Part shown: positions 1-64,000 of the stretch, piece by piece
Layout of the letters: every line of letters begins with the position of its first letter
Position numbering within the stretch: the first letter of the stretch is position 1
Assembly (NCBI GenBank): GCA_002269645.1
Contig: NIVC01002837.1
Coordinates: forward strand, 62,001-126,000
Length of the DNA: 64,000 nt
Direction: 5' to 3'
DNA from: Macrostomum lignano
Lineage: Eukaryota
Translations under genes and position numbers: made by a program
The notes under the pieces: generated by a model
Seen by the model: the letters and a program-made list of their open reading frames with translations, nothing else
Told to the model about the DNA's origin: nothing
Databases searched by the model: none

Positions 1-125
1 AAAGCGAAGCCTCTGAATGGTGGATCAAAGCTTAGTCAAGTGAAACAGCACCAAACTCGCACTTTGACCCAGTTGCGGACCCCTGTGCACACCGCCGCAG
101 TTTGAGGCCTGAGGTGTATTGTATT

Positions 126-138
126 AGCCTCATTTATC
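126..138. repeat. Target-site duplication of LINE copy 1 (partner at 6033-6045)
   Basis: AGCCTCATTTATC is present exactly on both sides of the element. Confidence 0.9.
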
Positions 139-385
139 GCACGCGAAGGCGTATTCAGCATGCCAGTGAAGTATGAGACAGACTAGGCCCATGGGCTAAG
201 GTCTGCGATGCTTCACGCCTGCCCCTATCTTCAGCAGGTCAAGGCTGGTGGGAGGTCTACACCCTCTATTTGCCTCTGGCAGCCGCAGACCCCCCCCCAC
301 GCTGTCTCGCAAGTCGACCCAGGGTACTCGTCCCCGCGTGTGTTCAAGGCAGTCCCTAGGGCTGCTGGACAGACTGGGCTCCGGC
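139..385 (+). ncRNA. HDV-like self-cleaving ribozyme at the 5' end of the LINE
   Basis: P1 GCACGCG 139-145 / CGCGUGU 335-341 (G-U at the cleavage site). P3 GGG 322-324 / CCC 332-334. L3 UACUCGU 325-331. P1.1 AC 326-327 / GU 342-343. P4 344-369. J4/2 CAGA with C370. P2 313-321 / 375-385 (bulged). Cleavage site equals the TSD boundary. Confidence 0.85.
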
Positions 386-656
386 GCTGGCGACCCTATC
401 CAGTGGCTTCGGCCGAATTTGGGTATGCGGGTCTGGCTCGCCAACCTGCAGGCCGTGGTACTGCTCAACGTACTCTCTAATGCCTAAGGTGTTGACCGTG
501 CCGATGGGCTGGAAGGCCGGGGAGTAGTCCGGTCGCAAGCGGTCCCCCTCCTGGTGTCGGGCCAGCCTTGAGGGTGCTATTGGCCTACTGCCCGGTCAGG
601 TGGAGCGGCCGGGTGGGTACCGCGCCCCTTTGAGGGTAGCCCACCAACCTTCTATC

Positions 657-2207
657 ATGGCCTTCGAGCCGACTATGGATAAACAAGCTATTTCTAGGGA
701 TGGGGACCCTTCTAAACCCCAACCTCAGTCCGAAGGACCGGCCGGCCCTGCTGGCAGATCCCAACCGACTGATTCAACTGTGGCAAAGGAAGGACCGGCT
801 GGCTCTGCTGGCAGATCCGACCAGAGCTACCAAACTCAAAATACCCTAAGACCTGCCAGCTCCGCTGGTGGATCTAAGGGAACCGCGAGCTCTGAGCCTA
901 AAGGACCGGCCAAATCTGGCAGATCTGATGAAGCTCAGCGGGCTCGGCTTGAGCGCAAACGCGCTAAACAACGCGCCAAAAGGCAGGCCAAGAAGGGAGC
1001 TGCGGGGGCCAAAGCGGCGGCGTCCACCATGGATGCTGAAGCGACTGGAGTCCCAAGGCAACCAGGCGGGCCGGCCGGTGGAAGCTCCAGTAGTTCAGCG
1101 GCGGCGCTCCCTGGAGCTGCTGCCGCGGCTGCTGAGGCCGAAACCACGGCGCAACAAATGGCCACTGCCAACAAGGAGGTTCCTTCGGGAGCTACCTTTG
1201 CGGCGAAGGCCAAGGCCAAAATCCCGGGAGTGATCATCCAAGGTCGCGACCAGGACTGGACCACTGATCAGCTTCAAAAAGTGTGGAGTGCTGTTGACTC
1301 CTATCTGATTGAGCTGACTGTCGAGGAGGGAATCTCCATCGGCGTTGAGCGGATGGTGCTGCGAAGCACATTCGTTCTTATTGCTCCTAGCAGCGAGGAG
1401 GACGCTCGGCGGCTGCTCCAGCGGCTACCGACGGTCTCCTTGGATGCTGACCTTGGCGGAGCTCTTTTTCTTCGCGAGGGCCAGCGTCCAAAGACGATAC
1501 CCTATGTGGTTTTCGTCCCTGCTAAGAGCACCGCAGCTGGACCAGACGTTATTCGCCGGGTCCTACTGCGTCTGAACCCCGACCTCCCTGCTAGTGGACT
1601 GGTGTATCACCGTAAAGTCCGCAGGGGGGAGACGGGCAACTCAATTGTCCTCGGCCTTTCCAGCACTTGGGCGAGTCGGTACCCTAATGGATCCTCTTTC
1701 CAGCTGGGTGCCCTCAAGCTCAAGTTGCGCCGAGGAAAGTCTGCCAAAGGGAAGGCTACTGCCAACCCCGGCATCTCCGGCAAGAGCGGGGCGCAGTCTA
1801 AGGCCCAAGGAAAGGCGCAAGCCGATCCCAAAGCCAAAGCTGCATCTCGCCCCTCTGCTAGCAGCAGTTCGGCGACCGCGGTAACGGCTCCGGCCGAGCC
1901 CCGGGAACCAAACCTGCCAGTCGGAGAAGGAGTTGAGGACGAGGCCGGGTCTTCGGAATCCGAGCTCTCCTCGGCCACCTTGGTGGGGTCTGAAGGTAAA
2001 GATGCAGGTGAGGAAGCTTCCTCCATCCTGTCATCGGAGCCTGAGGACTCTGCTGGGGGGCCGGTGGGGGTGAGGAGGCCATGGACGTCGACCAACTCCC
2101 ATCTCCCAGTCAAGCCCCAGCGGCCTGGGACGAGGACGATCTGTTGTCCAAGTCTCCTTGATGGCCCTGGCTCTAGCCAGATATTGCATTTAATACAGTA
2201 TGACTAA
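657..2207 (+). CDS. LINE ORF1 (gag-like nucleic-acid chaperone, DUF4780-like); probable frameshift near 2055-2070
   Basis: ATG at 657 in the 600-2207 frame. Basic low-complexity N-terminus (RKRAKQRAKRQAKK). Central block YVVFVP...IRRVLLRLNPDLP...IVLGL...FQLGALKLKL resembles DUF4780 of LOA ORF1s (from recall). Acidic C-terminus. Confidence 0.8.
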   Translation: MAFEPTMDKQAISRDGDPSKPQPQSEGPAGPAGRSQPTDSTVAKEGPAGSAGRSDQSYQTQNTLRPASSAGGSKGTASSEPKGPAKSGRSDEAQRARLERKRAKQRAKRQAKKGAAGAKAAASTMDAEATGVPRQPGGPAGGSSSSSAAALPGAAAAAAEAETTAQQMATANKEVPSGATFAAKAKAKIPGVIIQGRDQDWTTDQLQKVWSAVDSYLIELTVEEGISIGVERMVLRSTFVLIAPSSEEDARRLLQRLPTVSLDADLGGALFLREGQRPKTIPYVVFVPAKSTAAGPDVIRRVLLRLNPDLPASGLVYHRKVRRGETGNSIVLGLSSTWASRYPNGSSFQLGALKLKLRRGKSAKGKATANPGISGKSGAQSKAQGKAQADPKAKAASRPSASSSSATAVTAPAEPREPNLPVGEGVEDEAGSSESELSSATLVGSEGKDAGEEASSILSSEPEDSAGGPVGVRRPWTSTNSHLPVKPQRPGTRTICCPSLLDGPGSSQILHLIQYD

Positions 2208-5200
2208 GCTCCACGCTGCCAAAGGAGCGACATTCTGTCTGCAAATAAATTTACAGCATTGCGTATCTGCGTCAGTAAATCTGATGAAGATTGCTGAGCT
2301 GTACAGGCCAGGCCTCATCCTGATCCAGGAACCCTGGATGCGCAACGGTAAGTTGCCCAACATTCCCTCTGGCTACTCTGATTTTTATGTGTGTGGCCCG
2401 GGGAACAGCCGCCCTAGAGCGGCTATCCTCGCTGCTAGCCATCTCCAGGCTTGGCTGAGGACTGATCTCTCTGATGGAGACCTTTGCGTCATCCAATCTA
2501 ATCATTTCTCTCCGCGTACGTGTCTTGTTGCCTCGGTTTATATCCCAGGCGACAGAGACCCTGCTCCCGAGAGTTTACTGCGCCTTGCGCAGTACTGCGA
2601 GTCCCAGAACGCTGAGCTGTGCTTAGGGGGCGACCTCAACGCGCACCACAAGCACTGGGGCAGCAAAGATACCAACACTAGAGGAGAGGAGCTTCTGGCC
2701 CTCATCTCTAACACAAACCTCATGCTCTGCAACCGCGGCAGCACTCCTACCTTTAATAATGGCAGATGGACCGAGGTCCTCGACGCCACACTCGTTACCC
2801 CAAGACTCTTTGACAGAGTCAAGGAGTGGAGAGTCTGGTCTGAGGAGCCCTCCCTGTCTGACCACTGCTTTATCGCCTTTAACATCGCGGACACTAAAAC
2901 CCAGTCTCCGATCACTTGGAGACGCAATATCCGCAACACTGATTGGGCGGCCTACAAGGCTGCCCTTGATCTGCACCTGCAGGAACTCACGGACTTACGT
3001 CCGATTGAGACCTGCGAGGATGTGGATCATATGGCTGAGACGCTGACAGGTTGCATTATTGCAGCCTACGAAGCGGCTTGTCCTGCTCGCGCCTACAGAG
3101 GCAAGACCTCGGCGCCGTGGTGGAACCCGGAGCTGGGGAAACTCAGGCGGAAGGCCAAAAGCCTTCATCGCCGTGCCATGAAGACCGGAAACCCGGAGGA
3201 CATGGAGCTTTTCCGGCAAGCCTCCCGCAATTTCAAATCTGAAGTGCGCAAGGCCAAGGAATGTAAGTGGCGCCAATTCTGCAATGAATTGGATCAAGAC
3301 AGACCTACTTCTAGGCTTGTCAAGGCCCTTACAATGGACAAAATGTCCAAATTAGCCATGATCAAAAAAGATGATGGCTCTCTTACTAAAGACCCTGAAG
3401 AAGTGCTTCAGCATATGCTTAGCACATTCTTCCCGAGGGTACCTACTGCTAGACCGGAGCCCAACCATTCGATGGATGGAGCCACCCTAGCGGCGGGCAT
3501 TGTCACTGAAGACCTAATCGCTCGTGCGGTCAGAACCTTCAAACCCTTCAAATCTCCTGGACCTGATGGTATCTACCCTGTTCTCCTTCGTGAAGCAGCC
3601 AAGATACCCTCGTTCCTGAGACTCACCCGCAATCTTATGCGGGCCTCTATCCAGCTGGGATACGTTCCCAAAAGCTGGACTGAAGCTCGAGTAGTCTTTA
3701 TTCCCAAACCTGGGAAGGGTGACTACCAAAGCGTCAAGGCCTTCCGGCCAATTAGCTTAACGTCAGCAATGCTTAAGCTCACTGAGAGGCTTATTCTCTG
3801 GCGGCTGCTCTCCTGCGAGCTGACAGCGATGCCCCTCAGCAATAATCAGCACGCCTTCCGTACCGGGAGGTCGACTGACAGCGCCCTGCATGCGATTGTC
3901 GAAAAGATTGAACGGGCGGTACTGGGTGACGGTTACGCCCTGGCTCTCTTTCTTGACATTGTTGGCGCCTTCGACAACGTTATCTTTGAAGCGTTTCAGA
4001 GGGCCCTTCAAAATCGCAAAGCTCATGCTACCCTCATACGGTGGATCATGTACATGATCTCCAACCGTACGGTCACTGCCCAACTTCTTGGGCAAACTGC
4101 CTCCACCAGAGTCTGTAAGGGTGGACCCCAAGGCGGAGTCCTCACCCCGACGCTCTGGAACCTGGTCATGGACGCTCTTCTGAGTGACTCCCGACCTGAC
4201 CCCGTCTTCAAAGTCGGGTATGCTGATGACGTCACGGCCATTGTGGCAGGACCGTCTCCCAGCACGCTCAGGGATCTGATGCAGAGCTTTATCCGCAAAG
4301 CAGAATCCTGGGCCAATGACAATGGTTTGGAACTCTCTGAGCCCAAAACCGTTGCCATTATGTTTACCAGCAGACTACGCTGGAACATACGTCCTCTGCA
4401 GCTCTACGGCAGAGATATTGCCTTCGCGCACCAGACCAGATGTCTCGGGGTCACACTTGACCACCGGCTCAACTGGTCCTTCCACGTGAAAGCAAAAGCT
4501 AAGCGTGCCTCAGCCATCCTGGCCCAGCTCCGACGAGCACTTGGCACTTCTTGGGGTCTATCCCCAAAGCGGCTTTGGTGGATCTATACTTCCGTAGTTA
4601 GACCTGCCATTACGTACGCCTCTGTTGTCTGGGTTAGCGCTACCCAGGTCAAAAGCCATGCAGACCTGCTCAACACGATCCAAGGCAGAGCGTGTAGGCT
4701 CATCTGCAACGCCACCAGGTCCACGCCCTTTGCTGGCATGGGGGCCTTTCTTAATCTTCCGCCTCTTGACCTCTTCATCAGGGGTGAGGCGGCTAGAACG
4801 ACGCGGCGTCTAATTGATGCCGGCGTCAAATTCATTTACATGAGAGCACCTGCTAAGCGGAACCTTGTCCCGCATAGCGATCTGTGCCTCAACTTTCTCA
4901 ACGAGTGTCAGGCCAATCGCGTCTTCACCGATGGCATTGCCTCAACGCTCAACCTGAGACAGCGCTACTCCGTAGCTATCGACTCGCGCGATAACATCAA
5001 TGACCATTGGAACCCTGGTGAGCTTCATTGCTACACCGACGGTTCTAAGCAGTCAGCCAACACCGGCTTTGGTGTTGGAATCTTTCTGAACGGGAGGGTC
5101 ATCGCTACCCACGCTCAATACACTGGGGTCAACTCCAGTGTTTTCCAAAATGAAGTTCTGGCCATCAGCTCCTGCACTGCAGAGCTTCTCGCCACTGGCG

Positions 5201-5940
5201 TTACTGGTAAGAACATCATTTTCCATTCGGACAGCCAAGCTGCCTTGCACGCCATCAGTGGCTGCAGCACCAACTCTGCTACAGTCCTTGACTGTATCAA
5301 ACTCCTCAATGTGTTGGGTTCCGCCAACAAAATTACCCTTAAGTGGGTTCCGGGGCATGTGGGGATCCGAGGAAATGAGTTGGCTGACACCCTTGCAAAA
5401 GTTGGTGCCTCCGGCTCCTCTCTCGGCCCCGAACCTCTTGTCCCGATTCCTGGCTGTGTCATCGACTCGCGCATCAAAGCGTGGATCAGGACTCAGCACC
5501 GCTCGACTTGGGCGAACCGCACGAACTGCAGGCAATCCAGAGGCGCTGTCCCTCAGCCCTCTCACCAGCTCCGGAAGCTCCTCTTGCGCCTCTCGCGCAG
5601 AGACATCCGGGCTGCCACCATGACCCTCTCTGGTCACGGCTGCTTCTCCAGGCACCAGTACCTGCAGGGCAACGCCACCAACGCCACCTGTAGTTTCTGC
5701 AACTCAGGTGACGAAACCGCTGAGCATTTCGTCAGCATCTGTCCCGCCTTCACGCGGGCCAGACTCACTTACCTCGGGCCACACACATCTATTACTGAAG
5801 CGTGCAAACCCGAAAACTTTAATCAGCTCATGCGCTACCTTCGGGCCACCCGCAGGGCTGAACTCTCCTTTCCAGAGAGCACCATAGCTGCTGGCGACAC
5901 TGGGGGACCTCCCTGGGCGGCGCCAACCCTCCGTCCATAG
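2200..5940 (+). CDS. LINE ORF2: AP endonuclease, reverse transcriptase, RNase H, C-terminal CCHC zinc finger (intact, 1246 aa)
   Basis: APE motifs QINLQH, IQEP, GDLNAHH, SDH. RT motifs KSPGPDG, FRPISL, LDIVGAFD, GPQGGVL, YADD, CLGVTLD. RNase H motifs YTDGS, QNEVLAI, SDSQAAL, WVPGH, GNELAD. Zinc finger CSFC...EHFVSIC. Confidence 0.97.
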   Translation: MTKLHAAKGATFCLQINLQHCVSASVNLMKIAELYRPGLILIQEPWMRNGKLPNIPSGYSDFYVCGPGNSRPRAAILAASHLQAWLRTDLSDGDLCVIQSNHFSPRTCLVASVYIPGDRDPAPESLLRLAQYCESQNAELCLGGDLNAHHKHWGSKDTNTRGEELLALISNTNLMLCNRGSTPTFNNGRWTEVLDATLVTPRLFDRVKEWRVWSEEPSLSDHCFIAFNIADTKTQSPITWRRNIRNTDWAAYKAALDLHLQELTDLRPIETCEDVDHMAETLTGCIIAAYEAACPARAYRGKTSAPWWNPELGKLRRKAKSLHRRAMKTGNPEDMELFRQASRNFKSEVRKAKECKWRQFCNELDQDRPTSRLVKALTMDKMSKLAMIKKDDGSLTKDPEEVLQHMLSTFFPRVPTARPEPNHSMDGATLAAGIVTEDLIARAVRTFKPFKSPGPDGIYPVLLREAAKIPSFLRLTRNLMRASIQLGYVPKSWTEARVVFIPKPGKGDYQSVKAFRPISLTSAMLKLTERLILWRLLSCELTAMPLSNNQHAFRTGRSTDSALHAIVEKIERAVLGDGYALALFLDIVGAFDNVIFEAFQRALQNRKAHATLIRWIMYMISNRTVTAQLLGQTASTRVCKGGPQGGVLTPTLWNLVMDALLSDSRPDPVFKVGYADDVTAIVAGPSPSTLRDLMQSFIRKAESWANDNGLELSEPKTVAIMFTSRLRWNIRPLQLYGRDIAFAHQTRCLGVTLDHRLNWSFHVKAKAKRASAILAQLRRALGTSWGLSPKRLWWIYTSVVRPAITYASVVWVSATQVKSHADLLNTIQGRACRLICNATRSTPFAGMGAFLNLPPLDLFIRGEAARTTRRLIDAGVKFIYMRAPAKRNLVPHSDLCLNFLNECQANRVFTDGIASTLNLRQRYSVAIDSRDNINDHWNPGELHCYTDGSKQSANTGFGVGIFLNGRVIATHAQYTGVNSSVFQNEVLAISSCTAELLATGVTGKNIIFHSDSQAALHAISGCSTNSATVLDCIKLLNVLGSANKITLKWVPGHVGIRGNELADTLAKVGASGSSLGPEPLVPIPGCVIDSRIKAWIRTQHRSTWANRTNCRQSRGAVPQPSHQLRKLLLRLSRRDIRAATMTLSGHGCFSRHQYLQGNATNATCSFCNSGDETAEHFVSICPAFTRARLTYLGPHTSITEACKPENFNQLMRYLRATRRAELSFPESTIAAGDTGGPPWAAPTLRP

Positions 5941-6254
5941 CGACGCGTCGGCCGTTCAGGGACTAGCGGAATGGGCGCCCGCGCCTTCCCGCTGTGTCCC
6001 CTCCGGGACAGCCCTGCAGCTAAGTCAAGTCAAGCCTCATTTATCTTCATCTGCAAGTCTGACTTCCGCTTCAAGCTTTGCTAGTTGTGTTCTCAAGCCG
6101 CTTGAAGAAAATGCTTGAGTTATGACTAGCTGGTTTTGGTTGGGACTCCGCTGGCATTGTCCTTGAACTGGGCCTGTGCAGTGCTTCGGTGTGTGTGCTT
6201 TGATTGTATTCAGATTAACTTACCCTCTCATAGCTAAAGAGAAGTGGAAATATT

Positions 6255-7090
6255 ATAGACCTCTGATAGATTTTGAGATGCATCCTCGATAGATTTGAGA
6301 TCGATCTCAGATAGATTTGAGATAGACCTCTGATAGATTTGAGATGGATTTCCGATAGATTTGAGATGGAACTCCAATAGATTTGAGATAGATCTCCGAT
6401 AGATTTGAGATAGATCCTCGATAGATTTGAGATAGATCTCTGATAGATTTGAGATGGATCTCCGATAGATTTGATATGGAACTCCAATAGATTTGAGATA
6501 GATCTCCGATAGATTTGAGATAGATCCTCGATAGATTTGAGATAGATCTCTGATAGATTTGAGATGGATCTCCGATAGATTTGAGATGGAACTCCAATAG
6601 ATTTGAGATAGATCTCCGATAGATTTGAGATAGATCCTCGATAGATTTGAGATAGATCTCCGATAGATTTGAGATAGACCTCTGATAGGTTTGAGATAGA
6701 TCTCTGATAGATTTGAGATAGACCTCTGATAGGTTTGAGATAGATCTCTGATAGATTTGAGATAGATCCTCGATAGATTTGAGATAGATCTCCGATAGAT
6801 TTGAGATAGACCTCTGATAGATTTGAGATAGACCTCTGATAGATTTGAGATAGATCTCCGATAGATTTGAGATAGATCTCCGATAGATTTGAGATAGATC
6901 TCCGATAGATTTGAGATAGATCCTCGATAGATTTGAGATAGAGCTCCGATACATTTGAGATAGACCACCGATAGATTTGAGATAGATCACCGATAGATTT
7001 GAGATAGATCTCCGATAGATTTGAGATAGATCTCCGATAGATTTAAGATAGATCTTCAATAGATTTCGACAGATTGGAGACAAATCTCAG
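6255..7090. repeat. 22-bp minisatellite GATAGATTTGAGATAGATCTCC
   Basis: Direct inspection; period 22. Confidence 0.95.
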
Positions 7091-7560
7091 ACAGATTCAG
7101 AACGATTTCTGTACGCAAACGCAACTAAAAGCAAACGATGGAGGAAGGAAAAGAGGAAGCAGACCAAAACAACAGCCGGTTGGTAAAGCATGTTTTCATA
7201 AACTGCCGGAATTCAACGGCAAACTGAGGTGGCCAGCGTCCGCCCCGACACGAACTGACTGACGATGCAGACCTGGGCTGTGTTTGTCCGTTAAATAACT
7301 CCCCCAAGGTCTGGCTGCCGCTGTCTCGCTTGCCTCGGGAAAAGTTTTCCGGGCGCCGCAGGAGGAAAAACAGGAGAGGGGATTTGCTGCCAAATGTGTC
7401 AGAGGCTGTTTCTGTTTGCGCCAGGCAAACAGGGAAATGTCCGCGAGGGGGTTTAGTGACTCTCCTGGGGGACTACAGTTTATGATGTCCGCCTGGCTGC
7501 GGCTCCGGAACCGGCTGTTCTTGAGTCTGCAGTCTAAATATCTAACTAATTAGAATTAAA

Positions 7561-8420
7561 TACCTGTCTGGCTGTTCGCCTGTCTGCCCGTCTACCTGTC
7601 TGCCTGTCTGTCTATCTACCTGTCTACCTGCCTGTCTTTCTACCTGTCTGCCTGGTTATCTACCTGTCTGCCTGTCTCCCTGTCTGTCTATCTACCTGCC
7701 TGTCTGTCTGTCTATCTAACTGTCTGCCTAGTTGTCTGCCTGCCTGCCTGCCCGTCTACCTGTCTGCCTGCCTGCCTGCCCGTCTACCTGTCTGCCTGTC
7801 TGTCTATCTACCTGCCTGTCTTTCTACCTGTCTGCCTGGTTATCTACCTGTCTGCCTGTCTCCCTGTCTGTCTATCTACCTGCCTGTCTGTCTGTCTATC
7901 TAACTGTCTGCCTAGTTGTCTGCCTGCCTGCCTGCCTGTCTACCTGTCTGCCTGTCTGTCTATCTACCTGCCTGTCTTTCTACCTGTCTGCCTGGTTATC
8001 TACCTGTCTGCCTGTCTCCCTGTCTGTCTATCTACCTGCCTGTCTGTCTGTCTATCTAACTGTCTGCCTAGTTGTCTGCCTGCCTGCCTGCCTGTCTACC
8101 TGTCTGCCTGTCTGTCTATCTACCTGCCTGTCTTTCTACCTGTCTGCCTGGTTATCTACCTGTCTGCCTGTCTCCCTGTCTGTCTATCTACCTGCCTGTC
8201 TGTCTGTCTATCTACCTGCCTGTCTCTCTGTCTATCTACCTGCCTGTCTGTCTGTCTATCTACCTGCCTGTCTGTCTGTCTATCTACCCGTCTGCCTAGT
8301 TATCTGCCTGCCTGCCTGTCTACCTGTCTGTCTATCTGCATATATTACCAGTCTATCTGTCTGCTCATCTGCCTGCCTATCTGTCTGTTCGCCTGTCTGC
8401 CTGTCTACCTTTCTGTTTAT
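7561..8420. repeat. CTGY/CTAT-based simple repeat with a 156-bp higher-order unit
   Basis: A 52-codon block recurs in the translated frame (~3-4 copies). Confidence 0.9.
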
Positions 8421-9009
8421 TTACCTAAATGTACCTATTTACCTTTGTCTTATTTACTTACTTATACCAGTACAACTTACACTCTACCTACTTATCTACC
8501 CAGATATCTACCTGTCTGCGTATCTACTTTGCTATATACACGATTTATCCGTCTATCTCTTTATCTAGCATATATAATTCATATCAGTGTTATTCTCTGT
8601 CGAGCACCTGAGACATTCACAGCTAATATTTGCTTGTTTTTGTTCATGGGCCACCAATTAAATTGCTTGAATTCCACTCGACCGAACAGCGCAGAAAATT
8701 GCTTTTGATTTCTGCTTTGAAGCAGCAAATTTCAATTTGATATTTTGCTCTGTTTAAGGCGCAATTCACTGCTGGCTCTGGCTGCCTAATTGGACTCGCA
8801 GGTGCAGTCTCAGTCTGTGGCCCGATTTTCTCAAAGAAATGGATTCGATTCGATTACGGGGCGCAAATCGTGCTCATGTGCGACTCTTGCAAGATTTCAA
8901 GCAGGAAAATATTACGACACAAGATTTAATGAAAAGACAAGACTCACAGAAAAATAGTGAAATATTTCCATTTATAAGCCAGGTGGTTAGATATAAATCA
9001 CAATATTTC

Positions 9010-9565
9010 GATTTCAAATCCCCAATCCCAAGATTCAAATCCCAAATCCCAAGATTCAAATCCCAAATCCCAAGATTCAAATCCCAAATCCCAAGATTCA
9101 AATCCCAAATCCAAGATTCTAATCCTAGATTCCAAGATTCTAACCCTAAATCCCAAGATTCTAACCCTAGATTCCAAAGATTCTAACCCAAAATCCAAAG
9201 ATTCTAACCCTAAATCCAAAGATTCTAACCCTAAATCCAAAGATTCTAACCCTAAATCCAAAGATTCTAACCCTAAATCCAAAGATTCTAACCCAAAATC
9301 CAAAGATTCTAACCCTAAATCCAAAGATTCTAACCCTTAAATCCAAAGATTCTAACCCTAAATCCAAAGATTCTAACCCAAAATCCAAAGATTCTAACCC
9401 TAAATCCCAAGATTCTGATCCCAAATTCTAAGATTCAAATCTCAAATCCCAAGATTATAACCCCAAATCCCAAGATTAAAATCTCAAATCCCATGATTCT
9501 AATCCCAAATCCTAAGATTCTAACCCCAAATCCACAAACTAAGACCCCAAATCCCAAACCCCAGA
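9010..9565. repeat. 21-bp minisatellite CCAAAGATTCTAACCCTAAAT
   Basis: Period 21. Confidence 0.95.
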
Positions 9566-9602
9566 CAACAGCGATGACATTAATCTGTCCACAGCAACTC
9601 AC

Positions 9603-9704
9603 CCAGGTTGAAGGCGTCAGCGTTGTTGCCGCACACCTGAGCCACGTCCGGGTTGGCTCGCCAGCCGGCAGCGTACAGCAGGCAGGACAGCAGAACGAAC
9701 AGCG
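9603..9704 (-). CDS. LHFPL: LHFPL-family protein, exon 3
   Basis: TTCCCTCAG acceptor, GTGAGT donor; (S)LFVLLSCLLYAAGWRANPDVAQVCGNNADAFNL(G) matches YP.GW...V...CG....F.LG; phase 1 to 1. The TM4 exon was not found. Confidence 0.85.
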
Positions 9705-9789
9705 CTGAGGGAATTTATTTAGTGTGGGATTCTTTGTGTCACATCCTAAAACTTTGCTCAAAAACATACCGAAAAATATTACATCTTAA

Positions 9790-10060
9790 ACTCTCGGCAA
9801 AAGATCCCAAACTCTCTGCAAAATATCCCAAACTCCCAGCAAAAGATCCCAAACTTTCTTCAATAGATCCCAAACTCTCAGCAAAAGATCCCAAACTCTC
9901 AGCAAAAGATCCCAAACTCTCTACAAAATATCCCAAACTCTCAGCAAAAGATCCCCGAATCTGCAAAAGATCCCCGAATCTGCAAAAGATCCCAAACTTT
10001 CTGCAAAAGATCCCGAACTTTCTGCAAAAAATCCCAATCTCTCTGAAAAATATCCCAGAA
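9790..10060. repeat. 21-bp minisatellite GCAAAAGATCCCAAACTCTCA
   Basis: Period 21. Confidence 0.9.
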
Positions 10061-10544
10061 AATTTTCTTATGATCTCAAGGCCTAAAATTTCCTAATTTA
10101 ATTAGCAAATCAGAACTCCAATACGATTGAAAAACTTTATTAAATCATTCTATTTCTCGAATTTCAGACCAGAAGTTAGTCAGAATTATTCACTATACAC
10201 TTCGACATACTCCGTACAGCAATAAATCAATCATTAGCAGATGACAAGTCAAGTTTCTCCAGGGCATCAGATTTCGCCCACTTTATAAACCGAAAACACT
10301 GCCCTCCATAGGAGATCAAGAGACCGCGGCCCCAGTCCCAGGTCGAGTGGCCTGTCAGCCAGCACGTCAACTCATATTTATATGGCTAATTTCTGACCCA
10401 ATCCTTACTTGGCCTGTTCGTCAGCCCTGAACTGACAAGCCTGTGTGAATTATGCAACAGCAAGACTGCGCGCCATGACTAAAAATCATTAGACTACATC
10501 AGCTCTCAGAAATTCAAGACACTGTCTTAACTCTTCAACTTAAC

Positions 10545-11175
10545 CACAAACCTCTAAGCTTCATCACAAACTCTAAGCTTCAATGCTTCATCACAAACCC
10601 TTCAGCTTCATCACAAACCCCTAAGCCTCATCACGCACCCTAAGCTTCATCACAAACCCCTAAGCTTCATCGCAAACCCTAAACTCCATCACAAACCCTA
10701 AACTCCATCACAAATCCTAAACTCCATCACAAATCCTAAACTCCATCACAAACCCTAAACTCCATCACAAACCCTAAACTCCATCGCAAACCCTAAACTC
10801 CATCACAAACCCTAAACTTCATCACAAATCCTAAACTCCATCACAAACCCTAAACTCCATCACAAATCCTAAACTCCATCACAAATCCTAAACTCCATCA
10901 CAAACCCTAAACTCCATCACAAACCCTAAACTCCATCGCAAACCCTAAACTCCATCACAAACCCTAAACTTCATCACAAATCCTAAACTCCATCACAAAC
11001 CCTAAACTCCATCACAAATCCTAAACTCCATCACAAATCCTAAACTCCATCACAAACCCTAAACTTCATCACAAATCCTAAACTCCATCGCAAATCCTAA
11101 ACTCCATCACAAACCCTTCAACTTCATCACAAACCCCAAACTTTAATCACAAACCCTTAATCTTTAACCGAAACC
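10545..11175. repeat. 19-bp minisatellite AAACTCCATCACAAACCCT
   Basis: Period 19. Confidence 0.95.
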
Positions 11176-11784
11176 TTAAGCTCAATGGATATTCACAATC
11201 GCAACTAAAAAAACTAAATTTATGCCTTTTTTCGCCAAGTAGTTTACAATCCAGATAGCTTTAATAGCTACAAGTAGTCAATGGCTAAGGCGGCGTTATT
11301 GGTGAGATACGTAGCCTCTCTGTCCGGGTAATAAATGAATAGTACCCGTCAAGATTAGCAAATTAATAGTGAGCCAGGTGGCTTCAAAAACAGTTTTTTA
11401 GCTACTTCTCATCAGCTCTTATCTCTTCTCCTCAGACTTTCTGAGACTTTTTATCAGAAAATTATTAATAACGAATAGTCCTTTATCGGAGAGAAAAGGC
11501 TCGCTTCGCTTCATTTAAAATCCAAGCCGTCGGATTAATCTTGGCATTCGTGGAAACTGACTGAATGAATAAATTGAGCTTTCTAAGCTATTATGATTTT
11601 TAACCCTAAAAGCAGAAGACCCCAACTCCGATGGGAAATCCGAAAAAGTCCCTATCTCGATTAACAATCTTCATCAAATTAACAAAACTGATTGATGCTG
11701 GCTTGCTTTCTTCAGCTTCACTGACACTGCCCGTCTCAAAACTGACTGTGCCAAATCTTCTTGGCTGCAACTGTCTTCTGCTCC

Positions 11785-12265
11785 TTCATCTCTCTGACTC
11801 TCCTCATCTACTTCTCTGAATCTCATTATCTACTTCTCTGACTCTCATTAGCTACTTCTCTGACTCTCCTCATCTACTTCTCTGACTCTCATTATCTACT
11901 TCTCTGACTCTCCTCATCTACTTCTCTGACTCTCATTATCTACTTCTCTGACTCTCCTCATCTACTTCTCTGACTCTCATTATCTACTTCTCTGACTCTC
12001 ATTATCTACTTCCCTGACTCTCATCATCTACTTCTATGATTTACATTATCTACTGTGACTCTCATTATCTACTTCTCTGACTCTCATTATCTACTTCTCT
12101 GACTCTCATTATCTACTTCCCTGACTCTCATCATCTACTTCTATGATTTACATTATCTACTGTGACTCTCATCATTTACTTCTCAGACTCTCATTATCTA
12201 CTTCTGAGTCTCTTTATCTACTTCTCTGACTCTCATTATCTACCTCTCTGAATCTCCATATCTAC
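11785..12265. repeat. 22-23-bp minisatellite CTACTTCTCTGACTCTCATTAT
   Basis: Period 22-23. Confidence 0.9.
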
Positions 12266-12927
12266 GCCTCTTTCTGCCTCCAATCTAAATCTCCTGTCTA
12301 CCTTACTCTACCTCTCATCTCTTCATATCTACCCTCTATCTCTTCTTAATATCTCACACGCTTCCATCTACCGAACTCAAAATATTTCTACTCAGCTTCC
12401 TTTCTCCCCTTCATCCCAACACCCAGACCTGTCATCTCCAATTTTCCCACGGCGGCTCGTGCGAGTTAAAGGATCGAAGCTTTTTGGCCTCCTAAAATAA
12501 ATTTGATCCCAAATTAAGAGTCAGGGGAGAGGATTATGATTAAGCAGTGGGTGGATAATTATGTTACGTAATTTGGTATTAAACGGATAGGCGCAGGCAG
12601 CAAAAATGAGTAGATGAGTAAAAGATGGGAAATGGCACAGAGAGCTCACTGCAGCATGTGAGGCCATTAAGGCCTTAGTAGGGCTTGATGATGAACGCTG
12701 ATGCAGCAGAGGCGAGCATAAAGATGAGTCAATTAACGACATTGTTGGCGTATAGTGCAGCATGCGAGCCATTGTTATGAATTTACTGATTGTATTGTAT
12801 TTTTTCTCTACAGTCAGATTTAATTATAAACTCAGGAACTTCATGGCGACGTCATAAAAACCCTGTACGGCTTTATTGAACCAATAATTTTTTTGTTATT
12901 TAACCAATTATCAATGATAGTTCACAT

Positions 12928-14690
12928 GAATGGCGCCCCATCAAATGAAATGGCGCCTCTATCAAATGAAATGGCGCCCCCAAAAAATGAAATGGCGCCT
13001 CCAGCAGATGAAATGGCGACCCACTAAATGAAATGGCGCCTTCAGCAAAGGAAATGGCGACCCACGAAATGAAATGGCGCCTCCAGCAGAGGAAATGGCG
13101 ACCCACGAAATGAAATGGCGCCTCCAGCAGAGGAAATGGCGACCCACGAAATGAAATGGCGCCTCCAGCAGAGGAAATGGCGACCCACGAAATGAAATGG
13201 CGCCTCCAGCAGAGGAAATGGCGACCCACTAAATGAAATAGCGCCCCATCAAATGAAATGGCGCTCCCATCAAATAAAATGGCGCCTCTGTCAAATGACA
13301 TGGCGTCCCCATCAAATGAAATGGCGCCCCTGTCAAATGAAATGGCGCCCCATCAAATGAAATGGTGCTCCCATCAAATGAAATGGCGCCCCCATCAAAT
13401 GAAATGGCGCCTCCATCAAATGAAATGGCGCCCCCATCAAATGAAATGGCGCCCCATCAAATGAAATGGTGCTCCCATCAAATGAAATGGCGCCCCCATC
13501 AAATGAAATGGCGCCCCTGTCAAATGAAATGGCGCCCCATCAAATGAAATGGTGCTCCCATCAAATGAAATGGCGCCCCCATCAAATGAAATGGCGCCCC
13601 CATCAAATGAAATGGCGCCCCTGTCAAATGAAATGGCGCCCCATCAAATGAAATGGTGCTCCCATCAAATGAAATGGCGCCCCCATCAAATGAAATGGCG
13701 CCCCCATCAAATGAAATGGTGCTCCCATCAAATGAAATGGCGCCTGTATCAAATGAAATGGCGCCTCCATCAAACGAAATGGCGCCCCAATAAATGAAAT
13801 GGCGCCTCTGTCAAATGACATGGCGTCCCCATCAAATGAAATGGCGCCCCTGTCAAATGAAATGGCGCCCCATCAAATGAAATGGTGCTCCCATCAAATG
13901 AAATGGCGCCCCCATCAAATGAAATGCTGCTCCCATCAAATGAAATGGCGCCTGTATCAAATGAAATGGCGCCTCCATCAAACGAAATGGCGCCCCAATA
14001 AATGAAATGGCGCCTCTGTCAAATGACATGGCGTCCCCATCAAATGAAATGGCGCCTCTGTCAAATGACATGGCGTCCCCATCAAATGAAATGGCGCCCC
14101 TGTCAAATGAAATGGCGCCCCATCAAATGAAATGGTGCTCCCATCAAATGAAATGGCGCCCCATCAAATGAAATGGTGCTCCCATCAAATGAAATGGCGC
14201 CCCATCAAATGAAATGGCGACCCACTAAATGAAATGGCGCCCCATCAAATGAAATGGCGCTCCCATCAAATGAAAGGGCGCCTCTGTCAAATGATATGGC
14301 GTCCCCATCAAATGAAATGGCGCCCCATCAAATGAAATGGCGCCCCATCAAATGAAATGGTGCTCCCATCAAATGAAATGGTGCTCCCATCAAATGGAAT
14401 GGCGCCCCTGTCAAACGAAATGGCGACCCACTAAATGAAATGGCGCCCCATCAAATGAAATGGCGCTCCCATCAAATGAAAGGGCGCCTCTGTCAAATGA
14501 TATGGCGTCCCCATCAAATGAAATGGCGCCCCATCAAATGAAATGGCGCCCCATCAAATGAAATGGTGCTCCCATCAAATGAAATGGCGCCCCCATCAAA
14601 TGAAATGGCGCCCCTGTCAAATGAAATGGCGCCCCATCAAATGAAATGGCGCCTATATCAAATGAAATGCCGCCCCTGTCGAATGAAATG
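12928..14690. repeat. 20-21-bp minisatellite ATCAAATGAAATGGCGCCCC
   Basis: About 85 units. Confidence 0.95.
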
Positions 14691-15474
14691 GGAAGCTGAG
14701 TCGCAGGATTTTCAAATAAAAATTCTCATCTCATGCAAAGACACATTTTATTCTGAATTTCATTTGATAAAGTTTTCTAACGCAGGTAATACATTTATAT
14801 ATATAAGAAAGACTAATAAGCTTGGAAATCTTGAAAAACAACACTGAACTTGAATTCCATTGGGAATCTGGGATTAAATGGAAATCAATGAATATTTTCT
14901 ACAGCTAATTAGATAAAGGTAGTTCAAGCTGGATTAGAACAGAGTCCTAGGGCTAAGGCTAGTGCTAGGGTTTGGGTTTCCGAGTGATTTTCTCGAGAAA
15001 AAAGTTCAAACCTTCCTCGGCCGCATTAGTCACAGATATAGTACTACAGTACGTGCCCCTCGTAGTTAAATTCGAAATCCGATATTTGCGAGGTTGTTTA
15101 TTCTATAGTTGGAATACTAGTGAGGAAATTGAAGGTCCCACGGTCCGCCAGACTCCTCCTTCATCTGGTTCGACCGGCGGAATCTGCTGTTCTTGGTGCG
15201 TGCGCCGCCCACCGTGCGTTCGTAATTTAAAGAAAAAATTACACGGACGTAACTTTGGAAGCTGAGGAAGGACCAAATGAACCGATTTTTAAGTGGCTGC
15301 TTCAGGTTCCGAAGACGGGAAGTGAGTTTTTTCAAGTGACTGGAAAATAGAAGCTTTTAAATGTCAGTCAGTACTATAAAAATGTGGCTAAGTGCCCCTA
15401 TACCACAGTACAGGCAAGGGCATCTTCCTGACTGTAGCACAGGGGGGTCTGGAATAGCGCCGACCCGTCTTAGT

Positions 15475-15786
15475 ATCTGGGAGGCTGGCCCAGCAACTGA
15501 GGATCTGGGAGGCTGGCCCAGCCACTGAGGATCTGGGAGGCTGGCCCAGCAACTGAGGATCTGGGAGGCTGGCCCAGCAACTGAGGATCTGGGAGGCTGG
15601 CCCAGCAACTGAGGATCTGGGAGGCTGGCCCAGCAACTGAGGATCTGGGAGGCTGGCCCAGAAACTGAGGATCTGGGAGGCTGGCCCAGCAACTGAGGAT
15701 CTGGGAGGCTGGCCCAGCAACTGAGGATCTGAGAAGCTGGCCCAGCAATTGAGGATCTGGGAGGCTGGCCCAGCAACTGAGGATCT
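15475..15786. repeat. 28-bp minisatellite ACTGAGGATCTGGGAGGCTGGCCCAGCA
   Basis: Period 28. Confidence 0.95.
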
Positions 15787-16221
15787 GAAAGGACGACCCA
15801 GTACTGATAATTTGGAAGAGTAGGTGGTACTACTTGAGAACCATTATGATCATTAAAAATCGACGAAAAAAACAACTCAGAGTCAGAGCTGAGTTTGGGT
15901 ACGATTTTTTTAAAGTGCCACAGCCTGAGAAAGCAGCAGATCAGGCTGAGCATGCTGCGAGCTCACCGATGCTCCGTCATCTCATCCATCGGCCCCTGCG
16001 TGGGTTTTTTATTTCAAGCTTTCTTACACCAGCCTTGCAAACTAATTTTAAATATAACTTAAAAAACACGAATGAATGGAAGTTTCTAGGAAATAGTTTA
16101 ACAAAATTCAGCCGACTGTTAATTAACTGTCGCGGACTTAAAAAAAGGATTAAAAGGAAAAGCAAACCTTAACAAAAGATTAGATTGAAAAATGAGCTAG
16201 ATACCTTTTTCACATGGAATT

Positions 16222-16470
16222 TCCCAAATCCCAGATCACAATTTCCCAAATCCCAGATCGCAATCCCATAAATCCCAGGTCCCAATCTCATAAATCCCGG
16301 AACCCATAAATCCCAGATCCCAATCCCATAAATCCCAGATCCCAATCCCATAAATCCCAGATCCCAATTCCATAAATCCCAGGCCCTAATCCCATAAATC
16401 CCAGATCCCAATCCCATAAATCCCAGATCCCATAAATCCCAGGTCCCATAAATCATAGATCCCAATCCTA
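16222..16470. repeat. ~22-bp minisatellite CATAAATCCCAGATCCCAATCC
   Basis: Built from 7-8-bp subunits. Confidence 0.9.
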
Positions 16471-16590
16471 CAAATCCTTATCCTGAGATTTGAATAGGAC
16501 TTTCTTAGAAATCCTAGTTTCCCCTAGATCCAAGGTGATCCCTAGAAATTGCATATCATTGAGCAATCGCAAAAATTGGCCAAAACTCAC

Positions 16591-16795
16591 AGCTGAACGC
16601 CTGGGCAACCCCGCAGATGGCCACCACCGACCGGATGCGCAGGATGAACAGCCGGAAGCCGGTGAAAGCCAGGAAGAAAGTCAATAACAGCAGCAGGCAG
16701 CAGGCGGTGGCCATCAGGACGAAGGCCAACTTCCACAGCGGGCTGGGGATCTCGGCGAAGTGGCGATAATGAGCGCAGTCCATCACCAGACGGAC
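16591..16795 (-). CDS. LHFPL: LHFPL-family protein, exon 2
   Basis: CCCAG acceptor, GTGAGT donor; VRLVMDCAHYRHFAEIPSPLWKLAFVLMATACCLLLLL...VAICGVAQAFS matches the family motif C.Y..F..IPS..W; phase 0 to 1. Confidence 0.85.
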
Positions 16796-16959
16796 CTGGG
16801 TGGGTTGAGCCAAGGTTGAGGATCGATCAATGTACATTGTATTGTAAATTTTGGCTGTCAAATAACCTCGAGATTTTGAGTAGTATCTGAATGACCTTGA
16901 AAGTTACAGTCAAGCCATAATAGCCCTGAAAGGGTATAGGAATCTAACTACAGCTAGAC

Positions 16960-17670
16960 GACCTTGAAATTTTTGGGTCTGAATTCAATTGACCTTGAAT
17001 GGATGGGGCCTGAATTTAAATGACCTTGAAAGAATCGGGTCTGAAACCGAATGAAATTGGAAGGATGGGGTCTGAAATCAAATGACCTTGGAATCGGAAG
17101 AATGGTTTTTGAATTAAAATGACCTTAAAAGAATGGGGTCTGAAATCAAATGACCTTCAAAAGGTACTGTGTGAGAAGTCAAATGACCTTAAAAGAATGG
17201 GTCGAAATCAAATGACTTTGAAAGAATGGGTCGAAGTTAAAGACCTTGAAAGAATGGGGTCTGAAATCAAATGACCTTCAAAAGGTAGTGTCGGAAGTCA
17301 AATGACCTTGAAAGAATGGGTCGAAGTCAAATGACTTTGAAAGAATGGGTCGAAGTTAAAGACCTTGAAAGAATGGGGTCTGAAATCAAATGACCTTCAA
17401 AAGGTAGTGTCGGAAGTCAAATGACCTTGAAAGAATGGGTCGGAAGTCAAATGACCTTGAAGGAATGGGTCGAAGTTAAATGACCTTGAAAGAATGGGTC
17501 AAAGTCAAATGACCTTGAAAGAATGGGTCAAAGTCAAATGACCTTGAAAGAATGGGTCAAAGTCAAATGACCTTGAAAGAATGGGTCAAAGTCAAATGAC
17601 CTTGAAAGAATGGGTCAAAATCAAATGACCTTGAAAGAATGAGATCGGATCTACCAAAATGACATTGAAA
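16960..17670. repeat. 29-bp minisatellite AATGACCTTGAAAGAATGGGTCAAAGTCA
   Basis: Period 29, degenerate to the left. Confidence 0.9.
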
Positions 17671-17736
17671 GGTGACACCAAAGTTATTCAGCTATTTTCT
17701 CGAAATTCCAAGCAAATAAAATTAAAACAAGCTCAC

Positions 17737-18174
17737 CTGTCCATCAACCTGTCTAGGATAGGCGCACAGCCTGAACAGGCCCAAATCGCTGAGCTGTTTT
17801 TTAACATTGCTGGCCTCCCGGCTGCCTTTGAGCCAGTAGGGCAGCAGGAAGCCGGCGGCGGTCATCATGCCGCCAACCCAGCACATGAACACCCAGCCGA
17901 CCCACAGGCAGCGCAGGTTGAAGGCTGCCACGGCCGACGCGGCGGCGTCTTTCGACGACAGTACGGCCACCATGTCGGAGCGCTGCTGACCACCGCTGCT
18001 GGACGAACTCGCCGTGGCAGCAGCTTTGCGTCTCTCAAGAAGCTGGTCGGTCTTGCTGGATGCGGCTGCGGCTGCGGCCGCGGCGGCATCTGAGTAGCTC
18101 TCCATGGATTTGTGGCTGCGGTGATGAAGCGGCGGGCGTCCGTTTCCGTTTCCGTTGCATCCGTTTGAGCGCAT
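17737..18174 (-). CDS. LHFPL: LHFPL-family (LHFPL6/LHFP-like) tetraspan membrane protein, exon 1
   Basis: ATG 18174; poly-Ala/Ser N-terminus; TM1 CLWVGWVFMCWVGGMMTAAGFLLPYWLKGS; DLGLFRLCAYP; donor GTGAGC after 17737, phase 0. Confidence 0.8.
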
Positions 18175-18367
18175 ATTGCGGTTTCACGCCGCCGCTTCGC
18201 TGCCAATTCTGGGAAGTTGTTTTTGAGTACACACTTTTTGAGAGGCAAGATTAGTTTTTGTTATTTTACAAAAAACTATTAAGGCAATAAGGCTCAAACA
18301 GTTTCTCCATCAGATTTTTAGAGGTAGAGCTCTAGAGATGACTGAAGGATCTAAACTACAGTACAGG

Positions 18368-19090
18368 GGTGATTCTTAAAGTGGTTGAGTCGGGGGTGAT
18401 TCTCAAACTGGTTGAGTCGGGGGTGATTCTCAAACTGGTTGAGTCAGAGAGCGATTCTCAAACTGGTTGAGTCAGAGAGCGATTCTCAAACTGGTTGAGT
18501 CAGAGGGCGATTCTGAGACTGGTTGAGTCAGAGGGCGATTCTGAGACTGGTTGAGTCAGAGAGCGATTCTCAAACTGGTTGAGTCAGAGAGCGATTCTCA
18601 GACTGGTTGAGTCAGAGAGCGATTCTCAAGCTGGTTGAGTCAGAGAGCGATTCTCAAACTGGTTGAGTCAGAGAGCGATTCTCAAACTGGTTGAGTCAGA
18701 GAGCGATTCTCAAACTGGTTGAGTCAGAGGGCGATTCTGAGACTGGTTGAGTCAGAGGGCGATTCTGAGACTGGTTGAGTCAGAGGGCGATTTTGAGACT
18801 GGTGAGTCAGAGGGCGATTCTGAGACTGGTTGAGTCAGAGAGCGATTCTGAGACTGGTTGAGTCAGAGAGCGATTCTCAAACTGGTTGAGTCAGAGAGCG
18901 ATTCTCAAACTGGTTGAGTCAGAGGGCGATTCTCAAACTGGTTGAGTCAGAGGGCGATTCTCAAACTGGTTGAGTCAGAGGGCGATTCTCAAACTGGTTG
19001 AGTCAGAGGGCGATTCTCAGAGTGGTTGAGTCAGAGGGCGATTCTGAGACTGGTTGAGTCAGAGGGCGATTCTCAGAGTGGTTGAGTCAC
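18368..19090. repeat. 28-bp minisatellite GGTTGAGTCAGAGAGCGATTCTCAAACT
   Basis: Period 28. Confidence 0.95.
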
Positions 19091-22000
19091 CGAGTGAGGG
19101 CGGGGGTACAGTTAAAGCGTTTGAGTCAGTCAGATTTCAGATAGAACTCTTCAGTCAATTGTCAGTTGCATGTCATTAGAATGAGTGTCATTAATAACTT
19201 TCTTTAGACGAGTCTTTTCATTAAACACTAGTTCACGATTGCATTCAGTGGCATTCGCCCACCTGTAGTACAGTTCCTGCCTGCCTGATTAAGCTAATCG
19301 CTAAACTCACGCTCAAGCATGCGCGCCCAGGATTTCTTTATAAGATAAGATTGTCACGCGGGAAAGAGGCTGTAATCCGAGAAGAAAAATTCGTAAGAGT
19401 CGTCAATCTTGTCGTTGGAAAATCTCGCGCGACAAGGCAAAGGCGGGAGGACCCACACCTATTTGCTGGCTTCTGTTCTGACTGGCCAGGTGAGAGCAAA
19501 TGGATATGGGCAGGTAGGCAGGCAGATGGTCTCGCATTTCACAGAGCCCATGCAGACTGTTAATTACGCTAACACTGTTATAGGGGCGGAGGCCTCTACC
19601 CTGCCTGCTCCCCTCGCCGTAAAACAATTATCGATCTAATAATCAGTGCGAGGTGTGGATGGACCTGATTTTAACAGCTCTGATAAGCCAATGTAGGTCT
19701 ACCGTTTACTCCCTCTTCGGAGCCAAAAACCAACCCTGGCTCGTACTGATAAGGGCGATAATTATCACGTTATAGTTATTAAAGGTTGGGCAATGGGCAA
19801 CATAACATTGTTTTTGTGCTACGTGCTAAATCACGTGATGCCAATTAGTAAATTAGTTACACCCTTTGTCTCGTACTTTGTTAGTCAGATAACTGAAAAG
19901 CTAACTGAAATAAATATTTCACAATGGTTTTATCAGAAAAAAAGTATTTGCTATTAGATGACGAGGCGGAGACTACTACAACTGAAGATATAGTTACTCA
20001 CGCCGTTTGCCTAGCTGATTGCTATGACAAAAAATACTGCGAGGCATAGTCTATACTCCAGCCAATGTTTCAGCTTTTCAAAGACGATAATGGAAGGCAA
20101 ATTTGTTTTACAAGAGGGTTATAGCAGCCAGAGCTCGACTGCCTACCTACCTTGCCTTCCCTATTGCAAGACAGGTAAGCCAGGTACCTATCAATCAATC
20201 CGACAATCCCAATACGGAAAGCACTTATAGAGAGTAAAATATTCGAATGGATCGATAGAATGTACTTTTATTCTGCTGCAATCGGGGATATTGCCACTTT
20301 GAAAATAGAATACTGCCTTCACTGTGTCTAATCTAACCTACGCTGGCGCAGGTAAAAAACCTCATTCTAATGCTCTCCATTGCGATGAGAGATGGGGGAG
20401 GGAGTCTGCATAGTACGTCAGCCAGTTTAACTGAATCGGGGACACACCGCGGCAGAGGGCACTATTATGAAGCCATGGATGAGACTTAGAAGACAATCGA
20501 GAGGCATAGAAGAGGGGAAGAGAGATAAAGAGTTGGGAGAGTAGCTGAGTAGCTCTGCTCAGTGCCAAAACTCACCTATCCGGGCCTTGTGACTAGTAGG
20601 GACTAGATTAGGCCTCTTTATAATAATGGTAGAAGCTTTGGAAAGTGGGGGAAACATGAATACATGCATGGCATGCCATCGGCCTTGCATAGGTGAAATT
20701 CTGTCACAGTATTCAAAGGCAGGCGGAGTTCAAAATCAAATAGAACAAAAGAGGCACAGAGCAGAACAAAGCAAAAATGACAGGCTGCCTGCTGCAGCCG
20801 CAGGCTATGACTGACTGTGTTGGCTTCTTCTAAAAGCAATATTATCCGCTAAAAGCAATCGAAACGAATATACAGGCGATGAATTCGAAACAGCGATTTT
20901 TATTTTGTTTAGTCTGAGTCTGAGAAAAAGCGATAATAAACCAGGAGAGTCAGCTGAAACAGAGCAATTACTAACCTTGTCTTTTGTTAATCTGTTGCTT
21001 GAATTCTTGCACCAGCGACAGGCAGAAAAGAAAAGATGCTCTCTAGCAGTCTTTCTATGTTCTTTCGCTTCTTTGATCAAATCAAAAAAATTGCTCCGAG
21101 TTTGCTGTCCTCTGACAAGCTTTCAGACTCGTGAGAGATGAAATAAAAAGATACAGCTGCGAGTCTGGTCTCCGCCCCTCTTCTTTTCTTCTTAATAATA
21201 ATAATAATTGCAAATTGGCGAAGAACAAGCAGAGCGCAGAATGAGCGGTTCCAGTGCGGGCGGGAGAGGGCCCTGCTTACACTGCACAGTTGTGTTTGTT
21301 TTAAGCCTTTGCCAGTATAAAATACATACGCCACTATAGCCGACTAACGCTATTGCCTGTATTATTAATACAAAAAATTTTTCGCCCTGTTATTTAGTAG
21401 TAGTACTAGTAGGCCCCTCACTTCGCATTTGCGCGCTATTCCTATTTTATATTTAAGCCAAGCCATCCGGCCGTCACCCAATAGCGCACCCACCCCCTCC
21501 CTACCCCCCCCCCCCGCAGACTCTGCCGTTCTCTCCCTTGTCATTCGTCGTTGGTCTGTTGAATTCGATAGGGAGAGGGGGCTAGCTTGGGGGTTGGTAC
21601 AACCCGTCTTTTCCTTCCCTCGTTCCCCCTGCCCCCTGGAGGGGGAGGGGCTATACTGGCTGAGGGGAGGAGCGAGTCCTCCGGAGTTTATCTGGTGGGG
21701 AGGGTCCGGCGGACTGGATAGGGTTGGGCTATTGGCGAAGGACCGGCCTTCCTCCTGCTTCTTAACGGGGTTTGTGTCTGTAGACTGTCGTTTTTAATGC
21801 ATCTATCTTACCACCCCTTAACCCACCTATCTTTGCCTACCCCTTCCGGGCCTCCTTCTCCCCACGTTCGTTCCTCCAAACTTCTTTTCCTTTCCCAGCT
21901 GCTTCAATCCTTCCTGTTCCCGCAAGGGATCATATTAAAAAAGCTTAATGCTCCTCGCCTCGCCTGCATGGGCCCGGCCGTGACTTTTTTATTGCCCTTG

Positions 22001-22794
22001 CGATTATGATGATTTCAATACCGTAATTCCCATCCTTTTAAACTGAGCGAGCTCGTACATTGTACTATTAAAAGGACATCTGACGTTCATTACAAAGTAG
22101 CTACCTACCGTATGTACTTTGCTAGAATTTTATTCGTATTTTCTCTTTGACTTTAGGTTTCTGATTCTGAGTTTTTCTTAGGGATCATAATTCATAACAG
22201 CCTTAGGCATGCCTCCAATACGCATTAGTGATCTACATTATTATTACTAAGCCGAGACCGTGCGACATTGACTGATGGGTTCTCCTGATGACGATGAAGC
22301 TGGAAACAGTTTCACTTCTGCTTCGAGAGGCCAGCATATGAAAGCCTCTGGGCTGGCCGCCACTCTGCTTGCTTCGCTAGCCATGGGGAACAAACAGTTC
22401 TGACGTGCGAGGATGCAGTCGCGATTACGCAATCGCGCAAAACTATAAAAGGCGATGACGGTTTGGCAGGCTGTATGGGCAACAGAATCAGTTTGCTTTG
22501 TAGGCGCCAAGGCGTTACCAGGGGCTGTTTAAATGGAAGGTTTAGCCTGGCTTTTAGTCAACAAAAGCATGCGCGTTTGCATGCATTTCCTGTAAATATA
22601 CAGCAGCCAGTGTTACAGGGGATGGGCAGGGGGAAGTCCGCCTGTCTGTCTGCGTCCATCCACATTTATATGTGCTGCAGAACCGTGGGAGAACTCTACG
22701 AGAACTGGCTCACAAATAAGAATTTGCAGATGATGTTGGGCTAGTTCACTATATAAGAAAGTTATTATGTAAGATCGCTCTCAAATATACCTAT

Positions 22795-23218
22795 TTGTAG
22801 GCCCTAACTACCATTTTGTAGCCCATAACTACCTTTTTGTAGCCCTAAACTACCAGTTTGTCGTCCTTAACTACAATTTTATAGCTCTCAACTACCATTT
22901 TGTTGTCCTAAACTACCATTTTGTAGTCCTAAAGTACCATTCTGTAGTCCTAAACTACCATTCTGTAGTCCTAAACTACCAATCTTTAGTCCTTAACTAC
23001 CATTTTGTAGCCCTAAACTACCATTTTGTAGCCCTAAACTACCATTTTGTGGCCCTAAACTACATTCTGTAGTCCTAAACTAACATTCTGTATGGTCCTA
23101 AACTACCATTCTGTAGTCCTTAACTACCATTTTGTAGTCCTAAACTACCATTCTGTAGTCCTTAACTACCATTTTGTAGTCCTTAACTACCATTTTATAG
23201 TCCTAAACTACCATTTTT
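22795..23218. repeat. 21-bp minisatellite AACTACCATTTTGTAGTCCTA
   Basis: Period 21. Confidence 0.9.
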
Positions 23219-24220
23219 CAGGGTACCATTCACTCTGAAGTACATATACGTAAATACAAGTCCTCTGTAATGCACATGCATACGCACGTACATGTATGTA
23301 CTAGCAGATGGACTAAAGTAAAGTACAGCCGAAGCCTGAAGGCAATATTTTCTATAGTATACACGGTTACTACGTATTGTGTACAGTGCATGTACAGCAT
23401 ATGTTAAACACGTGTGTACACATACAGAATATAAGGGACAGATGGGTCTAATTATAATATTTAAAGCCTACACAGCATGTTATAAATAGAACAGAATTGA
23501 AATCGAATATGTATACACGTGAGCTTGCGACCACTATCACAGCTATATTCATCTCCCTCTGTTAATAAGGTATTGCGGTAACACGCCAGTCTTTGGGGGC
23601 CGCGGGTCCAAAGTTGCGCAACCACATACACATGAGCCTAGCCGGTTTCAAAGGCACTGACAGCCCATCTGCTTCGGTCTGTGGTTATTACAACATGCTT
23701 CTTTGTCAATAAAGACCTCCCTCAGCGGGCACTCTCTTCATCTCTCCCCGTCTTCTCGATCCCAACAGAGTGAGTCATGTGCATATAGGCGCGTATAAGT
23801 AATTCTTATTAAGGCTTAAGGCGACACCTAGTATAATATACAGAATTCATAATCATGGCCTGCATGCTGGGATCTATAAAGTGGCAGATGTTTTATTTGT
23901 ATCAGAGCAGTGTGTCGGCGCTCTGCATCTTTTCTATATTTTGTTTGTTTTGTTATATTCTAATTGTTTGATGAAAAATAGAAGCAAAAATGTGCTCTGA
24001 ATATTTCTATTGACTGTTTTTTCTGATATTAAAACATTTTTTCTTCATGATAATTTTTTTCGCAGTGGTTAACTTGAAATTAGGACATGTTACACTCTAC
24101 TCTACTATTAGTAAGGTTGTTAGGAAAGAGAAACTTTTTCTTACCCGAAATAAAATTGTACTTACAGTTGAGCGCCAGAAAGGATGTTGGAAGCACCACA
24201 ATTGGTGTTGAGGCGCGATG

Positions 24221-25505
24221 GGGTCTACGAAATTTGCCCGCTGGAATTTTGCCCGCCGACGTTTTCCCGCCGACGTTTGTCTGCCGACGTTTGCCCGCCG
24301 ACGTTTGCCAGCCGAAGTTTACCCGCCGAAGTTTGCCCGCTGACGTTTGCCCACCGACGTTTGCCCGGCGACGTTTGCCCGCCGACGTTTGTCTGCCGAC
24401 GTTTGCCCGCCGACGTTTGCCTGCCGACGTTTGCCCGCCGACGTTTGCCCGCCGACGTTTGTCTGCCGACGTTTGTCCGCCGACGTTTGCCCGCCGACGT
24501 TTGCCCGCCGAAGTTTGCCCGCCGAAGTTTGCCCGCCGAAGTTTGCCCGCCGAAGTTTGCCCGCCGAAGTTTGCCCGCCGACGTTTGCCCGCCGAGGTTT
24601 GCCCGCCGACGTTTGCCCGCCGACGTTTGCCCGCCGACGTTTGCCCGCCGACGTTTGCCCTCAATCAATCTTTCTGTGTATAGCTTCGTGTACGAAAAAT
24701 GCATTTTTACATTTTTACTTAGATTCCATTCCATTCCATTCCACTTGGATTCCATTCCAGTCCAGCTACACAACAAGCTCTTCAAAAATTACAGTGATTG
24801 TTATTTATTTCAGTTCAGTCGCATATATTTCTGTATGCGCATGCATTACACATTGTCAAGTAGATCCATTTATCCAAGATTTTTTCCACGAGAGGTACTC
24901 ACCTTCGATCTTCGGAAACGAGAGTGCAGCCGCTACACAAATAAACGTAAAAATGTGAAACGGTACAGCTAATAATTTTATGTTATTACCGTCAAGTAAA
25001 TTTAATCTTCACAATTTTATTTCGCATCATGTTTCCGTTCATGATTCTATTATGCGGCTAAATGAAAAGGAGTTGAAAACACAATGAGAATCGACTTCCT
25101 TTAGGGGGAAATGTCACTCAGCCACAAATATGGAGCGAAATATTGACCGCGGGCAAACTTCGGCGGGCAAACGTCGGCGGGCAAACTTCGGCGGGCAAAC
25201 TTCGGCGGGCAAACGTCGGCGGGCAAACTTCGGCGGGCAAACTTCGGCGGGCAAACGTCGGTGGGCAAACTTCGGCGGGCAAACGTCGGCGGGCAAACGT
25301 CAGCGGGCAAACGTCGGCGGGCAAACTTCGGCGGGCAAACGTCGGTGGGCAAACTTCGGCGCCCAAACGTCAGTGGGCAAACGTCGGCGGGCAAACGTCG
25401 GCGGGCAAACGTCGGTGGGCAAACTTCGGCGGGCAAACGTCGGCGGGCAAACGTCAGCGGGCAAACGTCGGCGGGGAAACGTCGGCGGGGAAACGTCGTG
25501 CTCCC
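24221..25505. mobile_element. Non-autonomous foldback/MULE-like element
   Basis: 9-bp direct repeat GGCGCGATG at 24212-24220 and 25506-25514. GGG...CCC termini. Inverted arms of 14-bp tandem units (GTTTGCCCGCCGAC at ~24235-24660; reverse complement at ~25150-25498) around a ~490-bp AT-rich spacer. Confidence 0.75.
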
Positions 25506-25801
25506 GGCGCGATGGCGTGGGTTAAGGCGTCATGCGCCATGCTGAAAGTTAAGGAACAATGGTGAGTCTTGAGACGCTATGGTGAGGGTTGAGGCTCCAT
25601 GATTGAGTGTTGCGGCGCTAATGTGAGGATTGAGGCGCATTGTCAAGGGTTGAGGCGCTATGACGAGGGCTGAGACGCCATGGTTAGGGTTGAGGCGCCA
25701 TGGTTTGGAGGTTCAGTATAAAAAACTGCTCATTTTTGTCTTATTAAAATGAAACAAGCGTGGCAACTAAAATACGAGTACTGACCACTAACAGTAGTAC
25801 A

Positions 25802-25920
25802 TCATCGTCTTCTCATCATCATTTCTCTGATGACAGAAGCGGAAACGAATTTATTCAACAGCATCATGGTCAGCATCCGAAGAAGCAGGCAAGAGCTGCG
25901 CTCGCACGCTGAACTGGCTG
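25802..25920 (-). CDS. Candidate terminal exon (GPI-signal-like tail) of the contactin-like gene
   Basis: NAGNAG acceptor; phase-1 join to a weak donor after 27254 (G|GTATCT) gives ...ASSACERSSCLLLRMLTMMLLNKFVSASV...stop. Confidence 0.25.
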
Positions 25921-26251
25921 CTTTTAGAAGAGAATCTATATGGAACAAAACCAGGCAAATTTCAGTCTAATTAAAGAAGGCAAAACTTGCTCTGGCGCAA
26001 GCCAGTTGTGTTCGAGCATTCAGCTGTGCATGAATCGCTACATCCGCAAACAATGCGAGCCCATGTTGGCAGCTCATTAGTTTCAGTTTCCTTAGCTGTG
26101 GATCTTGATGGAGAACTTTATTCCTTTTTTTCACCCAGTCTCACGGACTTCCTTACTGGAGGTCCCCCCGAACTCATCATACCTGAATAATTACGGAAAG
26201 CATACATAATTCTAACAAATGTTGCAGTCACTAATTTTGCTACCAGATGGA

Positions 26252-26563
26252 ATTCGTCAATCGAGGCTTTACCTTGGATGTCAAGGGCTTGAAATTGGGT
26301 ATCAGAGGCTTCAACTTGGATGTCAGGGGCTTGAAATTGGGTATCAGAGGCTTCAACTTGGATGTCAGGGGCTTGAAATTGGGTATCAGGGGCTTCACCT
26401 TGGATGTCAGGGGCTTGAAATTGGGTATCAGGGGCTTTACCTTGGATGTCAGGGGCTTGAAATTTGGTATCAGAGGCTTCAACTAGGATGTCAGAGGCTT
26501 CAACTAGGATGTCAGAGACTTAACTTGGATGTCAGAGGCTTCAAATCGGATGTCAGAGGCTTC
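26252..26563. repeat. 42-bp (2x21) minisatellite CTTGGATGTCAGGGGCTTGAAATTGGGTATCAGAGGCTTCAA
   Basis: Period 42, reverting to 21 at the right end. Confidence 0.9.
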
Positions 26564-27242
26564 CGTCTTCATGAAGCCTCAGTCTACACACCAAAAACTA
26601 ACCCATGAATAAATTCACTGTCATTCGTTTGCCCTCTCAGTTCATCAGCAGCTCAGTTTTGCGGTGTCTGCATTCGAAAGTCATGCATCTTACATTACGA
26701 GCGTATGCATTTATTATTTCGTTTTGCAATGAAACAATCATTTTTTGCCCTCCTGAGCGCGAAAAGGTATTCATAATGCAAACCTGAGCTGCTCATTGGC
26801 TGAGCAATCTTCCAGCCAATCAGATCTGCCAACTGGACAGTTGGATGAGGCGAAGCGCCACACAGATAGAAGATGTGATTCTGATGGGGCTGGAAGACAG
26901 TATAAAATACAACACGGATGCTGACCCAAGTTTGAGCGAGTTAGCTTGTACTGGAGTTGCATTCTCAGCTAAATCAATGTGAACTGTGCGACATCTATAG
27001 CTGAGATTAGCTTTTATATCGACCTACTGAAGTTAAATAAGAAAATATGTTTAGCAAACAAACAACTGATCGTGCGCTGAGACTGGCTGTGGTGGCTATC
27101 GTCGCCTCGGCTGCACTTTTACCTTGCGCGGAACCAACAAACGTAAGCTAATTTAGAATATTAGAGCAAGAATGTAGTTTTTTCATTTTTTATTTTGTTT
27201 CAAAAAGTATCCTAGAGATTCACTGAAACGCTACAAGATTTA

Positions 27243-29189
27243 TTAGGAGATACCAGCCTCCACCATCAGCGCCACATAGTAGGTGTTCACGTCTAGGTAG
27301 CCGGCACTGTAGTTCGCAACAACTCGGCAACCGAGCAGACCCGCGTCCTCCACAGTAACGTTGAAGATGCTCAGTCTGAATCGGCCAGCGCTGGGCTGGT
27401 TCAGCTGGATCCGTTCCGAACTCACTATCGGTCGAGTGTTTCTCAGAGGCTGGACGGACACTGACACAATGTCCTTGACGGAGTCCACTTTGCAATTGAG
27501 ACTAAAATTCTTTCCAGCCCGAACTCGGAGCAGCGGTTCACGAGTCCACTGACTCGGCGTCAGCGATGGCAGGACATTGACTTGTACGGAGCGCCAGTCG
27601 GAGGCGGTCGCACCTCGGTGGCAGCGGCAGGCGTACAGGCCGCTGTGTCGAAGGCTGTCCGCCCCAGACAAAAGCAGAATGGAGCCTTGGGGCAAAGTTG
27701 GCAGTGCCAAAGCCTCAATATTGGCACCATTGTTGAGTTTCCATCCTACGAGCAGCTCTTCAACCGGATGCCGCTTGCCGGTGCAGGGGCACTCGAGCAG
27801 GAAGCTGTCCCCGTGGCGGATGAGCTGACTGCTGTAGGGGTTCATTGAAAGCACAGCAGGGTAGCCGGGTACCACGGACACGGGCTTGAAGGCCAGGTTG
27901 CACTCGGGAGGCTGGCACGGCTTGTAGTTGATGAGGAGCGTTCGCTCTCGAGTCACGTGACCCAGACGGCCGTTAGGCAAGCTGACTTGACACAGATATC
28001 GCTCTTCGCCCTGACTCCACGAGGAATCGACGATGAAGTCGAACTTGGCTCGGCTTAGTTGCAGACCGCCGCGAGTGGCCTGGTTCACCGCCTCCATCGG
28101 GATCAGGTCGACTCGATCCTGGGCCTTTTCACCATCGATCGTGAGAAAGCACTCAATTGACGCAGCGTCCGGCTTCACGGCGATGGCATTTGAAGTCACA
28201 ACCGGCTGGCCAATGGTGGCGAACACCTCAACGGACTGGCTGGAAAAGTGGCCCAGCCGAGTTGTCATCAGCTGCGCCTCCCTGCTCAGCACCGAGCCGT
28301 AACTGTTTGCAGCGATGCAGGCAACTCTAGGCGGCCTCTTGTGGCTGTCTGCCAGCAGCAGCTGTGCGTTGACAACGATCAGTTGGCTGCTCTCCTGGAT
28401 GCCGTCAGTCGGGCAGAGCTCGCGCTTGCAGTCGCGCTGAAGATTATAGAACAGAAGTCTCCGCAAGTTGACACCAGGCTGGTCGATCGGCAGTCTCGGG
28501 CTGTGAACAACATTGGCATTGATTGGCTGCAAAGAGAACTCCAGTTGGTCCTCGTCGCTGACAAGAGTCCACGAGACTGTTGGCTTCGGCAAGCCGAATG
28601 CCTGACAATTAAATGTGACGACAAACGGTGAAGACTTGGTGCCGGTTGTTGGAACTAGTAGGTCTTCCGTAACAAAGGCATCCTCTGGATCGCGCTCGAT
28701 CTGGGGCCGCTGCTGCGCCGGTCGCGCTGGCGCCTCGCAGACGAAATTTCTCGGCACGGCGGTGGTGTTTGCCAGCAACTCGATTTTCGACGGGTCAACG
28801 TTGGGACAGAGCAGCAGCCAGCGAGCCTCTGGGTGGTGCGGCTGTTTCACGAGCCTCTGGTCGATTCCCAGTGGATCGAAAAGCCATTGACCGCGGTGAC
28901 TCTCGCTGGGATTCGCCGCGATGATAAGATCGTTAACAAACTGTACCTTGGAGTGCTTGTGCTGAAACGATAGTAGCCGAGATCTTGACTCGAAACACGT
29001 ACGCAACGCCTCGTCTAAAAGCATCGGATTTGGCATCAACTTCAGGCAGGTGGTCTCGTGCCAATCACTGTAGACATGCCAGCCGGTGCTGGGGCATTGA
29101 AAGGGCGGCACTGCGCCTGATTCAGTTTGACTGCCAGCTGCAAATGCTAGCAGTGCAATCAGTAGCGGCAGCGGTGGAGCTTCTCGCAT
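27243..29189 (-). CDS. Contactin-like protein: signal peptide, C-type lectin domain, 4 Ig domains (one ~1.9-kb exon)
   Basis: Signal peptide MREAPPLPLLIALLAFAAG. CTL features CP.GW...CLK...A...C...RNFVCE. Ig motifs FNCQAFGLPKPTVSW...ACIAANSYG, IEC...RYLCQV, LECPC...GWK...SGLYAC, LNC...EDAGLLGC. CTL+Ig is the invertebrate contactin N-terminal architecture. Confidence 0.75.
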   Translation of the reverse strand: MREAPPLPLLIALLAFAAGSQTESGAVPPFQCPSTGWHVYSDWHETTCLKLMPNPMLLDEALRTCFESRSRLLSFQHKHSKVQFVNDLIIAANPSESHRGQWLFDPLGIDQRLVKQPHHPEARWLLLCPNVDPSKIELLANTTAVPRNFVCEAPARPAQQRPQIERDPEDAFVTEDLLVPTTGTKSSPFVVTFNCQAFGLPKPTVSWTLVSDEDQLEFSLQPINANVVHSPRLPIDQPGVNLRRLLFYNLQRDCKRELCPTDGIQESSQLIVVNAQLLLADSHKRPPRVACIAANSYGSVLSREAQLMTTRLGHFSSQSVEVFATIGQPVVTSNAIAVKPDAASIECFLTIDGEKAQDRVDLIPMEAVNQATRGGLQLSRAKFDFIVDSSWSQGEERYLCQVSLPNGRLGHVTRERTLLINYKPCQPPECNLAFKPVSVVPGYPAVLSMNPYSSQLIRHGDSFLLECPCTGKRHPVEELLVGWKLNNGANIEALALPTLPQGSILLLSGADSLRHSGLYACRCHRGATASDWRSVQVNVLPSLTPSQWTREPLLRVRAGKNFSLNCKVDSVKDIVSVSVQPLRNTRPIVSSERIQLNQPSAGRFRLSIFNVTVEDAGLLGCRVVANYSAGYLDVNTYYVALMVEAGIS

Positions 29190-30344
29190 TTCAGCTCTAT
29201 GCGTTTTAAACTCTAGGGAGAGGCCAGACTGCTGATTGGTCATGCTGCGGCGTGAGGTGGGCTTGTTAGGGATAGAAAAGTCGGCCAAGCTCCAAGTCTT
29301 GCGTACATCAAAGATACTCTGAACGTGTACACTGCTCGCACGGCTGGTTTTGGACTAATAATGTACAAGCCAGACACTAGCAGGAATTGCAGTTGGAGCT
29401 CCTCCTTTCCAGTCCGCTTAGCGTCAATCAATCAAAAGAACTGTTTGCAGTTTGGATGTAAAACAACACGAAAAAATCAATGTTTCAAAAGGAGACGCGC
29501 TGGATCAAGCAAACAGGGGCATCTATCTCTCTTTTTCATTCTCGTTTCTCGCTTGAACTGGCTCAGCCTGCATGTCGTTCCTCTGCCAGCCGCCGCTAAT
29601 CGACTGTAAAAGATCCGCGGAGAGTCGGCTCTGGTTTTAAGTTTCCGCCCTTTTCCTGCTTCTTCGTCTCGTGAGGATAAAAAACCAAGGGAGGGGAGAT
29701 TCTGCGCAGAGGGTGTTTAGCAATGCCTGCCGGGGGGGGGGACAACTGGGGCGGTCCGTTGGAGCAGAAAATTGGGACAGCTATCGACTCACTCCAAGAG
29801 GCTCTCCATGTTGGAGGGGAGGTTTGAGTCGAAACTAGCGGCTCAGTTACAGTTGCTGATTGGTGATGTCAGTCTGTGGGTCGCTTTCAAGTATAACCGA
29901 AAATTTAGCTTGTCGAAAGCAGAGAACTGTTCACATACTAAAAATTTCCCCTTATCTCCGGAATTCTCCCACAAATCCCCGAAACTCCCTGTCGAGATAT
30001 TCAACACTTCTGCTCAAAGGTCGGATTTTCCCATAAGCACCAGTGCCAATCAGCACTGCTCCTCAGTGCAGCCTTGCCAAGCCTCCAAATTACATCAGCA
30101 CGTCGACTACATGTGTCTGCATCAGCTCGGACTTCGTTGGTCACCGGCCTTCACCCAAGCGGAGCTTCTTGACATTCAACAGGTGGCACCAGGAGACTAT
30201 GGACACCCTATAGGCAAACCTCCAACTGCTAGGTGTCCTCAGCTAGTCTCTCTCAAGCAATCGGTTGTCATCCAACGGATTTTTCCAACTCAAAGCTATA
30301 AACGCATTTTGCATCCAAACCGGTTAATCCCCATCCCACTGCAG

Positions 30345-30474
30345 GTGCCGCTGCTCCATCCAACCAGACCACTGCGTCTCCGGGCGCCCAAACTAACCGG
30401 AGGAGGCATCAGCAGCTACAGCCTCGGCAGCGACCACTTGTCTCTGAGGCTGCCGGTCAACTGCACTCCCGCGG
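30345..30474 (+). CDS. CPED1: CPED1-like gene, first confidently bounded exon (frame open back to 29772)
   Basis: CCCACTGCAG acceptor, GTGAGT donor, phase 1 matches the exon at 35571. The upstream in-frame stretch has LQLLIGDVS and IQRIFPT, reminiscent of the CPED1 middle region. Confidence 0.5.
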
Positions 30475-30872
30475 GTGAGTGAAACTTATTTAAAGTACAC
30501 TAATGGCACAGACGAAGCCAAGTACCAAATCATTGCGGGACTCTTAATTTAAATGCGGCACTTAGACATGCATTTTGCGAGAGTGCATGCGTGTCTGTGC
30601 GCGTGCATAAGCATTTACTCATACAGCCCGAGCTCCCTTGACTTCTTGTGCTGCACTTTTGCGACACAGCAGACTCCTCCTTCCTTATCCTTTTTCAGCT
30701 CCAGCACTGCTCTTCCTCAGAGCCTCTGCGTGATGGAGCAAGAAAAATAGCTGAATCCGGCCGGCGAAAAAACTGGGGGGCAATCCCTCCCTACCATTTC
30801 TCCCTGTGGCTCTACGTCCCTATTTCTCCCTACGATGGTACCATGGAATGTGCTGCTTGCTTATCTCAGGGT

Positions 30873-31450
<578 letters not shown>

Positions 31451-33984
31451 TACTAAAGACGCTGAGATAAATACGCTGAAAGACGACGGATACAAAGATA
31501 CATGTAGAGAAGCCTACGGAAAATTCCGTATAGACACAGAGACAGGTAAGTGAGCATGTGTACAGACAGATAGTTCCAACGAAAAATCGCACATCTCAAC
31601 TTTCAAAACCAGTTTGACCCGCTTGAGCAGGTGAAGTTTTTTCGAAACCTGAGAAGGACAAAGACGAGAAGTTGAGCATCAACTTTGCCAATAATAATCT
31701 TCACCGTCTGCAGCTTCCCCAAAGCCTTCAGCTCTCAATCGTGTCTTGACAAGGTCCCACCGAGGGTCCTACATGCATAATAAATAATATTTTGCCATTC
31801 TCGGGGTTGCCGCCAGGCCCCGCCCAGACCAAGCGAGAGTCCCACTTGTCCGCGCGCGCGCTGGTGGAGAGGCGGCCAGCTCTCGCTCGCCTGCCCCGGA
31901 AAGTTGACACCAGAATTCCCATCCGGAGTTGGGAAGCTGGCTTGAATTCTCATCCCGCGGGCTCGAAGCGAGCCAGCTTCGACTCTTCAACAGGCTTTGG
32001 ATGGCCTTCGCCCTCTCTTCTTTCAACAACAGCTCAGCGTCCAGAGCAGGGTCTCATGATGAGGCTAAGGGGATAGAGCGGCCCGAGCCGGAGGAGATGG
32101 GAGGTTGGATTCGGGGAGCTGACTCTCTGTCTGTCTGTCTGTCTGTCTCCCTACCATCTCGCTGGCCCCTTCCCTAGAGAGACAGGCAGAGACGAGAGCA
32201 GAAGACATGCGGTTTCGGAATCGCGGGGGGGGGTGGTTGCTGAAGGCTAAACTAGAAGGAAATAGAGGCTGGGCCGCAGGATGTTAGCGCGAGGCCGGCG
32301 CGCGTCCCGCGGTTTTTGGCGGAGCGGAGCTGGGAGGCCAATGGGCCAAACAGGCGTAGCTGGCAAGCGGTGGGATGAGGGCCAGATGACACACGTCAGT
32401 GCATCTGTATCTGTGCCTCACTCACTCACACACACACACGGACAAGCGCTCAGCTCCCCCCTTCTCATTCGTCGCTCGGCTTTTTTGTCCATCCAAGCCC
32501 GTGGGAAAGGCGACGTAAGCGACAGGGAAAAAAGCTGTCCCCAACAGCGCCGCCACCAAGCAGGCGCGAGAGCAAATTTGATGGAGGCAAGCGGCACGGC
32601 TGCGGGGGGAAGAGGAACTGCAACCATAGCTAAAAGGTGTTGCTTTTGCTAACCCGGGCACAGCCGGGACTGATAGACAGAGAAATCGAATCAAACCCCT
32701 TGCACAAGTGTGAGCAGATGATGATTGCATTTCCCAGCAGCTTTGATGAAGGAGAATGACGCAGAAGCTCTGCGATCTATAATGCTAGAAGCGAGCCACG
32801 GGAAATGGAAGGCACGGCACGGGAGGGGAAGAGGGAAGGGAAGTGACAGGGAAAAGTGTCATAAATCCACTGGGTCGAGCGGAAGTCGCCTCCCATCCGC
32901 GTGTCAGCTTCTGTGAGCAAGAATAATGCGGAGGAAGTCGCATCCGCGGCCGGCTCTGTTTGCTTTCAGTCAGAGTTGCTGCTGTTGCTTCCGCAGAATC
33001 TACAGGTGACTGCAGCGGCTCTATGAATAGGATCGATGCGACACATACTCGCAATAAGATTGACGACTTTGAAGAAATCATACTTTGATTCAAAGAGCTC
33101 TGAACCTTTTTACAACTGCAGGGAGCTTTTAAAAGTTCACAAAAAGGAGTTGCTACTACCGGTGACCGTGGCAGAGGCACTTTGTTTACATCAATAGAAT
33201 TCCCCAACCACTCATATAAGCTGCTGGGCTCGCCAGCAAAGATTCCCCATAATAGAATAGAAAATTCTTTCGTGGCCGTGGGACACAAACGGCGAACTCT
33301 TGGGAGTCCTGCTCAGAATAAAATAGGAAATGAGGGTGCGAGAAGAGATGGGGAGAATGACAGAAAAACCCAGGCGACAGCAGTAGTGTGATGAGGAAGA
33401 GGGAGGGGAGGCGCGACCACCCCTTCCCTGTCCGGGTGACTAAAAACCCCATTAAAAGCTGCGACACCCTTTGCTTGCGGGAACAGTGAAGAGATTTTGC
33501 TGCTGCTGCTGCTGCTGCTGAGGGGGCGGGGACTCACGCTGAACTTGAGCACCCCCTGTGCAGCATCGGCCTCTCTGTCTCTGCCTCTCGCTCCCTACTT
33601 GAGCAGCTTGCACCAGCCAAAATATATAGGCCAATGAACTCAAAGAGAGAGTAGTTTTCGAGTGGGCACGGCGGGGAGCACTCACAGTCGCGGAGAGAGG
33701 TGATCTCCCACACTCTTGTCAGCAATGTGCGCTCCCGACTTCTATTAGTTCTATACGTACTTCTTGTAAATTCCCAATTCTTACAATTGCCGAGGCTGTG
33801 GGCTTGCTGACACAAAGCTCATACGCTTCAAAAGCGTTTTTAGGATTGCATCGTTTATTAGTTCCAATTCTCTAAGACAGAAATAAAGAGGTAGGTTGCT
33901 TAATACACACTTTGAATGCGATAGTTTGAACAAAAACTAGGTCAAAGATCACTGTCCAGACTCTGTCTATTTTTAAAGGCTTGG

Positions 33985-34990
33985 CGATAGCCAATCAGAA
34001 TGAGTGATAAATTATAAGAGACGCGCGACTGGGGCAGAGATCTGAATGAACAGCCAATCAGATAAGCGGGGAGAGAGACACAATGAGCGACTGGGGCAGA
34101 GATCTGATTGAACAGCCAATCAGATAAGCGGGGAGAGAGACGCAATGAGCGACTGGGGCAGAGATCTGATTGAACAGCCAATCAGATAAGCGGGGAGAGA
34201 GACGCAATGAGCGACTGGGGCAGAGATCTGAATGAACAGCCAATCAGATAAGCGGGGAGAGAGACGCAATGAGCGACTGGGGCAGAGATCTGAATGAACA
34301 GCCAATCAGATAAGCGGGGAGAGAGACGCAATGAGCGACTGGGGCAGAGATCTGATTGAACAGCCAATCAGATAAGCGGGGAGAGAGACGCAATGAGCGA
34401 CTGGGGCAGAGATCTGAATGAACAGCCAATCAGATAAGCGGGGAGAGAGACGCAATGAGCGACTGGGGCAGAGATCTGAATGAACAGCCAATCAGATAAG
34501 CGGGGAGAGAGACGCAATGAGCGACTGGGGCAGAGATCTGAATGAACAGCCAATCAGATAAGCGGGGAGAGAGACGCAATGAGCGACTGGGGCAGAGATC
34601 TGAATGAACAGCCAATCAGATAAGCGGGGAGAGAGACGCAATGAGCGACTGGGGCAGAGATCTGAATGAACAGCCAATCAGATAAGCGGGGAGAGAGACG
34701 CAATGAGCGACTGGGGCAGAGATCTGAATGAACAGCCAATCAGATAAGCGGGGAGAGAGACACAATGAGCGACTGGGGCAGAGAGCTGAATGAACAGCCA
34801 ATCAGATAAGCGGGGAGAGAGACACAATGAGCGACTGGGGCAGAGATCTGATTGAACAGCCAATCAGATAAGCGGGGAGAGAGACACAATGAGCGACTGG
34901 GGCAGAGATCTGAATGAACAGCCAATCAGATAAGCGGGCGCAATGAGCGACTGGGGCAGAGATCTGAATGAACAGCCAATCAGATGAGCG
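33985..34990. repeat. 62-bp satellite containing AGCCAATCAGATAAG, ~15-16 copies
   Basis: Period 62 (also visible in the ORF track spacing). Confidence 0.95.
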
Positions 34991-35570
34991 GAGAGCGAGG
35001 AACCTTCTCTATAAATTAATACATGAAATATATTGGTTGGTGATAGAGATTTTTTGAAGTTAGGCAGTCTTATCTTTTCGATTCTCATACAAACGGTTCA
35101 GAGTCAGAAAATGGCTTTTTAATGTCCCCAGAGTCCGAAAAAGTTCATAAAGTTTAAATGGTAACACTGTGTTCTCTCAATCTGTTTTTTATGAGCTGCT
35201 CCAGCAACATGCTCAAAATAGTTCTTTACATTATCCTCGCAAGGCTAGTTATGATTTGGGATAAAAGTCCCTCATTCCCTATATCAACCTTCATTTTCTT
35301 CCCTAGTAAAAAAACGAAGCGACCAAGTCTGACCAGCGGGTCTAAGCGATAAAAAAGTATGCAACGTGAGCTATCTTGTGGGGCCCCCGGTGGTTTTTAT
35401 TGCCTCCCAGGTCAGGCGCTCATGCGAGCCCGCAGTCCCCATACAGCAATGAAGAATGATGAAAGACCCCCTGCTGGCCTGTGCGTACATGTAATAATAA
35501 TGGATGGCTCATAAAAACTGATTACCGATATCTCAGCTGCGATCTCTGCAACCCCGTAAATAAATTGCAG

Positions 35571-35709
35571 AGGCAGGAGACTCCCCACCAGACGTTTACA
35601 ACCTGCGGGCGCCGTTTCACATCCTGTACGTTCAGGTGAACCTTCTTCTGGTGGATGACAGCGCAATTGATTGTCGAATTAGTCACGGAGATGTCAGTTT
35701 GACTTCGAG
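35571..35709 (+). CDS. CPED1: CPED1-like exon (start of cadherin-like beta-sandwich)
   Basis: TTGCAG acceptor, GTGAGT donor; PDVYNLRAPFHILYVQVNL; phase 1 to 2. Confidence 0.7.
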
Positions 35710-35739
35710 GTGAGTTCAGCCTTTGGGAAGCTTGACACT

Positions 35740-38052
35740 AAACAGGTGCGATTTGGAGTGAACAGGTGTGATTTGGAGTGAACAGGTGTGATTAGGAGTG
35801 AACAGGTGTGATTTGGAGTGAACAGGTGGGATTGGGAGTGAACAGGTGTGATTGGGAGGAAACAGATGTGATTGAGAGAGAAAATGTGTGATTGAGAGAG
35901 AACAGGTGTGATTAAGAGAGAACAGGTGCGATTGAGAGTGAACAGATGTGATTGGGAGTGAACAAGGTGTGATTAGGAGTGAACAGGTGTGATTGAGAGA
36001 GAACAGGTGTGATTGAGAGTGAACAGGTGTGATTAAGAGAGAACAGGTGTGATTGAGAGAGAACAGGTGCGATTGAGAGAGAACAGGTGTGATTGAGAGA
36101 GAACAGGTGTGATTGGGAGTGAACAGGTGTGATTGAGAGAGAACAGGTGTGATTGAGAGAGAACAGGTGTGATTGAGAGAGAACAGGTGTGATTTGGAGT
36201 GAACAGGTGTGATTGAGAGAGAACAGGTGTGATTTGGAGTGAACAGGTGTGATTGAGAGAGAACAGGTGTGATTGAGAGAGAACATGTGTGATTAGGAGA
36301 GAACAGGTGTGATTGAGAGAGAACAGGTGTGATTTGGAGTGAACAGGTGTGATTGAGAGAGAACAGGTGTGATTGAGAGAGAACATGTGTGATTAGGAGT
36401 GAACAGGTGTGATTGAGAGAGAACATGTGTGATTAGGAGTGAACAGGTGTGATTGAGAGAGAACATGTGTGATTAGGAGTGAACAGGTGTGATTGAGAGA
36501 GAACAGGTGTGATTAGGAACGAACAGGTGTGATTGAGAGAGAACAGGTGTGATTAGGAGTGAACATGTGTGATTAGGAGTGAACAGGTGTGATTAGGAGT
36601 GAACAGGTGTGATTGAGAGAGAACAGGTGTGATTGAGAGAGAACATGTGTGATTAGGAGAGAACAGGTGTGATTAGGAGTGAACAGGTGTGATTAGGAGT
36701 GAACAGGTGTGATTTGGAGTGAACAGGTGTGATTAGGAGTGAACAGGTGTGATTTGGAGTGAACAGGTGTGATTTGGAGTGAACAGGTGTGATTAGGAGT
36801 GAACAGGTGTGATTAGGAGTGAACAGGTGTGATTTGGAGTGAACAGGTGTGATTAGGAGAGAACAGATGTGATTGAGAGAGAACAAGTGTGATTGAGAGA
36901 GAACAGGTGTGATTGAGAGAGAACAGGTGTGATTTGGAGTGAACAGGTGTGATTGAGAGTGAACAGGTGTGATTGAGAGAGAACAGGTGTGATTTGGAGA
37001 GAACAGGTGTGATTGAGAGAGAACAGGTGTGATTGAGAGTGAACATGTGTGATTTTGAGAGAACATGTGTGATTGAGAGAGAACATGTGTGATTGAGAGA
37101 GAACAGGTGTGATTGAGAGAGAACATGTGTGATTTTGAGAGAACAGGTGTGATTGAGAGAGAACAGGTGTGATTAGGAGTGAACAGATGTGATTGGGAGT
37201 GAACAAGGTGTGATTAGGAGTGAACAGGTGTGATTGGGAGTGAACAAGGTGTGGTAGGGAGTAAACAGGTGTGATTGGGAGTGAACAGGTGTGATTAGGA
37301 GTGAACAGGTGTGATTAGGAGTGAACAGATGTGATTAGGAGTGAACAGGTGTGATTGGGAGTGAACAGGTGTGATTAAGAGAGAACAGGTGTGATTAGGA
37401 GTGAACAGATGTGATTGGGAGTGAACAAGGTGTGATTAGGAGTGAACAGGTGTGATTGGGAGTGAACAAGGTGTGGTAGGGAGTAAACAGGTGTGATTGG
37501 GAGTGAACAGGTGTGATTAGGAGTGAACAGGTGTGATTAGGAGTGAACAGATGTGATTAGGAGTGAACAGGTGTGATGGGAGTGAACAGGTGTGATTGGG
37601 AGTGAACAGTTGTGATTGAGAGTGAACAGGTGTGATTGGGAGTGAACAGGTGTGATTGAGAGAGAACAGGTGTGATTGAGAGAGAACAGGTGTGATTGAG
37701 AGTGAACATGTGTGATTGAGAGAGAACAGGTGTGATTGAGAGTGAACAGGTGTGATTAGGAGTGAACAGGTGTGATTAGGAGTGAACATGTGTGATTGAG
37801 AGAGAACAGGTGTGATTGAGAGAGAACAGGTGTGATTGGGAGTGAACAGGTGTGATTGAGAGAGAACAGGTGTGATTGAGAGTGAACAGGTGTGATTAGG
37901 AGTGAACAGATGTGATTAGGAGTGAACAGATGTGATTGGGAGTGAACAAGGTGTGATTAGGAGTGAACAGGTGTGATTGGGAGTGAACAGGTGTGATTTG
38001 GAGTGAACAGGTGTGATTGAGAGTGAACAAGGTGTGGTAGGGAGTGAACAGG
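35740..38052. repeat. 20-bp minisatellite GAACAGGTGTGATTGAGAGA, ~115 units
   Basis: Period 20. Confidence 0.97.
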
Positions 38053-38093
38053 TGCTACAGGTAGTCCAAAATACAGTATCTGTTTCAAAGCAG

Positions 38094-38301
38094 AATCTGC
38101 AAAAATCCGAATCCCAATCCCAGAGTGGCAAATTTCTCCTTGGGCCTCGGGCCGAACTCGCTGACCTTCCTGACGGAGCCGGGCCGCCAGGGGCCGCCAA
38201 GGCGAATTCAGCTGCACATTCGAAGACTGGAGCGGCCCCAGTTGAAGTCCGTGAAGTCGCACGGCCAAGCGGCCGAACTTCGAGTCTGCCAGCTGGTTCA
38301 G
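38094..38301 (+). CDS. CPED1: CPED1-like exon
   Basis: NAGNAG acceptor (38091 or 38094), GTGAGT donor; VANFSLGLGPNSLTF...IQLHIRRLERP...CQLVQ resembles CPED1 YPLGLGMNKISIF...LTIYREDRP...CGFVQ; phase 2 to 0. Confidence 0.8.
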
Positions 38302-38305
38302 GTGA

Positions 38306-38995
38306 GTTTCGGAGTTTTTTGGGGAGTTTCGGAGTTTTTGGGGGAGTTTTGGAGTTTTTGGGGGAGTTTCGGAGTTTTTTTGGGGGGGGGGTTTCGGAGT
38401 TTTTGGGGGAGTTTCGGAGCTTTTGGGGGAGTTTCGGAGTTTTTGGGGGAGTTTCGGAGTTTTTTGGGGGGGGGGGTTTCGGAGTTTTTGGGGGAGTTTC
38501 GGAGTTCTTCGGGGGAGTTTCGGAGTTTTTTGGGGAGTTTCGGAGTTTTTGGGGGAGTTTCGGAGTTCTTCGGGGGAGTTTCGGAGTTTTTTGGGGAGTT
38601 TCGGAGTTTTTGGGGGAGTTTCGGAGTTTTTGGGGGAGTTTCGGAGTTTTTTGGGGGAGTTTCGGAGTTTTTGGGGGAGTTTCGGAGTTTTTGGGGGAGT
38701 TTCGGAGTTTTTTGGGGAGTTTCGGAGTTTTTGGGGGAGTTTCGGAGTTTTAGGGGAGTTTTGGAGTTTTTTGGGGAGTTTCGGAGTTTTGGGGGAGTTT
38801 AGGAGTTTTTTTGGGGAGTTTCGGAGTTTTGGGGGAGTTTAGGAGTTTTTTTGGGGAGTTTCGGAGTTTTTTGGAGAGTTTCGGAGTTTTGGGGGAGTTT
38901 AGGAGTTTTTTTGGGGAGTTTCGGAGTTTTTTGGAGAGTTTCGGAGTTTTTTGGGGAGTTTCGGAGTTTTTTGGGGAGTTTCGGAGTTTTTTGAA
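38306..38995. repeat. ~20-bp minisatellite GGGGAGTTTCGGAGTTTTTT
   Basis: Period ~20 with variable G and T runs. Confidence 0.95.
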
Positions 38996-39728
38996 AAATC
39001 AAGCGGAAACAGTGTTGGAAAACTTTTCTTATTTAAAAACGTCAATAGGAGAATCCTTCAACAGGGTAAGTTTACTTTAAGAAAAACATTGAGATTCTGT
39101 TTGACTTGAAACTGCATGGCATTGTGAACGTCAGCCTGTTTAATGGGAGATTTATCCCAGCTGGTCTCGGGATTCAGGTTAGAAAATCCCCACTTCACAG
39201 CGAGAAGCACCTCGGGTTCCAGGCCTCGCTTCAACCCTGCATGCACAGGCGGGTCTCCCATTAAAATGCCCGGGAATGATGGAGCTAGCTGGGCTGGGGT
39301 GGGGCAGAGAACACGCTCGATGAAGGATGAGGGGATAAAGAATGGCCCAGCATCGCATGCTAATCAGTGCGCTATCGCTCGATTGTTAGAAGAAGAATTG
39401 AGAGCTCAAGTCGCAAATTAGCCGGGATCGCGTCTTGGTGGAGCTCAGAGCCCTCCTCACCCTCCCCTGCCTTGGATTCCCTTTTGTCATTCAAGTACGA
39501 TATGGAATGCAGAGCTGCTGAGGGGTGCGCTTGAGAAGATGGATGGAGAAGAAACCTGATACCCATCCAGCCTCAACTAAGGAGCCTTGTTAGCTGTCAG
39601 GCCGATGAGGCTCTTCCGGGCGCTCCGCTGACTCTGGACTCTCTTCTCTTCGCTTCTTTCTTCTTTTGTTGCACAATGAAAAATGGCCTCTCAGTCTGTC
39701 AAAGTGGATCCGCCTCGACCGCTTCAAG

Positions 39729-39876
39729 GACTGCGACTTCGTACACACCGGCGGCGAGTCGTGCGGACTGGCGCCGGTTCCCGCTGACGCAGCCGGCGCC
39801 AACTTGACCTGGGCGACGTGGCTGCGCGCGCGTCGGGACCGACTGCCTCAGTGCGGGCTGGGCGACTTGGCTGAAG
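39729..39876 (+). CDS. CPED1: CPED1-like exon
   Basis: TTCAAG acceptor, GTGAGG donor; DCDFVHTGGESCGLAPV resembles DCGLLIHPEETCGLQPI; phase 0 to 1. Confidence 0.8.
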
Positions 39877-39889
39877 GTGAGGCTCTTTT

Positions 39890-40505
39890 TGTGCTTGTTA
39901 GTTTTTGTTTTCTTGGTCTTTGTTTGCGTGGTCTTTGTTTGTATGGTCTTCGTCTGCTTGGTCTTTGTCTGCTTGGTCCTTGTTTGCGTAGTGTTTGTCT
40001 GCTTGGTCTTTGTTTGCTTGGTCTTTGTTTGCTTGGTCTTTGTTTGCTTGGTCTTTGTTTGCTTGGTCTTTGTCTGCTTGGTTTATGTTTGCTTGGTGCT
40101 TGGTTGCTTGGTCTTTGTTTGCTTGGCCTTTGTCTGCTTGGTCTATGTTTGCTTGGTGCTTGGTTGCTTGGTCTTTGTTTGCTTGTTGTTTGCTTGCTTG
40201 GCCTTTGTTTGCTTGGTGCTTGGTTGCTTGGTCTTTGTTTGCTTGTTGTTTGCTTGCTTGGTCTTTGTTTGCTTGGCCTTTGTCTGCTTGGTGCTTGGTT
40301 GCTTGGCCTTTGTTTGCATGGCCTTTGTCTGCTTGGTCTTTGTTTGCTTGGCCTTTGTCTGCTTGGTCTTTGTTTGCTTGATCTCTGTCTGCTTGGTCTT
40401 TGTTTGCTTGATCTCTGTCTGCTTGGTCTTTGTTTGCTTGATCTCTGTCTGCTTGGTCTTTGGGCCTTCATTTGCTTGGTCTTTGTCTGCACGGTCTTTG
40501 GTTGC
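39890..40505. repeat. 15-bp minisatellite GCTTGGTCTTTGTTT
   Basis: Period 15. Confidence 0.95.
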
Positions 40506-41056
40506 TGGGTCTGTTCGGTCTAAATTAAAGCATGGCCTATTTTTAGTTTTAAAACAGAAGACAAAAAAGTCAAGCCAGGGAAAATGGAGAATCCGCTTTT
40601 ATATAAAAAATAAAAAGCCCCAAAAGCATTCCACAATAAGGCTGCAGATGATGCATATAAAAAAGCAATTGTTCGTCCCCACGTGCTGGCTTGCCCGCGG
40701 GTTTGCCCCGAATGCAAAATATTGCTGGGCAGGAAATCGCCTATTTCTGGGCAGTGGGCCGCTGATGGAGCGATTTGGAATGAGTCCCGCCAGCTGAGCT
40801 GGTGGTTCATTTTCTATGAGCTCTGCACTGTTAGCGCGGGAGTGGAGCTCAAGAGTGAGAAGTGAGCGGTGCGGGAGAAGCGGGGGAGGCGATTAGAGAT
40901 GCTGAGATACCGCTGGCTGAGTCCGCTGGGCCTCTCGATTCCAGGCGGACGAATCTGGCCTGTTTTTTGGCGCTGAGAGCTGCGACTGCGGACTCAAAGC
41001 CGGATGACACTTCAGAATGCTGGGCTCTGAGTGCTGAGACTGGGGACTTCCTGCAT

Positions 41057-41357
<301 letters not shown>

Positions 41358-41398
41358 AGCAAGGTGACTCTCACCCCCGCCCCACTTTCGCCACTCAG

Positions 41399-41538
41399 GT
41401 GCCAGGTGGTTCATTCCCTGCGGCAGCTGTGGCGCCCCGGAGTTGTGCGCTTGGCGCCTCGCGCGCTGGTGGCACCCGGGCTGCCTGGCCGAGTTCCCGG
41501 CCACCGACTGGATGCGGAAGCGACTCGATGGAGTTCGG
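41399..41538 (+). CDS. CPED1: CPED1-like exon
   Basis: CACTCAG acceptor, GTCAGT donor; [29 protein letters not shown] resembles GQWIVPCLSC...CDW...WQP..C; phase 1 to 0. Confidence 0.85.
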
Positions 41539-41678
41539 GTCAGTTCGAGTCCGAGCGCGCGATTTACCTGGCTATGAAACTGTCAGGGAGCTTGTCATTG
41601 GAGAACAGGGCTTAGAGTCAGATGTTTTGGGTCAGCTGCTAAAGGATTAGGGGTCAGGAAGTCCGGGTTCATTACAGG

Positions 41679-43230
41679 AGTGTCAGTATGTCAGGAGTGT
41701 CAGTATGTCAGGAGTGTCAGTATGTCAGGAGTGTCAGTATGTCAGGAGTGTCAGTATGTCACGAGTGTCAGTATGTCAGTAGTGTCAGTATGTCAGGAGT
41801 GTCAGTATGTCAGTAGTGTCAGTATGTCAGGAGTGTCAGTATGTCAGGAGTGTCAGTATGTCAGGAGTGTCAGTATGTCAGTAGTGTCAGTATGTCAGGA
41901 GTGTCAGTATGTCAGGAGTGTCAGTATGTCAGGAGTGTCAGTATGTCAGTAGTGTCAGTATGTCAGTAGTGTCAGTATGTCAGTAGTGTCAGTATGTCAG
42001 GAGTGTCAGTATGTCAGGAGTGTCAGTATGTCAGGAGTGTCAGTATGTCAGGAGTGTCAGTATGTCAGGAGTGTCAGTATGTCAGTAGTGTCAGTATGTC
42101 AGGAGTGTCAGTATGTCAGGAGTGTCAGTATGTCAGTAGTGTCAGTATGTCAGGAGTGTCAGTATGTCAGGAGTGTCAGTATGTCACGAGTGTCAGTATG
42201 TCAGTAGTGTCAGTATGTCAGGAGTGTCAGTATGTCAGGAGTGTCAGTATGTCAGGAGTGTCAGTATGTCAGGAGTGTCAGTATGTCAGTAGTGTCAGTA
42301 TGTCAGTAGTGTCAGTATGTCAGGAGTGTCAGTATGTCAGGAGTGTCAGTATGTCAGGAGTGTCAGTATGTCAGTAGTGTCAGTATGTCAGTAGTGTCAG
42401 TGTGTCAGGAGTGTCAGTATGTCAGGAGTGTCAGTATGTCAGGAGTGTCAGTATGTCAGGAGTGTCAGTATGTCAGGAGTGTCAGTATGTCAGGAGTGTC
42501 AGTATGTCAGGAGTGTCAGTATGTCAGGAATGTCAGTATGTAAGTAGTGTCAGTATGTCAGTAGTGTCAGTATGTCAGGAGTGTCAGTATGTCAGGAGTG
42601 TCAGTATGTCAGGAGTGTCAGTATGTCAGGAGTGTCAGTATGTCAGGAGTGTCAGTATGTCAGGAGTGTCAGTATGTCAGGAGTGTCAGTATGTCAGGAG
42701 TGTCAGTATGTCAGGAGTGTCAGTATGTCAGGAGTGTCAGTATGTCAGGAGTGTCAGTATGTCAGGAGTGTCAGTATGTCAGGAGTGTCAGTATGTCAGG
42801 AGTGTCAGTATGTCAGGAGTGTCAGTATGTCAGGAGTGTCAGTATGTCAGGAGTGTCAGTATGTCAGGAGTGTCAGTATGTCAGGAGTGTCAGTATGTCA
42901 GGAGTGTCAGTATGTCAGGAGTGTCAGTATGTCAGGAGTGTCAGTATGTCAGGAGTGTCAGTATGTCAGGAGTGTCAGTATGTCAGGAGTGTCAGTATGT
43001 CAGGAGTGTCAGTATGTCAGGAGTGTCAGTATGTCAGGAGTGTCAGTATGTCAGGAGTGTCAGTATGTCAGTAGTGTCAGTATGTCAGGAGTGTCAGTAT
43101 GTCAGGAGTGTCAGTATGTCAGGAGTGTCAGTATGTCAGGAGTGTCAGTATGTCAGGAGTGTCAGTATGTCAGGAGTGTCAGTATGTAAGTAGTGTCAGT
43201 ATGTCAGTAGTGTCAGTATGTCAGTAGTGT
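41679..43230. repeat. 17-bp minisatellite GTCAGTATGTCAGGAGT, ~90 units
   Basis: Period 17. Confidence 0.97.
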
Positions 43231-43492
43231 CCCCAAGATTTGACCTTAAAGACATCAAAGATCGAATTCAGTTGAGTTATGAAGTTTGAGCTGCTCTGTC
43301 AGAGTACAGAATCAATGTAAGCAACTCTCGGCACGGTGGTTTTGCAGAAGCTGCAAGATCGTAAACTACAAAAAATGCCGAGTTTATTGCTCAGGGATTC
43401 CCCTGGTCCACTGGCGAACCCAATAAATTTTCTTCATGGAATTCTCCCAGCTAATGGGATCTGGAAAGCATATTTTCCTTTCCCAATGTCAG

Positions 43493-43710
43493 GTCGTCTT
43501 CCTCGGAGACTCAACTTTGCGCGGTCTGATGTTCTCGCTGTTCCACATCGCCAACGGCAGTTTGAACCGCTGGGAGAAATCCCACGACACCCTGACGCTG
43601 ATGGACAGGGATGGCCGCAGTCGAATGGACTTCTCGTATTATCCCCAGTTTTGGTTGCCAGGCAGTAGGGCGACCGGCTTTCGCGAAACTCTGAGACGGA
43701 TTCTGCTCAT
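43493..43710 (+). CDS. CPED1: CPED1-like exon (PC-esterase GDS motif)
   Basis: VVFLGDSTLRGLMF...FSYYPQFW; acceptor after a polypyrimidine tract, GTGAGC donor; phase 0 to 2. Confidence 0.9.
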
Positions 43711-43781
43711 GTGAGCTGTGCTCAGTCACTGCCTGTTGTTTGGGGGGTTTTGATGCAGTTCGGGCGTGGGATGTTTGATGG

Positions 43782-44222
43782 TAATTCGGGTGTGGGATAA
43801 TTTGGGTGTGGGATAATTCGGGTGTGGGATAATTCGGGTGTGGGATAATTCGGTGTGGGATAATTCGGGTGTGGGATAATTCGGGTGTGGGATAATTCGG
43901 GTGTGGGATAATTCGGTGTGGGATAATTCGGGTGTGGGATAATTCGGGTGTGGGATAATTCGGTGTGGGATAATTCGGGTGTGGGATAATTCGGGTGTGG
44001 GATAATTCGGTGTGGGATAATTCGGGTGTGGGATAATTCGGGTGTGGGATAATTCGGGTGTGGGATAATTCGGGTGTGGGATAATTCGGGTGTGGGATAA
44101 TTCGGGTGTGGGATAATTCGGGTGTGGGATAATTCGGGTGTGGGATAATTCGGGTGTGGGATAATTCGGGTGTGGGATAATTCGGTGTGGGATAACTCGG
44201 GTGTGGGATAATCCAGGTGTCG
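43782..44222. repeat. 16-bp minisatellite ATAATTCGGGTGTGGG
   Basis: Period 16 (15 in some units). Confidence 0.95.
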
Positions 44223-44311
44223 GGAAAATTTCCGTAGTTTAAATTTCGTGTTTCAGAAACCGTGTCTTTGATGGACACATCAATTGTTAATGTGAATTTG
44301 TCCCCATTCAG

Positions 44312-44431
44312 TTCCCAGAACGGAACGCAGGTCGAGCCGGCAGCCGCCTTCAACAGAACCGTCATTGTCATCGGAGGCGCCCAGTGGCTGACAGGCGCTG
44401 AGCTGCTGCAGACTCGGGAGTTGCTGGGCAG
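44312..44431 (+). CDS. CPED1: CPED1-like exon
   Basis: TVIVIGGAQWL resembles TVLVVGGVQWL; GTGAGG donor; phase 2 to 2. Confidence 0.85.
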
Positions 44432-44547
44432 GTGAGGCCTGGCTGACAACTGCCAGTCAGTCAGTTGAAATCTGCGAAATATTCTATACATCTGGCTGTC
44501 AATTGTGAAAAGTATTTAGAATAAGACAGTTGCAAAAATTGCGATTC

Positions 44548-45433
44548 CTCTCCTCTCTCTCCTTCTCCCCTCTCTCCTTCTCCCCTTTCTCCTTCTCCCC
44601 TCTCTCCTCCCCTCTCTCCTTCTCCCCTCTCTCCTCCCCTCTCTCCTTCTCCTCTCTCTCCTTCTCCCCTCTCTCCTTCTCCCCTCTCTCCTTCTCCCCT
44701 TTCTCCTTCTCCCCTCTCTACTTCTCCTCTCTCTCCTTCTCCCCTCTCTCCTTCTCCCCTTTCTCCTTCTCCTCTCTCTCCTTCTCCCCTCTCTCCTCAC
44801 TTCTCTCCTTCTCCCCTCTCTCCTTCTCCCCTCTCTCCTTCTCCTCTCTCTCCTTCTCCCCTCTCTCCTTCTCCCCTCTCTCCTTCTCCCCTCTCTCCTC
44901 CCCTCTCTCCTTCTCCTCTCTCTCCTTCTCCCCTCTCTCCTTCTCCTCTCTCTCCTTCTCCCCTCTCTCCTTCTCCCCTCTATCCCCCTCTCTCTTTCTC
45001 CCATCTCTCCTTCTCCCCTCTCTTTTTCTCCCATCTCTCCTTCTCCCCTCTCTCCTTCTCCCCTCTCTCCTTCTCCCCTTTCTCCTTCTCCCCTTTCTCC
45101 TTCTCCTCTCTCTCCTTCTCCCCTCTCTCCTTCTCCCCTTTCTCCTTCTCCCCTCTCTCCTTCTCCTCTCTCTCCTTCTCCCCTCTCTCCTTCTCCCCTC
45201 TCTCCTTCTCCCCTCTCTCCTTCTCCTCTCTCTCCTTCTTCCCTCTCTCCTTCTCCCCTTTCTCCTTCTCACTTCTCTCCTTCTCACTTCTCTCCTTCTC
45301 CCCTCTCTCCTTCTCCCCTCTCTCCTTCTCCCCTCTCTCCTTCTCCCCTCTATCCCCCTCTCTCTTTCTCCCATCTCTCCTCCCCCCTCACTCATTCCCC
45401 CCTTTCCCCTTTCTCCTTCGCCTCTCTCCTCCC
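44548..45433. repeat. Homopyrimidine 15-bp repeat CTCTCTCCTTCTCCC
   Basis: ~885 bp that is almost purely C/T on the + strand. Confidence 0.95.
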
Positions 45434-46069
45434 TTCATGCAGTAGACAGTTAAAGCTTGGCAATGCTCTTATTTCAACAAACTGGATAAATTTGCACTAT
45501 AAACCAAGGACACATGGTTTGCATATTGAAGGACATGTGCAATCGTTTTTGACTGTGTTGCATGCTTAATATATATTTCCTTTAGCACACAAATATCCCA
45601 ACCTCAATCAATAGCCGTCTATCCCAATCCTATAGTAGCAATCAGCGAGACATCCCTTACTACTGCGCTTCCCTTCCTAAACCCAAATGGTCATTGATTT
45701 TTTAGCTGCATCCCTCAAAATGGATGCACGCATGAGGACAGGATTTATAGCGGGGACAGGGGGTGGTCACTGACTCAAGCGGAATATGGTTCCAATTAGC
45801 AGCAGTGTTTGATCGAATGAGAGAGCCATTAGCATTGCGGATGTCCTAATGTGTGCAACAGGACTGAATGCAAATTAATCATTGATTGTGGGTTTAACAG
45901 CCAACTCTGTCCACTGACCCCATCTGAGCACTGTATGCTGACTGTCCACTGACCCCATCTGAGGGTTTTCAGCTCGTAAACCTGTAAACAGACTTTTTAA
46001 CAGTTAAAGGCAGACCCTAATATGTTCAAAACACACATAGGCAGGTGAAGACACACTACGAGACAGGCC

Positions 46070-47005
46070 ATGGACACAGAAAGAGACAGACAATAGACAC
46101 AATAAGAGAGATCATCGACACACTAAGAGACATGCCATAGACACAATAAGAGACAGGCCATAGACACAATAAGAGACAGGCCATAGACACACTAACAGAC
46201 AGGCCATAGACACCATAACAGACAGGCCATAGACACCATAACAGACAGGCCATAGACACCATAACAGACAGGCCATAGACACAATAACAGACAGGCCATA
46301 GACACCATAACAGACAGGCCATAGACACAATAACAGACAGGCCATAGACACCATAACAGACAGGCCATAGACACCATAACAGACAGGCCATAGACACAAT
46401 AAGAGACAGGCCATAGACAAACTAAGAGACAGGCCATAGACACACTAACAGACAGGCCATAGACACCATAACAGACAGGCCATAGACACAATAACAGACA
46501 GGCCATAGACACAATAACAGACAGGCCATAGACACAATAACAGACAGGCCATAGACACCATAACAGACAGGCCATAGACACCATAACAGACAGGCCATAG
46601 ACACCATAACAGACAGGCCATAGACACCATAACAGACAGGCCATAGACACAATAAGAGACAGGCCATAGACACAATAAGAGACAGGCCATAGAAACAATA
46701 ACAGACAGGCCATAGACACACTAACAGACAGGCCATAGACACAATAACAGACAGGCCATAGACACAATAACAGACAGGCCATAGACAAAATAACAGACAG
46801 GCCATAGACACAATAACAGACAGGCCATAGACACACTAACAGACAGGCCATAGACGCACTAACAGACAGACCATAGACGCACTAACAGACAGACCATAGA
46901 CACAATAAGAGACAGGCCATAGACACAATAAGAGACAGACCATAGACACACTAACAGACAGGCCATAGACACAATAAGAGACAGGCCATAGACAACCTGA
47001 GACAG
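46070..47005. repeat. 23-bp minisatellite TAACAGACAGGCCATAGACACAA
   Basis: Period 23. Confidence 0.95.
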
Positions 47006-47058
47006 GCAACGATCAGCGCTTAAACATCAAGGCAGTCCCTCACCCCCAACCTCGGCAG

Positions 47059-47407
47059 CCTCGGCCTTCAGGTGCCCGTCATCGTGAAGGACCTGAGCCC
47101 CGGATTTCACATTCGAGTACCCGGAGTGACCTACAAGCCACTGACAGTTGACACAGCCCGGGAGCTGTCCAACAGGAACAGCCAGCTGCACAGCATATCA
47201 GCCAGCCTGGGCTTCTCCATGCTGCCCACATTCCGCCTGTCCGCCGCCCGCTATCGCGAGTTTCATCCCGGCAAGTGCGCCTGCCATTTTCACACCGTGA
47301 CACCCCGGCAGAGGCGGCCAGGCCGCGACAGAGGCTTTGAAGTTGACGGCGACATTCACAGGACTTGCTTGGGCCTCTTGACTGCACTGTTGGACTCCGT
47401 GTTGTAG
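47059..47407 (+). CDS. CPED1: CPED1-like terminal exon
   Basis: VIVKDLSPGFHIRVPGV...RYREFHPGKCACHFH...FEVDGDIHRTC; TAG at 47405-47407; phase-2 acceptor CGGCAG. Confidence 0.9.
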
Positions 47408-47427
47408 GGATGAGAAGTTGAGACTGG

Positions 47428-49410
47428 CTGTCAAATTGTCACTGTTCAGTCACATTGTCACTGGCACAGTCAAATTGTCACTGACACAGTCAAACTGACA
47501 CTATAACAATCAAATTGTCACTGACACAGTCAAACTGACACTATAACAGTCAAATTGTCACTGGCACAGTCAAATTGTCACTGGCACAGTCAAATTGTCA
47601 CTGACACAGTCAAACTGACACTATAACAATCAAATTGTCACTGGCACAGTCAAATTGTCACTGAAGCAGTCAAATTGTCACTGAAGCAGTCAAATTGTCA
47701 CTGACACAGTCAAATTGTCACTAGAGCAGTCAAATTGTCACTGACACAGTCAAATTGTCACTGAAGCAGTCAAATTGTCACTGGCAACACTGGCACAGTC
47801 AAATTGTCACTGGCAACACTGGCACAGTCATTTTCACTGCCACAGTCAAATTGTCACTTAAGCAGTCAAATTGTCACTAGAGCAGTCAAACTGTCACAGA
47901 CACAGTCAAATTGTCCCTGGCACAGTCAAATTGTCACAGACACAGTCAAACTGTCACTGGCACAGTCAAATTGTCACTGGCACAGTCAAATTGTCACTGA
48001 CACAATCAAACTGACACTAGAACAATCAAATTGTCACTGGCACAGTCAAATTGTCACTTAAGCAGTCAAATTGTCACTAGAGCAGTCAAATTGTCACAGA
48101 CACAGTCAAATTGTCCCTGGCACAGTCAAATTGTCACAGACACAGTCAAATTGTCCCTGGCACAGTCAAATTGTCACTTAAGCAGTCAAATTGTCACTTA
48201 AGCAGTCAAATTGTCACTAGAGCAGTCAAATTGTCACAGACACAGTCAAATTGTCCCTGGCACAGTCAAATTGTCACAGACACAGTCAAATTGTCCCTGG
48301 CACAGTCAAATTGTCACAGACAAAGTCAAATTGTGACTGGCACAGTCAAATTGTCACTGGAGCAGTCAAATTTTCCCTGGCACAGTCAAATTGTCACTGG
48401 CACAGTCAAATTGTCCCTGGCACAGTCAAATTGTCCCTGGCACAGTCAAATTGTCACTGGCACAGTCAAATTGTCACTGGCACAGTTAAATTGTCACTGA
48501 CACAGTCAAACTGACACTAGAACAATCAAATTGTCACTGGCACAGTGAAATTGTCACTGATACAGTCAAATTGTCACTGACAAAGTCAAATTGTCACTGA
48601 CACAGTTAAATTGTCACTGGAACAGTCAAATTGTCACTGAAGCAGTCAACTTGTCACTGGCAACACTGGCACAGTCAAATTGTCACTGCCACAGTCAAAT
48701 TGTCACTGGCACAGTCAAATTGTCACTGGCACAGTCAAATTGTCACTGACACAGTCAAATTGTCACTAACATAGTCAAATTGTCACTGGCACAGTCAAAT
48801 TGTCACTGGCACAGTCAAATTGTCACTGGCACAGTCAAATTGTCACTGGCACAGTCAAATTGTCACTGGCACAGTCAAATTGTCACTGACACAGTCAAAT
48901 TGTCACTGGCACAGTCAAATTGTCACTGTTCAGTCACATTGTCACTGGCACAGTCAAATTGTCACTGACACAGTCAAACTGACACTAGAACAATCAAATT
49001 GTCACTGGCACAGTGAAATTGTCACTGATACAGTCAAATTGTCACTGACAAAGTCAAATTGTCACTGACACAGTTAAATTGTCACTGGAACAGTCAAATT
49101 GTCACTGAAGCAGTCAACTTGTCACTGGCAACACTGGCACAGTCAAATTGTCACTGCCACAGTCAAACTGTCACTTGGCAACACTGGCACAGTCAAATTG
49201 TCACTGCCACAGTCAAATTGTCACTTCTACAGTCAAATTGTCACTGGCACAGTCAAATTGTCACTGGCACAGTCAAATTGTCACTGGCACAGTCAAATTG
49301 TCACTGACACAGTCAAATTGTCACTAACATGGTCAAATTGTCACTGGCACAGTCAAATTGTCACTGGCACAGTCAAATTGTCACTGGCACAGTCAAATTG
49401 TCACAGGCAG
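47428..49410. repeat. 20-bp minisatellite CAGTCAAATTGTCACTGGCA, ~100 units
   Basis: Period 20; starts ~20 bp after the CPED1-like stop codon. Confidence 0.97.
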
Positions 49411-49896
49411 TCAATATAATTTGCGAACCCCCATTATTTTCTTGAATGCTCTTTAAAAAGAAAAATTGCAATTTTCAGTAATACTTATCTGCAGTGTCAA
49501 TATTTAGCGTTGAGAAGCAATTGACAGACAATTGACAGATTGGTAATCCCAGCTCGAGTAGGGACACAGCGCATTTCAACAATTATACTTAATTTTTGTT
49601 TTACTGAATAAAAATTCCTCTAAAATTCTGGAGACTCGTGAGAAGTGACCAGAATCCAATTCGCTAATGCATGACTTGAATGCGATGATTTCTGGGTCTT
49701 GTTCGACTCTATTGTGAGTGAGAGGCCTCTTATGAGAATTGAATAGAGAGGCCTCCAATGCTTTTGCAAGTGTATTTTCTACTGAGTAAAACTTGCCTTT
49801 AAAAATGGCTGTGACAGGCCAATATTGCTTTTCATTTTTTCATTTTTTTCTATCCGAATAAACATGGGTACCTCAGGCCTTTTGGGCTAAAAATTT

Positions 49897-50888
49897 GATC
49901 AGGGGGCGCCAAGTTGATCAGGGGGCGCCAAGTTGATCACAGAAGCGCCAAGTTGATCAGAGAGGCGCCAAGTTGATCAGAGAGGCGCCAAGTTGATCAG
50001 AGAGGCGCCAAGTTGATCAGAGAGGCGCCAAGTTGATCAGAGAGGCGCCAAGTTGATCAGAGAGGCGCCAAGTTGATCAGAGAGGCGCCAAGTTGATCAG
50101 AGAGGCGCCAAGTTGATCAGGGGCGTCAAATTGATCAGGGGAGCGCGAAGTTAATCAGGGAGGGCGCCAAGTTGATCAGGGAGGGCGCCAAGTTGATCAG
50201 GGGGCGCCAAGTTGATCACAGAAGCGCCAAGTTGATCAGGGGACGCCAAGTTGATCAGGGGGCGCCAAGTTGATCAGGGGAGCGCGAAGTTGATCAGGGG
50301 CGTCAAGTTGATCAGGGGAGCGCGAAGTTAATCAGAGGGCGCCAAGTTGATCAGGGGGCGCCAAGTTGATCAGGGGGCGCCAAGTTGATCAGGGGGCGCC
50401 AAGTTGATCACAGAAGCGCCAAGTTGATCAGAGAGGCGCCAAGTTGATCAGGGAGTGCGCTAAGTTGATCAGAGAGGCGCTAAGTTGATCAGGGGAGCGC
50501 GAAGTTGATCAGGGGCGTCAAATTGATCAGGGGAGCGCGAAGTTAATCAGAGGGCGCCAAGTTGATCAGGGGGCGCCAAGTTGATCAGGGGGCGCCAAGT
50601 TGATCACAGAAGCGCCAAGTTGATCAGGGAGGGCGCCAAGTTGATCAGGGAGGGCGCCAAGTTGATCAGGGAGGGCGCCAAGTTGATCAGAGAGGCGCTA
50701 AGTTGATCAGGAAGGGCGCCAAGTTGATCAGGGAGGGCGCCAAGTTGATCAGGGGGCGCCAAGTTGATCAGGAAGGGCGCCAAGTTGATCAGGGAGGGCG
50801 CCAAGTTGATCAGGGAGGGCGCCAAGTTGATCAGGGGGCGCCAAGTTGATCAGGAAGGGCGCCAAGTTGATCAGGGAGGGCGCCAAGT
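49897..50888. repeat. ~20-bp minisatellite AGAGGCGCCAAGTTGATCAG
   Basis: Period 19-21. Confidence 0.95.
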
Positions 50889-53097
50889 TGGGGAAGAAGG
50901 GCCCGAATAATGTCAGGCCGTCTCCCAAGAAAAGATGGCGAGTTTTATCAATCCAATCGAGCAGCCCTTCTCTGCAATGACTCTGCAATGAATATTCAGC
51001 AATAGGCGATATTGCAGCACTTGTCAAGCACTGTGACGAGATTACGCCAGTAAGCATTTCGTTCGAGTTGCAACCAGAGAGCTTCCAATTTCGATTTTGC
51101 CACCACTGGGTCGATCAGGGGAACAAGAGGATGAGAGAAGTAACCAGAGATATGACCGAGAGTGAAGACTTCAATGCAAGGGATACGCTGGGGCAGCTCT
51201 CGTGTTTGCTTTAAGTCGCCTTGCAGGCCATCAATATTGAGGCCTTGGGCGGGGGAGAAGGCTTTAATGGTGTCAGCGTTTGTGGGACAGGAAATACTTC
51301 GCCTCAAGCCTGTCTGTCGCGGCAAAGTAGGGATGGCTTAAACGATTTATGATGCAGCACTTGAACCGATGCGGGATCAGTTTCGATTCTGGGAAAGCTG
51401 GGAAACTTCGTCTCCCCCCCTAGAAGAATATCCCTTGCAGTGTCTCCTCAGTTGACTTGTGCCCCTGTCAAGCGACTGGTTCGCCAAGAATGAATAAGGA
51501 GCTTTAGAGTTCCCCTTCTAGTATGAGGCGTTGTCAGTCAGTAAACGAAATAAAGTCCAACAGGGTTTTATTGCGAGTCGAAAAAAAATCAGCCGACAGC
51601 TCCTGAGTCCCTCATCGCATTCGCCGCTGCCCTCGCGCTTTCAATTTCTCTGATCGGGCTTGAGCCGATCGACAGGTCACCGCTGGGCCCCGGAGAGCCC
51701 GGCTGAAATGCCGGACAAATTGGGGGGTCGGTGAGCAGGAAGAAGCCAGAGTGGTGATGAGGCGGCTGAGCTCTGGGAAGAGAGAATAGGGGATACAAGT
51801 AAGGCGGAGCGAGCGGCAAATGGAGGAGGCATGAAATGATGAGGAAAGCGAGTCCAGTTGCCGGTCAGAATTGGATAGAAGCGTGGGGGGCTCGTGCGGC
51901 TGGCGTCGGCAGGGGAAATTCTGGGTCGGGAGGTCTCAGCAGGGGGCGGGAAGGCGCTCGCAGGTCGCTAGGGGGGGGGGGGGGGGTAGCGAGAGCAGCG
52001 CGGCGGGAGGCCACCACCACTTTAATTTCATCCTATTGTGGCCAATTTAATTAATTTTCCCCGGGCACTTCTCCCTTGGCTACACATGCCCGACTTGGTC
52101 CTCGCGAGATGTCTGGGTTAAACTCCTCTCATCCGCCAAGACTTGGGCCGACATTAGAGAGCCTAGAGATCTCTCACGAACTGTCCCTTGGCCCTCCGCT
52201 CGGGAAGCAGACTGTCTGACGCCGCTGGCGCATCCTGAGAATTCGGCTGCACTGAGCAGTTTCCAAGCTGGATGCTCAGGGGTCACCAGTTGCTCCCCAA
52301 GCTGTGCTGTCTGTCGTAGCTGGTTAAGTAGAGTGGCCCCGCCAACTCGTGTCCCATGAGAACTGGGCCGCTCTCTCTCTGGCTGATTGAATGAAAGATT
52401 TAGCCGAAGTGTTTGAGCAAAATAAAGTTTTTGAAACTAAAGGCCGGATGAATAAAGTGAGCAATTGCTCACGAGTAACTGTTCCTGCTCTGAGTCAAAC
52501 CATAACTTCTAGCAGATAGCCATTGTACGAGCGTAGATCCGAAATACAATGTCCAAACCCATTTTGAGAAAAAACTGTAGGTGAGCAAGAGTACCTACAA
52601 GACCCCAATAAGTTTTGCTCAGGTCTACATGTACACTGCACAAATCCTGGTTTCTAATTTAATTTTCATCCAGCATTGTTAGGATCTCGGGACGCATTGT
52701 CGTTGAACACGGACCTGGCCTTGCTAAATAATGCAGACGAGTACGCAGGTCTGGATGTCGGCAGTCTAATAAATTATCAGGCGGTTCCCAAGACTGCGCT
52801 GCGCTATGCAAGCAGGCTGGGGTGCACCTCCTTCACAGCCATGATGGCCAAACCGTTTCGGTAATGTATTTCAAGTAGAATTGAAGATCTTACAGTCGGC
52901 AGTACTTAGGCCCGTTCTGGCAGACACTGGCTTCGTTTCGTCTCTTACTGCCCATCACTTTGCGATTTTCAGTCACGCAAGCAGATATAAACACACAGAC
53001 CCTCTGCTTCACTTGTCATTTGTTATTGACCTGAGACAGGTATGCTGTAAAAAGCTTCTTTTTCTGACAATAATCCTTCTGTGACGGTAGTCTATGC

Positions 53098-53612
53098 GCA
53101 GTCGTGGATTGACCATAGACAGCACTGGTGTTGTGTCTGTGCGGAGCTGTGGATTGACCATAGACAGCACTGGTGTTGTGTCTGTGCGGAGCTGTGGATT
53201 GACCATAGACAGCACTGGTGTTGTGTCTGTGCGGAGCTGTGGATGGACCATAGACAGCACTGGTGTTGTGTCTGTGCGGAGCTGTGGATTGACCATAGAC
53301 AGCACTGGTTGTGTCTGTGCGGAGCTGTGGATGGACCATAGACAGCACTGGTTGTGTCTGTGCGGAGCTGTGGATGGACCATAGACAGCACTGGTTGTGT
53401 CTGTGCGGAGCTGTGGATTGACCATAGACAGCACTGGTTGTGTCTGTGCGGAGCTGTGGATGGACCATAGACAGCACTGGTTGTGTCTGTGCGGAGCTGT
53501 GGATGGACCATAGACAGCACTGGTTGTGTCTGTGCGGAGTTGTGGATGGACCATAGACAGCACTGGTTGTGTCTGTGCGGAGCTGTGGATGGACCATAGA
53601 CAGCACTGGTTG
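53098..53612. repeat. 43/45-bp minisatellite GCGGAGCTGTGGATGGACCATAGACAGCACTGGTTGTGTCTGT
   Basis: 45-bp units on the left, 43-bp units on the right. Confidence 0.95.
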
Positions 53613-53943
53613 TGGTTATAGTTCAGCAATTTTCTATAAATTCACTAAAAAGCTTATTAAATTCGCAAAAGTACAAAGACAACACAACCCTCATCAATTT
53701 TTTCGTGTTTTTTCCAACACCCCCTCCCTGTCCTCAAACTTCATCCTTAATAAACTACCTTATGCGATTCGAATTGTATTCTGCTGGGCCAAGGGATATG
53801 GAACCTCGGATGCGGAGATGCCGACAGGATAATTAATTAGTCCATTTCGGACTGGGCAGGTGCAAAACGGTGGAGCAGGTGCAAAACGGTGATAATCATA
53901 ATTAGGAAAATATTCAAGTCCCACTGCTTCTCGTTTCTTTCCT

Positions 53944-53944
<1 letters not shown>

Positions 53945-54008
<64 letters not shown>
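53945..54008. repeat. (CT)n microsatellite
   Basis: About 32 units. Confidence 0.95.
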
Positions 54009-54015
<7 letters not shown>

Positions 54016-54286
54016 TCACTCATCAATAATCCCCAAGGCGAGCCGTTTTTTGAGTTCGAATGTAAGCGGAGAGCGCGTGCAGGAGAAAGAACTCAAGATG
54101 GGAACAAAGGAGCGATGGGATGTTTTGAGTGACGCAGCCTTTGGGGGATTTGAGATTCGCGTGTAACAAATATCTGTCTTGGCAAAGGAAGGCCTGAGTT
54201 GGGAAAGCGGAATTGAGAAGGCCGGAGGCGGATCAATGAGATTCTCTTTGATGATGTTGGACTCAAGGGAGGCTGGGCTCACTCAC

Positions 54287-54423
54287 CGTCGACTCAGTAT
54301 TTTATTCCTCATAAAAAGCGAGAGGATGGGGATCAGTTCAGATGGGAACCGGGATTGGGATGCGGTGTGGCGTACCGACAATGCCCGGCATCGGTGATCA
54401 AACAAAGGAGTGTAGAATTTGTA
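54287..54423 (-). CDS. Probable next exon of the same unidentified gene
   Basis: GTTTTTCAG acceptor, GTGAGT donor; only the phase-0 frame is open (YKFYTPLFDHRCRALSVR...). Confidence 0.5.
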
Positions 54424-54545
54424 CTGAAAAACATCAGCCAGGAGAGCTGGGATGAAGAGAGAGACAAATGGGAGGGTTAATTGCAGGTAAATACGCATCA
54501 TTTTAAGTAGCGTTGAGGGCGTTTATTGTCAGGTATAGATCGCTA

Positions 54546-55150
54546 TAGTGTGTTTATAAGGCGCTCTAGTGTGTTTATAAGGCGCTCTAGTGTGTTTATA
54601 AGGCGCTCTAGTGTGTCTATATTGCACTCTAGTGTGTCTATATTGCACTCTAGTGTGTTTATAAGGCGCTCTAGTGTGTCTATATTGCACTCTAGTGTGT
54701 CGATATTGCGCTCTAGTGTGTCTATATTGCACTCTAGTGTGTCTATATTGCGCTCTAGTGTGTCTATATTGCACTCTAGTGTGTCTATATTGCGCTCTAG
54801 TGTGTCTATATTGCACTCTAGTGTGTCTATATTGCACTCTAGTGTGTCTATATTGCACTCTAGTGTGTCTATATTGCACTCTAGTGTGTCTATATTGCAC
54901 TCTAGTGTGTCTATATTGCGCTCTAGTGTGTCTATATTGCACTCTAGTGTGTCTATATTGCACTCTAGTGTGTCTATATTGCACTCTAGTGTGTCTATAT
55001 TGCACTCTAGTGTGTCTATATTGCACTCTAGTGTGTCTATATTGCACTCAAGTGTGTCTATATTGCGCTCTAGTGTGTCTATATTGCACTCTAGTGTGTC
55101 TATATTGCACTCTAGTGTGTCTATATTGCACTCTAGTGTGTCTATATTGC
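54546..55150. repeat. 21-bp minisatellite CTAGTGTGTCTATATTGCACT
   Basis: Period 21. Confidence 0.95.
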
Positions 55151-55234
55151 GCCTAAGGCCAAACGTGTCTTTGTGGCAAATGTTTTTTGACATTAAATGA
55201 GTCTTCGTGGTGCCGAGTGTGTCTTTCTGAAACC

Positions 55235-56125
55235 AAATGTGTCTATTTCACACCGAATGTGTCCATTTAGCACCGAATGTGTCCATTTAGCACCGAATGT
55301 GTCTATTTGGCACCGAATGTGTCTATTTGGCACCGAATGTGTCTATTTAGCACCGAATGTGTCTATTTGACACCGAATGTGTCTATTTGGCACCGAATGT
55401 GTCTATTAGGCACCGAATGTGTCTATTTAGCACCGAATGTGTCTATTTGGCACCGAATGTGTCTATTTGGCACCGAATGTGTCTATTTGGCACCGAATGT
55501 GTCTATTTAGCACCGAATGTGTCTATTTAGCATCGAATGTGTCTATTTGGCACCGAATGTGTCTATTTGGCACCGAATGTGTCTATTTAGCACCGAATGT
55601 GTCTATTTGACACCGAATGTGTCTATTTGGCACCGAATGTGTCTATTTAGCACCGAATGTGTCTATTTGGCACCGAATGTGTCTATTTAGCACCGAATGT
55701 GTCTGTTTGGCACTGAATGTGTCTATTTGGCACCGAATGTGTCCATTTAGCATCGAATGTGTCTATTTAGCATCGAATGTGTCTATTTGGCACCGAATGT
55801 GTCTATTTAGCACCGAATGTGTCTGTTTGGCACTGAATGTGTCTGTTTGGCACTGAATATGTCTATTTAGCATCGAATGTGTCTATTTGGCACCGAATGT
55901 GTCTATTTGGCACCGAATGTGTCTATTTAGCACCGAATGTGTCTATTTAGCACCGAATGTGTCTATTTAGCACCGAATGTGTCTGTTTGGCACTGAATAT
56001 GTCTATTTGGCACCGAATGTGTCTATTTGGCACTGAATATGTCTATTTGGCACCGAATGTGTCTATTATTTCACACCGAATGTGTCTATTTGGCACCGAA
56101 TGTGTCTGTTTGGCACTGAATGTGT
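55235..56125. repeat. 20-bp minisatellite CACCGAATGTGTCTATTTGG
   Basis: Period 20. Confidence 0.95.
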
Positions 56126-56534
56126 CTCTACAGCACCCTATAAAATGTCTTAATACCACTAAAATGTGTCTGCACGAGCGGATACGGCGCCCAAAATGTG
56201 ATGACTCTCCAGCATCAGCTACCAGCAGCGCTCAGCATGGACTCTCGGTCCTGGCAAAAGGATTAAAACGTAGGGGATCGATCCGTGTTGGGGGTCGATT
56301 TCCAATTAGGCCAAGTCCCAGAGATAAAAGAAATACATTTTGGAGCCTTCTTTGAGCAAAGAGTAATCAATTTTTGGGGAAGATCAACTGACTGGATTAG
56401 AATTGAGGATTAGTGAAGCTGAGGCTCCGGGCGGCACATCATTCGATAGGCTGATGCTGATGGAGACTTTTGATGGAGAGCGTAGTTGCAATTTTCATCC
56501 GAATTTGCGTAATTGCCATGTATACCCATTGCCA

Positions 56535-56810
56535 TGCATGAGACTGCGCCCATAGAGCATGAGACTGCGCCCATAGAGCATGAGACTGCGCCCATAGAGC
56601 ATGAGACTGCGCCGATAGAGCATGAGACTGCGCCCATAGAGTATGAGACTGTATCCATAGAGTATGAGACTGTACCCATAGAGTATGAGACTGTACCCAT
56701 AGATCAGTATGAGACTGCACCCATAGAGTATGAGACTGTACCCATAGAGTATGAGGCTGTAACCATAGAGTATGAGGCTGCACCCATAGAGTATGAGACT
56801 GCACCCATAG
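56535..56810. repeat. 21-bp minisatellite CATAGAGTATGAGACTGCGCC
   Basis: Period 21. Confidence 0.9.
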
Positions 56811-57270
56811 AACAACAAGAGATTAAATCCAAGAGAGAATACCTAAGAGATGATACCCAATAGATAATACCTAAGGGACAGTACCCAAGAGACGATACAC
56901 AAGAGAGAATACCCAAGAAATAATTCTCAATTAAGAGACTGTTACCCATCAAAAGCTTTCTTCAAGGAAATGAACTAAAAAGATACCTTAGAGGTGCTGG
57001 ATCAGACACTGTAGCCTTCAAAAAAGTTACCCACCAGAAAATACCCATCGATGGTACTCCCAATGGAAGGTACACGCATAAGATGAAAGACTCGAACAAC
57101 AAGTACAGAATTTATATTAAAATTTCTTCAATAGTCGCATGTGTTTCTTTATTAATAGCAATTACAATAATTATCGAAACGTCACACTGCACCCCTCAGC
57201 TGATATCACATGTTCTCCATCAAAGTCAGTTCAGAAATGAGCAGCTGGATGAGGAGATCGGCTTCATCAC

Positions 57271-57678
57271 CCTCCGCATCGGGTAGGGCTTGCCATACCG
57301 GGTCTCCCTGGGCTGCGGCATCTGCCCGGAGTGCCTGCGGCGCCACTGCTCCGACGCCATCTTGAGCAGCCGGGCGCGTTCAACCGGGTCCAGTGAGGAC
57401 ACCTTCTTCTGCGCCTCGATTACGTACTCGGCGTCGGAGATCATCGAGCTGAGGTCCGAGCCGGCGGCTGAGTCAGCGCCGCTCTTCGGGCGCCGGTGTT
57501 CCGGCAGCTGGCTGAGCAGCAGGTCGTATAGCTGCAGCATCTCCCGCTTGCTGCTGATGAAGCTGTAGCTGGCGGGCAGGCAGCAGGGGAACCTGCCGCA
57601 GGGGGAGCCGTCGGAGCCAGCAAACTGGCAGCTGGGAGCCGGCTGCGGCTGCTGCTTCTGCTGTTGCTGTTGCTGCTT
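57271..57678 (-). CDS. Exon of an unidentified gene
   Basis: CTCTCCTTCCAG acceptor, GTGATG donor; 136 GC3-rich codons (KQQQ...CGRFPCCLP...AEYVIEAQKKVSSLDPVERARLL...GKPYPMRR); phase 0 to 0. Confidence 0.7.
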
Positions 57679-57711
57679 CTGGAAGGAGAGGAGCATGGCC
57701 AGTTAAAGACA

Positions 57712-58396
57712 CTGTGGCGCCCGATTTTAGAGAGTGGCGCCAAAGTTTAGACACTTGCGCCTAATTTGCGACAGTGGCGCCCGATTTTAGACAGTGGCGC
57801 CCAATTTTAGACTCTGGAACCCAATTTTAGACTCTGTGGCGCCCAATTTTAGACTCTGGCGCCCAATTTTAGACTCTGGCACCCAATTTTAGACTCAGTG
57901 GCGCCCAATTTTAGACTCTGTGGCGCCCAATTTTAGACTCTGTGGCGCCCAATTTTAGACTCTGTGGCGCCCAATTTTAGACTCTGTGGCGCCCAACTTT
58001 AGACTCTGTGGCGCCCAACTTTAGACTCTGGAACCCAATTTTAGACTCTGTGGCGCCCAATTTTAGACTCTGGCGCCCAATTTTAGACTCTGGCGCCCAA
58101 TTTTAGACTCTGGAACCCAATTTTAGACTCTGGCGCCCAATTTTAGACTATGGCGCCCAATTTTAGACTCTGGAACCCAATTTTAGACTCTGGCGCCCAA
58201 TTCTAGACTCTGGAACCCAATTTTAGACTCTGTGGCGCCCAATTTTAGACTCTGTGGCGCCCAATTTTAGACTCTGGCGCCCAATTTTAGACTCTGGCGC
58301 CCAATTTTAGACTCTGGCGCCCAATTTTAGACTCTGTGGCGCCCAATTTTAGACTCTGGGGCGCCCAATTTTAGACTCTGTGGCGCCCAATTTTAG
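57712..58396. repeat. 20/22-bp minisatellite TGGCGCCCAATTTTAGACTC(TG)
   Basis: Period 20-22. Confidence 0.95.
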
Positions 58397-58841
58397 GCTA
58401 TCAAATTATGATTTGTTTTTCATGCAAATTTTATGACCTTTGCTGCCAGGACGAGCTCAAACTCTCGGGGCTCCTCTTGGAGTTTTTTCCCATCGAAACC
58501 AAAATAGCCAATTGGATTTTTCCCAATAACAGTTTGTCAAGCAGCCACTGCCGTCAGAGCCCTGGGACCACTTGATCCCAGCGAGGGTTGCAGTGGAGGT
58601 TTTGATTACGTAATACTGGCTGCATTTTTATGAGCCATGAATTCATTCACATCTGAGACTTTGGCGAGTGGATCTCTAGCAAATCTAAAAATAATTTCTT
58701 ATATATCTAACAACGGTGTCTAACAGATCTAACAACTGTGTCTAACAGATCGAACAACGTTGTCTAACAGATCGAACAACGTTGTCTAACAGATCTAACA
58801 ACTGTGTCTAACAGATCTAACAACTGTGTCTAACAGATCTA

Positions 58842-61800
58842 TGCCCGGTAAGGCAGTTCGCGCTGCTGAAACCGGAAATCGCAATCGCAGACCCGCCAGG
58901 AGCACCCGGAGGTCCGGCCTGATCCAGCGCGCGCTGGACCAGGCCAAGAACCTTCGTGCGCATCGTGAGCGGGCCCGCGCTTCTCGCGCTCCACCCCAAC
59001 AGCCAGAAGGCCAGACTCTAAGCGGGGAGGCTCCGACCGACTGGTTCGAGTCTGTGACTCACCAGGAGGCTGGCGCCACCCGCATCGACCTGACCGACGA
59101 GGCAGAGGGGACGGGCAGTGATAGCACCGAAGCACGCAGGGGAGGCGACGGTAACGTCCACGCTGGGCTCACGTCCGCGGAGGACTCCACAGCCACCCTA
59201 ACTGCTGAGGACGCTGAAACTCCCATGGAGGTCTGCGGGTCACCCACCACTGAAAAGGAGGAGGATGACCTGCTCAACGATTCCCCAACTGCGTGATAAT
59301 GATCAGCAACCAGGGAATCCATTGCCTGCAGATTAATCTGCAGCACTGCGTCGCAGCATCGGTCAACCTTATGCGTTACGCCGAGCTCGACAAGCCGGGG
59401 CTCATCCTCGTCCAGGAACCCTGGACTCTCAGAGGTAAGCCTCAAAACGCCCCTGCTGGCTACAATTGTTTTTATACTTACCCTCGCGAGGCCAACCAGC
59501 CTCCCAGAGCTTGCATCTTTGCGAGCAAAACGCTCAGTGCGTGGCTCAGATCGGACCTGTCCAACAGGGACATCTGCGTCATCCAATCCGAGGACCTTCT
59601 TCCTGGGAAGACCACCCTCATTGCCTCGGTTTACCTACCAGGCGATGCTGCGGTCGTCCCCAGAGCCCTCGCTACGCTGGTAGAGCTCTGCTCTGCCAAA
59701 AACTACGAGCTCATGGTTGCCGGCGACATCAACGCCCACCACACTCACTGGGGCAGCACTGGCATTAATCAGAGAGGCGAAGACCTCCTAGCCTACGTTG
59801 CCTCTACGACCCTCGAGTTCTGCAACTCTGGGTCCACCCCTACCTTTGACAACGGACGGTGGTCGGAGGTGATCGACGCTACGCTCGCAACGCCCAGACT
59901 CTACCAGAGTATTGGGGCGTGGCGGGTGCTTCCAGTGTCCTCACTCTCGGATCACAAGTTCATCTCCTTCAACCTAATGGCCGCGCGTAGCGCAACTCGT
60001 GTTACGTGGAGACGGAACGCCAGAAATACTGATTGGGAAACCTTCGGGCTCGCCCTGAATTAATTCCATCGGTCTCCTGGCCAACCATCCACGATCACGT
60101 CGGGCCGAGAGGCGGATGAGTGCGCGACTGTTTTGAAAGAGACGCTAACCGCCGCCTTTGAGGCGTCCTGCCCTTTAAAAGCCTATAAAGGGAAAAAATC
60201 GGCGCCGTGGTGGAATCCCGAGCTCGGCAACCTCCGTCGCAGGGCTAAGAGACTCCACCGCAGAGCAACTAAAACTAAGAGCCCAGCGGACCAAACCGCC
60301 TATCATGAAGCAATCATGAGTTTAAAAGGCAGGTTAGGAATGCAAAGGCTCAAAAATGGCGACAATACTGTGAGGAGCTAGAGGGCTCACGCCCCACCTC
60401 CAGAGTTGTGAAAGCGCTCACGCTGGACAAAATGTCTAAGCTCTCCTCGGTCAAACGCACCGACGGTACGTCCACGGACAACCCAGGGGAAACGCTTGAT
60501 GTAATGCTCACTGCGTTTTTCCCCAACGAGCCAGCTAACCAGACCACTCCGGATCACTCGGAGGGAGGTCACGCGCTGGCTGCCTCTATCATCACGGAGG
60601 ACCGCATCGTGAGAGCGGCAAATTCCTTCAAGCCTTTCAAAGCCCCAGGACCCGACGGCATTGTACCGGCCCTCCTAAGAGAGGCGGTTGAATGCCCAGG
60701 CTTCCTGCGCAAACTTTGCAGCCTTCTTCGGGCATGCATCACGCTTGGTTATGTCCCACAGGCATGGACCGAGGCAAAGGTGATCTTAATCCCTAAGCCA
60801 GGCCGCCCGGACTACCATTCTATCAAATCCTTCAGACCGATCAGCTTGACCTCCTCCCTGGTCAAGCTGATGGAGAGACTGGTGCTTTGGCGCCTTCTCT
60901 CTGTTGAGCTGAAGAACAAACCTCTCAGCGAGAACCAGCACGCTTTTCGGGCGGGTCGCTCCACTGAAAGCGCGCTGCACGTCCTGGTCGATAAACTCGA
61001 GAAGGCCGTGCTTGGTAATGGCTTTGCTCTGGGGATCTTCCTGGACATCATTGGCGCCTTCGATAACGTCCTTTTTGAGGCGTTCCGAAGAGCTCTTTGT
61101 GAGAGGCAAACGCACTCACATCTCACCAGATGGATCATGTACATGATCAGCCATCGCACGGCCACCGCCAGTCTGCTGGGCTACCAGAGGACGGTCCCCG
61201 TCTGCAAAGGTAGCCCGCAAGGTGGGGTGCTGTCTCCAGTTCTCTGGAATATGGTCATCGATGAGCTCCTCCGGGATGTTCGGCCTGACCCCATTCTGAA
61301 AGTTGGATATGCGGACGATGTCACCGCGGTGGCATCTGGTCCGTCCCCTGATACCCTCAGGGACCTTCTTCAGAACTTTATCTACGCCGCTGAGCAATGG
61401 GCGGACCGCTGTGGTTTAAGGCTCTCTGAGACTAAGACCGCAGCGATCATGTTCACCAGCAGGACCAAGTGGCGGATTCGGCCGCTCACGCTTTACGGAA
61501 GGGAAATCCCCTTCTGCAAGTAGACTAAATGTCTGGGTATTACCCTGGACCACAGGCTGAACTGGTCACCCCACGTTCAAACAAAAGCCAAAAAGGCCTT
61601 CGCAGTCCTCGCGCAATTGCGCAGGGCTGTCGGCACCACCTGGGGGCTCACCCCCAAGCGCCTCTGGTGGATCTACACTGCAATGGTTAGGCCCGCTATC
61701 TCGTATGGCGGCCTGATCTGGGCTAGCGCCCTGCAGATAAAGACCTGTCTAGAGGCTCTCAGGAGAGCGCAAGGGCGCGCATGTCGCACGATCATGAGCG

Positions 61801-63112
61801 CCCTCCGTCTGCTCCTTACGATGGCCTCAACGCCTTCCTCAACATTCCTCCGCTGGACATCTTTGTCCGCAGGGAAGCGGCTAAGACTGCCCGCCGTCTA
61901 GCTGACGCTGGCATTCGAATCCAGCCCCATAGGGCCATGGCTAAGCGCAAGCTTCTGCCCCACGCTGACCTCTGCCTCAAGGACTTGAGAGACAGCGGCG
62001 GGCTCCACGTCCTATCTGACGGCGAACCCCGCACTCTCAACCTCTTTCAGCGCTACAAGGTCACCATCCCCTCTAGGGATGCTGCCAATGACCACTGGAA
62101 TTTCCAGGAGGTCCATTGCTACACGGACGGATCCATCAAAGACGGTCGCGCCGGCTTTGGGGTCTGCATCATCATCAACGGCCGCGTAATTGCCACGCAT
62201 GCCCAGCACACTGGTAGACTCTCCACAGTCTTCCAGAACGAAGTCCTTGCCATCAGCTCTTGCGCTGCAGAGCTGAACGCCAAGGTTACGAGAGGAAAGA
62301 CTATTGTCATCCACTCCGACAGCCAAGCGGCCTTACAGGCCCTTTGCCACACCACAAGGAACTCCCGGACAGTCGCCGACTGCGCCCGGCAGCTCAACCT
62401 CCTGGCCAGAAGCAATACTGTCAGGCTGAAGTGGATCCCAGGGCACGCAGGGTTTCCGGGGAACGAGCTGGCAGACACCCTCGCCAAGAGGGGCGGCTCT
62501 GGCTCTTTCTTCGGCCCTGCCCCCCTGGTCCCTATGCCCTTGACAGTCATCAAACGTCAGATCGACGACTGGGCTGACTCCCTCCACAGGGACAGATGGG
62601 CGGGCACCCAAAACTGCCGGCAATCTCGTGCCGCGGTTCCTTGCCCGTCTCACAGACTCAGAAACATCCTTCTGAACCAGAATCGGAAGGATATTCGAGC
62701 CCTTGTCATGACCCTCACCGGCCATGGCTACCTCGCCAGGCACTGCTTCCTCCGAGGCGACCTCGAGAGCGAAATTTGCCCCTTTTGCGAGTGCGACAAT
62801 GAAGATGCTCAGCACTTTGTCTGTCACTGCCCTTTCTTTAACAGAGACCGGCTACGCTACCTCGGGCCGAACCCGTCCATTGACGAGGTCTGCCAGCCCG
62901 ACAGCATCCCACGGCTCATCCAGTTCCTTCGGGCGACTAGACGAGCCAGTTTCTTCCCAACGGAAGATCACGCTGCAGGACGGACCGGCGGACCACCCTG
63001 ACCGGCCCCACGCCTCTGCCTGTCTGCGGGCCTTCAGGGGCTAGCGGAATGGGCGACCCTCGCCTCCCCGCTGTGTCTACGGACCACCCTGCAGCTAAGT
63101 CAAGTAAGTCAA
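58842..63112 (+). mobile_element. 5'-truncated, disrupted LOA-like LINE (different subfamily from copy 1), antisense in an intron
   Basis: ORF1 3' fragment (58842-59296), ORF2 homologous to copy 1, same 3' UTR and TAAGTCAAG tail; ~165-187-bp flanking duplication. Confidence 0.95.
59299..63001 (+). pseudogene. Disrupted LINE ORF2 (APE-RT-RNase H-CCHC)
   Basis: Stops at 60061-60063 and 61521-61523 and 1-nt deletions near 60320 and 61810, judged by alignment to copy 1. YADD, YTDGS and CPFC...HFVCHC are retained. Confidence 0.9.
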
Positions 63113-63163
63113 GAGGCTTTGGCGAGTGGATCTCTAGCAAATCTAAAAATAATTTCTTATATA

Positions 63164-63900
63164 TCTAACAACGGTGTCTAACAGATCTAACAACTGTGTC
63201 TAACAGATCGAACAACGTTGTCTAACAGATCTAACAACTGTGTCTAACAGATCTAACAACTGTGTCTAACAGATCTAACAACTGTGTCTAACAGATCTAA
63301 CAACTGTGTCTAATCGATCTAACAACTGTGTCTAACAGATCTAACAACTGTGTCTAACAGATCTAACAACTGTGTCTAATAAATCTAACAACTGTGTCTA
63401 ATCGATCTAACAACTGTGTCTAACAGATCTAACAACTGTGTCTAATAAATCTAACAACGGTGTCTAACAGATCTAACAACTGTGTCTAATAGATCTAACA
63501 ACTGTGTCTAACAGATCTAACAACTGTGTCTAACAGATCTAACAACTGTGTCTAACAGATCTAACAACTGTGTCTAACAGATCTAACAACTGTGTCTAAC
63601 AGATCTAACAACTGTGTCTAACAGATCTAACAACTGTGTCTAACAGATCTAACAACTGTGTCTAATCGATCTAACAACTGTGTCTAATAGATCTAACAAC
63701 TGTGTCTAACAGATCTAACAACGGTGTCTAACAGATCTAACAACTGTGTCTAATAAATCTAACAACTGTGTCTAACAGATCTAACAACTGTGTCTAACAG
63801 ATCTAACAACTGTGTCTAACAGATCTAACAACTGTGTCTAACAGGTTTATCAACTGTCTCTAACTGATCGAAAAATCTTATCTAACATTTTCAATAGGTC
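63164..63900. repeat. 22-bp minisatellite AGATCTAACAACTGTGTCTAAC (also 58704-58841, split by LINE copy 2)
   Basis: Period 22 on both sides of the insertion. Confidence 0.95.
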
Positions 63901-63922
63901 TAACAGGTCGAACGCAACTCAC

Positions 63923-64000
63923 GTGACTTCCCAGCTGCCCCGCCTCCGCAGCCGCCGCTGCCGCCGCCTCCTCGTCCGCCATCAGCTGTCGCTGCCGATC
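63923..64000 (-). CDS. Exon (partial, runs off the window) of an unidentified gene
   Basis: DRQRQLMADEEAAAAAAAEAGQLGSH followed by a GTGAGT donor; phase 0 matches the exon at 57678. Confidence 0.5.

What the first reader, a model, noticed from the sequence alone, without database searches (positions are those of the whole stretch)
139..385. Complete HDV-like ribozyme whose cleavage site is exactly the first base of a full-length LOA-like LINE
Seen: the element boundary, fixed independently by the 13-bp TSD, is G139. From G139 every element of the HDV double pseudoknot is present in order. P1 is GCACGCG/CGCGUGU with the canonical G-U wobble at +1. It is followed by a ~165-nt J1/2, P2 (313-321/375-385, two bulges), P3 GGG/CCC and a 7-nt L3 UACUCGU. 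P1.1 is a Watson-Crick AC/GU pair, a double compensatory variant of HDV CC/GG. P4 (GCAGUCC/GGGCUGC) and J4/2 C-A-G-A with putative catalytic C370 complete the fold. J1/2 is itself foldable (GUGAAG/CUUCAC, palindrome GCCCAUGGGC, GUCUGCG/CGCAGAC). Known: 5' HDV-like ribozymes release R2, L1Tc, RTE and some other non-LTR RNAs from read-through transcripts and can assist translation, and R2 ribozymes have long J1/2 inserts. I recall, but cannot verify here, a report for insect LOA-clade Baggins. Inference: this family self-processes its 5' end from host transcripts. A long-J1/2 AC/GU variant in a probable flatworm LOA-like family may be undescribed.
Basis: partly seen in the sequence, partly recalled or inferred. 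Interest (0 to 1): 0.9.

Follow-up and report, generated by a model that had tools for sequence, protein, structure and literature searches.

The report
HDV-like ribozyme heading a flatworm LINE
The first ~250 bases of a full-length jumping gene (a LINE retrotransposon, almost certainly from the flatworm Macrostomum lignano) fold into a hepatitis-delta-virus-type self-cutting RNA whose predicted cut site is exactly the element's first base; this trick is already known from other LINEs, so it is a new example and not a new mechanism.

Summary
A perfect 13-bp target-site duplication (126-138 and 6033-6045) fixes the element at 139-6032. From G139 every part of the HDV-like double pseudoknot is present in the right order: P1, a long J1/2, P2, P3/L3, P1.1, P4 and a C in J4/2.

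An HDV descriptor anchored at base 1 matched 4 of 40,000 dinucleotide shuffles.

A relative with 57% ORF2 identity (Logan contig L001) begins at the base homologous to G139. It has the same fold, with compensatory changes in P1, both P1.1 pairs and P2. P3 and the L3 active-site bases are unchanged.

More distant relatives (32-37% ORF2 identity; L002, L014, L023, L086) carry HDV-like folds 1.5-2.3 kb upstream of ORF2. L014 gives a weak hit to Rfam HDV-type models starting at the predicted cleavage base.

Caveats:
- No Rfam model hits the window.
- In four of five relatives the catalytic C follows P4 as G-C-U (L023 is ambiguous); the window has two extra bases (G367-G368-A369-C370).
- Cleavage itself is untested, and the LOA assignment is untested.
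- Long J1/2 inserts and 5'-end HDV-like ribozymes in R2, R4, Dong, Baggins, RTE and L1Tc are already published.

Verdict: a real feature, a new member of a known kind, of modest interest.

The parts
126..138 (+). Left copy of the 13-bp target-site duplication AGCCTCATTTATC
   Evidence: Exact repeat of 6033-6045, and the bases just outside differ.
139..145 (+). P1 5' strand (GCACGCG). The predicted cleavage is 5' of G139, which is also the first base of the element.
   Evidence: Pairs over 7 bp with 335-341, with a G139-U341 wobble. L001 bases 1-6 are homologous and show compensatory changes at positions 3 and 4.
146..312 (+). J1/2 peripheral domain. It includes a conserved long hairpin at about 166-216 and a smaller hairpin at about 217-239.
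   Evidence: RNAalifold consensus with L001 gives 34 pairs, 7 of them compensatory. The MFE fold recovers the same hairpins. Bases 171-211 are 88% identical to L001 33-73.
313..321 (+). P2 5' strand. CCCA at 318-321 lies next to P3, A317 sits in the internal loop, and GUCG at 313-316 is the distal part.
   Evidence: RNAduplex gives -15.3 kcal/mol with 375-393. L001 has the same layout: proximal stem, 1x3 loop, then a 4-bp distal stem.
322..334 (+). P3 (GGG 322-324 with CCC 332-334) enclosing L3, UACUCGU at 325-331. A326 and C327 are the L3 side of P1.1.
   Evidence: Read from the sequence. L3 fits the HDV pattern U-NN-N-C-G-N. P3 is identical in L001 and L3 fits the same pattern there.
335..341 (+). 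P1 3' strand (CGCGUGU)
   Evidence: Lies directly 3' of P3, as the HDV topology requires, and pairs with 139-145.
342..343 (+). P1.1 3' side (G342 and U343, pairing with C327 and A326)
   Evidence: Both pairs are replaced by different Watson-Crick pairs in L001 (U181-A195 and C180-G196).
344..369 (+). J1.1/4 and P4. The core stem is 349-355 with 359-365 and a CUA loop. Possible extensions use 344-348 and 366-369.
   Evidence: Local fold of -15 kcal/mol, z = -2.4. The P4 sequence is quite different in L001 but is again a hairpin there, z = -4.4.
370..374 (+). J4/2 (CAGAC), with C370 as the candidate catalytic cytosine
   Evidence: First C after P4 and 5 nt before P2 3'. In four of five relatives C follows P4 as G-C-U; L023 is ambiguous (CACG under the descriptor fold). 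Here G368 and A369 intervene.
375..385 (+). P2 3' strand (UGGG 375-378, CUC loop, CGGC 382-385)
386..656 (+). Rest of the 5' UTR up to the ORF1 ATG. Several blocks are conserved with L001.
   Evidence: Alignment A1.
657..2207 (+). ORF1 (516 aa from the ATG; an in-frame GTG lies at 600)
   Evidence: The central domain is 39% identical to L001 ORF1. Partial matches at 98% identity to M. lignano UniRef entries.
2200..5940 (+). ORF2, 1246 aa: AP endonuclease, reverse transcriptase, RNase H and a C-terminal Cys/His motif. It overlaps ORF1 by 8 nt in another frame.
   Evidence: Pfam hits to Exo_endo_phos(_2), RVT_1 and RNase_H. Homologues listed. Junction read.
5941..6032 (+). 3' UTR with a conserved block ending in ...CCCTGCAGCTAAGTCAAGTCA
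   Evidence: Conserved in L001 and in the second copy in the window.
6033..6045 (+). Right copy of the target-site duplication

Best explanation
Bases 139 to about 385 encode an HDV-like (delta-type) self-cleaving ribozyme. It forms the 5' end of an intact, recently inserted non-LTR retrotransposon from Macrostomum lignano or a very close relative. The element encodes an AP endonuclease, a reverse transcriptase and an RNase H.

Proposed mechanism:
1. The element is transcribed as part of a longer RNA that starts upstream.
2. The RNA folds into the nested double pseudoknot. P1 is 139-145 with 335-341. P2 is 313-321 with 375-385. P3 is 322-324 with 332-334. P1.1 is 326-327 with 342-343. P4 lies within 344-369.
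3. The 170-nt structured J1/2 domain probably holds P1 and P2 together.
4. A cytosine in J4/2 (C370) catalyses scission 5' of G139. This releases an element RNA that begins exactly at base 1 with a 5'-OH.
5. Target-primed reverse transcription of that RNA gives full-length copies. Their first base abuts the target-site duplication, as seen here.

What is shown: the boundary, the fold, its statistical excess over chance, and its conservation by covariation. What is inferred from published HDV-like ribozymes: catalysis, co-transcription with host sequence, and any help with translation.
For: - The TSD places the element start at G139.
- Every HDV element is present in the canonical order, with the L3 bases that correspond to the HDV active site (U325, C329, G330).
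- The anchored descriptor is rare in shuffles: 39 of 4000 for the loose version and 4 of 40,000 for the tight one.
- L001 (57% ORF2 identity) starts at the homologous G. It has P1 GCCUGC/GCAGGC, with A-U changed to C-G and C-G changed to U-A. Both P1.1 pairs are changed compensatorily. P2 is CUCAGA/UCUGAG, P3 is unchanged, P4 is a different hairpin, and a C follows P4.
- Its own anchored test gave 6 of 40,000 shuffles.
- In a manual six-sequence segment alignment, 98.5% of cells are paired and 21 of 22 pairs change on both sides. Slid-partner controls give 36-44%.
- Distant relatives L002/L053, L014, L023 and L086 have HDV-like folds 1.5-2.3 kb upstream of ORF2 on the coding strand.
- L014 848-968 matches Rfam HDV-F-prausnitzii over the full model (25.7 bits) and drz-agam-1 (20.4 bits). 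Both hits start at the predicted cleavage base.
- Conserved P3/L3/P1.1 with compensatory changes in P1 is the published pattern for Drosophila R2 ribozymes (PMC3774820). Here P3/L3 is conserved while P1.1 and P1 covary. Cleavage at the element's 5' end is published for R4, Dong, Baggins and L1Tc (PMC3774820).
Against: - No Rfam family reaches its threshold in the window. No HDV-type model appears for bases 1-800 even at E<=10. The 170-nt J1/2 insert plausibly explains this, but that was not tested.
- In L001, L002, L014 and L086 the catalytic C follows P4 as G-C-U (L023 is ambiguous). The window reads G367-G368-A369-C370-A371, so the active-site spacing is atypical and this copy could be slow or dead.
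- The P2 stem next to P3 is only 4 bp.
- The pseudoknot-free MFE of 139-395 is no more stable than shuffles (z = -0.76) and does not contain P1.
- Only one close relative with a 5' end could be obtained. The distant examples were found with a pairing-based descriptor or by eye, so their pair counts are partly circular.
- Several other relatives with 5' regions show no recognisable ribozyme.
- There are no cleavage data.
Confidence: 0.8

Rival explanations
1. The 5' UTR keeps an HDV-like architecture, but in this family or this copy it no longer cuts. The precise 5' end at G139 then comes from an internal RNA polymerase II promoter that starts transcription at base 1, as in many LINEs. The fold serves RNA stability, protein binding or translation.
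For: - Two extra bases (G368, A369) stand before C370, compared with G-C-U in four of the five relatives.
- The P2 stem next to P3 is only 4 bp.
- The best-conserved sequence block between the window and L001 lies in the J1/2 hairpin (171-211, 88% identity), not in the catalytic core. That is what a promoter or protein-binding site would look like.
- In L1Tc the same 77 nt act as both promoter and ribozyme (PMC3383444), so a promoter role is plausible.
Against: - P1 and P1.1 have no known role other than forming the cleavage site, yet they are maintained by compensatory changes.
- The L3 active-site bases are intact.
- A promoter role and a ribozyme role do not exclude each other.
Confidence: 0.13
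2. The fold is a chance resemblance in a GC-rich 5' UTR, with no HDV-like structure under selection.
For: - The region is GC-rich and offers many alternative pairings. The MFE fold omits P1 and is no better than shuffles.
- No Rfam hit.
- The loose descriptor matches about 1% of shuffles.
Against: - The tight anchored descriptor matched 4 of 40,000 shuffles for the window and 6 of 40,000 for L001.
- Compensatory changes are seen in P1, P1.1 and P2.
- The P1 start coincides exactly with the TSD boundary and with the start of the L001 contig.
- The fold recurs in distant relatives, one of which gives a weak Rfam HDV-type hit.
Confidence: 0.03

Closest known systems
HDV-like ribozymes at the 5' end of non-LTR retrotransposons that cleave at the element's first base (Baggins1 of Drosophila, R4, Dong, L1Tc, RTE; Ruminski et al. 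2011 as cited in PMC6765202; PMC3774820; PMC3185411)
   Same: - A nested double pseudoknot sits at the very 5' end, and the cleavage site is the first base of the element.
- The element has no fixed insertion site and is flanked by a TSD (as for L1Tc, Baggins and RTE).
- The presumed role is release from a read-through transcript.
   Different: - The host is a free-living flatworm, and I found no paper that describes this.
- J1/2 is about 170 nt and structured, whereas L1Tc fits the whole ribozyme into 77 nt.
- One P1.1 pair is A-U.
- Two extra bases precede the candidate catalytic C.
- Membership of the LOA clade, to which Baggins belongs, was not tested.
R2 element ribozymes (Drosophila, silkmoths, the planarian Schmidtea mediterranea and others; PMC3774820)
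   Same: - HDV-like fold.
- Conserved P3 and L3 with compensatory variation in P1.
- Very long J1/2 loops (216-498 nt in silkmoths).
- A flatworm example exists (Schmidtea R2).
   Different: - R2 has a restriction-enzyme-like endonuclease and inserts only into 28S rDNA.
- R2 often cleaves upstream, inside the 28S sequence.
- This element has an AP endonuclease, RNase H and two ORFs, and its target here does not look like rDNA.
Large HDV-like ribozymes with a structured J1/2 (P1.2) domain, such as drz-Agam-2 (PMC4908430)
   Same: A stable base-paired J1/2 domain lies between P1 and P2. Relative L002 also has a 12-bp P2, like Agam-2.
   Different: - J1/2 here is longer and has several hairpins.
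- In the window P2 is interrupted (4 bp, a loop, then 4 bp).
- No kinetic data exist.
Twister-variant ribozymes at the 5' end of Perere-3 (RTE) in Schistosoma mansoni (PMC8501958)
   Same: A flatworm LINE with an AP endonuclease has a 5' self-cleaving ribozyme whose cleavage site abuts the TSD. The same reasoning from TSD to cleavage site is used there.
   Different: The ribozyme class differs (twister against HDV-like). In Perere-3 the P1 5' strand comes from the TSD, whereas here all of P1 lies inside the element.

Membership tests
HDV-like (delta) self-cleaving ribozymes | Nested double pseudoknot with strands in the order P1, J1/2, P2, P3, L3, P3', P1', P1.1, P4, J4/2, P2' | tested here: met
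   All strands are present in this order at 139-385. The same order is found in L001.
HDV-like (delta) self-cleaving ribozymes | P1 of 6-7 bp that begins at the cleavage site with G+1, usually as a G-U wobble | tested here: met
   P1 is 7 bp with a G139-U341 wobble. L001 and L002 have G-C at this position. The 6-7 bp range is taken from PMC4908430.
HDV-like (delta) self-cleaving ribozymes | A 3-bp P3 closing a 7-8-nt L3 that carries the active-site U...C-G (HDV U20, C24, G25; the numbering is from my own knowledge) | tested here: met
   GGG / UACUCGU / CCC in the window, and UCUCCGU in L001.
HDV-like (delta) self-cleaving ribozymes | P1.1: one or two pairs between L3 positions 2-3 and the bases directly 3' of P1 | tested here: met
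   A326-U343 and C327-G342. Both pairs are changed compensatorily in L001, to C180-G196 and U181-A195.
HDV-like (delta) self-cleaving ribozymes | Catalytic cytosine at the start of J4/2, directly 3' of P4 | tested here: inconclusive
   C370 is available if P4 is extended by pairs involving G368 and A369. In L001, L002, L014 and L086 the C follows a G right after P4 (L023 is ambiguous), and the equivalent base in the window is G368.
HDV-like (delta) self-cleaving ribozymes | A match to a curated covariance model (Rfam HDV_ribozyme, CPEB3, drz-agam, HDV-F-prausnitzii and others) | tested here: not met
   No hit at gathering threshold in the whole window, and none at E<=10 in bases 1-800. The compact relative L014 scores 25.7 bits against a gathering score of 44. 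These models expect a short J1/2.
HDV-like (delta) self-cleaving ribozymes | Mg2+-dependent self-scission that gives a 5'-OH and a 2',3'-cyclic phosphate | not testable with these tools
   This needs an in vitro transcription and cleavage assay.
Non-LTR retrotransposons processed by a 5' ribozyme | The cleavage site coincides with the element's 5' boundary | tested here: met
   The TSD ends at 138 and P1 starts at 139.
Non-LTR retrotransposons processed by a 5' ribozyme | Independent full-length copies all begin at the same base | tested here: inconclusive
   Only one further 5' end was obtained. The L001 contig starts at the homologous G. The other copy in the window is 5'-truncated. The exact-protein look-up found no other copy.
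LOA clade of non-LTR retrotransposons | ORF2 with AP endonuclease, reverse transcriptase and RNase H, plus a separate ORF1 | tested here: met
   Pfam domains. This architecture is shared with the I, Tad1, Ingi and other clades, so it does not discriminate.
LOA clade of non-LTR retrotransposons | The reverse transcriptase groups with reference LOA elements (LOA, Baggins, Lian, Bilbo) in a phylogeny | not tested
   No named reference sequences could be obtained with the tools, and none of the homologues carried a clade name.

The most novel reading that the evidence does not exclude
The 5' module may be more than a standard HDV-like ribozyme. The J1/2 hairpin is the most sequence-conserved part of the 5' UTR between relatives whose ORF2 proteins are only 57% identical. 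It could be a second functional element, either an internal promoter or a binding site for the element's own proteins, embedded inside the ribozyme. That would be a dual promoter-ribozyme unit like Pr77/L1TcRz of trypanosomes, but built differently. Separately, the Macrostomum lineage may tolerate a shifted active site, with two extra bases before the catalytic C and an A-U pair in P1.1. That would widen the known sequence space of this ribozyme class.
Probability: 0.2. Interest if true: 0.5.

Novelty: new member of a known kind. Interest (0 to 1): 0.3.

Why it matters
- It adds a free-living flatworm LINE family to the list of retrotransposons that appear to cut their own 5' end with an HDV-like ribozyme. 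Fold matches in distant, mostly metagenome-derived relatives suggest that the device is scattered through a large clade of RNase H-bearing LINEs.
- For Macrostomum lignano, a regeneration and transgenesis model with a repeat-rich genome, it gives a precise marker for full-length copies of this family.
- If the ribozyme is active, it is a natural cis-cleaving RNA that works in this animal.
- The mechanism is not new. 5' HDV-like ribozymes, long structured J1/2 domains and TSD-adjacent cleavage sites are all published.

Tried and rejected
- **Rfam on the window.** There were no hits at gathering threshold. In E-value mode on bases 1-800 there were only two irrelevant weak hits.
- **Exact-protein look-up of ORF2.** This was meant to find identical copies elsewhere, but none is on record.
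- **ORF1 homologue searches.** The full ORF1 returned only three chimeric M. lignano UniRef gene models with no DNA. An alignment of the conserved ORF1 domain returned nothing. Both were attempts to reach more 5' ends.
- **P0001.** This relative (56% identity) has no retrievable DNA and its contig lacks the 5' end. The contig of P0004 (L085) also lacks the 5' UTR.
- **Scan for the conserved J1/2 block GGCCCANGGGCTAAGGTCT.** It gave three chance matches in bacterial genomes and none in viral contigs.
- **MAFFT alignment of ribozyme cores.** MAFFT misaligned them. For pair counting I therefore joined manually extracted helix segments with artificial spacers.
- **Covariance model from L002 alone.** It found only itself and is too sequence-specific to be useful.
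- **TSDs around the distant relatives.** They could not be established from the contigs held.
- **Other relatives.** L011, related to L014, shows no alignable ribozyme region. L087, L088 and L089 show no convincing ribozyme by descriptor or by Rfam.
- **Pseudoknot-free folding.** The MFE fold of the whole region does not recover P1 and is no more stable than shuffles, so it says nothing useful about a pseudoknotted ribozyme.
- **Ruminski et al. 2011.** The paper is not held in the library, so Baggins is cited through PMC6765202 and PMC3774820.
- **Alternative catalytic cytosines.** C365, C374 and C379-382 were considered and rejected because they do not leave P2 stacked on P3.

Full report
**Boundaries and coding capacity**

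The sequence AGCCTCATTTATC occurs at 126-138 and again at 6033-6045, and the bases just outside the two copies differ. The element is therefore 139-6032.

- ORF1 runs 657-2207.
- ORF2 runs 2200-5940 and overlaps ORF1 by 8 nt in another frame.
- ORF2 has AP-endonuclease, reverse-transcriptase and RNase H domains.
- The 3' UTR ends in ...GCTAAGTCAAGTCA.

Both ORFs are intact and the duplication is perfect, so this is a young insertion.

Parts of ORF1 and ORF2 are 96-98% identical to Macrostomum lignano UniRef entries, which are chimeric gene models. The window therefore comes from that flatworm or a very close relative.

**The fold in the window**

| Element | Position | Comment |
|---|---|---|
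| P1 | 139-145 with 335-341 | 7 bp, G139-U341 wobble at the cleavage site |
| P3 | 322-324 with 332-334 | GGG/CCC |
| L3 | 325-331 | UACUCGU; fits the HDV pattern U-NN-N-C-G-N |
| P1.1 | A326-U343, C327-G342 | two Watson-Crick pairs |
| P4 | core 349-355 with 359-365 | can be extended by bases in 344-348 and 366-369 |
| J4/2 | C370-C374 | CAGAC, 5 nt |
| P2 | 318-321 with 375-378, then 313-316 with 382-385 | 4 bp, a 1x3 internal loop, then 4 bp |
| J1/2 | 146 to 312 or 317 | 167-172 nt, contains a long hairpin at about 166-216 |

**Is it more than chance?**

I wrote an HDV descriptor with these requirements:
- P1 of 6-7 bp;
- P3 of 3 Watson-Crick pairs;
- L3 of 6-8 nt;
- both P1.1 pairs;
- a P4 hairpin;
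- a C followed by 3-5 nt;
- P2 of at least 4 bp next to P3.

Anchored at base 1 of the element, it matched 39 of 4000 dinucleotide shuffles of the 5' region. Adding the known L3 active-site pattern reduced this to 4 of 40,000.

Run unanchored over both strands of the 64-kb window, the tight descriptor found this core and only two other poor candidates. One lies in a repeat array near 7.3 kb and one is antisense inside ORF2.

**Comparative evidence from a close relative**

The window holds one other related LINE, at about 58.8-63.1 kb with about 65% nucleotide identity. It is 5'-truncated and degraded, so it says nothing about the 5' end.

The closest relative for which DNA could be fetched has 57% ORF2 identity. 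It lies on a 6.5-kb Logan contig, L001.

That contig begins exactly at the base that aligns with G139, and it has the same fold.

| Element | L001 | Change relative to the window |
|---|---|---|
| P1 | GCCUGC (1-6) with GCAGGC (189-194) | position 3: A-U to C-G; position 4: C-G to U-A; position 1: G-U to G-C; the seventh pair is lost |
| P3 | GGG/CCC | unchanged |
| L3 | UCUCCGU | same U...CG pattern |
| P1.1 | C180-G196, U181-A195 | both pairs changed on both sides |
| P2 | CUCAGA/UCUGAG, then a 1x3 loop, then GCCG/CGGC | same interrupted layout, with two double changes in the proximal stem |
| P4 | unrelated sequence | still a strong hairpin (z = -4.4) |
| Catalytic C | C228 | directly follows the base of P4 |

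The P1 and P1.1 positions in L001 are fixed by homology: the 5' terminus on one side and the conserved P3/L3 hairpin on the other. These compensatory changes are therefore not a by-product of searching for pairs.

The anchored tight descriptor matched 6 of 40,000 shuffles of L001.

In Drosophila R2 ribozymes the P3/L3/P1.1 core is conserved and P1 covaries (PMC3774820). Here P3/L3 is conserved while both P1.1 and P1 covary.

**Distant relatives**

A scan of JGI metagenome contigs with an ORF2 alignment returned 80 loci at 28-40% identity. Further contigs came from protein look-ups.

On the coding strand, 1.5-2.3 kb upstream of ORF2 (where a 5' end should lie), HDV-like folds were found in four independent loci:
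- L002, which is the same locus as L053. It has a 12-bp P2 and J1/2 of about 130 nt.
- L014, which is compact, with a J1/2 of only a few nucleotides (about 7).
- L023.
- L086, found by eye, which has an atypical 16-nt L3.

L014 848-968 aligns over the full length of Rfam HDV-F-prausnitzii (25.7 bits, gathering score 44, E = 0.56). It also matches drz-agam-1 (20.4 bits). Both hits start at the base I had predicted as the cleavage site.

In a manual alignment of helix segments from the six sequences, 98.5% of cells are paired and 21 of 22 pairs show changes on both sides. With the partners slid by one to three columns the figure is 36-44%. For the four distant sequences this count is partly circular, because pairing was a criterion for finding them.

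Many other relatives with upstream sequence show no recognisable ribozyme. The device is therefore scattered in the clade, or too diverged to detect, and it is not universal.

**Weak points**

- No Rfam model detects the window. The 170-nt J1/2 insert is a reasonable cause, but I could not test a version with the insert removed.
- In L001, L002, L014 and L086, as in HDV itself (from my own knowledge), the catalytic C follows P4 as G-C-U; L023 is ambiguous (CACG under the descriptor fold). The window reads G367-G368-A369-C370-A371. Either G368 and A369 extend P4 by pairing with U344/C345, which leaves C370 at the helix end as in ribozymes without a J1.1/4 linker, or this copy has a displaced active site.
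- The P2 stem next to P3 is short.
- The pseudoknot-free MFE neither contains P1 nor beats shuffles. That is expected for a pseudoknot in GC-rich RNA, but it gives no support.
- No other copy of this exact family could be obtained, so the pile-up of 5' junctions could not be tested.

**Mechanism**

The best-supported reading has these steps:
1. Read-through transcription from upstream.
2. Folding, helped by the structured J1/2. Such peripheral domains accelerate large HDV-like ribozymes by bringing P1 and P2 together (PMC4908430).
3. Cleavage 5' of G139.
4. Reverse transcription of an RNA that begins at base 1, which explains why the TSD abuts P1.

The same TSD argument was used for twister variants in Schistosoma Perere-3 (PMC8501958).

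An internal promoter that starts transcription at G139 cannot be excluded. It could coexist with the ribozyme, as in L1Tc (PMC3383444). The strongly conserved J1/2 hairpin is a candidate for such a second function.

**Comparison with what is known**

- HDV-like ribozymes at element 5' ends are published for R2, R4, Dong, Baggins, L1Tc and RTE (PMC3774820, PMC6765202, PMC3185411).
- J1/2 loops of 216-498 nt are known in silkmoth R2 (PMC3774820).
- A planarian R2 ribozyme has been predicted (PMC3774820).
- I found no paper that links Macrostomum, or a flatworm LINE with an AP endonuclease, to an HDV-like ribozyme.
- Whether the element belongs to the LOA clade was not tested. The domain order is shared by several clades.

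**Verdict**

This is a real and well-supported HDV-like ribozyme fold at the exact 5' end of an intact LINE. It is a new member of a known kind, and catalysis is inferred, not shown. Interest is modest (0.3).

Noticed in passing
window 58840-63105 (+): A second, related LINE copy with about 65% nucleotide identity to the main element. It is 5'-truncated within ORF1, its ORF2 is broken into several ORFs, and it shares the conserved 3' UTR and the AAGTCAAGT-type tail.
   Followed up: partly
window 5960-6032; L001 5870-5965; window 63029-63105: A conserved 3' UTR block (CAGGG.CTAGCGGAATGGGCG...CGCC..CCGCTG...CCCTGCAGCTAAGTCAA) is shared by three family members that are otherwise 57-65% identical. 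It is probably the 3' recognition structure for the reverse transcriptase.
   Followed up: partly
window 166-216 (within J1/2); L001 28-78: This hairpin is the best-conserved sequence in the whole 5' UTR (171-211 is 88% identical to L001), more so than the ribozyme helices. It may be a promoter or a protein-binding element inside the ribozyme.
   Followed up: partly
window 142-151; L001 2-15: A small 5'-terminal hairpin overlaps the P1 5' strand (window CGC-GAAG-GCG; L001 CCUGC-AAUG-GCAGG). It would compete with P1 and could be an alternative, inactive conformation.
   Followed up: no
L001 1 and 5965-6492: The Logan contig starts exactly at the predicted cleavage base but runs about 530 nt past the element's 3' end into flanking sequence. 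If the run is RNA-seq, that asymmetry would fit 5' processing or initiation at base 1. I could not look up the type of run.
   Followed up: no
window 41522-43100: A large tandem array with a 17-bp period and about 93 copies.
   Followed up: no
window 6230-6900; 56520-56810; 57700-58400; 58690-58840: Several minisatellite arrays lie next to the two LINE copies. Their units resemble GATAGATTTGAGATAGATCTCC, CATAGAGCATGAGACTGCGCC, GGCGCCCAATTTTAGACTCT and GTCTAACAGATCTAACAACT.
   Followed up: no
window 7556-8336 and 30867-31457: Arms of about 580 nt that are 78% complementary and lie 22.6 kb apart. Many shifted registers match, so these are probably two oppositely oriented arrays of the same short repeat.
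   Followed up: no
L087 927-2582, L088 759-1916, L089 1619-3400: ORF1 of distant relatives hits Pfam DUF4780 (PF16012). ORF1 of the window element has no Pfam hit at E<=0.01.
   Followed up: no
window 57226-57696 (-): A GC-rich 156-aa ORF on the minus strand lies between two repeat arrays. It was not examined.
   Followed up: no
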